54,790 nt of DNA from Patescibacteria group bacterium (GTDB lineage: Bacteria > Patescibacteriota > Patescibacteriia > Patescibacteriales > GWC2-42-12): NCBI GenBank assembly GCA_028703305.1, contig JAQVNC010000001.1, positions 1-54,790 of the forward strand, given 5' to 3'. The notes beneath the pieces were generated by a model. That model was not told the DNA's origin and searched no databases. It worked only from the letters and a program-made list of their open reading frames with translations. Below, piece after piece: positions 1 to 54,790 of the stretch. The translations under genes were made by a program, and so were the position numbers. Position 1 is the first letter of the stretch; each line of letters opens with the position of its first letter.

Positions 1-85
1 AGTAAAATAAAAGGCTAGTTTGAATTTAATCAACTAGCCTTAGTATCTATATAATAGCATTGCTTAACATAAAAGTCAACAAACC

Positions 86-358
86 CTATTCTTTGGCGGC
101 CCAATATTTTTCCGCTTCATCTTCCATTTTTTTAAGCCTGGTGTAATAATCGGCAAACTCATTTAAATGCGCCCAGGCGATTTTACCGGTCATGGCCAAA
201 TCGTCGTTGGTAACGTTAGTCTCGGCGTCCACCAAACCATGCTCCAATTCAACATGCAAACCCTGTTTAAATTCTTCGAGCTCAATTTTATCCCAATCTA
301 TCCCTATTTCATCCCCGATTTTTTTCGCTTCTTCGTTCGTAAAAAATTTTTTAGGCAT
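86..358 (-). CDS. small conserved hypothetical protein (DUF5661-like, family name recalled from memory)
   Basis: 90-aa ORF, ATG at 358; acidic helical protein with HVELEHG motif; the overlapping plus-strand ORFs look like antisense artefacts. Confidence 0.6.
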   Translation of the reverse strand: MPKKFFTNEEAKKIGDEIGIDWDKIELEEFKQGLHVELEHGLVDAETNVTNDDLAMTGKIAWAHLNEFADYYTRLKKMEDEAEKYWAAKE

Positions 359-368
359 AAATAAATTA

Positions 369-396
369 TTGACTTATTATTTAAAATATATATAAT
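369..396 (+). promoter_or_regulatory. sigma70-like promoter for ORF 462-788
   Basis: TTGACT (369-374), 16-nt spacer, TATAAT (391-396). Confidence 0.5.
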
Positions 397-461
397 ACAT
401 TAAAGCTCTTTTTTTATTTGATTACCAGCGGTCACCCCATCACCTTAATAGGAGGGAAAAC

Positions 462-788
462 ATGAAAAACGGAAGCTGGGCATTGGAATTCACTTTACGA
501 TACAAAGGTTCAACCAGTTTCGGCGAGCCGGTCGAAGGCAGCGAGGACGTCGTTATTGAAATTAGCGCCAAAGACGAACAGTCAGCCGAACAACAGGCGC
601 TTGCATTCATCAATCTTCTGAAAAACGCCGCCTCGGAAGAAAGCAGAAAGATGATAACAAACCTCTGCGGTTTACTGCCCAATTTGCTCGATGATGAAGA
701 CAGCGTTGAATTCAGCGAACCTTGCCTGGTATACTGCGCTGAAAAATCGCTGGGCATCCAGATTCCTCTAATCCCTGGCGGTGGTTGA
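462..788 (+). CDS. orphan acidic hypothetical protein
   Basis: 108-aa ORF with strong SD AGGAGGG (450-456), its own promoter and terminator; visibly GC-richer than its neighbours. Confidence 0.55.
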   Translation: MKNGSWALEFTLRYKGSTSFGEPVEGSEDVVIEISAKDEQSAEQQALAFINLLKNAASEESRKMITNLCGLLPNLLDDEDSVEFSEPCLVYCAEKSLGIQIPLIPGGG

Positions 789-810
789 TGAACATACCAG
801 CCTTCTCTCT

Positions 811-839
811 CCCGACAATCATAAACTGTCGGGTTTTTT
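811..839 (+). terminator. intrinsic terminator
   Basis: CCCGACA / TGTCGGG stem followed by a T-run. Confidence 0.6.
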
Positions 840-848
840 ATTATATAA

Positions 849-1853
849 TTATAACTTCCCCGCCAGCTGCCCGCAGGCGGCTTCAATATCCTGGCCAAAA
901 CGGTGGCGTTCGGTTGCCTCAATGCCTTGTTTATTTAAAGCCAATTTAAAATCTTTAATTCTCTTAGCCGGCGACGGCTTAAATTCGTCGGTCGGATTAT
1001 AGGCGATTAAATTAACAAAATAAAGCGGCGGGTCTATTTGTTTTAATAATTTAGCCAGTTCCAGCGCCTGCTCGCGCGAATCGTTAAAATCGTCAATCAT
1101 TAGATATTCTATCATTAACCGTCGCCCGGTTTGCTCAAGGTAACAATTAACGTCTTTAATTAAATTTTTTATGGAGTTGGCCCGATTGTAAGGAATTATT
1201 TTTGAACGTAAATCATCATTGGGCGCGTGAAGCGACAGCGCCAGGTTAAGCTGCAATTTCTCCTGGGCTAATTTTTTAATGCCGTTGATTATACCAACCG
1301 TGGAAATGGAAATATGGCGCGCGCCGATATTTAAGCCGTCTTTATCGTTTAAAACTTCAATCGCTCCCATAACATTTTCATAATTTAAAAACGGCTCGCC
1401 CATGCCCATAAAAACAATATTATTTACTTTTAAGCCCTTGCTTTTTATGTAACGGGCAAAAAATAAAACCTGGCTGACGATTTCCGTTCTGGTTAAATTT
1501 CTCTTAAAGCCCATTTTGCCGGTAGCGCAGAATACGCAGCCCAGCGAACAGCCGACCTGCGAGGAAACGCAGACGGTGTTGCGGCCGTCAAGATGATTTA
1601 ATAAAACCGTTTCAACGCTTAAGCCGTCGTCTAAATAAATTAATGCTTTTATTGAATTCTCGTCTTGGCTTTTGGTAATTTTCGTCTCAATCTCAAGCGG
1701 ACATTCCTGATTTAATCTTTGGCGAAGCTCTAGAGGGAAATTCGTGGCCTGCTCCCAATCGCTGATTAAATTTATAAACAAAGCCTGCTTAGCCTGCTTT
1801 AATCTAAATTTAGGTTCATCACGCAAAATATTTTCTAATCTTTCTAAATTCAT
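849..1853 (-). CDS. rlmN: 23S rRNA/tRNA adenine-C2 methyltransferase RlmN (radical SAM)
   Basis: 334 aa; radical-SAM CSLGCVFCATG (CxxxCxxC) motif; C-terminal IEAACGQL typical of RlmN/Cfr. Confidence 0.9.
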   Translation of the reverse strand: MNLERLENILRDEPKFRLKQAKQALFINLISDWEQATNFPLELRQRLNQECPLEIETKITKSQDENSIKALIYLDDGLSVETVLLNHLDGRNTVCVSSQVGCSLGCVFCATGKMGFKRNLTRTEIVSQVLFFARYIKSKGLKVNNIVFMGMGEPFLNYENVMGAIEVLNDKDGLNIGARHISISTVGIINGIKKLAQEKLQLNLALSLHAPNDDLRSKIIPYNRANSIKNLIKDVNCYLEQTGRRLMIEYLMIDDFNDSREQALELAKLLKQIDPPLYFVNLIAYNPTDEFKPSPAKRIKDFKLALNKQGIEATERHRFGQDIEAACGQLAGKL

Positions 1854-1873
1854 AATTTATAATTTTAATTTGC

Positions 1874-2004
1874 GTGTCGCTCTCAAATATTGTTTTTATC
1901 GCGCATATGAAATTGTAGTAATTTTTTTAAAAATCATTTTTAATGATTTTTAAAAAAATACACAAATTTCATCTAAGCGGAAAAACAATATTTGAGAGCG
2001 ACAC
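1874..2004. repeat. 131-nt near-perfect palindrome
   Basis: 24-nt arms GTGTCGCTCTCAAATATTGTTTTT (1874-1897) and its exact reverse complement (1981-2004); inner imperfect pairing and central AAAAATCATT-TTTA-ATGATTTTT. Confidence 0.85.
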
Positions 2005-2008
2005 AAGT

Positions 2009-2911
2009 CTATGGCTGAAGAATATCCTCGATTCGGCCATTAATTGAAATTACTACGTCTTTAACCGTGGAAAATTGTTTTAAAGTCTCGTTTATTTGCG
2101 CGCGAACAGCGCTGACGCGGCACGACCCGCCTACGGCGTTTTCCAACGCTTGATTAAAATCAACCTTAGCGGTTCCGTCGGCGATAGTCAATTTTTGAAC
2201 TTTTACGCCGTAATTAATATTGGTAAAGTAGCCTTGCGCTTTTTCCTGGTCAGTCGGTCCGGCTAGAAGCTGTTCCAACGCCGCTCCGGCCACGGCCGCG
2301 GTTTTTGGCGCTGGCCTTTCAACTGCAAAAACCTTATTGCAGCTTACTTCAGGATCTAAATTATTGTTGTTAAAAAAAGCTTTAACGGACATGGTCTGGC
2401 TTGGGCTTATCACCACCGGAATTTCAAACTTTTTTTCATTTTGCGACAAACCTGATGGATTGTCATTTTTAAAAACTAATTTACCGATAGTCGTGGCCGC
2501 GGCCTGATAATTTATCTCGCCCTTAAACGGTACCAAATTTTCGGTCATCCAGTCGCTTTGCGCCTGGACGTGGCTTTGGCTCAATATTTTTCCCTGACCA
2601 TCAATCAGTTCAATCGGAAAGCTGGCCTCAAAATACCAATTGCCTATGGCCAAGCCTTCTACAATTAACGGGCTGCTGATTGTTTGATTCGGTTGCGGCA
2701 TCGCCACTGAAATTTCTCCGGTCTGTTTCCGCTCGCCGCAAGCCGCGATTGGCATAGCCGCTCCGGGGTTGCCGTGCTTAACCCATTGGCCGTCTTGGCA
2801 AAGCCAAGTATCTTCCGGACCGCTTAAAAATCTTATGCCTAAAATCGCGACGGCTATAAGCAAAATAATAACTATAACTTGCCAAAATAATTTCGTTTTT
2901 AAAAATGCCAT
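2009..2911 (-). CDS. membrane-anchored Gmad2 Ig-like plus GerMN domain protein
   Basis: 300 aa; N-terminal TM helix; Gmad2-like IVEGLAIGNWYFEASFPIEL; GerMN-like C-terminus (GGSCRVSAVRAQINETLKQF). Confidence 0.7.
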   Translation of the reverse strand: MAFLKTKLFWQVIVIILLIAVAILGIRFLSGPEDTWLCQDGQWVKHGNPGAAMPIAACGERKQTGEISVAMPQPNQTISSPLIVEGLAIGNWYFEASFPIELIDGQGKILSQSHVQAQSDWMTENLVPFKGEINYQAAATTIGKLVFKNDNPSGLSQNEKKFEIPVVISPSQTMSVKAFFNNNNLDPEVSCNKVFAVERPAPKTAAVAGAALEQLLAGPTDQEKAQGYFTNINYGVKVQKLTIADGTAKVDFNQALENAVGGSCRVSAVRAQINETLKQFSTVKDVVISINGRIEDILQP

Positions 2912-3046
2912 AAATTTAATTTATGTTTTTTTAAATTTAGCTATTTTTACGGCCTGCCGATATTTAAAGCCCGAGGGCGTCCTAAAGCCCGGGTTGCCGC
3001 GCCGGCCGCCGACTTTTACGCGCGCTTGTGATTTCATAAATGTTTT

Positions 3047-3150
3047 AAAACCTTTTTTAAAAAAGGTTTTAATATTTCCAAAAAATATAAGGTATCAAGT
3101 AAAAATTTAATAGCGGGCAAAGCCCTACGGCCATTAAATTTTTACTTGAT
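3047..3150 (-). repeat. dispersed intergenic hairpin element, copy 1
   Basis: 3102-3134 is the exact reverse complement of 17183-17215 (33 nt); AT-rich arms 3094-3111 / 3133-3150; flanking blocks also similar to copy 2. Confidence 0.8.
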
Positions 3151-3152
3151 GA

Positions 3153-3434
3153 TTATTTTTTTTCTTCCTCGTCCTTGCCAAAAAGCCTGGTTAGATAAAC
3201 GGTAACAACCACTACTACCAAAGTCATGACAATGGCATAAAGAAACTTAACCCAAATTGAATCTTTATCAACCGTAAAAAAACTTTTAATCAGCGACTGG
3301 ATAGCCTCGTTCCAAGCTAAGCCGGCAACTAGGCCGAAAGCCGTAAGAATAAAGCCTAAAGTTTTTTCCTTAACCTCGCCCTTAATTTTCTTGCTTTCTT
3401 TCCTAATTTTTTCAAGCTTGTTGTTGTCTATCAT
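3153..3434 (-). CDS. small two-TM membrane protein
   Basis: ORF 3153-3470 trimmed to the internal ATG at 3434 (MIDNNKLEK...) to reduce overlap with the upstream gene. Confidence 0.5.
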   Translation of the reverse strand: MIDNNKLEKIRKESKKIKGEVKEKTLGFILTAFGLVAGLAWNEAIQSLIKSFFTVDKDSIWVKFLYAIVMTLVVVVVTVYLTRLFGKDEEEKK

Positions 3435-4689
3435 ATTTTTTATCTTTAAATAATTTAATGGCGATGGCAAAAATTAAAATCAAACAAGTAAGCCAAAATA
3501 AACCTAAAGCGAAGCCGGCCATAACGTCGCTAAACCAATGCGCCCTTAAATAAATCCTTGAAAAACCGACCGAGAGCATTAAAAATAAATTGCTGAAAAT
3601 AAATAAGCCTTTTAATAATTTATTTTTTATTTTCTCGTTGAATAAAAACATCACTAAAGAAAAAAATATTAAAGCCATAAGCGAATGCTGGCTGGGAAAA
3701 CTTAGGCCGCTTTCTAAAATTAACCCGCCCGAAGGCCTTAAACGTCCGATTAAATATTTAAAAATCGCGCCTAAAAATAAACCGCCGGCCGAACTTAAAA
3801 AAATCAAAGCGGCCTTATACCAATTCTTTTTGATTAAAAAGTAAATAGTGGCCAGCATGGCTGCGGCCAATAAAACTTCCGGGCTAAAAATATTGGTTAT
3901 TAAAACCATCAGCTTATTTAGCCAAGGCCGCCAGATTAAAATTATATTTTCATTAAACCAAAGGTCAAACCTATAAGTTGACTCTTTATCAAAATAATCT
4001 TCGGCCATTTTTGAAAAAATATAAATTGACGCGGCATTTAAGGCTAAAAACAAGCTATGTTTTTTAACAAAAACCTGCTTTCTTTTATTAAGCGCGCGGT
4101 AGCCGAAAAATATTAAAATGATTAAAATTATGGCGGCCAAAACTATCCGGCCGAAATACTTGGCCGCGCCTTGGAAACCTTCACCCACAATATAACCTAA
4201 AAGCACGGAAATAGTTGACCAGCTCACGCCGCCGATAATTGAATAAAAAATAAATTTAGTAAATTTTATCTTGTAAATGCCGGCCAGAAAAGCCACTAGC
4301 GCTCTGCTAAAGGGGCTGAAGCGCCCAATGATTAAAGCTTTACCCGTGTGCTCGGACACCATCTCTTTAGTTTTTCTATATTTTTTTTCATTTAGAAAAA
4401 AATATTTTCCGTAGCGAATAACAAAATCATAACCGAATTTACGGCCGATATAATAAGCCAATAAATCACCAATAACTACGCCAACGGCCGCCACTACCAT
4501 AACCGCTTCCAGCCTTAATATCCCGAGCTTGGCTAAAAACCCGCCTAATATAATTATGGTATGTCCGGGAATAAAAGTGCCTAAAATCGGCAAAGCTTCG
4601 GCTATGGCTGCAATGAATATAATAATATAGCCCCAATGGTCAAGCAAAGGCAAAGGCAAATTTAACAGAAAATCATTGAGATTAAACAT
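3412..4689 (-). CDS. DedA-family membrane protein fused to a PAP2 phosphatase
   Basis: N-terminal half has DedA patterns (GDLLAYYIGRKFG, IIGRFSPFSRA); C-terminal half has PAP2 motifs RLRPSGG, PSQHS, SRIYLRAHWFSDV. Confidence 0.8.
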   Translation of the reverse strand: MFNLNDFLLNLPLPLLDHWGYIIIFIAAIAEALPILGTFIPGHTIIILGGFLAKLGILRLEAVMVVAAVGVVIGDLLAYYIGRKFGYDFVIRYGKYFFLNEKKYRKTKEMVSEHTGKALIIGRFSPFSRALVAFLAGIYKIKFTKFIFYSIIGGVSWSTISVLLGYIVGEGFQGAAKYFGRIVLAAIILIILIFFGYRALNKRKQVFVKKHSLFLALNAASIYIFSKMAEDYFDKESTYRFDLWFNENIILIWRPWLNKLMVLITNIFSPEVLLAAAMLATIYFLIKKNWYKAALIFLSSAGGLFLGAIFKYLIGRLRPSGGLILESGLSFPSQHSLMALIFFSLVMFLFNEKIKNKLLKGLFIFSNLFLMLSVGFSRIYLRAHWFSDVMAGFALGLFWLTCLILIFAIAIKLFKDKKYDRQQQA

Positions 4690-4778
4690 AAATATAATAT
4701 AACATTTAAATCAACAAATGAAAAATTTAATAAAAACAACGCCGCTTTGGCGCTGTTTTATTTTTTATCCGTTTAAAT

Positions 4779-5729
4779 TTATTTTATTTGGCAAACCGCT
4801 TTTAGCGCCGCTATATCATCAGCCGTTATTTTTTCATTGCCGCTTTCATTCAATCTGTACATAATCGCTTGGGGATTATCAAGATGTTCAATGCCTAAGG
4901 CATGCCCTAACTCATGGGCTAAAACCCTAATCAATAATTCTTGGCTGTCAAATTGATAAATATTGATTCTTTCGCCGGCCGCGTCTCTTATATATTGGCC
5001 TTCTTGAAATTCACCGGAGGCGCCGGCGCCGATAGTATTGTAATCCCCCACGGTTAAATTCAATCCGCGGATCAATCTGTTTATAACGCTGGCCATAGCA
5101 TTTATATCATCAACCGTTTTATTAAGCGCCGCCTGTTTTTGCTTGATTGATTCAACCAAATTATTCAAATCTTTTCTTTCCTGCTCTAAAATAGCGTATT
5201 CTTCCGGGCTAACTCCGCCGCGCTTGTTGGCCGCTTTGGCTTCATCTTCGTAATTAGCTTTCTGTTCCTCGTAGTATTTAACTATATTATCAAGTTCGCT
5301 TTTCCGCGCATCATAGGTTTTATTAAAAATATCATATTTATTTTTTAATGTTTCGTAAGTGGCTTGGTCGTTATGGATGCTAAGGCCTAATTTTTTTAAT
5401 TTATCGGTAGCTTCCTGGCGAGAATCATAGATTAAATTAATTTTTAAAGCGCCGCTATCGGAGTAAGCAAATAATTTTTTGTTTATAGGCTCTTGCCAAA
5501 TTTCAACCGCCTGATTTACGGCTTTTAAAAAATCTTCCCGGCTTAAGCCGAATCTTTTGTCAAAATTACCGATTAAGTATTCAATCGGCTTATCGCAGGG
5601 ATTGATTATTTTAGTTAAATTTTTCTCGGCCAATCGCAAATCGCCCTCAAAATAAAACACCAAGCCGATGATTAAAGCCAGCGGAAAAACAACTTTAATT
5701 ATTTTATAAAATATTTTCATAAATGCCAC
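4779..5729 (-). CDS. membrane-anchored matrixin-like zinc metalloprotease
   Basis: HELGHALGIEH (HExxHxxGxxH) near the C-terminus; N-terminal TM anchor; coiled-coil middle. Confidence 0.75.
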   Translation of the reverse strand: MAFMKIFYKIIKVVFPLALIIGLVFYFEGDLRLAEKNLTKIINPCDKPIEYLIGNFDKRFGLSREDFLKAVNQAVEIWQEPINKKLFAYSDSGALKINLIYDSRQEATDKLKKLGLSIHNDQATYETLKNKYDIFNKTYDARKSELDNIVKYYEEQKANYEDEAKAANKRGGVSPEEYAILEQERKDLNNLVESIKQKQAALNKTVDDINAMASVINRLIRGLNLTVGDYNTIGAGASGEFQEGQYIRDAAGERINIYQFDSQELLIRVLAHELGHALGIEHLDNPQAIMYRLNESGNEKITADDIAALKAVCQIK

Positions 5730-5767
5730 TGTCGCTTTCCTTATTATAGCATATATGAAGCAGCCTC

Positions 5768-7219
5768 CTAAACTTTGCTTAAATCCAAATAATCATCAAA
5801 CTTTATTTGCTTAACGAAATCAGGCATATGGCTAACCATTATCATAGCGCCCTCGTAATTATCAATTGCCTTGGCAATTACCGGCAAATGGCGAAAATTA
5901 ATATGGTTGGTTGGTTCATCCAAGACTAAAAGCCCCGGTTGCATAATCGTTAAGCGCGCGAAAGATAATAATCCTTTTTGCCCTTCGGACAGTTCTCTTA
6001 CTTTCCTGCCCATTAAATCTCCACTGATTAAAAAACCGGCCGCGATTGAACGCATAGCCTGCGTGTCTACGCCTTCTATTAAAGCGCCGGAGAGAGAATC
6101 AAAAACCGTTTGGCTAAAATCCAAATTGGAAAAATCTTGGCTATAATAGCCAACGCGAACTTTATCTAAGATTTTCGCGTGTTCATTTTTGCTTGAGACC
6201 AGCGAGCGCAAAAACGTGCTCTTGCCCACGCCGTTCGGCCCGGTAACTAAGAGGTGCATGCGCTTACGGATTATTTTATCAGCTTCTTTTATTATTGGCT
6301 CATGATTATGAATAACCTTGACGGCGCTGATTTTAACAATCTCGCCGGCAATATCTTGAGCTTTGATATCAAATTCTCTGATAGTTTTATCTTCTTGCCT
6401 GACGTCAACCATATCTTCTTCAAGCTCGGCGGTCTCATCTTTAAGCTTCTTGGCCAGTTTGCGCATCTTGCCGCCCTTATTGGCGAAAAAATTCACTTTT
6501 TCTTTTCTGTCTATAATCTGCTTTTTAAGCTGGGCGTTTTTTCTCTGTTCGCGCTCAACCCGCTTACTAATCTCTTCAACCACGGAGAAATAATCGCCGA
6601 CGTAAGTTTCAATTTTATGGGTAAAATTATCTAAGTAAATAACGCCCTCGGTAAAACAATTTAAAAAATCCGCGTCATGCGAAATGACTATGGCGGTTTT
6701 ATTGTACATGACTAAAAATTCAATCAGATGATCAATGCCGGCCTGGTCAAGATTGTTGGTCGGCTCGTCCAGCAAAAGGATATCCGGATTTTGGATTAAG
6801 GCAAAAGCCAATAAAAGCCTGGCTTGCTGCCCGCCGGAAAGCTCGCCCACTCTACGGTCGGTCGGCACGCTTAAATTTACCACCTCTAAAACTTTGGAAA
6901 TTTTACTGGCTAAATTAGGCTGTTCCATTTCAAAAGCTTTGGCAAAATATTCTTGAACGGTTAAAGCCAAATCTTCTTGCGCCATAACTTGGCGAGCCGT
7001 CGCGATAGAGGCGCCGTTAGTTATGGAAACCCGGCCCGATTTAGGCTTTAACTCGCCCATAATCAAGGCAAACAAAGAGCTTTTGCCCGCGCCGTTTTGC
7101 CCCATTAAAGTTATTTTGGCGCTTCGGCGGACGCTAAAGCTGGCCTCATCTAAAATAGGCTTGTTATGCTCATATTCAAATGTCACTTCATCAAATCGTA
7201 AAATTACTTCTTCGGCCAT
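5768..7219 (-). CDS. ABC-F family ATPase
   Basis: Two ABC cassettes (Walker A GQNGAGKS and GPNGVGKS; signatures LSGGQ and LSEGQ) joined by a charged linker, no TM domain; start moved to ATG 7219. Confidence 0.85.
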   Translation of the reverse strand: MAEEVILRFDEVTFEYEHNKPILDEASFSVRRSAKITLMGQNGAGKSSLFALIMGELKPKSGRVSITNGASIATARQVMAQEDLALTVQEYFAKAFEMEQPNLASKISKVLEVVNLSVPTDRRVGELSGGQQARLLLAFALIQNPDILLLDEPTNNLDQAGIDHLIEFLVMYNKTAIVISHDADFLNCFTEGVIYLDNFTHKIETYVGDYFSVVEEISKRVEREQRKNAQLKKQIIDRKEKVNFFANKGGKMRKLAKKLKDETAELEEDMVDVRQEDKTIREFDIKAQDIAGEIVKISAVKVIHNHEPIIKEADKIIRKRMHLLVTGPNGVGKSTFLRSLVSSKNEHAKILDKVRVGYYSQDFSNLDFSQTVFDSLSGALIEGVDTQAMRSIAAGFLISGDLMGRKVRELSEGQKGLLSFARLTIMQPGLLVLDEPTNHINFRHLPVIAKAIDNYEGAMIMVSHMPDFVKQIKFDDYLDLSKV

Positions 7220-7285
7220 AAAAAAATAAAAAGGCGTGAATTGCGCCATTAAAGTTAATATAACATATTATTCGAAAAAGTCTAG

Positions 7286-8521
7286 CTAAAGGCCCGCGCT
7301 ATCTCCGGCCGTAAAACCCGTGCTCCAGCAAATTTGCAGATTGTAGCCGCCGGTCGGCCCGTCTAAATCAAGTATTTCTCCGGCTAAAAATAAATTCTCA
7401 TAAAGCCTTGAACGCATGGTTTTCGGGTCAACCTCTTTTATATCAACTCCACCGGCCGTAATCATGGCTTTATTAAAACCTTTAAGCTCTTTTACTTCTA
7501 AGGTAAATTCCTTGAGCGCTTTTATTAAGGCCTGGCGTTCCGGTTTAGCAATGGCATTAATTTGTTTTTTTTCATCAATGCCCGATAATTTGATAATAAC
7601 GGGCATGAGCTTGGGAGCCACCAAGCCGGCTAAATAATTTTTAAATATTTTTCTCCCGTCCTTGTGAAAATCATTTTGTAGCTTTTTTTCCAATTCAGCC
7701 GCTTCTGTTTCCGGCTTAAAATCAATTTCTATGAAAATCGGCGCCTTAAGCAATGCTCCAACCCGCTCGCTTAAATCAATTATGGCCGGCCCGCTTAAGC
7801 CGTCAGCGGTGAAAATAATATCTCCCGCGCGGCTAATGATTTTTTTATTATTTTGATAAACATTAATACCGATATTTTTTAAACTTAGGCCTTCTAAATC
7901 TTTTACAATTTTTTCTTTTAAAACTATCGGCGTTAAGGCCGGCCTAAGCGTAATAATTTTATGGCCTAAACTTTTAAGCCATTTATAGCCGTCGCCGCTT
8001 GAACCGGTTTCCGGATAAGATTTGCCGCCGGTGGTAATTATAAAATTTTTAGAAAAAATTTCTTGGCCGTTGGCCAAAATTATTTTTTCAATTTTTTTAT
8101 CTTTGGCCACGATTTTTTTGACTTCAACATTAAGCCAGACTTCAACGCCGCCTTTCTTTAAATATTTTATCAGCGACTCTCTTATATCGCCGGCCTTATC
8201 GCTTTTTGGAAAAATACGGCCCCTATCTTCTTCTTTGGCCGCGACGCCTAAGCCAACAAAAAATTCCACAGTTTTCTGGACGCCGAATTTATTAAACGCG
8301 GAAAATAAAAATTTATAATTTTTTCCATAAACGCCGACTGTTTCTTTCTTATCGGCCAGCATATTGGTAAAATTTGAGCGGCCATGGCCGGTCGCGAGCA
8401 ATTTAACTCCAAGCTGATTATTTTTTTCCACTAAAAGCACGCGCGCGCCTCGTTCGCCCGCGCGCGCGGCCGCCATCATACCGGCCGGACCGCCACCAAT
8501 TACTACAACGTCATAAACCAT
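7286..8521 (-). CDS. HI0933/BaiN-like NAD(P)/FAD-dependent oxidoreductase
   Basis: 411 aa; N-terminal VVVIGGGPAGMMAA dinucleotide fold; family-typical length and C-terminus. Confidence 0.8.
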   Translation of the reverse strand: MVYDVVVIGGGPAGMMAAARAGERGARVLLVEKNNQLGVKLLATGHGRSNFTNMLADKKETVGVYGKNYKFLFSAFNKFGVQKTVEFFVGLGVAAKEEDRGRIFPKSDKAGDIRESLIKYLKKGGVEVWLNVEVKKIVAKDKKIEKIILANGQEIFSKNFIITTGGKSYPETGSSGDGYKWLKSLGHKIITLRPALTPIVLKEKIVKDLEGLSLKNIGINVYQNNKKIISRAGDIIFTADGLSGPAIIDLSERVGALLKAPIFIEIDFKPETEAAELEKKLQNDFHKDGRKIFKNYLAGLVAPKLMPVIIKLSGIDEKKQINAIAKPERQALIKALKEFTLEVKELKGFNKAMITAGGVDIKEVDPKTMRSRLYENLFLAGEILDLDGPTGGYNLQICWSTGFTAGDSAGL

Positions 8522-8593
8522 AATTATTTTTCTGACAAATAAATTTATATAATTATCTTATCATCCCAATAGCCAAAAAACAATTTTTTCAAC

Positions 8594-8622
8594 TTGCTAA
8601 AACACAAAAAAATTTTTATACT
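8594..8622 (+). promoter_or_regulatory. sigma70-like promoter placing the TSS at or next to the greA ATG
   Basis: TTGCTA (8594-8599), 17-nt spacer, TATACT (8617-8622); only 6 nt to the ATG at 8629. Confidence 0.4.
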
Positions 8623-8628
8623 GACCAA

Positions 8629-9126
8629 ATGCAATTGCCAATCAGAAAACCAGGGAAATATACTTATCTAAAACCCGATCAGCATCTGACCGAGGCTAAA
8701 TATAATGAACTTAAAAATAAGCTCAACCGGCTTAAATTTAACCGCCCGCGGCTGGCGGAAGAAGTTAAAAAATACGCTTCAGACGGAGATTTTTCGGAAA
8801 ATGCCGCTTACCAAATCGCCAAAGGAAAACTTAGAGGCATGAACCAAAGAATCTTAGAAATAGAAGACCATCTAAAACGCGCGGTTATAATTAAGCCTAA
8901 TAAAAAAAGCGGCGTGGTCCAGCTGGGCTCAAGCGTTACCGTTGAAGCCAATGGTCGAGAAAAAACCTATTTGATATTAGGCTCATCGGAAACAAATCCG
9001 GCCAAAGGCATTATCTCCCGCAATTCGCCGATCGGCTCGGCTTTAATCGGCAGAAGACTGGGTGATCAAATAAAAATAAAATTGGCTGACAGAGAAATTG
9101 AATATAAAATTATAAAAATAGAATAA
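8629..9126 (+). CDS. greA: transcription elongation factor GreA
   Basis: 165 aa; coiled-coil N-domain with SENAAYQ motif and GreA C-domain (SPIGSALIGRRLGD). Confidence 0.9.
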   Translation: MQLPIRKPGKYTYLKPDQHLTEAKYNELKNKLNRLKFNRPRLAEEVKKYASDGDFSENAAYQIAKGKLRGMNQRILEIEDHLKRAVIIKPNKKSGVVQLGSSVTVEANGREKTYLILGSSETNPAKGIISRNSPIGSALIGRRLGDQIKIKLADREIEYKIIKIE

Positions 9127-9128
9127 TT

Positions 9129-9317
9129 TTAAAAAATAAACAATTTATCAATAGTTGTTTTTAAGGCTAAGGCTACTTCATGGGCGAGTTTAAGCGACGG
9201 ATTATATTTTCCCTGTTCAAGAAAAACAATCGTCTCGCGCCTAACTCCCGCCCTAGCGGCCAGTTCTTCCTGGGTAATATTTAATTTTGTCCGCAATTCT
9301 TTAATTTTATTTTCCAT
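9129..9317 (-). CDS. XRE/Cro-type HTH transcriptional regulator
   Basis: 62 aa; [29 protein letters not shown] helix-turn-helix. Confidence 0.85.
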
Positions 9318-9322
9318 AATTT

Positions 9323-9730
9323 TTATCGTTTAACTTTATTGTAACACTGGAAAATCATCGAGTATAGCAGCATTAAAAGACAAGTAGAATAAGCCAGCGT
9401 TAAAGCTATTGGTTCATAGGCCGGATTTAAATCACGCTTGGCATATAAAATAAACATAATAATAACCGCGATCCAGGAATAAATTTGCATGGCTAAAAGC
9501 GCCGACCGGCCGCCGGTTAGATAATCTCTTTCATCGGCGATAATTTCTTTAACCCGGCTTCTTAAATAAAACAAAATTAAAATAGAAGCGATTAAAGCGG
9601 CGATCGGAATCAGGTAATTTTTTAAAACAATCGCTTGGCTAAAAGTAGCCGCCAAAGCGATCACCACGGCCAATCTAATAATTTTAAATTGTTTTAAAGT
9701 CATAGTTTTATTGTTAGAATTAATTAACAT
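9323..9730 (-). CDS. DUF2178-like four-TM membrane protein
   Basis: 135 aa with about 4 TM helices, directly upstream of the small HTH gene (a recurrent pair); alternative start at M10. Confidence 0.55.
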
Positions 9731-9784
9731 ATTATTATGTTATATTATTCTAACATTTTTGTCAAGAACCACCGCTCTTAATAC

Positions 9785-9814
9785 AAAAAATCACCTATTT
9801 TAAGGTGATTTTTT
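9785..9814. terminator. bidirectional intrinsic terminator
   Basis: AAAAAATCACC-TATTTTAA-GGTGATTTTTT. Confidence 0.7.
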
Positions 9815-9834
9815 GTATTATTTATCAGCTGCCT

Positions 9835-10338
9835 TTAATCGCAAAAATTTACGAGCATATCGGCCGGAAAGTTGTAATTGGCTTTAATCTTCCGGCAATC
9901 AACACTACCATTGCCGTCATAAACCAACTCCCATTTGCCATTTATTTTAGCGGCCAAAAACATGCCGCCAGCTCCGCCCTTAGGCGCGAATGAAACTCCG
10001 CCCTTGGCATACTCGGTATTTTCTTTATCAATTCTGATAAACACTTGGCTAATCGGCTTTTTATATTTTAAAGCTATGGCTGATTTTATGCTTTCGGCCG
10101 ATAAACAATCTTCTTCAAAAACACGGATGCATTTTTGCTTGGCGGCGCACCATGAATAACCGGCTGAACCGATGCAGCCATGCTCGTCTCGGTCGTTGCC
10201 GACCAGTGGCTGCGCGCTATTCTCCGCCGGCTGAACCGGAATAATAGGCGCGGTTTCGTTAGCCTGCCTGGTTGTTTGCGTGCAACCTAAAATTAACAAT
10301 AACGGTAAAATTACGGTTAAAATCAATAATCTTTTCAT
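9835..10338 (-). CDS. lipoprotein of unknown function
   Basis: 167 aa; signal peptide with lipobox LILGC; Cys-containing mature domain. Confidence 0.6.
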   Translation of the reverse strand: MKRLLILTVILPLLLILGCTQTTRQANETAPIIPVQPAENSAQPLVGNDRDEHGCIGSAGYSWCAAKQKCIRVFEEDCLSAESIKSAIALKYKKPISQVFIRIDKENTEYAKGGVSFAPKGGAGGMFLAAKINGKWELVYDGNGSVDCRKIKANYNFPADMLVNFCD

Positions 10339-10377
10339 AAAATAATTATAGCATAATTGTAAGCTGAATATCTGTTT

Positions 10378-11886
10378 TTAATTATTTTTTAAATAAATAT
10401 AATTCATTAAATTGCGCTCATACCATTTTTTGTCCGCTATTATTTTTTCCTTTTTGTTAATCCAGGCGGACCAATCAGACTCTCCGGCGCCCGAGCCGGG
10501 ATAATAGACTTTATCTTTAAGCAAGCCTTCGGCTTTGTATCTTTTTATGAGCTGGAGCACGTCCGGAGACAGCATCGTTAATTCATGTAATTTTATCCGC
10601 GATCCATTCAACTCGGAAAGTTTTACGTTAGCGCGCAGTATAAACTGTTCAACTGGAAAAATTGCGATTAAACCATACATGCAGACAAATAATATAATCA
10701 CAAATTTAAATATATTTGATCGGTTTTTAACAAATAATCTTGAAATTAGCCAGATAAATAAAATGACGCAATAAATAACCGTGTATGAAGCAAATAATTT
10801 TTCATAGCTGAAGCCATAATAAGTTACATAAAGCTGCATTCTGTGGGCGGCCGAAATGAGCAATAAAAGAGAAGCGAACGTGAAGACCGTCAAAATTCTT
10901 TGCACAATTAAAATAGTTTTTCTGTAAGTAAAAAAATAAATTATTATATTTATTATTGATAAACAGAACAATTGCCAAAAGCCGCTTTTTACAAATTGTT
11001 CCGTGTCCTTGAATTCAAAAGGCAACGAACCGACCCAGAGGCGCCCGACTTGCACCCAAAGAAAAAGCAAATAAATAATTAGGATGCCGCCTAAAACAAT
11101 GCCCGAAATAATGGGGTCAATTTTGTAATTATTTTCCTCTTTCTCCCGGTAATCAAATTTTTTATTCCAAGCAAAAAGCATTGAAAACATTAAAACCGAT
11201 AAAATTATTGAGGCAATAATTTTGTAGATAAATATAAGCGAAACATGCGCATTGATCCAGCTGTAAATAAACTCCGTTTTACCGGAAAACACTTTATCGG
11301 CCGATGATAAGAGAGGGATTATAACGGTTAGAGAAATGATTAAAAATAAAAGAATGCCGGCGGCGACTTTCGCGATTATTCTTTTTTTGTTTTTACCAGC
11401 GGGGATAATTAATTCTATATATAAAATTGCCGCTAAGCCGATTTTGCTTAAAAAAGAAAAAAACCTTTTTATCATTTTAAATAAAAAATAAAAATCCCAA
11501 TGCCTAGCCTCTTTATTTTCTAAGCTTAGATAGTTGTAAAAAAACGCAAAAATTACCGGCAAAATTAATAGGCTGATAATTTTCAGAAACGGATTGTCGT
11601 AGATTAAAAAACTTAAAATTATTGAAAAAATCGGGGCTAGCCAGATTAAATCATTTATGCTGAATTTTACTTTTTTATAAATAACCCCAAAAAATAAGCC
11701 GCCAAAAAGAGACAGAAAAATAAAATAATTAATTCCCAGGGCGTAAATTCCCTTCTGCCAAAACCCCCAAATAAAAATAACCCAAAAAATGGCCAGGCCG
11801 GCGCATAAAAGCAATCGTTTGGCCGATGGCTTGGCCGGACTGATTTCTTCACTATTATTTTTTAAATTTTCGTTAAAATTATTCAT
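10378..11886 (-). CDS. large polytopic membrane protein (DUF4153/DUF4173-like)
   Basis: 502 aa with more than 10 predicted TM helices; family name uncertain. Confidence 0.5.
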   Translation of the reverse strand: MNNFNENLKNNSEEISPAKPSAKRLLLCAGLAIFWVIFIWGFWQKGIYALGINYFIFLSLFGGLFFGVIYKKVKFSINDLIWLAPIFSIILSFLIYDNPFLKIISLLILPVIFAFFYNYLSLENKEARHWDFYFLFKMIKRFFSFLSKIGLAAILYIELIIPAGKNKKRIIAKVAAGILLFLIISLTVIIPLLSSADKVFSGKTEFIYSWINAHVSLIFIYKIIASIILSVLMFSMLFAWNKKFDYREKEENNYKIDPIISGIVLGGILIIYLLFLWVQVGRLWVGSLPFEFKDTEQFVKSGFWQLFCLSIINIIIYFFTYRKTILIVQRILTVFTFASLLLLISAAHRMQLYVTYYGFSYEKLFASYTVIYCVILFIWLISRLFVKNRSNIFKFVIILFVCMYGLIAIFPVEQFILRANVKLSELNGSRIKLHELTMLSPDVLQLIKRYKAEGLLKDKVYYPGSGAGESDWSAWINKKEKIIADKKWYERNLMNYIYLKNN

Positions 11887-11977
11887 ATTTTTAAAATATT
11901 ATTTAATTAAATAATAGCAAAATAATTGGAATAAATCAATAAAAAATAACCTTGGTGAAAGGTTATTTTTATAGATG

Positions 11978-12049
11978 GGTGGCTACAGGGAATTGAACCC
12001 TGGTATCTAGGACCACAACCTAGTGTTCTACCATTGAACTATAGCCACC
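11978..12049 (-). tRNA. tRNA-His (GTG)
   Basis: Cloverleaf; anticodon loop TTGTGGT; extra 5' G(-1) opposite C73; T-arm CAGGGTTCAATTCCCTG. Confidence 0.9.
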
Positions 12050-12122
12050 ATATTTTTCATTGTTAAACAAAAGTTGCCTTGCGGCAACTTTCATAATATA
12101 ACAGAATTTGCCAAAAAGTCAA

Positions 12123-12644
12123 TTAAATTAGCTGTTTAACGGCTATTTTGCGCGTTTGCCAGAGTAAAACCGCTTCATACGCGCCAACTAACACGCCGGT
12201 ATAGAATAAATCGCCGAGCAAGCTGTTTCTGAAAAATGGAATGGCCATATAATAGCTTTGCATTAAGCCGGCTATAGTATGAGGATAAAGCGAGCCAAAC
12301 GCCCAAACCGCGGCGTTGGTAATTAGATAAAACATCATACTGCCCAAAATCGTTCCGCCTAAAACCGTACTTAATTTTTTATTTTTTCTGACCATTAAAC
12401 CAATTAAACCCATGATAATAAAACCGGCGTAGACCGACAGCATAATCGGCCAAGTGTAAAAACCGATAAACAAGTCGCTAAAAAACATAGCGGCTAAAGG
12501 CAAAACAACCGCCCATTTTTTCGGAAGATACAAGCCGGAAAAAATCGCGATGGCGCCGATGGGCGCGAAATTGGCCGGGTGCGGCAAAAATCTGGCCGCG
12601 ATGCCTAAGGTGATTAAAATAAAGACTGGCAGATACTTTTTCAT
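12123..12644 (-). CDS. DUF6580-like putative vitamin transporter (ECF S-component-like), last gene of the riboswitch operon
   Basis: 173 aa with 5-6 TM helices; N-terminus MKKYLPVFILITLGIAARFLPHPANFAPIGA typical of this family (from memory). Confidence 0.6.
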   Translation of the reverse strand: MKKYLPVFILITLGIAARFLPHPANFAPIGAIAIFSGLYLPKKWAVVLPLAAMFFSDLFIGFYTWPIMLSVYAGFIIMGLIGLMVRKNKKLSTVLGGTILGSMMFYLITNAAVWAFGSLYPHTIAGLMQSYYMAIPFFRNSLLGDLFYTGVLVGAYEAVLLWQTRKIAVKQLI

Positions 12645-12672
12645 AAAATTATATTTATAATTTAATTATAGC

Positions 12673-14733
12673 CTAAAAATCAAGTAAATTCAAAATATAT
12701 CTAAAGCCTCTATAAATTAAGTGTCCGGCCAAGGCTAATATATTCTCTTTGGGCGCGGACGGACTGGCCGACGGCGCTTGAACAACATTATTAACAGCCG
12801 AGACATTCTCCGGCCGTGCTATTTCTTGGTTTTGTTTTTTTGCTATTTTTTTACTCCCCGCATTTTTCGGCTCTAACAAAATTATTTTCTCGGCTAAAAC
12901 TTTTGGCTCTAACGGCTTAATCGGTTCAGAAAAAACATCAGCGGCTTTTTCCACTTCCGGCTCAACTTTTTCTTCGGCTTTAACTTGGAGCATATCTTCA
13001 GTACTGCTGGCCGTTAGTAAAATCTCCAGCGTTGAAGTGGCAATATCTGATATTTCCAAAGTTGAAGTGGCAATATTGCTATCGCTTATATCGGCCCGGC
13101 CAAAAGAATCAAAAACAGCTGTTTTTTCCTGTTTGGAAAAACTTTGCATAATATTAAACCATGGCTTATTCTGTGCCGCCGGAATGGCATAAGCGGTTGA
13201 CCAAATGCGGTTAGCTTCATAGGCATTGTCTTTTTCCAAGCCGCCGTCAACTCCCTGGCTTAACGCCAAATAACTTTCCGGCGTATTATTATTTTTTAGC
13301 CAGCTACCCGCGTTTTCGCCCAAAGCCGCGATTGCCTGCATAACCCAAGCGGTGGCATAAGTATTGCCATAGCCGCCATCAATGCCTTGCGCGTTAAACA
13401 AAAAATTTCTGGCTTTTAGCAAAGCCGCGGCAACGCCATCAAGCGATGGCAATGGCTCTAGCGCCTGAATTGCCGCGGCTGTTAAATCGGCGCCGCCGAA
13501 TGAACCATCGGCTTGCTGTTTTGTAATCATAAACTCAACGGTTTTTTTTATCATTTCATCATCAGCGCCATAACCGGCTTTATTTAAAACCAAGAGCGCG
13601 AAAATGTCATCATTATATAAAGAAGCGTCGCCAAATTGTCGGCCATCATATAAATCAGTAATTTTTTTTATGTAATTTGTCTTAACGCCGTCATAAGGGC
13701 TGATATTTAATGACATTAAGGCTATGGCGCGGCGCGCGTAATCAGATACTAAATTCATACCCGCAACCGCGTCCGGGTCGGTTAATAAATAATTTCTGGC
13801 TTTTTGGCCGGCAGAACCGTTCGGATTGGCCGAAGCTAAAGCTATGGTTGACCAATCGGTTTGCAAAGCCGATCCGAAAGAGCCGTCCGCGGCTTGCTTG
13901 GCAATTAAAAAATCTATGGCTTTGCCTAAATCAATTTTTGGCTTTAATAAAGGGGCGGCCATGGCGCTACCACCCCCGCCTCCGCCGGACGCGGCCGGCA
14001 AAATTACGCTGTTATTATTGCTTGGTTGATTATCGTCATTGCCATCGTCATTAACCGGAACTTCCTGTGCTGTGATAGTAACGCCGTCGCTATCAATATA
14101 ACCTGTCTTTTTGCCATAAATTAAAACCGGCACCGTGGCGGTAGCAATATACTCATAAACTCCGCTGGTATTTTCCGCGTCTAAACCGCCTATAACTAAA
14201 GTGCTGGAAGCCGCCAGGGACCAAACCGGATTCCAGCTCGCGTCCAAACCAAATTGTTCTAAAGTAATAGTAGAAGTGGCATTAACATAAGGCGCGGCAT
14301 TATCCGTGGAAATTTTTAATGGATTAATATTGTAGGTTAATAATATTTTTTCGCCATCGGAAAGCGTGTGCTTATTTAAAGCCGCCGACCCATAGTCAAG
14401 ATTGCTAAACCACGCCCAATAAACTCCGTTGCCCGCGTCATTATTTATATAACTGCCGATGGAATTTAAAAATACATCATCGCCCCACCAGCTCCAATCG
14501 CTTGCCAGCCCTGATTGCTCAACCGCGCATTTAGCATTAACCGAAGTGGTACTGGCGCTTTGGCTATCAACGCAAGCGGTGACGGCAATATCGGCGTCAT
14601 ATAAAACAGCGTCATGAGTTTTAACTTGCAGCCTAATCGTCGTAGTGGCCGTGTCGGCTTTAGCCTGGCCGGCCATTAGAAAAAAGCCAATTGAAATTAT
14701 TATAAAACTTAGCTTAAAAAGATTTTTTTTCAT
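12673..14733 (-). CDS. secreted DUF4430-like beta domain plus prenyltransferase/squalene-oxidase-repeat (alpha/alpha toroid) protein
   Basis: 686 aa; signal peptide; N-terminal domain ending DGEKILLTYNI; poly-Gly linker; repeated QxADGSFG / GIDGGYG motifs; hydrophobic C-terminus. Confidence 0.7.
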   Translation of the reverse strand: MKKNLFKLSFIIISIGFFLMAGQAKADTATTTIRLQVKTHDAVLYDADIAVTACVDSQSASTTSVNAKCAVEQSGLASDWSWWGDDVFLNSIGSYINNDAGNGVYWAWFSNLDYGSAALNKHTLSDGEKILLTYNINPLKISTDNAAPYVNATSTITLEQFGLDASWNPVWSLAASSTLVIGGLDAENTSGVYEYIATATVPVLIYGKKTGYIDSDGVTITAQEVPVNDDGNDDNQPSNNNSVILPAASGGGGGGSAMAAPLLKPKIDLGKAIDFLIAKQAADGSFGSALQTDWSTIALASANPNGSAGQKARNYLLTDPDAVAGMNLVSDYARRAIALMSLNISPYDGVKTNYIKKITDLYDGRQFGDASLYNDDIFALLVLNKAGYGADDEMIKKTVEFMITKQQADGSFGGADLTAAAIQALEPLPSLDGVAAALLKARNFLFNAQGIDGGYGNTYATAWVMQAIAALGENAGSWLKNNNTPESYLALSQGVDGGLEKDNAYEANRIWSTAYAIPAAQNKPWFNIMQSFSKQEKTAVFDSFGRADISDSNIATSTLEISDIATSTLEILLTASSTEDMLQVKAEEKVEPEVEKAADVFSEPIKPLEPKVLAEKIILLEPKNAGSKKIAKKQNQEIARPENVSAVNNVVQAPSASPSAPKENILALAGHLIYRGFRYILNLLDF
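13023..13082 (-). repeat. 2 x 30-nt in-frame tandem repeat
   Basis: GTTGAAGTGGCAATAT at 13031-13046 and 13061-13076; encodes SNIATSTLEI / SDIATSTLEI. Confidence 0.8.
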
Positions 14734-15232
14734 ATTTCCATTCTATAACGTCGCCATTTTTTAATTTATAATTTGATATTCCGACCGGCGACAACTGGCC
14801 ATTAACATAATACAACCAATTTTCTCCGGCCGGATTATTTTTTAAGCCATTAATTTCTTCCACAAAAAAGCCCAGCCCGGAATAATTTTTACCCGCAAAA
14901 TTAATTTTGTTCTCTTGTTTTAAAACTTCCATCAGCTCGTAAGCCGAACCGCCAGCTTTAATTTTAGTTTCATATTTAGTGCCGCTGATTATCATGACGG
15001 CTTTAATTTTTTCTTCAACAGGCGTTTCAGCTTTTTCACCCCCTTTATTAAAGGGAGCCGGGGGGATTTTATTTTTTTCAGGCGCGATAGCATTGGCTTC
15101 AACTGGTTCACTTTGTTTTTCAGCCACAACCGGCCGCTCGTTTTTTTCTTGAGTTAAAAAAACCGCCAAACCGCTGGCCAGGGCTATTAGCAAAAATAAA
15201 ATAAAAATAATAATTAAATTTTTTGTTTTCAT
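14714..15232 (-). CDS. membrane-anchored DUF4430 (transcobalamin-like beta domain) protein
   Basis: Start reset to ATG 15232 (MKTKNLIIIF...); C-terminal WLYYVNGQLSPVGISNYKLKNGDVIEWKY; 20-nt overlap with the next gene. Confidence 0.7.
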   Translation of the reverse strand: MKTKNLIIIFILFLLIALASGLAVFLTQEKNERPVVAEKQSEPVEANAIAPEKNKIPPAPFNKGGEKAETPVEEKIKAVMIISGTKYETKIKAGGSAYELMEVLKQENKINFAGKNYSGLGFFVEEINGLKNNPAGENWLYYVNGQLSPVGISNYKLKNGDVIEWKYEKKSF

Positions 15233-15235
15233 AAC

Positions 15236-15259
15236 AAAAAACCTGCTTCTCAAAGCAGG
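15236..15259 (-). terminator. riboswitch expression-platform terminator
   Basis: Minus strand CCUGCUU-UGAG-AAGCAGG plus U6, ending 3 nt before the AUG. Confidence 0.7.
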
Positions 15260-15305
15260 AAATATAAAAAATATTCTTTCTCTGCTCGGAGAAATATCTA
15301 AAATA

Positions 15306-15382
15306 ATCAGCATTCTGGCTTGTCCCCTAGGGGCATTACAGCTGCGGCACAGCGCCTCGAATCGCACGAGGACTTTCCTGAT
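15306..15382 (-). promoter_or_regulatory. cobalamin riboswitch aptamer (short, AdoCbl-variant/Cbl-II-like)
   Basis: P1 AUCAG/CUGAU; CCUCG-UGCGAUU-CGAGG; GCUGUGCCGCAGCUGUAA core; AAGCCAGAAUGC B12-box-like; parallels the btuB leader core. Confidence 0.8.
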
Positions 15383-15466
15383 ATATAAATTATTTACTCT
15401 GTTAAATTGAACTATTATTTAGCAAAGTAATTTTACTATAACAAATTTTGAAAATTAATCAACCTG

Positions 15467-15538
15467 TGCTCCCGGGGGGAATCGAACCCTCATCGCGGCC
15501 TTAGAAGGGCCTTGTTCTATCCATTGAACTACGGGAGC
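15467..15538 (-). tRNA. tRNA-Arg (TCT)
   Basis: Acceptor GCTCCCG/CGGGAGC; anticodon loop CTTCTAA; T-arm GAGGGTTCGATTCCCC. Confidence 0.85.
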
Positions 15539-15613
15539 TTAAAATAAAAATTGCCAACTTTGGGCAATAACCCAATCTTAACGGCAAAAACGCAAATTGT
15601 CAAAGTAAGCCCC

Positions 15614-15695
15614 CGTAACTCACAGCTCAAAACTCGTAGCTCAAAATTCAATGACCAGAGTTGTGAGTTGTGAGTTACGAGCTATGAGCTACGAG
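15614..15695. repeat. heptamer-periodic word arrays in inverted orientation
   Basis: Right array TGTGAGT TGTGAGT TACGAGC TATGAGC TACGAG; 11-mers CGTAACTCACA (15614) and CTCGTAGCTCA (15633) recur as reverse complements at 15669 and 15685 in interleaved order. Confidence 0.8.
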
Positions 15696-16614
15696 ATCTC
15701 TTCCTACCATGAAACGCCTTATGCACGTCGCGCAACTGTTGATCGGTTATATGGGTATAGACTTGCGTAGTGGTAATTGAAGCATGGCCGAGCATGGCTT
15801 GCACGCTTCTGATGTCCGCGCCATTCATAAGTAGATCGGTAGCATAACTATGGCGCATGGTGTGCGGGGTGACTTCTTTGGTAATGCCGGCCACTTTAGC
15901 GTATTTTTGTACTAAGCGCTGAACGCTCCTAGGCGTTAAGCCGGTCTGCTCATCGCGCCCGCTCGCCGCTTTATCATGGCTAATAAATAAATACGGATTT
16001 ACATCATTTCGCGATTTTAAATATTCTCCAATCGCTTGCTTGGCGTCATCGGACAAAAAAACTACGCGCAATTTAGAGCCTTTGCCCCGAACCGTGAATT
16101 CATCTTTTTTCAAATTTATATTTTCTATTTTTAATTTGCAGAGCTCGGACACCCTCAAACCGGTAGAGAAAAACAATTCTAAAATCGCCTTGTCCCGTTT
16201 TTTAATAATCTCCGGCAGTTCAACTTTAAACGGCGCCTCTAAAATCCGCGATAAATCCGCTCCCTCTAAAAAATCAACTTGCCTCTGCTCCTGCTTGGCC
16301 AGTTCCACTTTTTCCGGCTCCAGCGATTTAATATCATTTTTAACCAAATATTTTAAAAATCCTCGTAAAGCGATTAAATGATAATTTTGCGTATTCTTCT
16401 TTAAACCATCACCCTGCGCGCTGTTTAATCTATTTAGCCATAACCTATATTTATGCACTAATTCTTTGCTAATTTTAGCAGTATTAACCACACCAGCCTC
16501 TTTGGCAAATTCGGCAAAACGATGCAAATAAAAACTATAGTTTTTCACCGTAGTTAGCGATAAACCCTTCTCTACTTCTAAATACTCTAAAAAATTATTT
16601 ATTGCCTTGTCCAT
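15682..16614 (-). CDS. tyrosine site-specific recombinase, XerC/XerD-like
   Basis: 310 aa; N-terminal core-binding domain; C-terminal HTMRHSYATDLL ... LGHASITTTQVYTH catalytic motifs. Confidence 0.85.
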   Translation of the reverse strand: MDKAINNFLEYLEVEKGLSLTTVKNYSFYLHRFAEFAKEAGVVNTAKISKELVHKYRLWLNRLNSAQGDGLKKNTQNYHLIALRGFLKYLVKNDIKSLEPEKVELAKQEQRQVDFLEGADLSRILEAPFKVELPEIIKKRDKAILELFFSTGLRVSELCKLKIENINLKKDEFTVRGKGSKLRVVFLSDDAKQAIGEYLKSRNDVNPYLFISHDKAASGRDEQTGLTPRSVQRLVQKYAKVAGITKEVTPHTMRHSYATDLLMNGADIRSVQAMLGHASITTTQVYTHITDQQLRDVHKAFHGRKRSRSS

Positions 16615-16746
16615 ATATTACCATTTTACGACACCTTGCAATTTTTTACAATTTATGTTAGTCTTAGCACATAATTTATTATAAATAATCGTACCTAGTC
16701 TTGGTTAGGGATTTGTCTCCCTTACTCGGTCTGGGCCAAAGCAATT

Positions 16747-17160
16747 ATGTTAGACAAAAAAGCCAAGCAAAAAATCATCAACAAGTTTAAGGTCCATGAA
16801 ACCGATACCGGATCTTCACAAGTGCAAATCGCCATTTTAACCGAAGAAATCAAGCAATTGACCGAACACTTAAAAAAACATAAGCATGACCATTCTTCAA
16901 GGCGCGGTTTATTAAAAAAGGTCTCGGAACGCCGCCGCCTTTTAAAATATCTTCAGAAAGAAGACCAAAAAGCTTTTGACAAACTGGCCAAAGCTTTAAA
17001 ATTACGCATTGCCAAAAAAATGATTGAAGACGAAGAAGCCAGGCAAAAAATTGAGGATGAAATTTTAGCCAAGCAGGAATTAAAAGCCGAGCAGGCCGAA
17101 GAAGCGGAAAATGAACGGCAAGAAGAAGAAAATCGCAAAAATAAAGAAGACGAAAGATAA
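16747..17160 (+). CDS. rpsO: 30S ribosomal protein S15 with E/K-rich C-terminal extension
   Basis: S15 core (HSSRRGLLKKVSERRRLLKYL) followed by an acidic/basic tail of about 46 aa. Confidence 0.9.
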   Translation: MLDKKAKQKIINKFKVHETDTGSSQVQIAILTEEIKQLTEHLKKHKHDHSSRRGLLKKVSERRRLLKYLQKEDQKAFDKLAKALKLRIAKKMIEDEEARQKIEDEILAKQELKAEQAEEAENERQEEENRKNKEDER

Positions 17161-17164
17161 AATT

Positions 17165-17290
17165 ATCATTAAATAAAATTTTATGGCCGTAGGGCTTTGC
17201 CCGCTATTAAATTTTATTTAATACATTATATTTTTTGAAAATATTTATCATCCCCTTGTGGGAAAAAACTTTTTCTAAAAAAGTTGTTAA
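17165..17290 (+). repeat. dispersed intergenic hairpin element, copy 2
   Basis: 17183-17215 ATGGCCGTAGGGCTTTGCCCGCTATTAAATTTT is identical to the reverse complement of 3102-3134; downstream TTATATTTTTTG block also shared. Confidence 0.8.
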
Positions 17291-17295
17291 AGTTT

Positions 17296-17793
17296 ATGAT
17301 TAAACATAAGGAACAAAGAGTTGGCGTTCTGGTGGACGTTTCCAATATGTACCATAGCGCCAAAAATCTTTACAAAAGAAGAGTTAATTTTAAAGAAATT
17401 TTAAAAGAAGCGGTTGCCGGAAGAAAATTAATCCGCGCCACGGCTTATTGCATAAAAACCGAGAATGAAGAAGGCAATGCCTTTTTTGAGGCTTTAAGCC
17501 AGCAGGGCTTTGAAGTAAAAATGAAAGACTTGCAGATTTTTGCCGGCGGAGCCAAAAAAGCCGATTGGGACGTTGGCATTTCGGTTGACGCCATTAAATT
17601 GGCGGAAAAACTGGATGTTATAATTTTAGTAACCGGCGATGGCGATTACGTACCGTTGGTAAATTATATGCAAAATACCAAAGGCTGTTTGGTTGAAATC
17701 ATGGCTTTTAGGCAAACCGCTTCAAGCAAACTGATTGAAGAAGCTGATGATTTTACAAATTTAAGCGAAGATAAAAAGTATTTATTAAGATAA
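17296..17793 (+). CDS. NYN (LabA-like) domain protein
   Basis: VGVLVDVSNMYHS and ILVTGDGDYVPLV motifs; start set to ATG 17296 (the track uses TTG 17284). Confidence 0.75.
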   Translation: MIKHKEQRVGVLVDVSNMYHSAKNLYKRRVNFKEILKEAVAGRKLIRATAYCIKTENEEGNAFFEALSQQGFEVKMKDLQIFAGGAKKADWDVGISVDAIKLAEKLDVIILVTGDGDYVPLVNYMQNTKGCLVEIMAFRQTASSKLIEEADDFTNLSEDKKYLLR

Positions 17794-17883
17794 TAATTTA
17801 ATTAAAGCTTGACCGGCGAACAGATAGTACTGTGGCTTAACCATAGTTCTGTAGTTTGTTGGCCAAGCGCAATCAAAAAAAGT

Positions 17884-20157
17884 ATGAACGAACAAGCATT
17901 TACCGCCGAGTGGCTTGGCCGCCCTCTCACTATTAAAACTGGCAAACTGGCCAGACAGGCCGACGCCGCCGTGACCGTGCAATATGGCGATACGTCTGTT
18001 TTAGCGACCGTAGTTCAGTCTAAAGAAGAGCGCGAAGGCATTGATTTCTTCCCTCTGATGGTTGAATTTGAAGAAAAGCTTTATGCCGCCGGCATCATTA
18101 AAGGCTCGCGCTGGATTAAGCGGGAAGGCCGTCCGTCCGAAGAAGCGGTTTTAACCGGCCGCATGATTGACCGCTCCATTAGGCCGCTTTTCGCTTCCGA
18201 TTCAAAAAAAGATATTCAGATTACGATTACGGTGCTTTCGGCTGACGGCAAAAACGACTATGACATTGTTTCTTTAATCGCGGCCTCGGCCGTTTTATCC
18301 ATCGCCGGCTTAAATTGGCGCGGACCGATCGCCGGAGTTAGGGTTGGACGGATTGAAGGCAAATATATTTTTAACCCGACTTACGAGGAAAGAGAAATCA
18401 GCGACCTGGACTTAATCGTTGCCGGCACGGCTAAAAAAGTTATCATGATTGAAGCCGAGGGCAAAGAAATAATAGAAGCCGATATGCTGGACGCGATTGC
18501 TGCCGGACAAAAAAATCTGCAAGACGCGATTGATTTGATTGAAAAAATGCAAAAAAATATTGCGGTAAAAGAAAAGCCGGCTGTTAAAAAATTAGTCAGC
18601 AAAGAAGAAGCCGCGGCGGCCGAAGAAATGGGAAAAACTTTTGGCCTGGCCAAAGCCTGGCTTGATAAAAATATTCCGATAATTTTATTTGATAAGACTC
18701 ATTATACCAAAGGCGAAAGAAAATCAGCCGTGGCCGCCATCAAAGAAGGCTTAGACCAATATTTATTTGACCAAAACATAAGTAAAGACAAGCGCGCGGC
18801 CGCCATTGGCCATTTAGTTGAAGAAATGGTTGAAGCCGAAGTTACTCGCGCCATTTTAAAAGACAAAAAAAGAGTTGACGGCCGAAAGCTTGACGAGATT
18901 AGGCCGCTTTTAGCCGAAGTCAGCATGCTGCCGCGAATTCATGGTTCCGGCTTATTCAACCGCGGCGAAACTCAAGTTCTATCAATTGTTACTTTGGGCG
19001 CGCCCGGCATGGAACAATCCTTGGAAGGCTTGGAAGGCGTTGGCACTAAGCGCTACATGCATCATTATAATTTCGCGCCATTCTCGGTCGGCGAAGCCAG
19101 ACCGGTGCGATCGCTCGGACGAAGAGAAATCGGCCATGGCGCTCTGGCGGAAAAAGCCTTGGTGCCGGTCTTGCCGACTAAAGAAGAATTTCCTTATACC
19201 GTGCGCGTGGTCTCGGAAACTTTAGGCTCAAACGGTTCATCTTCAATGGCCGCGACTTGCGGTTCATCTCTAGCCTTAATGGACGCCGGCGTACCGATTA
19301 AAAAAACCGTAGCCGGCATTGCTATGGGCTTAGCCTCCAATGAAGATATGAGCGAATGGGAAATTTTAACCGATATCCAGGACCTGGAAGACGGCCAAGG
19401 CGGCATGGATTTTAAGATAACCGGTACGGCGGACGGCATAACCGCCATCCAGTTAGACACTAAAACCTACGGTTTGACTGAAGAAATAGTTAAAAAAACC
19501 ATCAACCAATCAAAAAAAGCCAGACTGCAAGTTATTGAAGCCATGAATAAAGCGATAGATAAGCCAAGGGCGGATTTATCGCCTTATGCTCCGCGCATTA
19601 CCAGCTTCCATATTGAACCTGACCGCATCAGGGAAGTTATCGGCACCGGCGGCAAAGTCATTAACGAAATTATCGCCGCTACCGGCGTTTCAATTGATAT
19701 TGATGACGACGGCTTGGTTATGGTCTGCGGCAATGACGCGGCCAAATGCCAGGAAGCCGTGGATTGGATTAAAAATATCATCCGCGACTTTGAACCGGGC
19801 GAAGTTTTTAAAGGCAAAGTTGTGCGGCTAATGGACTTCGGCGCTTTTATCCAATTAACTCCGAATAAAGACGGCATGGCGCATGTCAGCGAGCTGGCGC
19901 CTTACCGCATCGGCAAACCGGCCGACTTTCTTGATATCGGCGATGAAGTTACGGTTCAAATTATTGAAATAGACGATATGGGCAGAATTAATTTAACCTT
20001 AAAGGGCCTAAAGGAAAACGAAGATTTGTGGAAAGATGAAAAAGGCAAACAGGATATGAACGGCGGCTTTGGCAACGGACGGCCGTCATTCGGTGTCGGA
20101 CGCGGCAATGACCGTGGCGGCCGCAACGGCAACGGGCGCGGTGGCTTTAGGCGCTAA
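17884..20157 (+). CDS. pnp: polyribonucleotide nucleotidyltransferase (PNPase) with RGG-rich tail
   Basis: Two RNase PH domains, KH and S1 regions; start moved to ATG 17884 (MNEQAFTAEW...); C-terminal GRGNDRGGRNGNGRGGFRR. Confidence 0.9.
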   Translation: MNEQAFTAEWLGRPLTIKTGKLARQADAAVTVQYGDTSVLATVVQSKEEREGIDFFPLMVEFEEKLYAAGIIKGSRWIKREGRPSEEAVLTGRMIDRSIRPLFASDSKKDIQITITVLSADGKNDYDIVSLIAASAVLSIAGLNWRGPIAGVRVGRIEGKYIFNPTYEEREISDLDLIVAGTAKKVIMIEAEGKEIIEADMLDAIAAGQKNLQDAIDLIEKMQKNIAVKEKPAVKKLVSKEEAAAAEEMGKTFGLAKAWLDKNIPIILFDKTHYTKGERKSAVAAIKEGLDQYLFDQNISKDKRAAAIGHLVEEMVEAEVTRAILKDKKRVDGRKLDEIRPLLAEVSMLPRIHGSGLFNRGETQVLSIVTLGAPGMEQSLEGLEGVGTKRYMHHYNFAPFSVGEARPVRSLGRREIGHGALAEKALVPVLPTKEEFPYTVRVVSETLGSNGSSSMAATCGSSLALMDAGVPIKKTVAGIAMGLASNEDMSEWEILTDIQDLEDGQGGMDFKITGTADGITAIQLDTKTYGLTEEIVKKTINQSKKARLQVIEAMNKAIDKPRADLSPYAPRITSFHIEPDRIREVIGTGGKVINEIIAATGVSIDIDDDGLVMVCGNDAAKCQEAVDWIKNIIRDFEPGEVFKGKVVRLMDFGAFIQLTPNKDGMAHVSELAPYRIGKPADFLDIGDEVTVQIIEIDDMGRINLTLKGLKENEDLWKDEKGKQDMNGGFGNGRPSFGVGRGNDRGGRNGNGRGGFRR

Positions 20158-20170
20158 ATTACTTCACATA

Positions 20171-20201
20171 AAAACGCTCCTCCTTAGAGGGGCGTTTTTT
20201 T
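20171..20201 (+). terminator. intrinsic terminator after pnp
   Basis: ACGCTCCTC / GAGGGGCGT stem followed by T7. Confidence 0.7.
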
Positions 20202-20245
20202 ATTATTGCTATATTATGATATAATTCCATTAACCTTAATCATCT

Positions 20246-20800
20246 ATGGAAAAATACTACTTCATCAATCATATCGCTTTCGGAAAATTATATTTTTATA
20301 TTATTTTCGCGGTTTTTGTTATTGCGCTATTAACCTTTATTATCTTACTTTTGCGCCATAAAAATAATTTTCATACTGTAAAAGAAAGTTTCTTGAACTC
20401 GGTTTTAACTATCTGGCTGCTGCTTGCCTTAGTCCTTGTATCCCAAGAAATTAAATGGTTAATAACCGACTATCCGGACCTTGTTAATAAAAGCCAAATT
20501 GATAAAGCCGGATTTTTTTATAAAAAATTCGCCGATGACGATAAGCTGATTCCTTTTTTAAAATTTATAAAAGAAAACGTCAATGAAGGCAATACGGCAT
20601 TATTCATCTCGCCGTCAGGCTTTAACTATACCTTTGCCAGATATTACCTATATCCGGAAATAAAAATAATTAAAGACCGAGGCGCACCTGATTATATTTT
20701 TCTCTATAACCTGGATCCGGCTCGCCTTAATGCTAGCCGGCCTTTGGAAATTTATAAAAGCTTTGCTCCTGATAAAAATATCTTAAGGGTAAAAATATGA
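20246..20800 (+). CDS. hypothetical membrane protein
   Basis: 184 aa with 2 N-terminal TM helices; 4-nt overlap with the next gene. Confidence 0.5.
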   Translation: MEKYYFINHIAFGKLYFYIIFAVFVIALLTFIILLLRHKNNFHTVKESFLNSVLTIWLLLALVLVSQEIKWLITDYPDLVNKSQIDKAGFFYKKFADDDKLIPFLKFIKENVNEGNTALFISPSGFNYTFARYYLYPEIKIIKDRGAPDYIFLYNLDPARLNASRPLEIYKSFAPDKNILRVKI

Positions 20801-22176
20801 TTTTTATTATAAGCGTATTATTTCTTTGCCTGTTTGGCTTTGTCTCGGTGTTGGCGATTGATAGCCAAAATAAATATTCTTTTTTTGAAAAAACTATTTT
20901 GAGTTTCTCCTTGGGCGCGGCCGTTATCACCCAAATCATGCTCTTAGGCGCGTTATTACGGGTTGATTTTAATATTTTAGTTATCAATTCTATTTTTGGG
21001 ATATTACTTTTCTCAATGCTGGCTTATTCTCGCGTAAAAAAGAGGAAGTTAAATATTAAAGAGTTAAAGCACGGCCGCAAAAGCCTTGTTTCTCGGCTAA
21101 TATTTTTAATAATAATTTTTCAAATATTTTTTGTAACGAGCGAGGCGATTCTTCGGCCGGTATACGGGTTCGACGCTCTGGATAATTGGGCGATAAAAGC
21201 CAAAAGCTTTTTTTATGAAAAAAGCGTAAATCTTGATAAAACGGACCAATATTTTATGGGCGGACCCGCATCCAAAGCCAATTATCCCTTGCATATTTCC
21301 TTCCTGGCCGCCTGGTTCTATTTCAATCAGGGCGAAATTAAAGAAAATCTAATTAATTTGATTCCGGCAATTTATTATATTTCCCTCTTGGGTTTGATTT
21401 ATATTAATCTAAAAAAATATATCAGCCGGCGGAAAGCTTTAATATTTACGCTTTTTTTATCAACCGCCCCGCTGCTTATATATCATGGTTTTAATTATTA
21501 CGCCGATTTGCCGATAGCTTTTTGCTTAACCGCGGCCATAATTTATTTATATAATTATTTAAGGCGCGAGCACCCGGGCGATCTTTTGCTGGGAGCGATG
21601 ATGTGCGGGGCAATGGTGTTTATAAAAAATAACGGCCTGTTTTACGCCTTTATAATTTTAGCCATCTTTTTGTTTGAATTATGGCGATTAAAAAAAATTA
21701 AAAGCTTGCATAAAAAAAATTTAGCGATATCAATCGCCGGCTTTCTTGTTTTTTCTCTGCCTTGGATAATATATGTTTATATTAATAAGCTTGGCTATAC
21801 AACCATAAGCGAAAACCGGCTTACACCCGGCAATTTTCACCCGGAAATAATAAAATTATTTTTTATGAATTTATGGTTCACTTATGATTTTTTTATTTGG
21901 TTTGCCGTTTTACTGATTTTTATTTTTATTTTCATAAAAACCACGCCCAAAATATTAAAATCAAAAAAATTATTTATAATAATTACTTTTTTCGCCTTAT
22001 TGGCTTTTCATTTTAGCTTTCTGCTGTTTACCGATTTATATGTTTATCTTCTTGACGGAACGCTGGACGGGAGATTGTCATTAATAATTTTTCCGTTAAG
22101 CGTTTTTATGGCGGGAATATTTTACGAAAAACCGTCTTTACCGCAACAAACCAGACATACTATAATAAAGTTATAA
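20797..22176 (+). CDS. ArnT/PMT-like (GT-C fold) membrane glycosyltransferase
   Basis: 459 aa with more than 10 TM helices; family assignment by architecture only. Confidence 0.45.
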   Translation: MIFIISVLFLCLFGFVSVLAIDSQNKYSFFEKTILSFSLGAAVITQIMLLGALLRVDFNILVINSIFGILLFSMLAYSRVKKRKLNIKELKHGRKSLVSRLIFLIIIFQIFFVTSEAILRPVYGFDALDNWAIKAKSFFYEKSVNLDKTDQYFMGGPASKANYPLHISFLAAWFYFNQGEIKENLINLIPAIYYISLLGLIYINLKKYISRRKALIFTLFLSTAPLLIYHGFNYYADLPIAFCLTAAIIYLYNYLRREHPGDLLLGAMMCGAMVFIKNNGLFYAFIILAIFLFELWRLKKIKSLHKKNLAISIAGFLVFSLPWIIYVYINKLGYTTISENRLTPGNFHPEIIKLFFMNLWFTYDFFIWFAVLLIFIFIFIKTTPKILKSKKLFIIITFFALLAFHFSFLLFTDLYVYLLDGTLDGRLSLIIFPLSVFMAGIFYEKPSLPQQTRHTIIKL

Positions 22177-22192
22177 TTATAAATAAATTCAT

Positions 22193-23107
22193 ATGTTAAA
22201 ATCAGAAATTCGCAAAGATTATTTGCTTAATAAATACGTTATCATCACGCCCGGCCGGGCCAAACGTCCGCGCGATATTAAAGAGCAGACGATTATTTCC
22301 CGCCTGGCCGATTGCCCGTTTTGCCCCGAGAAAATTAATCCTAAAAATATTTTGGACCAGATTGACGCGCCCGAAGGCAAAATTTTAAGCGTAAAAAATA
22401 TTTTTCCGGCCGTAGCCTTGGACAATAAAAAAGCTTACGGCGCCCAGGAAGTAATTATTGAAACCCCGGATCACAAAAAAGAACTGCATGATTTAAGCGA
22501 AGCGCAAATTGAGCGGCTTTTAAGGATGTACGCCGGGCGCACCGAAGCATTAAGTAAAATAAAAAATATTGAATATATTTTATGCTTTAAAAATCAAGGC
22601 TCAAAAGCCGGCGCTTCCATCATCCACGCCCATTCGCAAATTTTCGCCACCGATATTACGCCGCCGGAAATTAGGGAGGAATTAAAATCATCCCGTGAAT
22701 ACCAGCTTGACCATAAAACCTGCGCCTACTGCGATATTATTAGAAAAGAAATGAAATCGCCAAGGAAAATTTTTGAAGACAAAGCCGTGGCCGCTTTCAC
22801 GCCCTACGCCAGCCGCTACCATTATGAAGCCTGGATTTTTACCAAACGGCATTTGGATAATATAACCAAATTAAACGACAGCGAGTTTAAATCATTCGCC
22901 AAGGCTCTGAAAAAAATCTTAACCAAGCTAAGCCGGCTGAACTTATCTTTTAATTATTTCTTGCACCAGTCAATTTCCGACCATGACCAACATTTTTATT
23001 TGAAAATCCAGCCGCGCGACAGCGTCTGGGCCGGCGTTGAGCTTGGCTCCGGATTGATAATAAATTCCGTATCGCCTGAAGAAGCGGCTAAATTTTTCAG
23101 AAAATAG
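22193..23107 (+). CDS. galactose-1-phosphate uridylyltransferase-like (GalT/HIT superfamily) nucleotidyltransferase
   Basis: CPFCP zinc motif and HAHSQIF (HxHxQ) active-site motif. Confidence 0.7.
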   Translation: MLKSEIRKDYLLNKYVIITPGRAKRPRDIKEQTIISRLADCPFCPEKINPKNILDQIDAPEGKILSVKNIFPAVALDNKKAYGAQEVIIETPDHKKELHDLSEAQIERLLRMYAGRTEALSKIKNIEYILCFKNQGSKAGASIIHAHSQIFATDITPPEIREELKSSREYQLDHKTCAYCDIIRKEMKSPRKIFEDKAVAAFTPYASRYHYEAWIFTKRHLDNITKLNDSEFKSFAKALKKILTKLSRLNLSFNYFLHQSISDHDQHFYLKIQPRDSVWAGVELGSGLIINSVSPEEAAKFFRK

Positions 23108-23233
23108 GCGCAAAGCTTGTTAAAAAACTGTGTATTTATCAAGCCGGCCTTTTGATTCAAATTAATTTATTCGGCTAAAATTAGCTAATAATATTTTAAA
23201 AAATAATAATATTAAACGAAAACCGAAAAACCC

Positions 23234-23262
23234 TTGACATTTATTAAATTTTTCTTTAATAT
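23234..23262 (+). promoter_or_regulatory. rRNA promoter candidate
   Basis: TTGACA (23234-23239), 17-nt spacer, TAATAT (23257-23262), about 0.4 kb upstream of the 16S. Confidence 0.5.
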
Positions 23263-23540
23263 TACTTATACAATACAATTTATTCATAAATGAAAATTAA
23301 CTGAATAAATAACAAGCACAATTTGAAAACACATGAAGAAAGAAACAGTGATAGTTGCTTGGGCAAATATCCCTGTTTTTTTCTTTCTCAAAGATTGAAA
23401 ATGCAACTTAACAACTGAATCTACTCTGTGAAACAATTCCGATAATTTAAGAGGTTCCGGAATTGCGATAAGCAGCATTAATTTTTCACAAGAGTAAGGC
23501 TCTTACGGATTCGCCTCCCCGGCGAATTTAATAGAGCAAA

Positions 23541-23562
23541 TTTCAATACTAACAGGCGCTAA
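23541..23562 (+). other. 16S processing-stem 5' arm
   Basis: TTTCAATACTAACAGGCGCTAA pairs with 25233-25254 (22 positions, one G-U). Confidence 0.75.
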
Positions 23563-23677
23563 TTCTAAATGAAGAATTAGTTTCTTCAAATATTTCAATA
23601 TCTATCTTCGCAAGAAATATATATTGAACATGGCCAAATCCATGTAAAAAACGTTATCAGGGAAGCCTGATCAAATA

Positions 23678-25166
<1,489 letters not shown>

Positions 25167-25232
25167 CTAGGGAGATTTTTCGGTGAATAATCGAAAGAGT
25201 CGACCTTTATTCGCAAGAATAAGGGAAAAGAG

Positions 25233-25254
25233 TTAGCGCCTGTTAGTACTGAAA
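25233..25254 (+). other. 16S processing-stem 3' arm
   Basis: TTAGCGCCTGTTAGTACTGAAA, complementary to 23541-23562. Confidence 0.75.
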
Positions 25255-25371
25255 TATAAAGAAAATAAACAAATAGTTTTATGGGTCTATTTGTCCCCCT
25301 CCGCTAAAGCTATGGAGGATAAATCATAAAAAGACTGGTCCTAAACTATTTGGTATCAGTCTTTTTATTTA

Positions 25372-25445
25372 GGGCATGTAGCTCAGCTGGTTAGAGCGCC
25401 ACACTGATAATGTGGAGGTCCCAGGTTCGATTCCCGGCATGCCCA
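25372..25445 (+). tRNA. tRNA-Ile (GAT)
   Basis: Acceptor GGGCATG/CATGCCC; anticodon loop CTGATAA. Confidence 0.9.
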
Positions 25446-25507
25446 CCCTCCTATGCTCTTCCACTTCGTTTCAGAGCTTCGGAGGACAAGCCATTATAGG
25501 ATTGTCT

Positions 25508-25744
25508 ATGTATTATGTTTATATTTTATTTTGCTCGGACAGAACTTATTATATAGGGTTAACTGAGAATATTAAAAAAAGAATAGTACAACATAAAAAC
25601 AGTTTAGTTGGTTATACAAAATACAGATTGCCAGTTAAGGTTGTTTGGATAGGAATATTCAAAAATAAAAAAATTGCGGCTAGTTTTGAACAATACTTAA
25701 AAACCGGATCTGGCAATGCATTCTTTAAAAAAAGATTAGTTTAA
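25508..25744 (+). CDS. small GIY-YIG nuclease-family protein
   Basis: 78 aa from ATG 25508: MYYVYILFCSDRTYYIGLTENIKKRIVQH; the track ORF start at 25412 runs through tRNA-Ile. Confidence 0.8.
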   Translation: MYYVYILFCSDRTYYIGLTENIKKRIVQHKNSLVGYTKYRLPVKVVWIGIFKNKKIAASFEQYLKTGSGNAFFKKRLV

Positions 25745-25781
25745 TTCGCTAAGCTTGCGATACGAAGCTTTAGCGTAGTAT

Positions 25782-25857
25782 CGCGGGGTAGAGCAGTTGG
25801 CAGCTCGCCAGGCCCATAACCTGGAGGTCGCCGGTTCAAATCCGGCCCCCGCAACCA
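25782..25857 (+). tRNA. tRNA-Met (CAT), initiator type
   Basis: 5' CGCGGGG with C1xA72 mismatch; anticodon loop CCCATAA; CCA encoded. Confidence 0.85.
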
Positions 25858-25950
25858 TCCTTCACTCCTCCGTTTCACTTCGGAGTTACGGATGGCAAGC
25901 CGTTATATTTTAGGGCTTGCCCTCCATAGCTCCGCAAGGAGCGACGGAGA

Positions 25951-26025
25951 GCCGGGGTAGCTCAGTGGTAGAGCAAATGACTGAAAATCATTGTGTCGTG
26001 AGTCCGATTCTCACCCCCGGCACCA
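25951..26025 (+). tRNA. tRNA-Phe (GAA)
   Basis: Acceptor GCCGGGG/CCCCGGC; anticodon loop CTGAAAA; CCA encoded; unusual T-loop TCCGATT. Confidence 0.8.
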
Positions 26026-26039
26026 TTATCAATTGAACT

Positions 26040-26110
26040 CGGGCTGTCGTATACCGGTAGTACGCATGCTTTGGGAGCATGTTGACTGGGTTCAATTCCC
26101 AGCAGCCCGA
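26040..26110 (+). tRNA. tRNA-Pro (TGG)
   Basis: Acceptor CGGGCTG/CAGCCCG; anticodon loop TTTGGGA; T-arm CTGGGTTCAATTCCCAG. Confidence 0.85.
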
Positions 26111-26202
26111 CAAAATTTCGTGAGGCCTTTATGGCCTTAGAAATTTTTGTTTGGTTGATGGGCGGCAGCGAATCCAGCGTGTCGGAGTGGGGCTTCCGCC
26201 CC

Positions 26203-26222
26203 TTCAATTCCCAGCAGCCCGA
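26203..26222 (+). repeat. exact 20-nt copy of the tRNA-Pro 3' end
   Basis: TTCAATTCCCAGCAGCCCGA is identical to 26091-26110; no matching 5' acceptor strand upstream. Confidence 0.9.
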
Positions 26223-26363
26223 CCCTACTTCGCCAAGGCTTCGTAGGACAAGCCGCCATAATTAGCGGGCTTGCCCGCCGTAGCTTTTGCGACAGCAAAA
26301 GCGTATTTCTAATTTGCGACATTTAGCGGGCTTGCCCGCCGAAGCTCGCAAAAGCGAGCGTAG

Positions 26364-26435
26364 GCGGGTATCGTATAGTGGCTTTTATGCTAGCCTTCCA
26401 AGCTGGAGAGAGGGGTTCGATTCCCCTTACCCGCT
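26364..26435 (+). tRNA. tRNA-Gly (TCC)
   Basis: Acceptor GCGGGTA/TACCCGC; anticodon loop CTTCCAA; T-arm AGGGGTTCGATTCCCCT. Confidence 0.9.
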
Positions 26436-26439
26436 CATA

Positions 26440-26468
26440 TTGACTATTTAATTAAATTAAGCTAAAAT
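26440..26468 (+). promoter_or_regulatory. promoter candidate for rpsP
   Basis: TTGACT (26440-26445), 17-nt spacer, TAAAAT (26463-26468). Confidence 0.5.
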
Positions 26469-26499
26469 AAAGCGAGTTTAAAAATTAAAAATTCTTATT

Positions 26500-26856
26500 A
26501 TGTTAACTATCAGATTATCAAGAGTGGGAAAAAAGAATAAGCCGATGTATCGCGTCATCATATCGGAAAAGCATAAAGACCCTTATGGAGACTCTTTGGA
26601 AATTTTAGGTTCCTATAACCCGCACACCAAAGATTTAAAGGTCAACGCCGAAAAAATCAATTATTGGATTTCCAAGGGCGCCGGCATGTCGGAAACGGTC
26701 AATAACTTACTGATTGAGAAAAAAATTATTCAAGGCAAAAAGGTAAAAGCTTCAAAAGCCAGGAAGCCTAAAAAGGCTCCGGCTCCGGTAAAAGCCGCGG
26801 CCGAACCGACCCCAGCTCCAATCGAAGAGATAAAAACCGAACAACCGGCCGCCTAA
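26500..26856 (+). CDS. rpsP: 30S ribosomal protein S16 with A/P/K-rich tail
   Basis: MLTIRLSRVGKKNKPMYRVI S16 N-terminus; C-terminal low-complexity extension. Confidence 0.9.
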   Translation: MLTIRLSRVGKKNKPMYRVIISEKHKDPYGDSLEILGSYNPHTKDLKVNAEKINYWISKGAGMSETVNNLLIEKKIIQGKKVKASKARKPKKAPAPVKAAAEPTPAPIEEIKTEQPAA

Positions 26857-26980
26857 ATTGACAAATGTATAAATTATGTTATAATAACATAATCCCAATA
26901 TTTTCATATAATGGGTCTAATTATTAAGAGATCTTTCAATTCTGACTGCTTAAAGTCAGCTTTGCGAGAAAAAGAAAACT

Positions 26981-27310
26981 ATGGCAGCTCAACCATCCGA
27001 TCAAGCATTCTTGGAGTTCGTCGCCAAGTCAGTTGTTTCCAACCCTGATGGAATATCAGTGGAAAGAACAGTAGACGAAATGGGAGTTTTGTTAACGCTT
27101 AAAACCGACCCGGCCGACATGGGATACATCATTGGCCGAAAAGGTCAGACAGCTCAAGCCATCCGAACTTTATTAAAGATCGTTGGCGCTAAAAACAATG
27201 CTCGCGTCAATTTAAAAATCTATGAACCTGAAGGTTCAAGACGACCGGCCAGAATGGAAAATGAAAGCGCTGGCATTGACACTTCATCTGTTGATGATTT
27301 AAAAATCTAA
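26981..27310 (+). CDS. KH-domain RNA-binding protein (UPF0109/YlqC-like)
   Basis: IGRKGQTAQAIRTLL GxxG KH motif; canonical position after rpsP. Confidence 0.8.
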   Translation: MAAQPSDQAFLEFVAKSVVSNPDGISVERTVDEMGVLLTLKTDPADMGYIIGRKGQTAQAIRTLLKIVGAKNNARVNLKIYEPEGSRRPARMENESAGIDTSSVDDLKI

Positions 27311-27331
27311 CATCAAAACAATTAGATATTC

Positions 27332-27359
27332 AAAAAACCACACACTATTGTGGTTTTTT
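27332..27359 (+). terminator. intrinsic terminator
   Basis: AAAAAACCACA-CACTAT-TGTGGTTTTTT. Confidence 0.75.
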
Positions 27360-27373
27360 GTTATAATAGTATT

Positions 27374-27408
27374 GTCATTGCGAGGAGCGCCAGCGACGAA
27401 GCAATCTC
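27374..27408. repeat. REP-like element, GTCATTGCGAGGAGC...GCAATCTC type
   Basis: GTCATTGCGAGGAGCGCCAGCGACGAAGCAATCTC; a related copy lies in reverse orientation at 48926-48968. Confidence 0.75.
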
Positions 27409-27446
27409 ACGCGTGCTTATTATAATTTAAAGATAGCCACACATAT

Positions 27447-28142
27447 ATGACTTTCCATATCATCACCATCTTCCCTAAAATTTTTGACTCTTATTTTAAC
27501 GAGAGCATTCTTAAGCGCGCGCGAACCAATAAATTAATAGACATAAAAATCCATAACCTGCGCGACTGGACAACCGATAGGCATAAAACCGTGGACGATA
27601 CCCCGTTCGGCGGCGGCGCCGGCATGGTCATGAAAATTGAGCCGCTTTATAAAGCCCTTCAAAGTATACCCCTCTTTAACAAGGGGGGTAAGGGGAATTT
27701 AAAAACAAAAACCATTCTACTTTCCGCCAAAGGCAAAACCTGGAATCAGAAATTAGCCAAATCACATTCTAAATTAAACGACATCATTTTAATCTGCGGC
27801 CGCTACGAAGGCGTGGATGAAAGAATTACAAAATTTATTGATGAAGAAATTTCCATCGGCGATTATGTTTTAACCGGCGGAGAAATCGGCGCTATGGCGA
27901 TTATTGATTCCATCACTCGCCTACTGCCAGGCGCTTTGGGCAACGCGGACAGCGCCAAAAACGAGTCTCATTCTGTCCCCGGGGTTTTGGAACACCCTCA
28001 ATATACGAGGCCAGAAATATTTACAGCTTCCGGCAAATCATATCGCGTACCCAAAGTATTAATATCCGGTAATCATAAAAAAATCGCCGATTGGCGCGCC
28101 AAAAAATCTAAACATATCCGCCCGTCGTCATCCCGGGCTTGA
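27447..28142 (+). CDS. trmD: tRNA (guanine37-N1)-methyltransferase TrmD
   Basis: 231 aa; TrmD motifs ([34 protein letters not shown]); the last codons lie inside a REP-like hairpin. Confidence 0.9.
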
Positions 28143-28200
28143 CCAGGGATCCAATTCCTTCCCCTTTGTCATTGCGGGCCACGACCCGCAATCCATTTCC
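28127..28200. repeat. two tandem REP-like hairpins, GTCAT-stem-loop-stem-ATCCA type
   Basis: GTCATCCCGGGCTTGACCAGGGATCCAATTCC (28127-28158) and GTCATTGCGGGCCACGACCCGCAATCCATTTCC (28168-28200); a third copy at 36468-36500. Confidence 0.8.
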
Positions 28201-28248
28201 TTAATTTTATTTAATTTTAGCCATAAAAAAGCCAATCAATATAAACGA

Positions 28249-28280
28249 TTGACTTTTTTTTGATTTTATGCTATTATAAT
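28249..28280 (+). promoter_or_regulatory. promoter candidate for cassette 1
   Basis: TTGACT (28249-28254), 17-nt spacer, TATTAT (28272-28277) overlapping TATAAT (28275-28280). Confidence 0.5.
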
Positions 28281-28465
28281 AAGTTAGTTCTTTTGGTATT
28301 TCTTATGCCAAATAGAATGAAAATCGAGCCTTTTTACTTCCCTCTTGACCTGTTTATTTTTAGACATGCCAAGGGTGAGGTAAAAAGGTTCGATTGTCGA
28401 ACCTTCACAACTCAAACAAATAAAATAAAAATAAATATAAAAAAAAGAAAGAGAGGGCAGAGGAA

Positions 28466-29338
28466 ATGAGTATCCAAAAGGTTCATGCGCCGAAAACTCT
28501 AAGAGTCAAATCTGGAGAAAAAAAACAAATAGGCGCAAAGGCAGTAGGAGCAACAAATAAGGAAGAAAAGGAGTTGCTCTATACAGTAATAGGAAAAGGC
28601 GAGGTAGATCCCAAAGGAGTTTTTACGGCTCCGAGCTTAACTAGCGAAGAGGAAACAATAATTATAACAGAATCAGCATTCGATGATTCTATGACAGCGG
28701 AGACCGTCATTACCATTGAGGCTATTAAACCCTTAGCAGTTAAGCCAGCTTACGGCCTAGAACTATTTGCCGGCGCGAACAAGAAGTTTGAAGCGGATTA
28801 CCCGTTTCCTGTTTCCCCGAGCTGGCATATTGGAAATTTAGCCAGGGGTATAGGCAACATTGACGTGAGCACGGGGCTTTATACTGCCCCGGAGATTATC
28901 CCGCACGAAGTCGAAATAACCATTGTTTTAATCGATAAAAATCGGCCAAACAACTTTGCTGAAGCGAAAATCAGATTGTTTCCAATTGAGATGAAAGTCG
29001 GAACGCAGAGGAAGATTCACGCAGGAGAAGAAAATGTTCAACTCCCAATCGAATCACATAACGACTCAAGCGGATTAGATAATTTCACCTGCACAATCAT
29101 TTCCTCTCCAATGGTTGGGAGAATTATAGAGGACAATAAGTACGCCCCGCCATTAATCATTGACAGCCCTGAAATGGTAAAGGTAAAAGCAACATCAAAA
29201 TTGGATAAATCAAAGTCGGTCATTTTGGAATTTGAACTTGATCTACCTCTTTGTAGAGCTTGTAAAAGCATAACCAACTCAGACGGCCGCTGCACTATCT
29301 GCGGCATGCCGAGATCTTATGGTGCAAGCATTAAATAG
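28466..29338 (+). CDS. hypothetical protein: three Ig-like repeats plus C-terminal CxxC...CxxC zinc ribbon, no signal peptide
   Basis: SD GAGGGCAGAGG; repeats of about 85 aa ending GVFTAP / GLYTAP / KYAPP; CRACKSITNSDGRCTICG. Confidence 0.7.
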   Translation: MSIQKVHAPKTLRVKSGEKKQIGAKAVGATNKEEKELLYTVIGKGEVDPKGVFTAPSLTSEEETIIITESAFDDSMTAETVITIEAIKPLAVKPAYGLELFAGANKKFEADYPFPVSPSWHIGNLARGIGNIDVSTGLYTAPEIIPHEVEITIVLIDKNRPNNFAEAKIRLFPIEMKVGTQRKIHAGEENVQLPIESHNDSSGLDNFTCTIISSPMVGRIIEDNKYAPPLIIDSPEMVKVKATSKLDKSKSVILEFELDLPLCRACKSITNSDGRCTICGMPRSYGASIK

Positions 29339-29353
29339 AAAAGGAGAAATAAA

Positions 29354-30112
29354 ATGAGCTTCGAAAAAATAGGGAAAGTAATTGGTACCATCGTGGAGGT
29401 TCTTGAAATATTGGCTACCGGAAAACTTACTGGCGCTATCATGAGGCTTTTTCACGCGAAAGATATCAACAATAAGGCGGGTTCTTCAGTGGCCACGGCA
29501 ACCGGGGATCAAGCGAATGTTAAAACCGATGACGGAAAGATTAAATCTGGTGTTATCGGTTGGGGGCCGGAAGACAATATTATCAGAGAATCGATTATAA
29601 ACCTTTTGGCTACCAAAGATCAAATCAGGGAAACTACCTATCGAAACTTTGAGACCTGGCTGGAAAAAGAACATTTTTTTGACTGGGTATCTTGGATACA
29701 TTTTTTTACTATCCAGGCCGAAAAACTTCCAGACCAAGCGGTAATAACTCTTAACAACATAATTGACGCTATTACTCTTGGCGGCGGCAACGATGCTGGC
29801 CTGAAGTACATCCAAGGCTTGACCGGAGAAATTTATCTTAAGCTGTTAAAGGCTTACGGAAAAAAATTCTTCGAGATGATGGAGGCGCTAGCAAAAAAAT
29901 ATCCATGGCTTTCAGTAAATGAGTTAACAAAACTATTAAACGAGGGTGTGGGCAAAATTGAAGAAAGCCTTGATCATGGGGAAGCTTGGGTTAACATGCA
30001 ACAGCAAGGCAATTTCTGGCAGCGTCATTTCTGCCCTTGGCGATTACTGCAAATGCCACCGGATGTATCCAGCTACAATCAAAATTACCACAACAATGGA
30101 GGTGGAATATGA
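29354..30112 (+). CDS. hypothetical protein (mostly helical by eye)
   Basis: SD AAGGAG at 29341-29346; stop overlaps the next start (ATGA at 30109-30112). Confidence 0.65.
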   Translation: MSFEKIGKVIGTIVEVLEILATGKLTGAIMRLFHAKDINNKAGSSVATATGDQANVKTDDGKIKSGVIGWGPEDNIIRESIINLLATKDQIRETTYRNFETWLEKEHFFDWVSWIHFFTIQAEKLPDQAVITLNNIIDAITLGGGNDAGLKYIQGLTGEIYLKLLKAYGKKFFEMMEALAKKYPWLSVNELTKLLNEGVGKIEESLDHGEAWVNMQQQGNFWQRHFCPWRLLQMPPDVSSYNQNYHNNGGGI

Positions 30113-31242
30113 ACAGGCTCATTAACTTGCTAAGAAGAATTTCTTCTCTCGCATACAATTCCTATGCAGTAATCCATGCCCAATTTCCTGGATTTGTTGT
30201 GTATGGAGGATTGCTACCAATCTCGTTATCAATAATTTTTGCCTGCGCCGGTTATGATCGAGCAAACCAAATTTGCGCAGTAATTTGGGTATTGGTGGGC
30301 TTCTACATCGGGACCCTCCCGGTTGTAGTCGCGACATCAGCCGCCGCCGGAGCAGTATCTGATCCTAAACACCCAGTGGCCGGGGTTGAAGATAAAGTAG
30401 TAAAAGCCTATAAAGGCATACGAACCTACTTTTTCTATCTCGCCGCCTGGTCCTTAATTATCGGGGTTACTGGGATTTACCGCAACTGGGGAAGTATAAT
30501 AACTGTTCTGGCGATAATTATCGTTACCACTATGATGAAGGTTGCGTGGGGGGTGACTGGCAAAGGACGAGCTAGAAAAATATTTATTAGCGGCTTGTCT
30601 ATAGTTCTGGTCTTCAACTTTATGACCGTAATTTCTCCAGTCTTTTACAACAAGACTCTTGGTTTTGACCCCGTTACCTATTTTCGTCCATCGGTAGTTG
30701 ACGAACAAATTGTAAAGGCTGAAAAAACTGCCAAAGATATCAGGGATGCCTATGTCGGCCAAATGTTGGCTGGAATAAGCAATACGATAGACCCCGGAAC
30801 CGGCCAGCCTGCAAACATTGAGCTGCTTACCGTCCAAAAAGTCCGAGTTGAAATCAACGCACAAAAGATACAGGCCATCAAGGAAGAACAATATCCTCTG
30901 ACAATGAGCGGTTTTAAAAAAGCTGTTCTTTATTCATTCAGAAACCCTAGGGGAGTCGAGGGGGCAGAGGACAACCCACAAATCAGAATCGTCAAACACA
31001 GCGACAAGGCATGGGAGGTTGAATTCTTAACTGACCAAATGACTACTGTACTTCGACGATGGCCAGCCGGAGCAACAATTGTCTTCGCCGGTTACGAAGA
31101 AAAAGAAGTAACCAGAAATAACCCTGCCGGCGGAAATGAACCATTCTATCTACCAGTAGGAGTGCCACTCGGCAGAACGGCTGACACTTCGCTCATTGTA
31201 AAATATAAAGTAGGAGGAAAAATAATATTAAATTTCAGCTAG
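30109..31242 (+). CDS. hypothetical polytopic membrane protein with C-terminal soluble domain
   Basis: Start set to ATG 30109 behind GGAGGTGG; about 5 TM helices, then a soluble region of about 190 aa. Confidence 0.65.
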   Translation: MNRLINLLRRISSLAYNSYAVIHAQFPGFVVYGGLLPISLSIIFACAGYDRANQICAVIWVLVGFYIGTLPVVVATSAAAGAVSDPKHPVAGVEDKVVKAYKGIRTYFFYLAAWSLIIGVTGIYRNWGSIITVLAIIIVTTMMKVAWGVTGKGRARKIFISGLSIVLVFNFMTVISPVFYNKTLGFDPVTYFRPSVVDEQIVKAEKTAKDIRDAYVGQMLAGISNTIDPGTGQPANIELLTVQKVRVEINAQKIQAIKEEQYPLTMSGFKKAVLYSFRNPRGVEGAEDNPQIRIVKHSDKAWEVEFLTDQMTTVLRRWPAGATIVFAGYEEKEVTRNNPAGGNEPFYLPVGVPLGRTADTSLIVKYKVGGKIILNFS

Positions 31243-31261
31243 AAAATAATCTAGCCATAGC

Positions 31262-31299
31262 AGAGGGACAACGCTTAGCGTGCTTCCCTCTTTTTTTTT
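31262..31299 (+). terminator. intrinsic terminator of cassette 1
   Basis: AGAGGGA ... TCCCTCT stem followed by T9. Confidence 0.7.
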
Positions 31300-31353
31300 G
31301 TTTTATGTTATGTTATAATTTATATTAGATTGATATTATTAAACTATTTGATT

Positions 31354-31830
31354 ATGAAATCAAAAATCATTTTCATCTCACTTCTTTTACTAGTATTTTT
31401 TTCAATTCCTCTATCAATGGCTAATGCTGGAACATGCAAAAAGGGTGTTGAAACTGGCGGTCCCTGCCAAACAACAGTTGATTGCACAAATACAAATTAT
31501 GCCGGATATACCTGCGACACAACTAATCCTGCCACCTCCGGCACCGTCTCCCTCCCCAACCCAATTACTATCCCTGACGCAAATAAAGCCAACCCCATAC
31601 CCTACCTCCTCGGAATAGTTATCAACTCCGTTCTCGGCATTGTCGGTTCTTTAGCTTTGGTAATGTTCATCTACGGAGGAATTACATGGATGCTGTCGGC
31701 CGGCAATCAGGAGCAGGTGACTAAAGGCAAAAACATTTTAATCTGGGCGGCTGCCGGCATTGTTATTATTTTTACGGCCTACGCTCTAGTCAAATTTGTC
31801 TTAACCACGGTAACGGGAACCGGCGGATAA
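31354..31830 (+). CDS. TrbC/VirB2-like (T4SS-type) pilin paralogue with Cys-rich ectodomain
   Basis: Signal peptide ...SMANA; four Cys in CKKGVETGGPCQTTVDCTNTNYAGYTCD; core IYGGITWMLSAGNQEQVTKGKNIL between two TM helices. Confidence 0.7.
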   Translation: MKSKIIFISLLLLVFFSIPLSMANAGTCKKGVETGGPCQTTVDCTNTNYAGYTCDTTNPATSGTVSLPNPITIPDANKANPIPYLLGIVINSVLGIVGSLALVMFIYGGITWMLSAGNQEQVTKGKNILIWAAAGIVIIFTAYALVKFVLTTVTGTGG

Positions 31831-31850
31831 TATTATTTAAAAACCTTTTT

Positions 31851-31899
31851 CTCATAACTCACAACCCATAACATAAAACACGGCAATAGCCGTGTTTTT
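31851..31899 (+). terminator. heptamer array plus intrinsic terminator
   Basis: CTCATAA CTCACAA CCCATAA CATAAAA, then AAAACACGG-CAATAG-CCGTGTTTTT. Confidence 0.65.
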
Positions 31900-31902
31900 A
31901 TA

Positions 31903-31951
31903 AAGATACAATCACCAAGAAACAATAACCAAGCAAATTAAAAATTAAAAT
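31903..31951. repeat. heptamer-periodic array (AAnnACC words)
   Basis: AAGATAC AATCACC AAGAAAC AATAACC AAGCAAA TTAAAAA TTAAAAT; reverse-complement words recur at 32320-32365. Confidence 0.75.
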
Positions 31952-31958
31952 ATCCAAA

Positions 31959-32306
31959 CTATTTTTCTACTTTTTTAATTATAGCCGATAAAATATTTCT
32001 TAACTCTTTAGCTTCGTTCAATAAATCATTCATCCTGCTTTTAAATTCGGGGTTCGCTTCAGCGATTAGTTCCAGCCAATGTATGGCCTCTTTAGATTCT
32101 TTTCTTGATATTTTTAGCCTGTGCACAAAATCCTTTTTCCCTAAAGAATCGTTGGCTTCGCGGTAATTAGCTCCTACTGAACCAGCCGACCCAACAACTT
32201 GGCCGATTAATCTATTATTCATAGAATTTTTTGGCAAAGCCTTGCATAATCTAATTACCCTTTTGGCAAATTCCGTTGTTCTATCTTCTAGATCAAATTT
32301 TTGCAT
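31959..32306 (-). CDS. four-helix-bundle protein (23S rRNA intervening-sequence protein family)
   Basis: 115 aa; typical QVVGSAGSVGANYREA and KESKEAIHWLEL motifs. Confidence 0.8.
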   Translation of the reverse strand: MQKFDLEDRTTEFAKRVIRLCKALPKNSMNNRLIGQVVGSAGSVGANYREANDSLGKKDFVHRLKISRKESKEAIHWLELIAEANPEFKSRMNDLLNEAKELRNILSAIIKKVEK

Positions 32307-32353
32307 TTGTTTGATTATTGGTGATTGAATTTTGTTTGTTTCTTGTATCTTGA

Positions 32354-33223
32354 TTATTGGTTATTTACCAGCAGCGCTGCTCCGATGGCGCCGGCGTTAG
32401 CGCCCAGTTTGCCTTTAACTATTTTTATAGTCTTCGCTTCCGGCGACTTAATATATTTACGCATGATTTTTTTTGCTTGCGGCAAAAACAGATCATCCGA
32501 TTCAACTACGCTGCCGCCGACAATAATTAATTCCGGATCAATAATATTCACCACATTGGCCAAGCTGATACCGAAATAATGGCCGAGTTCGTTATAAGAT
32601 TTTTGCGCCAGGACATCGCCACGGTAAGCTTCCTCGGCTAAATTCGCCGGGTTGCTTTGCGTTAATTTACGGTAGGCTTCTTCCAACCTGATACCTTCTT
32701 TAAAATCAACGGTCAACCAGCTAAATTCAGTCGCCCCGCCATGCGCTCCGTTATAAATTTCTCCCCTATACCACCAGCCGCCGCCAAACCCCGTGCCTAT
32801 GGTTACGCTAAAAACATTGCCATATCTTTTGCCCGCGCCAAATTTCATTTCCGCGCGCAAAAAACAATGGCCGTCATTGTCAATTTTAATTTGCTCTATC
32901 CCCAGCTTAGCCGATAAACTATCCGGCAATTTAAGGCCGTTTAGAAGAGGAACGTTGGGCGCTTCCACAATTTTATTTTCCTTATAATTTAACATGCCCG
33001 GCACGCCTACGCCCATACCTTTAATAATACCGCCGTTAGCTTTGGCTTTATCCTGTAAAGGCTCAATTAAAGCCTTAAGCATGATCATAAAATGCTCAAG
33101 ATTATCTTTGGGCGTGGCTAAAGTATAATCGGCTATTACAACCTGACCGTCAAATAAAACCGCGCTCATTTTTGTGCCGCCGATATCAACGCCGATGGTA
33201 TAATTTTTATTTGGTTTATTCAT
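32354..33223 (-). CDS. ROK-family sugar kinase (glucokinase-like)
   Basis: 289 aa; N-terminal GVDIGGTK ATP-binding motif; ROK-typical glycine-rich segments. Confidence 0.8.
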   Translation of the reverse strand: MNKPNKNYTIGVDIGGTKMSAVLFDGQVVIADYTLATPKDNLEHFMIMLKALIEPLQDKAKANGGIIKGMGVGVPGMLNYKENKIVEAPNVPLLNGLKLPDSLSAKLGIEQIKIDNDGHCFLRAEMKFGAGKRYGNVFSVTIGTGFGGGWWYRGEIYNGAHGGATEFSWLTVDFKEGIRLEEAYRKLTQSNPANLAEEAYRGDVLAQKSYNELGHYFGISLANVVNIIDPELIIVGGSVVESDDLFLPQAKKIMRKYIKSPEAKTIKIVKGKLGANAGAIGAALLVNNQ

Positions 33224-33234
33224 AAAATATTTAT

Positions 33235-33380
33235 AAATTCTAAATCCGAAATCCTAAATTCTAAACAAACTCAAAATTCAAATATCAAATGCTCCAAACA
33301 AAATACCTTTCATTTGTTTTGAATTTATAATTTTGGTCATTAGGATTTGTTTAGGATTTAGATATTAGAATTTAGAATTT
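33235..33380. repeat. inverted heptamer-word arrays / long imperfect hairpin
   Basis: AAATTCT AAATCCG AAATCCT AAATTCT AAACAAA ... faces AGGATTT AGATATT AGAATTT AGAATTT (33353-33380). Confidence 0.8.
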
Positions 33381-34395
33381 AATTATTAAACAATGTCCTG
33401 GCATATTCCCAAACTTCCGGCCGGCCTTGTTTTAGCTCCCAATACCACCATTCCGCTCCCCAGAGATAAAACTCGCGGAAGCCGGTTTGGCGGCCGAACT
33501 CAACCATCTCTTTAAATTTTTCTAAATCCATGGTGCGGTCCCGATCAATTTGGGATAATTCCTGATAAGCTTTCGGTCCCCAAGGCTCGGCCTGCATTTC
33601 TATGACTATCCAATTTTTAGGCTTAGCGAAAAGAAAAGCTAAATTCTTTTTAAATTTAAAAAATGCCGGCCCGATCGGGTAATGAACATAGCGTTTAAAA
33701 AAATTGGAATAAGTATTTAAATACATGGTGGTGCCGAAAATATCAGCGCGCTTGGCCGCCCCCACCCAAAAAGATAATTCGCCCGAATCCGTAATCACAA
33801 TCGGCCTGGCGTCAAGGCTTTTAACCAGCATAATTTCTTGGTCCAAAAATTTAGCGTCAAATTTCGGACAGTCGCCGAAATGAGATAAAAACGGCTCATT
33901 CTCAATCTGCCAGGCAACAATGCTATTATTGCTTTTATAGCGCTCAATCACTTTGGCCAAATAAGCTAAGGTGCTATTTTCCACTTGAGCCTTTAATCTG
34001 CCTTCGGTCCAATCAGGAAAATGGCATTCAGGCCAGCGCGGCAGGCGCGCGCCAACCGCTAAAATAATTTCGCTTTGCCGCTCACCGGCTCGGTTTATCT
34101 GCCAATCAAGATCTTCCCATGAGTAAACGCCTTCTTGATTTTCAATTTCATCCCAATAGGCCGGCAACCTTATTTTTTTTACGCCCAAGTCGTCCAATAT
34201 GGATAAATAAATTCTCTGCCAATCAAGGCCTAAGCTCTCGGCCTGCTTCTTGGAAAAAGTTACGCCATATTCCAATTCGGCCGGCTCATAAACCCGGCCT
34301 TGGCTGAAAATAAAAACAAAAAATAAAGCCAAAATTAAAACTATTAAAAATATTTTAAAAAACCTGAAAGTTTTAAACATAAGAAATATAAACAA
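33379..34395 (-). CDS. membrane-anchored clan GH-A-like TIM-barrel glycoside hydrolase
   Basis: 338 aa; N-terminal TM; WQIENEPF (NEP acid/base-like) and IEMQAEPW (nucleophile-like) motifs. Confidence 0.5.
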   Translation of the reverse strand: MFIFLMFKTFRFFKIFLIVLILALFFVFIFSQGRVYEPAELEYGVTFSKKQAESLGLDWQRIYLSILDDLGVKKIRLPAYWDEIENQEGVYSWEDLDWQINRAGERQSEIILAVGARLPRWPECHFPDWTEGRLKAQVENSTLAYLAKVIERYKSNNSIVAWQIENEPFLSHFGDCPKFDAKFLDQEIMLVKSLDARPIVITDSGELSFWVGAAKRADIFGTTMYLNTYSNFFKRYVHYPIGPAFFKFKKNLAFLFAKPKNWIVIEMQAEPWGPKAYQELSQIDRDRTMDLEKFKEMVEFGRQTGFREFYLWGAEWWYWELKQGRPEVWEYARTLFNN

Positions 34396-34410
34396 TTCTA
34401 TAACTTCTTA

Positions 34411-34508
34411 TGGGGGTTAAATTTAGGAAATTTTTGTGCGAGGACTGTTTGAGGCCGAGTAATCTCGGCCGAGTTCCGCAGTAGAAAATTTACTAAATTT
34501 AACCCCCA
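34411..34508. repeat. long hairpin: AT-rich arms with GC-rich centre
   Basis: TGGGGGTTAAATTTAGGAAATTTTT (34411-34435) versus AAAATTTACTAAATTTAACCCCCA (34485-34508); central GGCCGAG-TAAT-CTCGGCC. Confidence 0.8.
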
Positions 34509-34547
34509 TTAACTGAAGTAATTTGCCTAACTGCTATAACCAGCGAA

Positions 34548-35015
34548 TTACCATGACCAGGAGACTGGCATAACTCCGGTAGTCATGTATATGAGCCGAT
34601 TTAAGACAAAAGTAGCGATGGAAAAAGCTACTAAAATTATTACCAAACCGATGATGCCGTTAATTAACTGTTTTTTAGCCGATTCAACATTCTCTTCATT
34701 GCCGCCGGCCGTCATCCATCTAAACCCGGCATAAATAATAATCACTAAAGAAATTATACCCAATAGTTCCAAAATAATTCTAATTACTCTGGCTACCATA
34801 ATCCTGATATCATTATTCTCGTCCGCGGGATTAGTCTGGCCGTAAGCCGTGCCGCCAATTTCCTTAAGCCCGCCATTATTAACCGTATTCCACCAGCCCT
34901 CGGCTTTAACCTGATTAGAACCATTTAAATCAACTCCAACCGGCATTAAGCTCAAGCAGATGGACAAAAAGATAGCGCTTAGGCTATACTTTAAGATTCT
35001 TTTAGTCATAAACAT
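34548..35015 (-). CDS. TrbC/VirB2-like pilin paralogue
   Basis: Signal peptide; core IIIYAGFRWMTAGGNEENVESAKKQLINGIIGLVII between two TM helices. Confidence 0.7.
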   Translation of the reverse strand: MFMTKRILKYSLSAIFLSICLSLMPVGVDLNGSNQVKAEGWWNTVNNGGLKEIGGTAYGQTNPADENNDIRIMVARVIRIILELLGIISLVIIIYAGFRWMTAGGNEENVESAKKQLINGIIGLVIILVAFSIATFVLNRLIYMTTGVMPVSWSW

Positions 35016-35078
35016 ATTATTTTGCTATAATTTAATTATATATTTATTATACCTAAATTAGCTAAATTAGGCAAAGTT

Positions 35079-36509
35079 ATGACCCTATCATCCAAAGTTG
35101 CTTACAATACTATTGTCCAAATAATCGGCAAAGCCGTTTCTACTATTTTAGGGCTGGCGGTTATCGCCATTATGGCCAGATATTTGCGCGAAGTCGGTTT
35201 TGGCCAATATACTACCATTATTACTTTCCTGTCCTTTTTCGGCATAATCGCGGATTTCGGCTTAACTTTAGTCACTTCACAAATGATTAGCCGGCCGAAT
35301 AATAATCAAACGGCTTTATTAAACAATCTTTTTAGCCTGCGCTTAATTTCCGCCATCTTCTTTTTGGGCCTGGCGCCGCTCATCGTTTTATTTTTCCCTT
35401 ATGATCCGATTATTAAATTAGGCGTTGCCATTACCGTCTTATCGTCTTTATTCGTTGCCTTAAACCAAATTTTAGTCGGCTTTTTCCAAAAAAATTTAAC
35501 CATGACCGTGGTAGCGGCGGCCGAGGTCGTTAGCCGGGCGGTTCTGCTCGGCGGCATAATTATAACCGCTTATTTGAATTTAGGGCTATTAAGCATTATG
35601 GTGGCCACGGTTATTTCCAGCCTAATTAGCTTTGTTATGCATTATTGGTTTTCCCGCCGCTATGTTAGAATCGGCTGGCAAGTTGATCTAACCGTCTGGC
35701 GCGAAATCATTAAAAAATCATGGCCGCTCGGGCTTACTATTTTTTTTAATTTAATTTATTTGCGCGCGGACATTTTTATTTTATCGCTTTTAAAAAGCCA
35801 GGCTGAAGTCGGCCTTTACGGCGCGACTTATCGGGTAATTGATGTTTTAACCACTTTGCCTTTTATGTTTGCCGGCTTAATTCTGCCCATCTTAACCGCT
35901 GAATGGGCCAATAAAAATTTTCTAAAATTTAATCAAGTCCTGCAAAAATCATTTGACGCCATGATTATATTGGCTATCCCCTTAATTGTCGGCGCCCAGC
36001 TTACGGCCGGACCGCTAATGCTGCTCATAGCCGGCGAAAATTTCAGCCAATCGGGCAATATATTAAAAATATTAATTTTAGCCATCGGTTTTATTTTTGT
36101 CGGCTGTTTGTTCGCTCACGCGGTTATTGCTTTAGACAAGCAAAAAAATATTATCGGCGCTTATATTTTTACCGCCTTAACCTCGCTTATAGGCTACCTG
36201 ATTTTTATCCCCCGCTTTTCCTATTACGGCGCCGCCTGGGTAACCGTTTATAGCGAGCTGGCGATTGCTTTATTTTCTTTTTACATTTTAATGAAGCACA
36301 GCCAATTTAGGCTAAATTTAGCTATTTTTCTCAAATCATTGGCCGCTTCTTTTATAATGGCTATAAGCATTTATTTATTCATTGATAAGCTAAATCTCGT
36401 CTTAACGATTTTAACCGCCGCAATAATTTATTTGTTTTGCCTATATTTATTTAAAGGCTTTAATTTTGTCATTCCGGCCTCCGAGTCGGAATCCATGGTT
36501 CGGCGCTAA
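35079..36509 (+). CDS. MOP/Wzx-type oligosaccharide flippase
   Basis: 476 aa with about 14 TM helices; the last codons (VIPASESESMVRR) are encoded by a REP-like hairpin. Confidence 0.75.
   Translation: MTLSSKVAYNTIVQIIGKAVSTILGLAVIAIMARYLREVGFGQYTTIITFLSFFGIIADFGLTLVTSQMISRPNNNQTALLNNLFSLRLISAIFFLGLAPLIVLFFPYDPIIKLGVAITVLSSLFVALNQILVGFFQKNLTMTVVAAAEVVSRAVLLGGIIITAYLNLGLLSIMVATVISSLISFVMHYWFSRRYVRIGWQVDLTVWREIIKKSWPLGLTIFFNLIYLRADIFILSLLKSQAEVGLYGATYRVIDVLTTLPFMFAGLILPILTAEWANKNFLKFNQVLQKSFDAMIILAIPLIVGAQLTAGPLMLLIAGENFSQSGNILKILILAIGFIFVGCLFAHAVIALDKQKNIIGAYIFTALTSLIGYLIFIPRFSYYGAAWVTVYSELAIALFSFYILMKHSQFRLNLAIFLKSLAASFIMAISIYLFIDKLNLVLTILTAAIIYLFCLYLFKGFNFVIPASESESMVRR
36468..36500. repeat. 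REP-like hairpin, GTCAT-stem-loop-stem-ATCCA type
   Basis: GTCATTCCGGCCTCCGAGTCGGAATCCATGGTT. Confidence 0.75.
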
Positions 36510-36522
36510 TAAAAAAATATTT

Positions 36523-37554
36523 ATGATAAAAGTTCTGCTGATTGATTCATCAAACCAAAAAAATTCATTGCTGGCCAATGCATTTAAAGAATTGGAACAA
36601 AAAAAATTTTCCTTTGATTTTCTATCTTCAAAAAATTCTTGGTTTAGCCAATTTAAATTTATATTTACGCTAATCAGCCTTAGGCTTAAGAAAAAAGTTG
36701 ATTTGGCGGTCTGCCTGGGCTTTAAGGAAAAAATTATTATTACTCCGCTGGCCCGCCTTTTAGGCTTAAGGGTTGTATGGCTTGAAGGCCCGGAACTGAA
36801 CTACCGGCAGTTTAATAAATTTTTATTAACGCTCTATAAATTAAATTTCCGCCTGGCTAAAATCGTTGTTTTTAACAGCTACGGCAAATTAAAATTAAAA
36901 AATATCGGCTGTAATGAAAATAAAATAAGCCTGATAGCTCCGGGCACAAAATTCATGGCTTATCAGGAAAATATTTTTAACAAATTGGCCAGCGCCGGCC
37001 GGGCGAATTTTCACCGCAAATATTTTACGGTCGGCGTTATCACCGCCTTAAACCAAAAACAAAAAATTGAAACTATTTTCCAGGCCATAAAAATCAGCCT
37101 GCCAGTCATACCGAATATCCAACTCATCATTATCGGCGAAGGCGAAGAAAGGAAAAACCTTAGCTGGCTGGCTAAAAAAATGGAAATTGATAATTTAATT
37201 TGGCTGGTCGGCGAACAAGGGCAATTAAAAAAATGGCTTGGTAGTTTTGATGTTTATTTAGCTTCAGGAGAAAATTTGTCGCTTGATGATTATGAAAATA
37301 TTTTAGAAGCCATGGCCGCCGGCCTGCCGGTTTTGGCGCAGAGAAATATCGGCCTGGAAGACTTAGTCATAGAAAATAATACCGGCTCATTAATTGAAGC
37401 TGATAATAGTGAAATGCTGGCGCGGCAAATCATTAAACTGCATCAAGACAGGCGCCTGCGCCTCTATTTGGGCAAAAACGGCCATGAGCGCGTCAGCCGG
37501 GCGTTCACTATGGAAATAATGGTTCAAAAATTAGCTGAAATATTAAAAAATTAA
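36523..37554 (+). CDS. GT-B fold (family 4-like) glycosyltransferase
   Basis: Start set to ATG 36523; C-terminal EGEERKNL ... LEAMAAGLPVLA motif region. Confidence 0.7.
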   Translation: MIKVLLIDSSNQKNSLLANAFKELEQKKFSFDFLSSKNSWFSQFKFIFTLISLRLKKKVDLAVCLGFKEKIIITPLARLLGLRVVWLEGPELNYRQFNKFLLTLYKLNFRLAKIVVFNSYGKLKLKNIGCNENKISLIAPGTKFMAYQENIFNKLASAGRANFHRKYFTVGVITALNQKQKIETIFQAIKISLPVIPNIQLIIIGEGEERKNLSWLAKKMEIDNLIWLVGEQGQLKKWLGSFDVYLASGENLSLDDYENILEAMAAGLPVLAQRNIGLEDLVIENNTGSLIEADNSEMLARQIIKLHQDRRLRLYLGKNGHERVSRAFTMEIMVQKLAEILKN

Positions 37555-37565
37555 CACATCATCAT

Positions 37566-38516
37566 ATGACCATAAAAATAACCGAAGAAAATTCCGGCCG
37601 GCGGCTGGACAAATTTTTAACCGATTCCGGCCTCTTAAAAATTTCGCGAAGCCAAATTCAAAAACTGATTAAACAAGGCTTAATTACGATAAATAAGGTG
37701 CTTGTTTCATCGCATTATCCGCTTAAACCTGGCGATGCCATCAATATCGCCAAAAATCTTGCCTCGGATAAAAAATCAATTGATAAAAAAAAGTTCGCGG
37801 CCGCGCCGAACCATAAAATAAAAATTATTTATGAAACCGATGAATTTTTAATCATTAATAAGCCGGCCGGATTGGCTGTACATGGGCAGACTAATTATAC
37901 TTTGGCCGATTGGCTCTTAGAAAAATATCCTAACATTAAAAAGATAGGCGACGATCCGGAACGGCCGGGCATCGTGCACCGCCTTGATAAAGATGTCAGC
38001 GGCCTTATGGTTATAGCTAAAACCCAAGCTACTTTTAATAATCTGAAAAGGCAATTTCAAGACCGGACAATTAAAAAAGAATATACCGCCTTGGTTTATG
38101 GAAAAATTATGAAAGACAGCGCCATTATAAATTTCCCGATTAAACGCGCGCGCGAAGGCTATAAAATGGCGGCTATGCCGGCGACAATAAAAGGCGAGCC
38201 GGCCGAGGCCGGGCGAACGGCGGAAACCGAATTTAAAGTTATAAAAAGGCTGATAAATTACACTTTATTAAAAATAAAAATTAAAACCGGACGAACCCAT
38301 CAAATCAGAGTGCACCTTAATGCCTACGACCACCCGATCATGGGCGATAATATCTACAGTACGGCTAAAACCAGAATTCAAAATAAAAAACTAAATCTAG
38401 GCCGGATTTTTTTAATCGCCGACCGGCTGTCATTTATTGACTTGACCGGCGTTAAACAAGATTATAAGATAGGCTTAACCGATGAATTAAAAAATATTCT
38501 AAAAATAGTCAAATAA
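37566..38516 (+). CDS. rluD: RluA-family pseudouridine synthase (RluD-like) with S4 domain
   Basis: N-terminal S4-like RLDKFL...; catalytic HRLDKDVSGL; GRTHQIRVH. Confidence 0.85.
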   Translation: MTIKITEENSGRRLDKFLTDSGLLKISRSQIQKLIKQGLITINKVLVSSHYPLKPGDAINIAKNLASDKKSIDKKKFAAAPNHKIKIIYETDEFLIINKPAGLAVHGQTNYTLADWLLEKYPNIKKIGDDPERPGIVHRLDKDVSGLMVIAKTQATFNNLKRQFQDRTIKKEYTALVYGKIMKDSAIINFPIKRAREGYKMAAMPATIKGEPAEAGRTAETEFKVIKRLINYTLLKIKIKTGRTHQIRVHLNAYDHPIMGDNIYSTAKTRIQNKKLNLGRIFLIADRLSFIDLTGVKQDYKIGLTDELKNILKIVK

Positions 38517-38517
38517 T

Positions 38518-39099
38518 ATGAAAAGTAACATATTCATAATTTCTGGGCCGTCCGGCGCCGGCGAAGACAGCATAATTGACGGCTTAAAAAAAACCATGCC
38601 AATCGAACGGATTGTTACCACAACTACGAGAAAAATGCGCCCGAGAGAAAAATCTGGCCGGGAATACTATTTTATAAGCCACGATGAATTCAACAAATTA
38701 ATCAAAGAAAAAAAACTTTTTGAATATGCCAAAGAATATAATGATAACTATTACGGGGTCACTTATGATGAGATCGGCCGAGTAAAAAATAGCGGCAAAA
38801 TCGGCATCTGGAAAATAGAATACAAGGGCGTTATTACGGCAAAAAAAATAATCCCCGGAATTATCGCCATTTTTATAAATGCGCCGTTAGAAATATTAGA
38901 AAAAAGAATCAGGGGAAGAGGCAATGTAACCGAAGAGTTCATAAAAAACAGGCTTGAATACACTAAAGAATGGCTGAAACATCTTGATATTTATGATTAT
39001 TTGGTTGAAAATGAAGAGGGTAGATTAAACCAAACTATTAGTCGGGTGTCTGAAATTATTAAAAAAAACGCCAAACTGGCCATTGACAAAACCAGTTAA
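38518..39099 (+). CDS. gmk: guanylate kinase
   Basis: ISGPSGAGED P-loop variant; TTTRKMRPREKSGREYYF. Confidence 0.85.
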   Translation: MKSNIFIISGPSGAGEDSIIDGLKKTMPIERIVTTTTRKMRPREKSGREYYFISHDEFNKLIKEKKLFEYAKEYNDNYYGVTYDEIGRVKNSGKIGIWKIEYKGVITAKKIIPGIIAIFINAPLEILEKRIRGRGNVTEEFIKNRLEYTKEWLKHLDIYDYLVENEEGRLNQTISRVSEIIKKNAKLAIDKTS

Positions 39100-39181
39100 T
39101 TATTATAATATAGTGAAATCATTAAATATTAAGCATATTTAAAATAGAACATTAAGGGTTCTATTTTTAAATATAAAAAAT

Positions 39182-39538
39182 ATGGCCAAGGCAAAAGCAA
39201 AAGAAATAACCATGACGAAAATCAACCCGGAAGATTTAAAGCCCGGCATGACCGTCAGGGTCTACCAAAAAATTAAAGAGCTTAATTCCAAAGGTGAGGA
39301 AAAAGAAAGAGTGCAGTACTATGAAGGCATCATTATCGCTAAAAAGCACGGCCAAGAAGCCGGCGGCACCATTACGGTTAGAAAAGTATCCGACGGCATT
39401 GGTGTGGAAAAAATCTTCCCATTAAAGCTGCCTACAATCACTAAAATTGAAATTAAAAAGCAAGCTAAAGTTAAGCGCGCTAAACTCTATTTTTTGCGCA
39501 ATTACAATAAAAAGCTAAAGGAAGTTTCCATTGCCTAA
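39182..39538 (+). CDS. rplS: 50S ribosomal protein L19
   Basis: 118 aa; L19 pattern (RVQYYEGIIIAKKHGQEAGGTITVRK). Confidence 0.9.
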   Translation: MAKAKAKEITMTKINPEDLKPGMTVRVYQKIKELNSKGEEKERVQYYEGIIIAKKHGQEAGGTITVRKVSDGIGVEKIFPLKLPTITKIEIKKQAKVKRAKLYFLRNYNKKLKEVSIA

Positions 39539-39546
39539 AGGAACCG

Positions 39547-39630
39547 GCCGAGGTGGCGGAACTGGTATACGCGCCAGCTTGAGGTGCTGGTGGGGGCAAC
39601 CCCTTGCAGGTTCAAATCCTGTCTTCGGCA
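39547..39630 (+). tRNA. tRNA-Leu (GAG)
   Basis: Anticodon loop TTGAGGT; long variable arm TGGGGGCAACCCCTT; T-arm CAGGTTCAAATCCTG. Confidence 0.85.
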
Positions 39631-39638
39631 CTAGGCGC

Positions 39639-39712
39639 GGACGATTAGCTCAGATGGTTAGAGCGCCTCGTTTACACCGAGGAGGCCGTGGGTTCAATTC
39701 CTACATCGTCCA
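39639..39712 (+). tRNA. tRNA-Val (TAC)
   Basis: Acceptor GGACGAT/ATCGTCC; anticodon loop TTTACAC. Confidence 0.85.
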
Positions 39713-39808
39713 CATAATAATTACAAGTAACATCGCAGGGGTTGTCGCTGTTTTGAATATTCGGCTCCGAGGTAAGCACCGAGGAGCTTCGAGTCCTGCA
39801 CTGTCCAC

Positions 39809-40225
39809 ATGAAATTCTTCTCTACTTCAGAAAAACAAACTTCTAACTTCGCTAAAAAATTTTCTAAAAAATTAACCGGCGGGCAAATCATTGGTCTGAC
39901 CGGTAATCTGGGTGCCGGTAAAACCGTTTTTACCAAAGGCTTGACCCTGGGCTTAGGCATTAAAAAAAATATTGCCAGCCCGACCTTTGTGCTGATGAAG
40001 GTCTACCCGGTTAATAAACATCAAATTAAATTTCTAGTTCACATTGACGCCTACCGGATTAAATCAACAGATGATTTAATCGCTATCGGCGCGGAAGAAT
40101 ATTTTAATCGTTCTGATTCGTTGGTTGTTATAGAATGGGCCGATAAAATAAAAACCATCTTGCCCAAGAAGGCAAAATTTGTTAATATTACAATAGATAA
40201 AGCCTCAAGAATTATTAATTATTAA
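39809..40225 (+). CDS. tsaE: tRNA t6A37 biosynthesis ATPase TsaE
   Basis: 138 aa; GNLGAGKT P-loop; HIDAYR and VIEWAD motifs. Confidence 0.85.
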   Translation: MKFFSTSEKQTSNFAKKFSKKLTGGQIIGLTGNLGAGKTVFTKGLTLGLGIKKNIASPTFVLMKVYPVNKHQIKFLVHIDAYRIKSTDDLIAIGAEEYFNRSDSLVVIEWADKIKTILPKKAKFVNITIDKASRIINY

Positions 40226-40234
40226 TTTAAATGT

Positions 40235-40534
40235 ATGGCTCCAATTAGAAATGTATTTAAGGCAATGGAATATGTTGAGGACCAAGCCACGCCTGAAGAT
40301 AATGCCGATTTTGAAGAACGTATAAATAGAGCGTACGAACACCCAAACACAATGGAATTTACCAGGGCCGTAGACAAGGCTAATGAACTGCTTTCCGCAG
40401 GACTTACTGTTGGTAAAATAATAAGTAGGGGTGAAATAGCGGCTAAAAAATTATGCGGAGATTTAGAGCCTGATGTTGTGGCCGGAATTATGAAAAAAAT
40501 ACAAGAAATAAAAAAAATAAAAACAATGGAATAA
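40235..40534 (+). CDS. hypothetical protein
   Basis: 99-aa ORF; AGA/GGA codon flavour unlike its neighbours. Confidence 0.45.
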   Translation: MAPIRNVFKAMEYVEDQATPEDNADFEERINRAYEHPNTMEFTRAVDKANELLSAGLTVGKIISRGEIAAKKLCGDLEPDVVAGIMKKIQEIKKIKTME

Positions 40535-40564
40535 ATTTAGGCCAAAATCTACCAAACAAACCGC

Positions 40565-41020
40565 TTAAGCGGTTTGTTTTTTATTAATATTTAGCAACAA
40601 CAGAATTACGCCAACCGTTATCGCGACATCAGCCAAGTTAAACACCGTAAAATACTTTAAATCCAAATAATCAATCACATAGCCATATCGCAGCCTGTCA
40701 AACAGATTGCTGGATGCTCCTAAAATTACGGCCAATAAACCGCTCGCCTGCGCCCTTTCTCCATAACGCCATTTCTTAACCATAAAAAATATTAAGCAGG
40801 CGATAATTAACGCGATAGTTAGATTCAACCAATAGCCGTAAAAGGGCAGAGAAAAAGCGATATAATAGTTGGCTTTATAACTAAATTTTAAAATCTCGCC
40901 CAACAAATTAACTTCGTTAACTTGGTTCGTAAAGGCAAAAACTTTTAAAAACCGATCCAGGCCAATAAAAAAAATGGCAGCCGAATAAATTGCTGTCATT
41001 TTTTTTATATATAAAGACAT
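40565..41020 (-). CDS. lspA: lipoprotein signal peptidase II
   Basis: NLFDRLRYGYVIDYLD and FNLADVAI motifs; start set to ATG 41020 to avoid overlap with the upstream gene (40999 also possible). Confidence 0.8.
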   Translation of the reverse strand: MSLYIKKMTAIYSAAIFFIGLDRFLKVFAFTNQVNEVNLLGEILKFSYKANYYIAFSLPFYGYWLNLTIALIIACLIFFMVKKWRYGERAQASGLLAVILGASSNLFDRLRYGYVIDYLDLKYFTVFNLADVAITVGVILLLLNINKKQTA

Positions 41021-41024
41021 ATTG

Positions 41025-41396
41025 TTAAGCCATCTTTTGCAGCTTGGTTTTGCAGGCAATGCAAGTATTGGCTACCGGCCTGGCCATCAGCCTTTTTTCG
41101 CCGATTTCCTTTTTGCAATATTTGCAAATGCCATAAGTTCCTTTGGTAATGCGCGCCAAAGCATTATCAATATCGCGCAAAGCGCTCTCCAAGACTTTTT
41201 CCGTGGCCAGATTAGTGGTATACTCATCAATCTCCTGCACACTCTCGTCGCTTTTGTCGCCATAGTCGGGAAATTTAGTGTGGTGCTCGTCTTTGGTATG
41301 TTCGTCTTTTTTAGTAAAACTTTTTAGATCTTCGCTTAATTGCTTTTTACTGGCCAATAGATCTTTTTTAATTTTTTCTATGACTTTTTTATCCAT
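41025..41396 (-). CDS. DksA/TraR-family C4 zinc-finger protein
   Basis: CKYCKKEIGEKRLMARPVANTCIACK four-Cys finger at the C-terminus. Confidence 0.8.
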   Translation of the reverse strand: MDKKVIEKIKKDLLASKKQLSEDLKSFTKKDEHTKDEHHTKFPDYGDKSDESVQEIDEYTTNLATEKVLESALRDIDNALARITKGTYGICKYCKKEIGEKRLMARPVANTCIACKTKLQKMA

Positions 41397-41535
41397 ATTG
41401 TTATTATTATCGTAAAGCTAAAACTCAATAATCAGCTTTAAACTAAAATTTATTCCCATACAGGAATAAATTTCATTTATACTATAATAATACGCCATAA
41501 AAGGCTTTTTTGCAAGCCTTAATTCCCTTTGTATT

Positions 41536-41565
41536 AAAAAAGGGCCCAGAACGGGCCCCTTTTTT
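41536..41565. terminator. bidirectional terminator-like hairpin
   Basis: A6-GGGCCC-AGAAC-GGGCCCC-T6. Confidence 0.6.
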
Positions 41566-41864
41566 ATATAAAATTATTATATAGGCCGTAACTGAGCCCC
41601 ATCCCTAAAGACTTATTCCTTGTCCATCCAGTGGATAGATAAGAAAATCCCTAATCTTCAAGGTTTGAAGCTTTAATCGTTCACTTTAAAAAAGCAAATT
41701 TTTGCTGGCTTTTGGTAAATCTCCATTATATTTTTTTATTTATGAAAATCTACCTTTATTTTGTTTTTGTTTATAATGCCATGTGAACTCTGGCAAAATA
41801 AGCTAGCAAAAAAGAAAAATTCCCCCAAAACTTATTTTCGGAAAACTTTTCTACAGATATTATC

Positions 41865-42080
41865 AATGTTCTAATATAAATATACCACTAAAAAGAAAAT
41901 AAGTCAATGATCTAGCTATAACAACATAATGTTCTAATTTTAGCCAATTTTAATTTTTAATTTATACAAATCTAGACTTAAGTCTACATTCTTGTAGACT
42001 TAAGTCTAGTATTTATCCACACACCCCACTCGTTATCCACAATTTAATAATAACTTAAGTCCACATTTCTGTGGACTTAA
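41865..42080. other. DnaA-box / palindrome / iteron-like cluster
   Basis: AATGTTCTAAT at 41865 and 41928; CTAGACTTAAGTCTACA-TTCT-TGTAGACTTAAGTCTAG (41972-42009); TTATCCACA at 42013 and 42033; TTAAGTCCACA-TTTC-TGTGGACTTAA (42055-42080). Confidence 0.7.
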
Positions 42081-42087
42081 ATAAATG

Positions 42088-42160
42088 AGGTCTGGGAGGG
42101 AATCGAACCCTCGATAAGAGTTTTGTCTCGCTGCGCGAGATCTGGCGTAGCCAGACAGAC
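42088..42160 (-). pseudogene. tRNA-like element sharing the 3' half of tRNA-Cys
   Basis: T-arm and acceptor 3' strand are near-identical to tRNA-Cys, but there is no 7-nt anticodon loop; the 5' part folds as TCTGGC-TAC-GCCAGA and TCTCGC-GCA-GCGAGA. Confidence 0.6.
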
Positions 42161-42183
42161 TTAACTTATTCTCTAATAAAATG

Positions 42184-42254
42184 AGGTCATGGAGGGAATC
42201 GAACCCTCGATAACAGTTTTGCAGACTGTCGCCTTACCACTTGGCTACATGACC
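42184..42254 (-). tRNA. tRNA-Cys (GCA)
   Basis: Acceptor GGTCATG/CATGACC; anticodon loop CTGCAAA; T-arm GAGGGTTCGATTCCCTC. Confidence 0.9.
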
Positions 42255-42493
42255 TTATACTTTCTTTTAATTATCTCTTTTTGTTGATGTGATTTTAAAA
42301 ATCTTTCTTGCTTTACAGCTTCGCCTCTAGTATTAAACTGCTTAGATTCCAACAAATCCCATGGTTTATAGCCCTTAGTAGATTTAACCTTACCAGTATT
42401 ATGTCGATTTAATCTTATCAAAACATTTTCACAGCTGCCAATATAAATATCATTATTTTTTTGACTTTTTAAAATATATGTAAAATAAGGCAT
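42245..42493 (-). CDS. small GIY-YIG nuclease-family protein
   Basis: 82 aa: MPYFTYILKSQKNNDIYIGSCENVLIRLNRHN; the last two codons and the TAG stop lie in the first 10 nt of tRNA-Cys. Confidence 0.8.
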   Translation of the reverse strand: MPYFTYILKSQKNNDIYIGSCENVLIRLNRHNTGKVKSTKGYKPWDLLESKQFNTRGEAVKQERFLKSHQQKEIIKRKYKVM

Positions 42494-42601
42494 AAAAAAA
42501 CAAAATACTATTTAAATATACCAAATATAATGCCTTAAAACAAGTATAATAAAACACCCTTTTTGGGGTGCGCTTAATAAAAATCTGTTATGGACAATAT
42601 T

Positions 42602-43162
42602 TTATTCTAAAACCTCTATTTTAGCCGTTTTTACGCCAAATTTAATTGCGTCAGGCCTTTCCAGCATCCAAACATCAACCCGATTAGAAAATCGCTTATT
42701 CATTCTGTCTCTAACAACAAATACTCTGTCGCCGAATAACCCCGGTATTTTAACTTTAGAGCCAAAAGGCAAAAAATTGGCCGCGATTGTATCTTCCACC
42801 CCATTTTCGCAAACATTAAAGCCATTAGCGGTAATACATGGGGAATTATCAGTTTGACCAGCCTCTGAATTATAAGCGGTGATAAGCACATGCTTGGAAA
42901 AATCCACATCAGCGCCTTCGCTTTCCGGTAATTTACCATTAAATTCCATAATATTAGCAACCACATCTTGGTTAACTTCATCTTGGCTGGAAATGATGCC
43001 TTGATCTTGGCTAAAATCAGTATTTTCTTCCATTTGGCTAGCCATTACCGGCGCTGGAAACAATAAAAACTCAAAAAAGAAAATAAATACCAAAAAAATT
43101 ACCACTTTTTTGGCTTGTTTTAGCGTAATTATTTTATTATGGTTCTTTTTTAACGCATCCAT
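42602..43162 (-). CDS. 3D (RlpA/MltA-like) domain protein, membrane-anchored
   Basis: 186 aa; TM anchor; C-terminal ITAYNSEAGQTDNSPCITANG ... VRDRMNKRFSNRVDVWM. Confidence 0.7.
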   Translation of the reverse strand: MDALKKNHNKIITLKQAKKVVIFLVFIFFFEFLLFPAPVMASQMEENTDFSQDQGIISSQDEVNQDVVANIMEFNGKLPESEGADVDFSKHVLITAYNSEAGQTDNSPCITANGFNVCENGVEDTIAANFLPFGSKVKIPGLFGDRVFVVRDRMNKRFSNRVDVWMLERPDAIKFGVKTAKIEVLE

Positions 43163-43407
43163 GTAAATTTTTTAGCTAATTTTATATACAAAAATCCCTA
43201 TCCTTTCCTCCGAGGAAAATTTAGATAGGGATTTTCTTGTCTTGTACTATAATGGTATCACAGATAACATCTTAAGTCAACCTAATTAACGCCAATCAAA
43301 CCTTGACTTTTAATAAATTTACTGGCATGATAAAATATTCTGAATGGACCTTAAAAAACTAAATTAAACAATAAACTTTAAACTTTAGAGAGAAAGAGGA
43401 GGATAAT

Positions 43408-43602
43408 ATGATAGACAGATATATCGGAATCGCTGTTGTGGCTGTATTAACTGGAGTGGTGTGTTATTTAATCGCTAAAAAAAGCGGCAGGAACGCTACA
43501 TTATGGTTTATGGCCGGAATTGTCTTTAATTTCCTTGCCATCGGCTTACTTCTACTGCTTAAAAACTTTAAACTGACAAAAAAAGCGCGAGGTGACTTAT
43601 GA
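43408..43602 (+). CDS. small two-TM membrane protein
   Basis: 64 aa; SD AGGAGG at 43397-43402; stop overlaps the next start (ATGA at 43599-43602). Confidence 0.6.
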   Translation: MIDRYIGIAVVAVLTGVVCYLIAKKSGRNATLWFMAGIVFNFLAIGLLLLLKNFKLTKKARGDL

Positions 43603-45278
43603 AGCTCAAATTATTGGTGAAAGGGTTGGTAATTCTGTTGGCCTGTGCTGCCTTATCTGTGTTACTTTGGGTATTTTCCCAACTACTCGGAATTTACTGG
43701 GTTTACGGGGTATTTCTCGGCGTGGCTATCTCGGCTTTTGGTCTGGACATTGTTTTTTCCAGAATGATAGCGGCCTTGCTTACCATCTTAACTTTGCTGA
43801 GCCTACCTTGGATTATTTCCTTTTTGTTATTAGGGAAAAGGAAGGCTTTGGTGCTGACCGTAGGCGTGATGTTGATTATTGGTGGAACCTTCGCCGTCTA
43901 CTACGGTTCTGCTGATGTATTCTTTGACCGCGAAACCGGTAAATCAGTTAAGTACTACATTAAAACCATGGACGGTTTTAGATTTTCCAACTCAGCTGAT
44001 TATGACCCAAGATTTGGCATAAAATACAAGGCCATCACGCCCGAGGTGGTCAAAGAATTCTACTTCTGGGAGAAAACCGGCAAAATGCAAAATATGCCGA
44101 ACGTAACCAGAGGAAAATATTTTGATCAAGTCACGGGCGAACCGATTGTCTGGTACGCGGAGAGACCAGATGGAACGCGGGAATTATTTCCTTTACCCGG
44201 CCACGATCCTTTAACCGGCAAAAACTTAAAATCTATGACCGCCGAAATAGCGGAAGCTATGGTCAAGGCCGAAAAAGAGCAAGAAGCAAAACGGGAAGAA
44301 GAAAAAAAAGCACAAATAGAGGCGCAACTTAAAGAAAAGGAAAGAGAACAGGCTCTGTCGGAAAAACAGAAAATTGAAGAAGAAAAAAAGTTAAGAAAAG
44401 AAAAAATACGAGAAGAAAAAGTATTGAGGGAAGAGCAAAAACCAAAAGAAAATCCTGCAGAAGCTCAAAGGAAAGAACAAAAACACTTGGCAGAAATTAA
44501 AGCCTTGAAGCAAAAAATTGAGGAAAAAGAAGCCGAGGCCAATGCCCTAAAAGTAGAAAAATTAAGAAGAGAACAAAAAAACAGAGACGCAGAGGCCAAA
44601 GCACACTCTCTACCAAAAAGGCAGATAATCAAATTTGATATGGACAGCTACTCTAAAGCGAACTTTTTTAGTGAACCGCTTTATGTCCATATTACTGTCT
44701 CTATGGGCACATCTGCAAAAAATTCACGGAAGACAAAACAAACAAACTATGGGCCAGTAGGAGGGTCCACTAATAGCGGCGGAGGATATAATGAGACCTT
44801 AAAAAATAGCAACTTTCGAACCGTCTTGACTTTTTATGTGAGAAAACTTTACACAGTTTCTAACCTTACTATAGCTGTTATAGGGGCCGAAAACTATGCA
44901 GGCTTATCTCAAACAATCAAATTTCATTCAGTCAAACTGGCGGATGAGTTAGGACGAGAGCATGAAGCCGTTTGTATATATAACATATCAACCGGCGAAT
45001 ACAACGATAATACACTGTCTTTTGGTATGGGGGAGGAAAAAATGATTGCTTTGATATTCCCTCAATCCAAACTAAGAAAATTGTTTTTCAAAATTAACTG
45101 GTGCGACAATTCTATCTTGAACTGCCAGGATGTTTACGGAACGTCGATGCCAGCCTTAACGCCAGGATCTTTCTATTCACCCCAGGAGTTGACACCTGCT
45201 GAATCTAGACCTTCTTTCCTGATTAGGAAGTCGACCATACCAGGAGTCCATAAATCACCGGTTATTAACCTTCCATAA
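43599..45278 (+). CDS. hypothetical membrane protein: 4-5 TM helices, soluble domain, K/E coiled coil, C-terminal domain
   Basis: 559 aa; motifs FFDRETGKSVKYY and YFDQVTGEPIVWY; K/E-rich stretch of about 110 aa. Confidence 0.65.
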   Translation: MKLKLLVKGLVILLACAALSVLLWVFSQLLGIYWVYGVFLGVAISAFGLDIVFSRMIAALLTILTLLSLPWIISFLLLGKRKALVLTVGVMLIIGGTFAVYYGSADVFFDRETGKSVKYYIKTMDGFRFSNSADYDPRFGIKYKAITPEVVKEFYFWEKTGKMQNMPNVTRGKYFDQVTGEPIVWYAERPDGTRELFPLPGHDPLTGKNLKSMTAEIAEAMVKAEKEQEAKREEEKKAQIEAQLKEKEREQALSEKQKIEEEKKLRKEKIREEKVLREEQKPKENPAEAQRKEQKHLAEIKALKQKIEEKEAEANALKVEKLRREQKNRDAEAKAHSLPKRQIIKFDMDSYSKANFFSEPLYVHITVSMGTSAKNSRKTKQTNYGPVGGSTNSGGGYNETLKNSNFRTVLTFYVRKLYTVSNLTIAVIGAENYAGLSQTIKFHSVKLADELGREHEAVCIYNISTGEYNDNTLSFGMGEEKMIALIFPQSKLRKLFFKINWCDNSILNCQDVYGTSMPALTPGSFYSPQELTPAESRPSFLIRKSTIPGVHKSPVINLP

Positions 45279-45353
45279 AAAAACAATTACATTTTCTGAC
45301 TATTAATCAACTTCGTTTTGTGAAGAAACCATCGTTCCTTAGATTAAATTGCG

Positions 45354-45382
45354 GAGCTGCTCAAAAAAGAGCAGCTTTTTTA
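45354..45382 (+). terminator. intrinsic terminator
   Basis: GAGCTGCTC-AAAAAA-GAGCAGCTT followed by a T-run. Confidence 0.65.
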
Positions 45383-45443
45383 TAAATAATTAATCAATTT
45401 TAGCCATAAAAAACTAATTTATATAACATTATTTCCAATTATC

Positions 45444-45472
45444 TTGACAATTAATAAATTTAATGGTATTAT
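45444..45472 (+). promoter_or_regulatory. promoter candidate for the lipoprotein gene
   Basis: TTGACA (45444-45449), 17-nt spacer, TATTAT (45467-45472). Confidence 0.5.
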
Positions 45473-45494
45473 ACAAAATCAGCTCCTTAAAAAA

Positions 45495-45559
45495 TTTTTC
45501 AAAATTATCCTAAATAGCGGGTTATAATATAGTCCTTTGCTTAGGATAATTTTGAAAAA
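45495..45559 (+). promoter_or_regulatory. 19-bp perfect-stem hairpin in the 5' leader
   Basis: TTTTTCAAAATTATCCTAA (45495-45513) pairs with TTAGGATAATTTTGAAAAA (45541-45559). Confidence 0.6.
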
Positions 45560-45594
45560 AACAAAAAATAAACCTTTTGAGGGGGTAAAGAACA

Positions 45595-46203
45595 ATGAAA
45601 ATAAGAACTTTCGCAGTTAGTATAATGGTGTTGGCTTTAGCGCTCGCGACCACCGGTTGCGTACGCGCAATCGTAAAGGACGTCAACCCGCGAGTTATAG
45701 GCAGCGATATCGATGCCACCGTTGAAAGGAATAAAGCTAACAAAGAAAAATATACAACTGCAATCAACGCGGAAAGTTTAAAAAGATCCCGAGCCGCAGA
45801 AAGACACCTAGTCGCTTTGGCAGAAATTAAAGGTTTATCAACCAGCGAAACCGGAAAAGGAGGAAAAGTACTTACTGCCGATGGTATTTTGGGCGGATTT
45901 CCAGCAATAATTATCAACGATTCCGCCTGTGCTGTCTCTGGAAAAATAACCCAAATAGGTGGCGATTATGGAGGTACTACCTGGTCTTTTGACGTTAAGG
46001 CCAATGGCGGAATAAAAGAAATGAAACTTGAATCGCGAAATTATGCCATAAAGTGGTCATATCCACCTTCGGCCATAAACCACCCTCTGCCCGGTGAAGG
46101 CGATTCTGTCTTAACTGTCCATGATATCGTTAAATACATTGACGATCGGACAAAAGCACAATATCATGGCGGATACAAAATCAAGGGCAGATCATGCTAT
46201 TAA
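45595..46203 (+). CDS. lipoprotein of unknown function
   Basis: 202 aa; SD GAGGGGG; lipobox LATTGC. Confidence 0.65.
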   Translation: MKIRTFAVSIMVLALALATTGCVRAIVKDVNPRVIGSDIDATVERNKANKEKYTTAINAESLKRSRAAERHLVALAEIKGLSTSETGKGGKVLTADGILGGFPAIIINDSACAVSGKITQIGGDYGGTTWSFDVKANGGIKEMKLESRNYAIKWSYPPSAINHPLPGEGDSVLTVHDIVKYIDDRTKAQYHGGYKIKGRSCY

Positions 46204-46208
46204 CAACA

Positions 46209-46239
46209 TGGGAGAAGATATAATCTTCTCCCATTTTTT
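46209..46239 (+). terminator. intrinsic terminator
   Basis: GGGAGAAGA-TATAA-TCTTCTCCC followed by a T-run. Confidence 0.7.
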
Positions 46240-46308
46240 ATTAAAATTATTGAGGTTAGTTCATAACTAAATTTTCACCGCTAGCTCCAGTATTGCCCTC
46301 ACCTACCA

Positions 46309-46776
46309 TCAATTTGGTTTTAGTGGGGTTAGATTTTCACCGCTAGTCCCAGTAGCGCCCGTTCCTGCGCCTGCGCTTCCCGGCAGATTGCTAAACACAA
46401 AATAAGTTATGGAATAAGCAAGAATAATAATAACCAGACCGATAACCGCGCGGGTAATTGTATCTTTAGCTTTAGTCACTTTTTCCTCATCCCCTTGCGC
46501 CGTCATCCAAAGAAAACCCGCGTAAATAATTAGCACTAAAAAGATAATACCTAGAAGGCCTAAAAAAGCTTTAATACCTGTAGCCATAATACCTGACAAA
46601 CTATTAGCGCCAGTAGTTACGTCTCCGCTGCCCCATGATGGCCGGCCGGCATTATTCAGTTGAGTTCTTAGGTCAGCATTAACTCCGGCGCTAGCATTTT
46701 GAGCTAAACAAAAATTTATTGCCAATGAAAATAATAATACCGCCAATATAATTTTTTTAAAATATTTCTTTAACAT
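46309..46776 (-). CDS. TrbC/VirB2-like pilin paralogue 1 (last in the array)
   Basis: Signal peptide; core IIYAGFLWMTAQGDEEKVTKAKDTITRAVIGLVII; G/A/T-rich C-tail. Confidence 0.7.
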   Translation of the reverse strand: MLKKYFKKIILAVLLFSLAINFCLAQNASAGVNADLRTQLNNAGRPSWGSGDVTTGANSLSGIMATGIKAFLGLLGIIFLVLIIYAGFLWMTAQGDEEKVTKAKDTITRAVIGLVIIILAYSITYFVFSNLPGSAGAGTGATGTSGENLTPLKPN

Positions 46777-46778
46777 AT

Positions 46779-47183
46779 TTATTTTAAAATTCCGCTGGTT
46801 TTAGTTAAACCATCAATTATCCAATAACTAATGGCATAAGCGCCGATAGTTATAATAAGGCCGATAACCGCCCGGGTTAGCGTATCTTTAGCTTTAGTAA
46901 CTTTTTCCTCTTCGCCTCTTGCCATCATCCAGCCATAGCCGGCATATATAATTAAAATTAAAAAGATAACGCCTAGGATACTTAAAAACGCTTGGATGCC
47001 AATGCCGACAATACCGGCTAAATCGTTTGTTCCGATACTTACCGGCTGATATGGGCTACTCGGGTCTTTACCCATTTTTTCTAAATTTCCATAAGCGTCG
47101 CTCGCGGCTGAAACAATATAAGGCAAGGCTAAAATTGCTATTAAACTAATTAAAATTACAAATTTTTTAAAAAAATTTTTCAT
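46779..47183 (-). CDS. TrbC/VirB2-like pilin paralogue 2
   Basis: Core IIYAGYGWMMARGEEEKVTKAKDTLTRAVIGLII. Confidence 0.7.
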   Translation of the reverse strand: MKNFFKKFVILISLIAILALPYIVSAASDAYGNLEKMGKDPSSPYQPVSIGTNDLAGIVGIGIQAFLSILGVIFLILIIYAGYGWMMARGEEEKVTKAKDTLTRAVIGLIITIGAYAISYWIIDGLTKTSGILK

Positions 47184-47245
47184 TATTTTAAAATAATTTT
47201 TATATTTATAATTATCTGTTTGTGCTAAATTAACAATATTCTTAA

Positions 47246-47716
47246 TTACTCGCCTTCGCCGCCGCCATCCGGGTACTGTGTCGCTGCCGGCGTTGTCCCA
47301 GCGCCCGTTGTATTTGCGCTACCACCGCCATTTAAAGTTCCGGCCGCTAACTTATCCATAACAAAAATACTAATGGCATAGGCCGCTACCACGATTATTA
47401 TACCGACAATCGCTCGTGTTATTGTTTCTTTAGCTTTAGTAACTTTTTCTTCTTCGCCCCTGGCCATCATCCAGTTATAACCCGCGTAGACCATTAAGAT
47501 TAAAAAAACCACGCCTAATATAGATAGGGCTCCGCTTATTACTGTGTTTATAATTGTAAAAAGTTTATCTCCAGAAGCATCTTGATATCCACCCTCTGTC
47601 ATGCTTACGTCTTGCAACTTGCCTAAAGCCGCGTTGTCAGCAGACACTAAATGCGGCAGCATAATAAAAGCAACCAGCCAAACTAACAAAATAATTTTAA
47701 AATATTTTTTAAACAT
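47246..47716 (-). CDS. TrbC/VirB2-like pilin paralogue 3
   Basis: Core MVYAGYNWMMARGEEEKVTKAKETITRAIVGIII; G/T/A-rich C-tail. Confidence 0.7.
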   Translation of the reverse strand: MFKKYFKIILLVWLVAFIMLPHLVSADNAALGKLQDVSMTEGGYQDASGDKLFTIINTVISGALSILGVVFLILMVYAGYNWMMARGEEEKVTKAKETITRAIVGIIIVVAAYAISIFVMDKLAAGTLNGGGSANTTGAGTTPAATQYPDGGGEGE

Positions 47717-47743
47717 CTTTCACTTATTTAAATAATTTAACTT

Positions 47744-48157
47744 TTATTTTAAAGTCGCGTCACCCAAAACCTTAACTACATACCAGCTAATTCCATAAGC
47801 GGCCAGAACCAAAATTAAACCAATAATCGCGTTAGTTAAAGTATTTTTGGCTTTGGTTACCAACTCTTCATTGCCGCGCGCCGTCATCCAAGTATAGCCG
47901 CCATAAATCGCCAGAGCTAAAAATACTACTCCAATAAAGCTTAAAATCGTATTAATAACTAAAGAAATCATCTCGTCCGGCTCGGTAATGCCCGTGTCAT
48001 ACCCGGCCCCCTTGTCTCCGGCCACTTTATCAAGCGGTCCCTCGCCTTTAAAAGCGTCTTCCAAATTAGCGGCCTGGCAAAAATTTAAACTTAAAACTAA
48101 CAGAACAAAAACTATAGCTATCTTTTTTATAATTTTAAAATTTAAGATTTTAACCAT
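47744..48157 (-). CDS. TrbC/VirB2-like pilin paralogue 4
   Basis: Core AIYGGYTWMTARGNEELVTKAKNTLTNAIIGLIL. Confidence 0.7.
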   Translation of the reverse strand: MVKILNFKIIKKIAIVFVLLVLSLNFCQAANLEDAFKGEGPLDKVAGDKGAGYDTGITEPDEMISLVINTILSFIGVVFLALAIYGGYTWMTARGNEELVTKAKNTLTNAIIGLILVLAAYGISWYVVKVLGDATLK

Positions 48158-48525
48158 AAAGTTGCCGCTAACTGCGTTATGGCATAAGCGCCTAAAACCA
48201 CCGCCAAGCCTATAATCGCGTAAATTATAATATTTTTAGCTCTTTCCACTTCCTGCTCATTGCCTCGCGCCATCATCCAAATAAATCCGGCGTATATTAT
48301 TAAACCTAAAAAAACAACCCCGATAAACATAGTGGAAATACTTATAATTGCTCCTATTTTAGAATACAGCATTGTTGCCGAATTGTCTGTTGGGCTATAA
48401 CCCATTCCTGTGGCCGAGCTCTTGAGGCCGCTAAAAAAATCAGCCGAGGCCGGAGTCGTATTAACGTTAAGCAACAAAATACTTAACGCCACCAAGCCAA
48501 TTATTGAAAATGAAAAATTTTTCAT
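48142..48525 (-). CDS. TrbC/VirB2-like pilin paralogue 5
   Basis: Core IIYAGFIWMMARGNEQEVERAKNIIIYAIIGLAV. Confidence 0.7.
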   Translation of the reverse strand: MKNFSFSIIGLVALSILLLNVNTTPASADFFSGLKSSATGMGYSPTDNSATMLYSKIGAIISISTMFIGVVFLGLIIYAGFIWMMARGNEQEVERAKNIIIYAIIGLAVVLGAYAITQLAATLWLKS

Positions 48526-48527
48526 AA

Positions 48528-48923
48528 TTACTGCCCCTTAAGAGTGTTGCCCAAAAAAGAAGTTATGGCATAAGCCATTAAAACTATTGCCAAGCCGATA
48601 ACCGCGGCGATTATAATATCTTTAGCTTTGCCGGCTGTCTGCTCATTGCCCATGGAGAACATCCATATATAACCGCCGTAAATCATTAAAATAAAAAAGA
48701 CTACGCCTAAAAACGATAAGCCCACACCCACGATTTTTCCAATGGTTATTTCTAGATTATCTTTTGTTACGCCGCCATAGACTTTTGCGGTATCATCTAG
48801 ACCAGTCGTTCCGACTGGATTTTTTGGATCATAAGCCGACAACCCCACCTGCGCCATTACTAAAAATGACAAAACGATCATTAGGCTGGAAAGAATAATT
48901 TTATGATATTTTGTTATAGCCAT
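48528..48923 (-). CDS. TrbC/VirB2-like pilin paralogue 6
   Basis: Core MIYGGYIWMFSMGNEQTAGKAKDIIIAAVIGLAI. Confidence 0.7.
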   Translation of the reverse strand: MAITKYHKIILSSLMIVLSFLVMAQVGLSAYDPKNPVGTTGLDDTAKVYGGVTKDNLEITIGKIVGVGLSFLGVVFFILMIYGGYIWMFSMGNEQTAGKAKDIIIAAVIGLAIVLMAYAITSFLGNTLKGQ

Positions 48924-48925
48924 AA

Positions 48926-48968
48926 GAGATTGCCGCGTCGCCCCGAGTACGGGGCTCCTCGCAATGAC
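48926..48968. repeat. REP-like element, GTCATTGCGAGGAGC...GCAATCTC type, reverse orientation
   Basis: Reverse complement reads GTCATTGCGAGGAGCCCCGTACTCGGGGCGACGCGGCAATCTC. Confidence 0.75.
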
Positions 48969-49074
48969 AATAAAGTATTTCCACTGCTCTATTCACTATC
49001 GTTAAATAGCGCGCAGGGCAGTGGCTCCCGCCAAAGCGGGAAACCACCTATTCTTAATACCGGTATTAAGAAAA

Positions 49075-49488
49075 TTAACTTTCCGTAGTAGCCGTAATCA
49101 GCGAATTTAAAACAAAAGTCGCGATGGCAAAAGCCGCTACGATAATTACCAAGCCGATGATGCCGGCGATGATTAATTTTTTAGCTTCGCCAACCTTGTC
49201 TTCATTGCCTCCGGCAGTCATCCATTTAAAGCCGCCCAGCAAAATTATAACCACGGCAATAATGCCCAAGAAACCCAAAATAACGCGGATAACCGAAGCC
49301 GCGATATCGCGCGGATCGCGTTCACCCAAACCGGTGGTAGTCTTAATGTTGTCTTTTAGCGTATCGCTGCCCCAAGGATTTAAAGTATCGCTGGCCGCTA
49401 AAGCCGGCAAAGAAAAAGACAAAACCGGAGTTAAAACAAATAGCGCCATGGCCAGTATCACCGCTTTTTTGAATAATGTTTTTTTCAT
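49075..49488 (-). CDS. TrbC/VirB2-like pilin paralogue 7 (first in the array)
   Basis: SD GGGAGGTG; core ILLGGFKWMTAGGNEDKVGEAKKLIIAGIIGLVI. Confidence 0.7.
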   Translation of the reverse strand: MKKTLFKKAVILAMALFVLTPVLSFSLPALAASDTLNPWGSDTLKDNIKTTTGLGERDPRDIAASVIRVILGFLGIIAVVIILLGGFKWMTAGGNEDKVGEAKKLIIAGIIGLVIIVAAFAIATFVLNSLITATTES

Positions 49489-49615
49489 TTTTCACCTCCC
49501 TTCAGGAAAACACGAATACGCGCGAATTCAATTCGCCGTATTTGTGCCGTTTAGATAATTTAAGTTATTAACATTAATTATATTTTACCATAGAACTTTA
49601 GTTTCAGCCAATAGC

Positions 49616-49698
49616 CTCGCAACCAGCAACCCATAGCTCGCAATTCGGAACCAAAGTTACAGGTTATGAGTTATGAGATGCGAGATGCGAGTTGCGAT
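49616..49698. repeat. inverted heptamer-word arrays
   Basis: CTCGCAA CCAGCAA CCCATAG CTCGCAA TTCGGAA ... TTATGAG TTATGAG ATGCGAG ATGCGAG TTGCGAT (49664-49698). Confidence 0.75.
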
Positions 49699-49730
49699 TT
49701 ATAAGAAAAACTGTTATAATTTTTTGTATT

Positions 49731-52679
49731 ATGGTTGTTTCATATTCTTCAAATCACATAAAATCACCGCAAAATTGGCGCCAGGCCAAGAAAAAATATT
49801 TTTTAAATAAAGCCAAGAAAAACACCTCGGGTTTCGGTTCCAGGGGCGGCGTTAAAAAATATTCCGGCGGCAACAATAAAAATCCATTAAAAATAAAATG
49901 GCCTAAGCCTAAAACCATTTTTATCGGCCTCTTGGCTTTGTTTATTTTTGGTTATGGCGGCTTTCTCTGGCTGACCCATGATCTGCCTGATCCCAACCGC
50001 TTAATTGAGCGCCAAGTGCCGGAGAGCACAAAAATTTATGACCGTACCGGCCAAACTATCCTTTATGAAATTCATGGCGACCAAAAGCGCACTATGATTA
50101 GCTTAAAAGATGTGCCGGAAAATTTAAAAAACGCCACTATTTCCATAGAGGATAAGGATTTTTATAAGCATGGCGGCTTTAGCTTGTGGGCAATTTTCAG
50201 AACCATAATAACAGACATATTTTTCGGCAAAACAGCCGGCGGCTCAACCCTGACCCAGCAGTTTGTTAAAAACGCGGTTTTAACCAATGAAAAAACTTTT
50301 ACCAGAAAAATTAAAGAAATTATTTTAGCCTACCGCTTGGAAAAGAAATTTTCCAAAGATGAAATTTTGCAGATGTACTTTAATGAAATCCCTTATGGTT
50401 CAACCGCTTACGGCGTTGAAGCGGCCAGCCAAAAATATTTCGGTAAATCGGCCCGCGATTTGAATTTGGCCGAATCGGCTATTTTGGCCGCCATTCCCCA
50501 GGCCCCCAGCCGCTATTCGCCTTATGGACCCAATAAAGACACTTTATTGGCGCGGCAAAAATATATTTTGGACTTAATGGCCAAATACGGCTATATCACC
50601 AAAGATCAGGCCGCGGAAGCTAAAAACACGCCCTTAACCTTTAAAGCCCCGTCTGACAATATGATGGCGCCGCATTTTGTTATGTATATTAAAGAGCTTT
50701 TAGCGGATAAATACGGCGAAAAAACCATAGAGCAGGGCGGCCTGAAAATTTATACCACGCTTGACTTATATAAACAAAAAATCGCTGAAGAAGTAATCAG
50801 CGAGAAAGCGCCAGGTAATGAAAAAAAATACGGGGCCACTAACGCCGCCCTGATTTCCATTGATCCCAAGAATGGCCAAGTTCTGGCCATGGTGGGTTCG
50901 CGCGATTATTTTAACGACGATATTGACGGCCAAGTTAATGTCGCCTTGCAGTCTCGGCAGCCGGGCTCATCTTTTAAGCCGATTGTCTATACTGCTTCAT
51001 TTATAAAAGGCTATACTCCCCAAACCGTGCTTTATGACGTTGTCACGAATTTTTCTACCGACCCGGCCAAACCCTACGAACCGCATAACTATGATTCAAA
51101 AGAGCATGGCCCGGTTACTATTAAACAGGCTCTGGCCGGCTCATTAAACATTCCGGCGGTTAAAGCTATTTATCTTACCGGCATTGATAATGTCATCAGC
51201 TTGGCGCAAAACTTAGGCTATACCACGCTTAATGATAAAAATCGTTTTGGCTTATCTTTGGTTTTAGGCGGCGGCGAAGTAAAACTGCTTGAGCATACCA
51301 ACGCTTTCAGCGCTTTTGCCCGTGAAGGCGTTAAGCATCCAGTGGCTGTTATTTTAAAAGTTGAAGATAAGGATGGTAAAGTCCTGGAAGAGTTTAAAAA
51401 TCTAGATGAAAAAGTTTTAGAGCCGGATATCGCCCGCCAGACCAACAGCATCTTATCGGACAATTCTGCCCGTGCTTACATCTTTGGGGCGAATAACTCT
51501 CTTACTCTGGGTTCACGCCCGGTCGCGGCTAAGACAGGCACTACCAACGACTACCGCGATGCCTGGACCATCGGCTACACCCCTTCGCTCGTAACCGGCG
51601 TCTGGGTGGGCAATAACGATAACACGGAGATGAAGCGCGGCGCCGACGGTTCAATTGTAGCCGCGCCGATTTGGCATGATTATATGAACAAGGTTTTAGG
51701 CAATACGCCAATTGAATATTTTAATGCTCCGGAAAATAAGCCGGCCGGCAAACCGATTTTAGACGGAGTGACTGATCCAGAGACCACGGTTAAAATTGAT
51801 AAATTTTCCGGCCTATTGGCTAACGAGTTTACGCCGGCTAGCGCCATCATAGAAAAACAATTCAAGCAGGCGCACTGCATCTTATATTACATCAATAAAG
51901 ACGATCCGCGCGGACCGGCGCCGGCCAACCCTAAAAGCGACCCGCAATTTAATTTATGGGAAAACGCCGTTTTAGCATGGGCGAAAAAACAAGGCATTAT
52001 TAACTCACCGGCGCCGACCGAATATGATAATATTCACCGTCCGGAATTAAATCCGGTTATTTCAATTGACTCGCCAAAAAACAATCAAACCATAACCAGC
52101 CAATTATTAAACGCGCAAATCAGCGCCTCGGCTTCTCGGGGTATTAGCAGAGCCGAATATTATATTGACGGTTATTTATTCGGCGCCGCGGCCTCTTACC
52201 CTTTTAGCCTTAATAAATCCATTAGCGCCCTAATCAATGGCTCCCATGAATTAACCGCGCGCGTCTGCGATGATATAGATAATTGCGCTGAACAAAAAAT
52301 AAGGTTTAATTTAGTGAATAATAGCCGGCCAAGAACTTCTAAGATTAACGTGACCCTAATTCAGCCGGCTGAAGGAGCCAATATTATTAAATACGATTTC
52401 CCACTGTCTTTAAAAGCCGAGGTTACAAACCAAGACCAAGTTGCCGGCGTTATTTTTTACTTAAAAGATGCAAGCGGCAACGCGCAAAAAATTATTCAAA
52501 GCCAAGTTATAAATGAAATTGCCGAAGCCCAGATAACCAACGCTTTAACTCCCGGTTCATATAAGCTTTACGCCGAGGCGCACGGCTGGCAGGGTCAAAC
52601 CGCCTTAAGCGAAGAAGTGTCTATCACTATTAATAATATGTCTCAAACGGCCACTACCACGCCGGCCGCCGCCCAATAA
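49731..52679 (+). CDS. class A penicillin-binding protein (PBP1A-like) with C-terminal Ig-like extension
   Basis: Start set to ATG 49731; glycosyltransferase motifs EDKDFYKHGG, GGSTLTQQ; transpeptidase SSFKP and KTGTT. Confidence 0.9.
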   Translation: MVVSYSSNHIKSPQNWRQAKKKYFLNKAKKNTSGFGSRGGVKKYSGGNNKNPLKIKWPKPKTIFIGLLALFIFGYGGFLWLTHDLPDPNRLIERQVPESTKIYDRTGQTILYEIHGDQKRTMISLKDVPENLKNATISIEDKDFYKHGGFSLWAIFRTIITDIFFGKTAGGSTLTQQFVKNAVLTNEKTFTRKIKEIILAYRLEKKFSKDEILQMYFNEIPYGSTAYGVEAASQKYFGKSARDLNLAESAILAAIPQAPSRYSPYGPNKDTLLARQKYILDLMAKYGYITKDQAAEAKNTPLTFKAPSDNMMAPHFVMYIKELLADKYGEKTIEQGGLKIYTTLDLYKQKIAEEVISEKAPGNEKKYGATNAALISIDPKNGQVLAMVGSRDYFNDDIDGQVNVALQSRQPGSSFKPIVYTASFIKGYTPQTVLYDVVTNFSTDPAKPYEPHNYDSKEHGPVTIKQALAGSLNIPAVKAIYLTGIDNVISLAQNLGYTTLNDKNRFGLSLVLGGGEVKLLEHTNAFSAFAREGVKHPVAVILKVEDKDGKVLEEFKNLDEKVLEPDIARQTNSILSDNSARAYIFGANNSLTLGSRPVAAKTGTTNDYRDAWTIGYTPSLVTGVWVGNNDNTEMKRGADGSIVAAPIWHDYMNKVLGNTPIEYFNAPENKPAGKPILDGVTDPETTVKIDKFSGLLANEFTPASAIIEKQFKQAHCILYYINKDDPRGPAPANPKSDPQFNLWENAVLAWAKKQGIINSPAPTEYDNIHRPELNPVISIDSPKNNQTITSQLLNAQISASASRGISRAEYYIDGYLFGAAASYPFSLNKSISALINGSHELTARVCDDIDNCAEQKIRFNLVNNSRPRTSKINVTLIQPAEGANIIKYDFPLSLKAEVTNQDQVAGVIFYLKDASGNAQKIIQSQVINEIAEAQITNALTPGSYKLYAEAHGWQGQTALSEEVSITINNMSQTATTTPAAAQ

Positions 52680-52692
52680 ATATTTTTTACAC

Positions 52693-52730
52693 AAAAAAAC
52701 GCCCCGCCAAATTTTGGCGGGGCGTTTTTT
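52693..52730. terminator. bidirectional intrinsic terminator
   Basis: A7-CGCCCCGCC-AAATTTT-GGCGGGGCG-T6 between the convergent PBP and dnaN genes. Confidence 0.8.
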
Positions 52731-52733
52731 ATT

Positions 52734-53903
52734 TTACTGCTTTATCGGCATAATAATATACAAATAACTATCATCTTGTCCTGCCTGCGCAGTTAGGTCC
52801 GGCTTAATAATACAAGGCGTATTGGAATCTATAACTTCAATTTTAATCGTTTCTTTTTCAATATTGTTTAAACCCTCCAAGAGATAGCGGTAATTAACTA
52901 CTATACTATTATCATCTCCCGACACTTTAGCCTCTAAATTGGTTATATTTTCTCCGGTTTGCCCGGAAACAGAAGAAATCACCACTTGATTTTTACCGGC
53001 CGGAAAATCCAAATTAACATCATTAATGCCGGCCTTAGAAAACAAAGAAGCCATTTTTACGGCGCGAATTAATTCTTGCCGGTCAATAGAAATTTTAGTT
53101 TTACTGTTGCTGGGAATAATTTGCTGATAATCCGGATATTGCCCCTCAATTAAGCGCGACACCAATTCGGTTGAGCCGTAAGTAAATAAAATTTGGTTTT
53201 CTGAAATATAAAATCTTATTTCGGAATTTTTTTCTTCCACCTCATCATCCAAATTAACCGATAAAATTCTTAAAAGCTCCTGTAAGGTTTTAGCCGGCAC
53301 AATAATTTTTTTTTCTTCCTCGCTGTTTGATTTAATTTTAATTTTTTTCTCGGCCAAGCGATAACTGTCGGTCGCGGCAATAGTTAAAATGCCGCCCGAA
53401 AAAGAAAACAGCACGCCGGATAATTCCAACCTGGTTTCACTTACGGCTGTGGCAAAAATTACCTGCGAAATCGCCCTTTTTACTTCTTCAGCCTCGGCAT
53501 AAAAATAATTTTTCCGGTCCACCTCCGGTATTAAAGGAAATTCTTCAGCTGATTGGCCTTTGACTTTAGCTTGATAGTTTTCACAATCAACCAATAAATC
53601 ATTTTCTGTTTGCTCTAAGCCGATTTTTTTATTTGGCAAAAGATTTATACAGTCGGAAATTATTTTTGAACTAACCGTATAAAAACCCTCTCTCTCAATT
53701 TTCCCCCTAACCGTGCTAATTACGCCTATTTCCAGGTTAGTGGCGATCAATCTTATTTTTCCCTCTTCAGCCCTTATTAAAACATTATTTAATATAGGTA
53801 GGTTTACGTTTTTACCGGAAACATGGCCAACCAACGCCAGGCCTTGTTTTAGATTTTCTTGCAAACTGAATATTTTTAACCCGCCGGGAGTTTGATTTGT
53901 CAT
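52734..53903 (-). CDS. dnaN: DNA polymerase III beta sliding clamp
   Basis: 389 aa; three-domain clamp pattern; position directly downstream of dnaA. Confidence 0.85.
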   Translation of the reverse strand: MTNQTPGGLKIFSLQENLKQGLALVGHVSGKNVNLPILNNVLIRAEEGKIRLIATNLEIGVISTVRGKIEREGFYTVSSKIISDCINLLPNKKIGLEQTENDLLVDCENYQAKVKGQSAEEFPLIPEVDRKNYFYAEAEEVKRAISQVIFATAVSETRLELSGVLFSFSGGILTIAATDSYRLAEKKIKIKSNSEEEKKIIVPAKTLQELLRILSVNLDDEVEEKNSEIRFYISENQILFTYGSTELVSRLIEGQYPDYQQIIPSNSKTKISIDRQELIRAVKMASLFSKAGINDVNLDFPAGKNQVVISSVSGQTGENITNLEAKVSGDDNSIVVNYRYLLEGLNNIEKETIKIEVIDSNTPCIIKPDLTAQAGQDDSYLYIIMPIKQ

Positions 53904-54154
53904 AAGAGGTTTTGGTTAAAGGCTTATTAATTAATAAGTATTTATAATATAATAACTAATAATAACAATAAGCAGGTTGATAAGTTGGATTTAAGTTAAT
54001 TTTTGGCTAATATTTAATATTTTATTAACTAAGAAAGGGTGGGTTGAGTGTTGATGGAGGTGTTTAAAAAACAGGCCGGCTGGGGACAATAAAATCTCTT
54101 AACAAATTTATAAACAAACTATTAACAAGCAAGCCATAGCTTTTCACCAAACCA

Positions 54155-54790
54155 TTAACTGCTGTAAATCACCTGTTTAATAGAGTCTACGTGTTGTTTT
54201 ATTTTTTCATCTTCTTGGCACTCCCGTTCTATTTTGTTATACGCGTGCATGGCTGTGGTGTGGTCGCGGCCGCCCAGTTCTTGGCCGATGGATGGGTAGG
54301 AGGCGTTAATTTCTTTGCGCATTAAATACATGGCGATTTGTCTGGGCACGACCAATTCTTTTTTACGGCTTTGCCCGACCAGATCTTTGATGTTTATGTC
54401 AAAAAATTTGGCGGCCGCCTCAATAATAGTTTTAGCCGTGGTTGATTTTGATTGAAAATTGGAAATTATGCCGGCTAAAATGCTTTTGGTTGAATCTATG
54501 GAAGGCAAGGAGTTATTAAACTCATAATAAGCGATTAAACGGTTTAAAGCGCCCTCTAATTCGCGGATGTTGTTGGTGATGTTGTTGGCAATATAGGCTA
54601 AAATTTCCCTATCAAGCTTATAATTTTTTTCCCGGCACTTGGTTTCAAGGATAGCGATTCTGGTTTCTAGATCCGGCGAGCTAACGTCAGCGATCATCCC
54701 CCACTCAAAGCGCGATAATAGCCTTTTTTCCAGAGCCGGTATGGCTTTGGGCGGCCGGTCGGAGGAAATTACTATTTGTTTGTTGGTTTG
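54155..54790 (-). CDS. dnaA: chromosomal replication initiator DnaA, C-terminal part (5' end outside the window)
   Basis: The frame stays open to the window edge (…QIVISSDRPPKAIPALEKRLLSRFEWG…); domain IV VVPRQIAMYLMRKEINASYPSIGQELGGRDHTTAMHAYNKIE. Confidence 0.9.
   Translation of the reverse strand, partial: QTNKQIVISSDRPPKAIPALEKRLLSRFEWGMIADVSSPDLETRIAILETKCREKNYKLDREILAYIANNITNNIRELEGALNRLIAYYEFNNSLPSIDSTKSILAGIISNFQSKSTTAKTIIEAAAKFFDINIKDLVGQSRKKELVVPRQIAMYLMRKEINASYPSIGQELGGRDHTTAMHAYNKIERECQEDEKIKQHVDSIKQVIYSS

Follow-up and report, generated by a model that had tools for sequence, protein, structure and literature searches.

We analysed a 54,790-nucleotide stretch of DNA (the window) from the chromosome of an ABY1-class (Falkowbacteria-like) Patescibacterium and found that its tandem pilin genes probably form, at a likelihood that we put near 60%, a chromosomal operon that is passed on vertically and encodes seven ancient VirB2-like pilins, which serve as lead and accessory subunits of a T4SS-built surface pilus or conduit. 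The seven genes are co-oriented on the minus strand at 46309-49488, and both their coordinates and the gaps or overlaps between them (2, 62, 27, -16, 2 and 151 nt) reproduce exactly those given in an initial annotation of this DNA. Two additional paralogues that it had placed outside the array also scored above the PF18895 threshold, although the first of these lies on the plus strand, opposite to the array, which corrects the earlier listing. A custom HMM scan of the window returned exactly nine pilin copies:

49075..49488, minus strand: p7, pilin gene, first in the operon; 137 aa; PF18895 38.2 bits
48528..48923, minus strand: p6, pilin paralogue; 131 aa; PF18895 29.7 bits; array slot 2 in related loci
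48142..48525, minus strand: p5, pilin paralogue; 127 aa; PF18895 36.2 bits
47744..48157, minus strand: p4, pilin paralogue; 137 aa; PF18895 36.5 bits; positional orthologues found
47246..47716, minus strand: p3, pilin paralogue with a G/A/T-rich C-terminal tail; 156 aa; PF18895 43.4 bits
46779..47183, minus strand: p2, pilin paralogue; 134 aa; PF18895 29.9 bits; positional orthologues found
46309..46776, minus strand: p1, pilin paralogue and last gene, with a G/A/T-rich C-terminal tail; 155 aa; PF18895 42 bits
31354..31830, plus strand: p8, dispersed Cys-rich pilin paralogue; 158 aa; PF18895 43.8 bits
34548..35015, minus strand: p9, dispersed pilin paralogue; 155 aa; PF18895 41.3 bits

The tails of p1 and p3 and the Cys-rich character of p8, described earlier, are real features of these proteins, p8 having four cysteines, and the nearest paralogue of p9 is p7 (47% identity). 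At the third junction of the array, the 3' end of p5 overlaps the start of p4 by 16 nt. This overlap recurs in most of the relatives examined, mostly at -10 to -28 nt; one relative has -133 nt and a few have no overlap. The recurrence suggests translational coupling. Upstream of p6, we looked for a Shine-Dalgarno sequence and found no obvious one.

Family membership and protein architecture

All nine copies passed the PF18895 (T4SS_pilin) gathering threshold of 26.6 bits, scoring 29.7-43.8 bits, so the proposed membership of this family stands. The strict TrbC/VirB2 assignment (PF04956, threshold 27.9 bits) does not, as every copy fell below threshold: eight gave sub-threshold matches (14.7-24.4 bits) and p5 had no reported match. 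The NF045849 model (curated cutoff, 40 bits) matched all nine copies over the whole two-helix core (E = 2e-12 to 1e-5), with p1, p3 and p9 above the cutoff (46.5, 42.3 and 41.4 bits, respectively) and the other six at 25.2-36.1 bits. Close homologues carry the NCBI name 'pilin [Patescibacteria group bacterium]'.

Sequence heuristics support the annotated signal peptide on each of the nine paralogues, with a K/R-rich N terminus, an N-terminal hydrophobic segment and a plausible signal peptidase I site that has a small residue at -1 and mostly also at -3. Two further hydrophobic 19-mers, found in every copy by hydrophobicity heuristics, agree with the two annotated transmembrane helices. The variable region is shorter than the 40-70 aa first proposed, measuring 26-36 aa from the predicted cleavage site to the core, and 58 aa in the ectodomain of the Cys-rich p8. 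N-terminal ectodomains and C-terminal tails are paralogue-specific, and the inter-helix loop is conserved (W-M-x-A-x-G-N/D/E-E...K-A-K). The longer motif that had been ascribed to each paralogue, [IV]Y[AG]G[FY]xWM[TM]A[RQG]G[NDE]E[EDQ]xVxxAK, is present in strict form in p1-p5 and in p9; the two other array genes, p6 and p7, deviate from it, as does p8.

The p7 protein has a predicted mature length of 106 aa, and its AF2 model contains a core helical hairpin (H59-91 and H96-135; pLDDT 83-92). Foldseek searches against the PDB yielded no match at E <= 0.001 and no pilin among the top 50; what scored highest, at E values above 0.1 throughout, were helical hairpins of a generic kind (ATP synthase subunit c and CHMP4B among them). 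No solved structure was detectable as a sequence relative.

Genomic neighbourhood and T4SS machinery

The array is located 4.7 kb from dnaA, between a PBP1a gene and a gene for a 3D-domain protein. For comparison, we assembled 78 related loci with arrays of 5-13 pilin genes, the record titles of which include Falkowbacteria, Magasanikbacteria, Uhrbacteria and Parcubacteria-group MAGs; those classified in Table S1 of PMC12102498 are ABY1. Many of these loci share the order dnaA-dnaN-PBP1a-array-3D protein-DksA-LspA-TsaE-L19. No gene accompanies the array more often than the 3D-type gene, which 32 of 79 sources carry downstream of it on the same strand, at a median distance of ~1 kb. Two features mark this side of the locus:

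42602..43162, minus strand: conserved downstream neighbour, secreted 186-aa protein; relatives named 3D (Asp-Asp-Asp) domain protein by NCBI and JGI
46208..46234, no strand assigned: 12-bp terminator-like hairpin where p1 and a lipoprotein gene converge; T-run present solely on the plus-strand side

The 3D-type protein had a weak NCBIfam match to the EntA/EntB C terminus (E = 4e-5) and no match in Pfam or PDB sequence searches. It is possibly a cell-wall-cleaving helper, and its membership in the pilin system is uncertain. The 16S rRNA gene is unlinked to a 23S gene.

As first noted, the window has no recognizable VirB4, VirD4 or VirB6 gene. A Pfam scan of 45 non-pilin ORFs, including all ORFs of at least 450 aa, gave no T4SS match, at a sensitivity that a very divergent VirB6 or VirB3 could escape; eleven of the 45 were also searched with NCBIfam. 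Within 10 kb of the array in the 78 related loci, no T4SS gene occurred among the recurrent families or the large Walker-A ORFs, with the rare or single-copy large ORFs annotated in part. The idea that VirB4 is encoded elsewhere in the genome is borne out for three related genomes (L019, L030 and L075), for which the tables available from PMC12102498 (S1 and S3) list VirB4 as present, and is assumed for the source genome. In a Falkowbacteria genome listed in the same tables, genes 589-595 are VirB2 genes and gene 789 is virB4.

The separation from T4SS genes could also mean that the array functions independently of a T4SS, its products being pilin-derived two-helix membrane proteins of some other envelope oligomer (a ring, pore or wall-spanning fibre) that is assembled with cell-wall enzymes and not VirB4. 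We regard this as unlikely. In its favour, the array never adjoins recognized T4SS genes in the 78 loci, its neighbours being genes for a peptidoglycan synthase (PBP1a) and for a putative 3D-domain enzyme of the cell wall; no copy reaches the TrbC/VirB2 threshold; and the best matches to the generic hairpin fold form rings or polymers. Against it, published accounts, as far as available, place PF18895 genes beside virB4 in 1135 assemblies of other Patescibacteria classes and inside an essential T4SS cluster, related ABY1 genomes encode VirB4 according to the PMC12102498 tables, and the pilins are matched by the model of pilin-like conjugal transfer proteins from Mycoplasma ICEs.

Conserved order of the paralogues

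Across the 74 loci used for collinearity analysis, the order p7-p6-p5-p4-p3-p2-p1 is kept, and the paralogues are positional, one-to-one orthologues. Perfect collinearity was observed in 42 of the 74 loci, and only 117 of 1816 gene pairs (6.4%) were discordant compared with ~908 (about 50%) by chance, a value that none of 1000 permutations came close to. Orthologues are more similar to each other than paralogues are, both in the ectodomain (33-49% versus 25% identity) and in the core (61-80% versus 47%). At the nucleotide level, paralogues are 60-75% identical, and we found no long identical DNA tracts between them of the kind that cassette exchange would use as substrate. There is some turnover at the distal end of the array, with the p3 type duplicated in several relatives and lost in some. 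In distant arrays, those of Magasanikbacteria-titled genomes among them, the first position belongs to p8-type genes, which encode up to 540 aa and precede the p7 type in one common array. Natural fusion proteins that join two pilin modules were also found, a hint of co-assembly.

The initial annotation had suggested that the subunits may be interchangeable, and these comparisons argue against that suggestion. Positional orthology in a kept order, ectodomain conservation and the lack of long identical tracts, together with the essentiality of the pilin series in the T4SS cluster of Southlakia epibionticum (Wang 2023, PMC10633639, as described in the text available), favour a fixed, ancient set of what appear to be distinct, non-redundant subunits. 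An interchangeable or antigenically variable repertoire, in which surface subunits are swapped or differentially expressed for hosts or evasion, is also raised as speculation in PMC12102498, and the available literature likens such arrays to the VirB2 paralogues of Bartonella and Anaplasma. This reading seems quite improbable here: divergence is greatest in the ectodomains and tails, and p7 duplications in some genomes add to the turnover, but order and orthology persist in loci whose titles span several candidate phyla, and, unlike silent cassettes, the genes are tightly packed in one direction into a single operon, with junctions that overlap or span 2 nt.

The lead gene and its cis elements

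Conservation is highest in p7, the first gene, with a core identity of 80% and orthologues in the nearest relatives that are 75-87% identical; loci L021, L026, L030 and L074 carry 2-4 tandem copies of it. A strong Shine-Dalgarno sequence, GGGAGGTG, lies upstream of p7, and a promoter-like site is located in the 203 nt that separate p7 from the divergently oriented PBP1a gene. Downstream of p7 are a palindrome and a structured spacer:

49582..49611, minus strand: promoter-like site, TTGGCT, 18-nt spacer and TAAAAT with a TG extended -10; identified solely by consensus match
49051..49072, no strand assigned: perfect 22-nt palindrome TTCTTAATACCGGTATTAAGAA, 2 nt past the p7 stop codon
48924..49074, minus strand: structured p7-p6 spacer of 151 nt with four hairpins; 50% GC versus ~40% locally

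Searching 1.22 Mb (the window plus the related loci) for the palindrome with up to 3 mismatches gave 21 occurrences in 20 of 78 loci, all of them 1-6 nt past the stop codon of a p7-type gene. Symmetric compensatory variants of it occur, with 96.2% of cells paired and both sides changed in 5 of 10 pairs, a covariation score reached by none of 500 shuffles. The palindrome lacks a U-tract and is therefore not a canonical intrinsic terminator. The spacer as a whole folds with an MFE of -60.3 kcal/mol (z = -4.1), a stability that none of 200 shuffles matched, and an Rfam search of it found no family match. In each of the 17 arrays inspected, 50-416 nt of structured sequence (z of -2.7 to -12) follow the first gene, and most of the remaining gaps are short and unstructured. 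On the basis of its gene position, conservation and cis elements, we infer that p7 is the major (lead) subunit and that p6-p1 are accessory.

Proposed assembly and function

In the pathway that we propose, each pilin would be Sec-exported and cut by signal peptidase I, with both termini predicted to lie outside the membrane and the loop inside. A VirB4-type T4SS, assumed to be encoded elsewhere in the genome, would then extract the subunits and polymerize them, yielding either a surface pilus or a short conduit for host-cell contact or exchange, not for conjugation. If the solved F- and T-pili are a guide, the lumen may be lined by the conserved loop, and the outer surface may be formed by the variable N-terminal region and the C-terminal tails. 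The major subunit would be p7, with p6-p1 as non-redundant accessory subunits, and the structure that follows p7, acting as a 3' stem-loop or as the operator of a dimeric protein, could set a high ratio of p7 to p6-p1 expression. In the available literature on these pilins, no filament built of PF18895 proteins is reported for any organism.

The claim that this is not a conjugation pilus holds up, as the housekeeping chromosomal context without VirB4, VirD4 or a relaxase nearby makes such a pilus unlikely, in agreement with the available text of PMC12102498 and PMC10633639. An ordinary mating pilus for DNA transfer by an integrated conjugative element would fit the relatedness of these pilins to VirB2/TrbC-type proteins and to the pilin-like proteins of ICEs but is highly improbable, given the stable housekeeping synteny by dnaA/dnaN in many genomes, a native GC content, a sole window recombinase that is XerC/D-like and 30 kb from the array, no relaxase or coupling protein found in the window, no tblastn match of p1 among 72,556 plasmids, and the rarity of relaxases in Patescibacteria (109 in 3035 genomes in the literature available).

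Comparison with known systems

Patescibacteria VirB2-like pilin arrays of 2-11 genes have been published (Quinonero-Coronel 2025, PMC12102498), defined as at least two PF18895/PF04956 genes in tandem or one non-pilin gene apart; the seven contiguous genes here constitute such an array. Like the published arrays, as described in the portions available, this one consists of tandem divergent PF18895 copies on the chromosome near the replication origin, with no relaxase. Its paralogues are 26-49% identical; in the published arrays, identity averages 25% and reaches 54% at most. Published arrays are mainly described near virB4 in Microgenomatia and Saccharimonadia, whereas no T4SS gene was recognized within 10 kb of the array here or in the 78 related loci, and the array sits between the PBP1a and 3D-domain protein genes; related arrays also reach 13 genes. 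Our additions are the positional orthology, the lead-gene features of p7, the p7-linked palindrome and the natural two-pilin fusions. Collinear orthology, a lead-gene palindrome and two-pilin fusions were not found in the available text of PMC12102498 or PMC10633639.

The pilins resemble VirB2/TrbC/TraA pilins (PF04956; PDB 8cue and 8exh) in having a signal peptide, a two-helix hydrophobic hairpin and a short charged inter-helix loop. With A. tumefaciens VirB2, hhalign placed helix 1 and the G-x-x-W-M at its end in register (E = 9.6e-4, probability 22%, 42 columns). Mature VirB2/TrbC/TraA pilins are ~70-78 aa long, and those here are larger (99-133 aa) owing to an N-terminal extension of ~30 aa. 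They differ further in their sub-threshold PF04956 scores, in a monoderm rather than diderm host, in having multiple fixed paralogues instead of one major pilin and in being unlinked to virB3 or virB4.

After PF18895, the best-scoring curated family is Mbov_0395/MMCAP2_0565 of Mycoplasma ICEs (NF045849). Mycoplasma and Patescibacteria are both monoderms, and the available text of PMC12102498 places their VirB4 in, or nested within, the MPF-FATA class. Unlike that family, which is named as an ICE component, the genes here form a seven-gene array in a chromosomal housekeeping context, with no ICE genes found around the array and stable synteny by dnaA/dnaN, and six of the nine copies do not reach the NF045849 cutoff.

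Type IV pilus and T2SS pseudopilin sets and chaperone-usher operons are major-plus-minor subunit operons, the chaperone-usher type with a 3' stem-loop after the major gene. There is no homology between these systems and the pilins here, and the fold and assembly machinery differ. The parallel is drawn for function alone, with a lead gene, fixed-order accessory paralogues and a stable RNA structure after the lead; by this analogy, the RNA structure could raise expression of the lead gene relative to the genes downstream.

Nine pilin genes, seven of them in tandem

ORF calling reproduced the coordinates, lengths and spacings (2, 62, 27, -16, 2 and 151 nt) that the initial annotation had assigned to the seven co-oriented genes of the array, p1 to p7. 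The two extra paralogues that it placed elsewhere in the window, p8 and p9, were both confirmed in position, with the correction that p8 lies on the plus strand.

Pilin genes of the window
p1, 46309-46776, minus strand, 155-aa ORF
p2, 46779-47183, minus strand, 134-aa ORF
p3, 47246-47716, minus strand, 156-aa ORF
p4, 47744-48157, minus strand, 137-aa ORF
p5, 48142-48525, minus strand, 127-aa ORF
p6, 48528-48923, minus strand, 131-aa ORF
p7, 49075-49488, minus strand, 137-aa ORF
p8, 31354-31830, plus strand, dispersed copy, PF18895 above threshold
p9, 34548-35015, dispersed copy, PF18895 above threshold

A custom HMM detected exactly these nine pilin genes within the window, and all nine matched PF18895 (T4SS_pilin) at 29.7-43.8 bits against a gathering threshold of 26.6, in support of the proposed pilin family; the other family proposed, TrbC/VirB2 (PF04956), stayed below threshold (14.7-24.4 bits versus 27.9). 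Pairwise identity among the paralogues was 26-49%. Each protein has a K/R-rich N terminus and an N-terminal hydrophobic segment, then two more hydrophobic 19-mers, and a heuristic applied to the nine copies places a small residue at -1, and mostly also at -3, after the N-terminal segment. The core motif quoted initially is strict in p1-p5 and p9, whereas p6, p7 and p8 deviate from it. The variable region, given as 40-70 aa, proved shorter, at 26-36 aa (58 aa in p8) from the predicted cleavage site to the conserved core.

VirB2-like pilins (PF18895, PF04956) are reported from 1948 Patescibacteria assemblies in the survey of Quinonero-Coronel et al. 2025 (PMC12102498), which counts 441 arrays, each of 2-11 genes, whose members average 25% identity and reach at most 54%. 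Because such arrays have been published and homologues are already named 'pilin' by NCBI, the array is another case of a known feature, and the window itself is unexceptional, one further instance of something widespread. A look-up with p3 led to a Logan contig of 2.8 kb (SRR22315503), on which five of the seven genes are present and 100% identical. This is the only same-species sequence, and the next relatives, at 50-87% amino-acid identity, have diverged too far for synonymous sites to inform a dN/dS comparison.

Two local features were also seen. Genes three and four of the array, p5 and p4, overlap by 16 nt (48142-48157). Most of the relatives examined also have an overlap at this junction (usually -10 to -28 nt, with -133 in one and none in a few), which suggests that the pair may be translationally coupled. 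Directly downstream of the p1 stop codon, 46268-46298 copies 46330-46360, the 3' coding end of p1 that encodes its G/A/T-rich tail (31 nt, 84% identical), a small local duplication.

Genomic context and the missing T4SS neighbours

The window, part of a 163,831-bp contig, is housekeeping chromosome adjoining the replication origin. GC content and skew are uniform along it, and transcription of the array runs the same way as replication is inferred to proceed.

Genomic context of the array
23678-25166, 16S rRNA gene
25372-26436, five tRNA genes, after the 16S rRNA gene
28466-31242, plus strand, three consecutive genes (290, 252 and 401 aa) shortly upstream of p8
31959-32306, '23S rRNA-intervening sequence protein' gene, standing alone
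42602-43162, minus strand, gene for a 186-aa secreted protein
43408-46203, plus strand, window-specific insertion
49692-52679, PBP1a gene, divergent from the array
52734-53903, dnaN
From 54155, C-terminal part of dnaA, which runs past the window end
Also in the window: PNPase, ABC ATPase, trmD, L19, TsaE, LspA and DksA-like protein genes

The window holds ten tRNA genes in total and no 23S rRNA gene, either adjoining the 16S gene or elsewhere. The three proteins encoded upstream of p8 were unmatched in Pfam and NCBIfam, and their genes do not recur beside the pilin arrays of related loci; the 290-aa protein has a C-terminal Cys4 motif, and the N-terminal half of the 401-aa protein is strongly hydrophobic and, by eye, multi-spanning. 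The insertion separates the array from the gene for the 186-aa protein and encodes a 64-aa membrane peptide (no family match in NCBIfam, the one library scanned) and a 559-aa protein, then a 202-aa lipoprotein with weak homologues in three related loci (L005, L014 and L058). The 559-aa protein combines N-terminal transmembrane helices with a long K/E-rich, coiled-coil-like stretch and matched no family above a curated cut-off (a chance-level NCBIfam match had E = 0.003, 16 versus 350 bits).

Scanning species-representative genomes with the four closest paralogues gave 78 related loci, nearly all with arrays of 5-13 pilin genes. Their record titles include Falkowbacteria, Magasanikbacteria, Uhrbacteria and Parcubacteria-group MAGs, the first two of which are placed in GTDB class ABY1 in Table S1 of PMC12102498. 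Many array-bearing MAG records (L003-L005, L011, L012, L014 and some 25 more) bear the title 'uncultured Gammaproteobacteria bacterium', and Patescibacteria-type arrays and synteny make this look like a labelling error at source. Among the more distant arrays, whose informative titles are mostly Magasanikbacteria, the first two to four genes are of p8 type, with products of 200-540 aa that join pilin cores to large ectodomains. A tblastn search of plasmids with p1 gave no match.

Many loci share one order: dnaA, dnaN, PBP1a (opposite strand), the array, the 186-aa protein, DksA-like, LspA, TsaE and L19. The gene for the highly conserved 186-aa protein is found beside the arrays more often than any other (32 of 79 sources). 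Homologues of the protein are named 3D (Asp-Asp-Asp) domain proteins by NCBI and JGI; the assignment is supported by these source names and a weak NCBIfam match, and neither Pfam, searched with ten orthologues at E <= 1, nor a PDB profile search gave a match. The array would thus have a cell-wall enzyme on either side, PBP1a and this putative 3D-domain protein, and we speculate that the 186-aa protein may fill the wall-opening role of VirB1.

No T4SS gene was recognised in the window, as noted from the start for VirB4, VirD4 and VirB6: none of 45 non-pilin ORFs searched against Pfam (eleven also against NCBIfam), including every ORF of at least 450 aa, matched VirB4, VirD4, VirB6, VirB3, VirB8 or a relaxase. 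Around the 78 loci, surrounding ORFs were clustered and representatives annotated, with rare and single-copy large ORFs annotated only in part; no T4SS component was found among the recurrent families or large Walker-A ORFs within 10 kb of the arrays. The Walker-A ORFs, considered as VirB4 candidates, were all IF2, FtsH or a Mg-chelatase-family ATPase (ChlI-like).

These pilins might instead build an envelope structure independent of any T4SS, which we consider unlikely. According to the tables of PMC12102498, VirB4 occurs in the genomes behind three of our loci (L019, L030 and L075), and for one Falkowbacteria genome they give VirB2 genes 589-595 and virB4 as gene 789, flagged 'not near virB4'. 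In related genomes, therefore, the pilin operon lies apart from motor genes that exist elsewhere. The same survey reports that Patescibacteria T4SS genes are often near dnaA.

A fixed order of subunit types

Pilins of the related loci were assigned to types according to which window paralogue each matched best. Read along transcription, the types follow a single order nearly everywhere: (p8 types), p7, p6, p5, p4, p3, p2, p1. Collinearity was perfect in 42 of 74 loci, and only 117 of 1816 informative pairs were discordant, compared with about 908 expected by permutation and a minimum of 802 over 1000 permutations. Orthologues were closer than the paralogues of the window in every segment, with identities of 33-49% versus 25% in the ectodomain and 61-80% versus 47% in the core. 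Paralogue cores share just 60-75% nucleotide identity and no long identical tracts were found between them, so there is no sign of gene conversion or cassette exchange. Some turnover does occur: certain genomes have lost or duplicated p3, and a few have 2-4 copies of p7.

These results bear on the initial proposal of interchangeable subunits, according to which the paralogues form a variable repertoire. The single order, the greater likeness of orthologues in ectodomain and core alike and the lack of exchange tracts all speak against it, and we regard such a repertoire as decidedly unlikely.

The lead gene p7 and its cis elements

The first gene of the array (preceded by p8 types where present), p7, is also the best conserved of the paralogues, its counterparts in the nearest relatives being 75-87% identical. 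A promoter-like site whose -10 is of the extended type precedes it, as does a strong Shine-Dalgarno sequence. Each of the 17 arrays examined has a long spacer with strong predicted structure after p7 (50-416 nt, z -2.7 to -12), whereas most other junctions are short or overlapping; in the window, the 151 nt between p7 and p6 fold with an MFE of -60.3 kcal/mol (z = -4.1). Rfam, searched by E-value, gave no relevant match to the array.

Within the spacer, 2 nt after the p7 stop codon, lies a perfect 22-nt palindrome, TTCTTAATACCGGTATTAAGAA (49051-49072). Allowing up to 3 mismatches, it occurs 21 times in 1.22 Mb (window plus loci), every time 1-6 nt past a p7-type stop, including after each copy where p7 is duplicated, and nowhere else. 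These occurrences fall in 20 loci (the window, L002, L004-L007, L010, L012, L014, L016, L022, L023, L031, L032, L035, L043, L045, L048, L060 and L077), and more distant arrays have GC-rich hairpins at the matching position. The variants stay symmetric through paired changes (96.2% of cells paired, 5 of 10 pairs changed on both sides), with a covariation score reached by none of 500 shuffles. The innermost positions covary too (CCGG to TCGA), beyond what pairing in an RNA hairpin would demand, which leaves room for a DNA site bound by a dimeric protein. The palindrome could act as a hairpin at an RNA 3' end or as the operator of such a protein. We infer that this structured element may be a device setting a high ratio of p7 to p6-p1.

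The spacer also holds a second element at 48928-48972, TTGTCATTGCGAGGAGC...GCGACG.(A/G)GCAATCTC, which recurs in another intergenic region (27373-27408) and in L006, L010, L031 and L032, in either orientation, and looks like a small dispersed palindromic repeat.

Structure and modular fusions

An AF2 model of p7, from a 121-sequence alignment, predicts a core helical hairpin (H59-91 and H96-135, pLDDT 83-92), with low confidence for the N-terminal ~30 aa. Foldseek against the PDB matched this model to generic helical hairpins and to no pilin; with so simple a fold, the test is non-discriminating. A PDB sequence search with the pilin profile gave only spurious repeats of designed 'Pizza' proteins. 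The top database matches (P0001-P0006, 235-264 aa) are natural fusions with two complete pilin modules and four transmembrane helices per chain, which fits with pilin modules lying side by side in one assembly. P0001 retains a recognisable vestige of the second signal peptide.

A proposed multi-subunit filament or conduit

We favour, with a probability of about 0.6, a fixed, ancient operon encoding one lead and six accessory VirB2-like subunits, which would build a T4SS-dependent surface filament or conduit; the operon lies beside the replication origin and would be encoded apart from its motor genes. A conjugative pilus is highly improbable, and the window, in which no relaxase, VirD4 or VirB4 was recognised, supports the earlier view that the array does not serve conjugation.

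A more detailed version of the favoured reading is tentative and, taken whole, rather doubtful. The seven paralogues would depend on one another, assembling together, each in its fixed place, as a heteromeric VirB2-type filament or conduit of a monoderm, with their ratio set by the palindrome right after the lead gene. In ABY1 bacteria, the gene set would have parted from the genes for the T4SS motor and become fixed next to the origin. The role of the filament would be host contact or the exchange of nutrients or molecules rather than DNA transfer, and the pilin, given its match to Mycoplasma ICE pilin-like proteins, would have come with an MPF-FATA-type T4SS of monoderms, not from diderm systems.

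Variable pilins have been proposed in PMC12102498 to give host-range versatility. If the arrays are instead an ordered set with a distinct lead gene and cis element, the working hypothesis shifts to a multi-subunit structure with defined parts, and experiments gain two handles: a candidate major-subunit gene to tag and a 22-nt element to assay for binding or RNA 3'-end formation.

Comparison with known systems

In Southlakia epibionticum, so far the single species tested, the T4SS of Patescibacteria is essential; Wang et al. 2023 (PMC10633639) report that the pilins are essential there too, and they recognised neither a relaxase nor a coupling protein. An hhalign comparison with A. tumefaciens VirB2 (a sequence whose mature region is identical to PDB 8cue) aligned helix 1 and the G-x-x-W-M motif at E = 9.6e-4 and a probability of 22%. 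NCBIfam NF045849, the Mycoplasma ICE 'Mbov_0395 family pilin-like conjugal transfer protein', matched all nine copies (E 2e-12 to 1e-5, three above cutoff), with scores that beat those of the TrbC model. Patescibacterial VirB4 nests within the monoderm MPF-FATA class in the analysis of PMC12102498. Together, the two likenesses hint that the pilin may have arrived with an MPF-FATA-type monoderm T4SS, a question raised by that 2025 paper. Pilin arrays distinguish this T4SS from others in monoderms, to whose lack of VirB2 Patescibacteria are the one known exception (2025 review, PMC12857230). The related arrays extend the known range, reaching 13 genes (in L036, L040, L047, L049, L051-L053, L061, L073 and others) compared with the 2-11 reported for Patescibacteria in PMC12102498.
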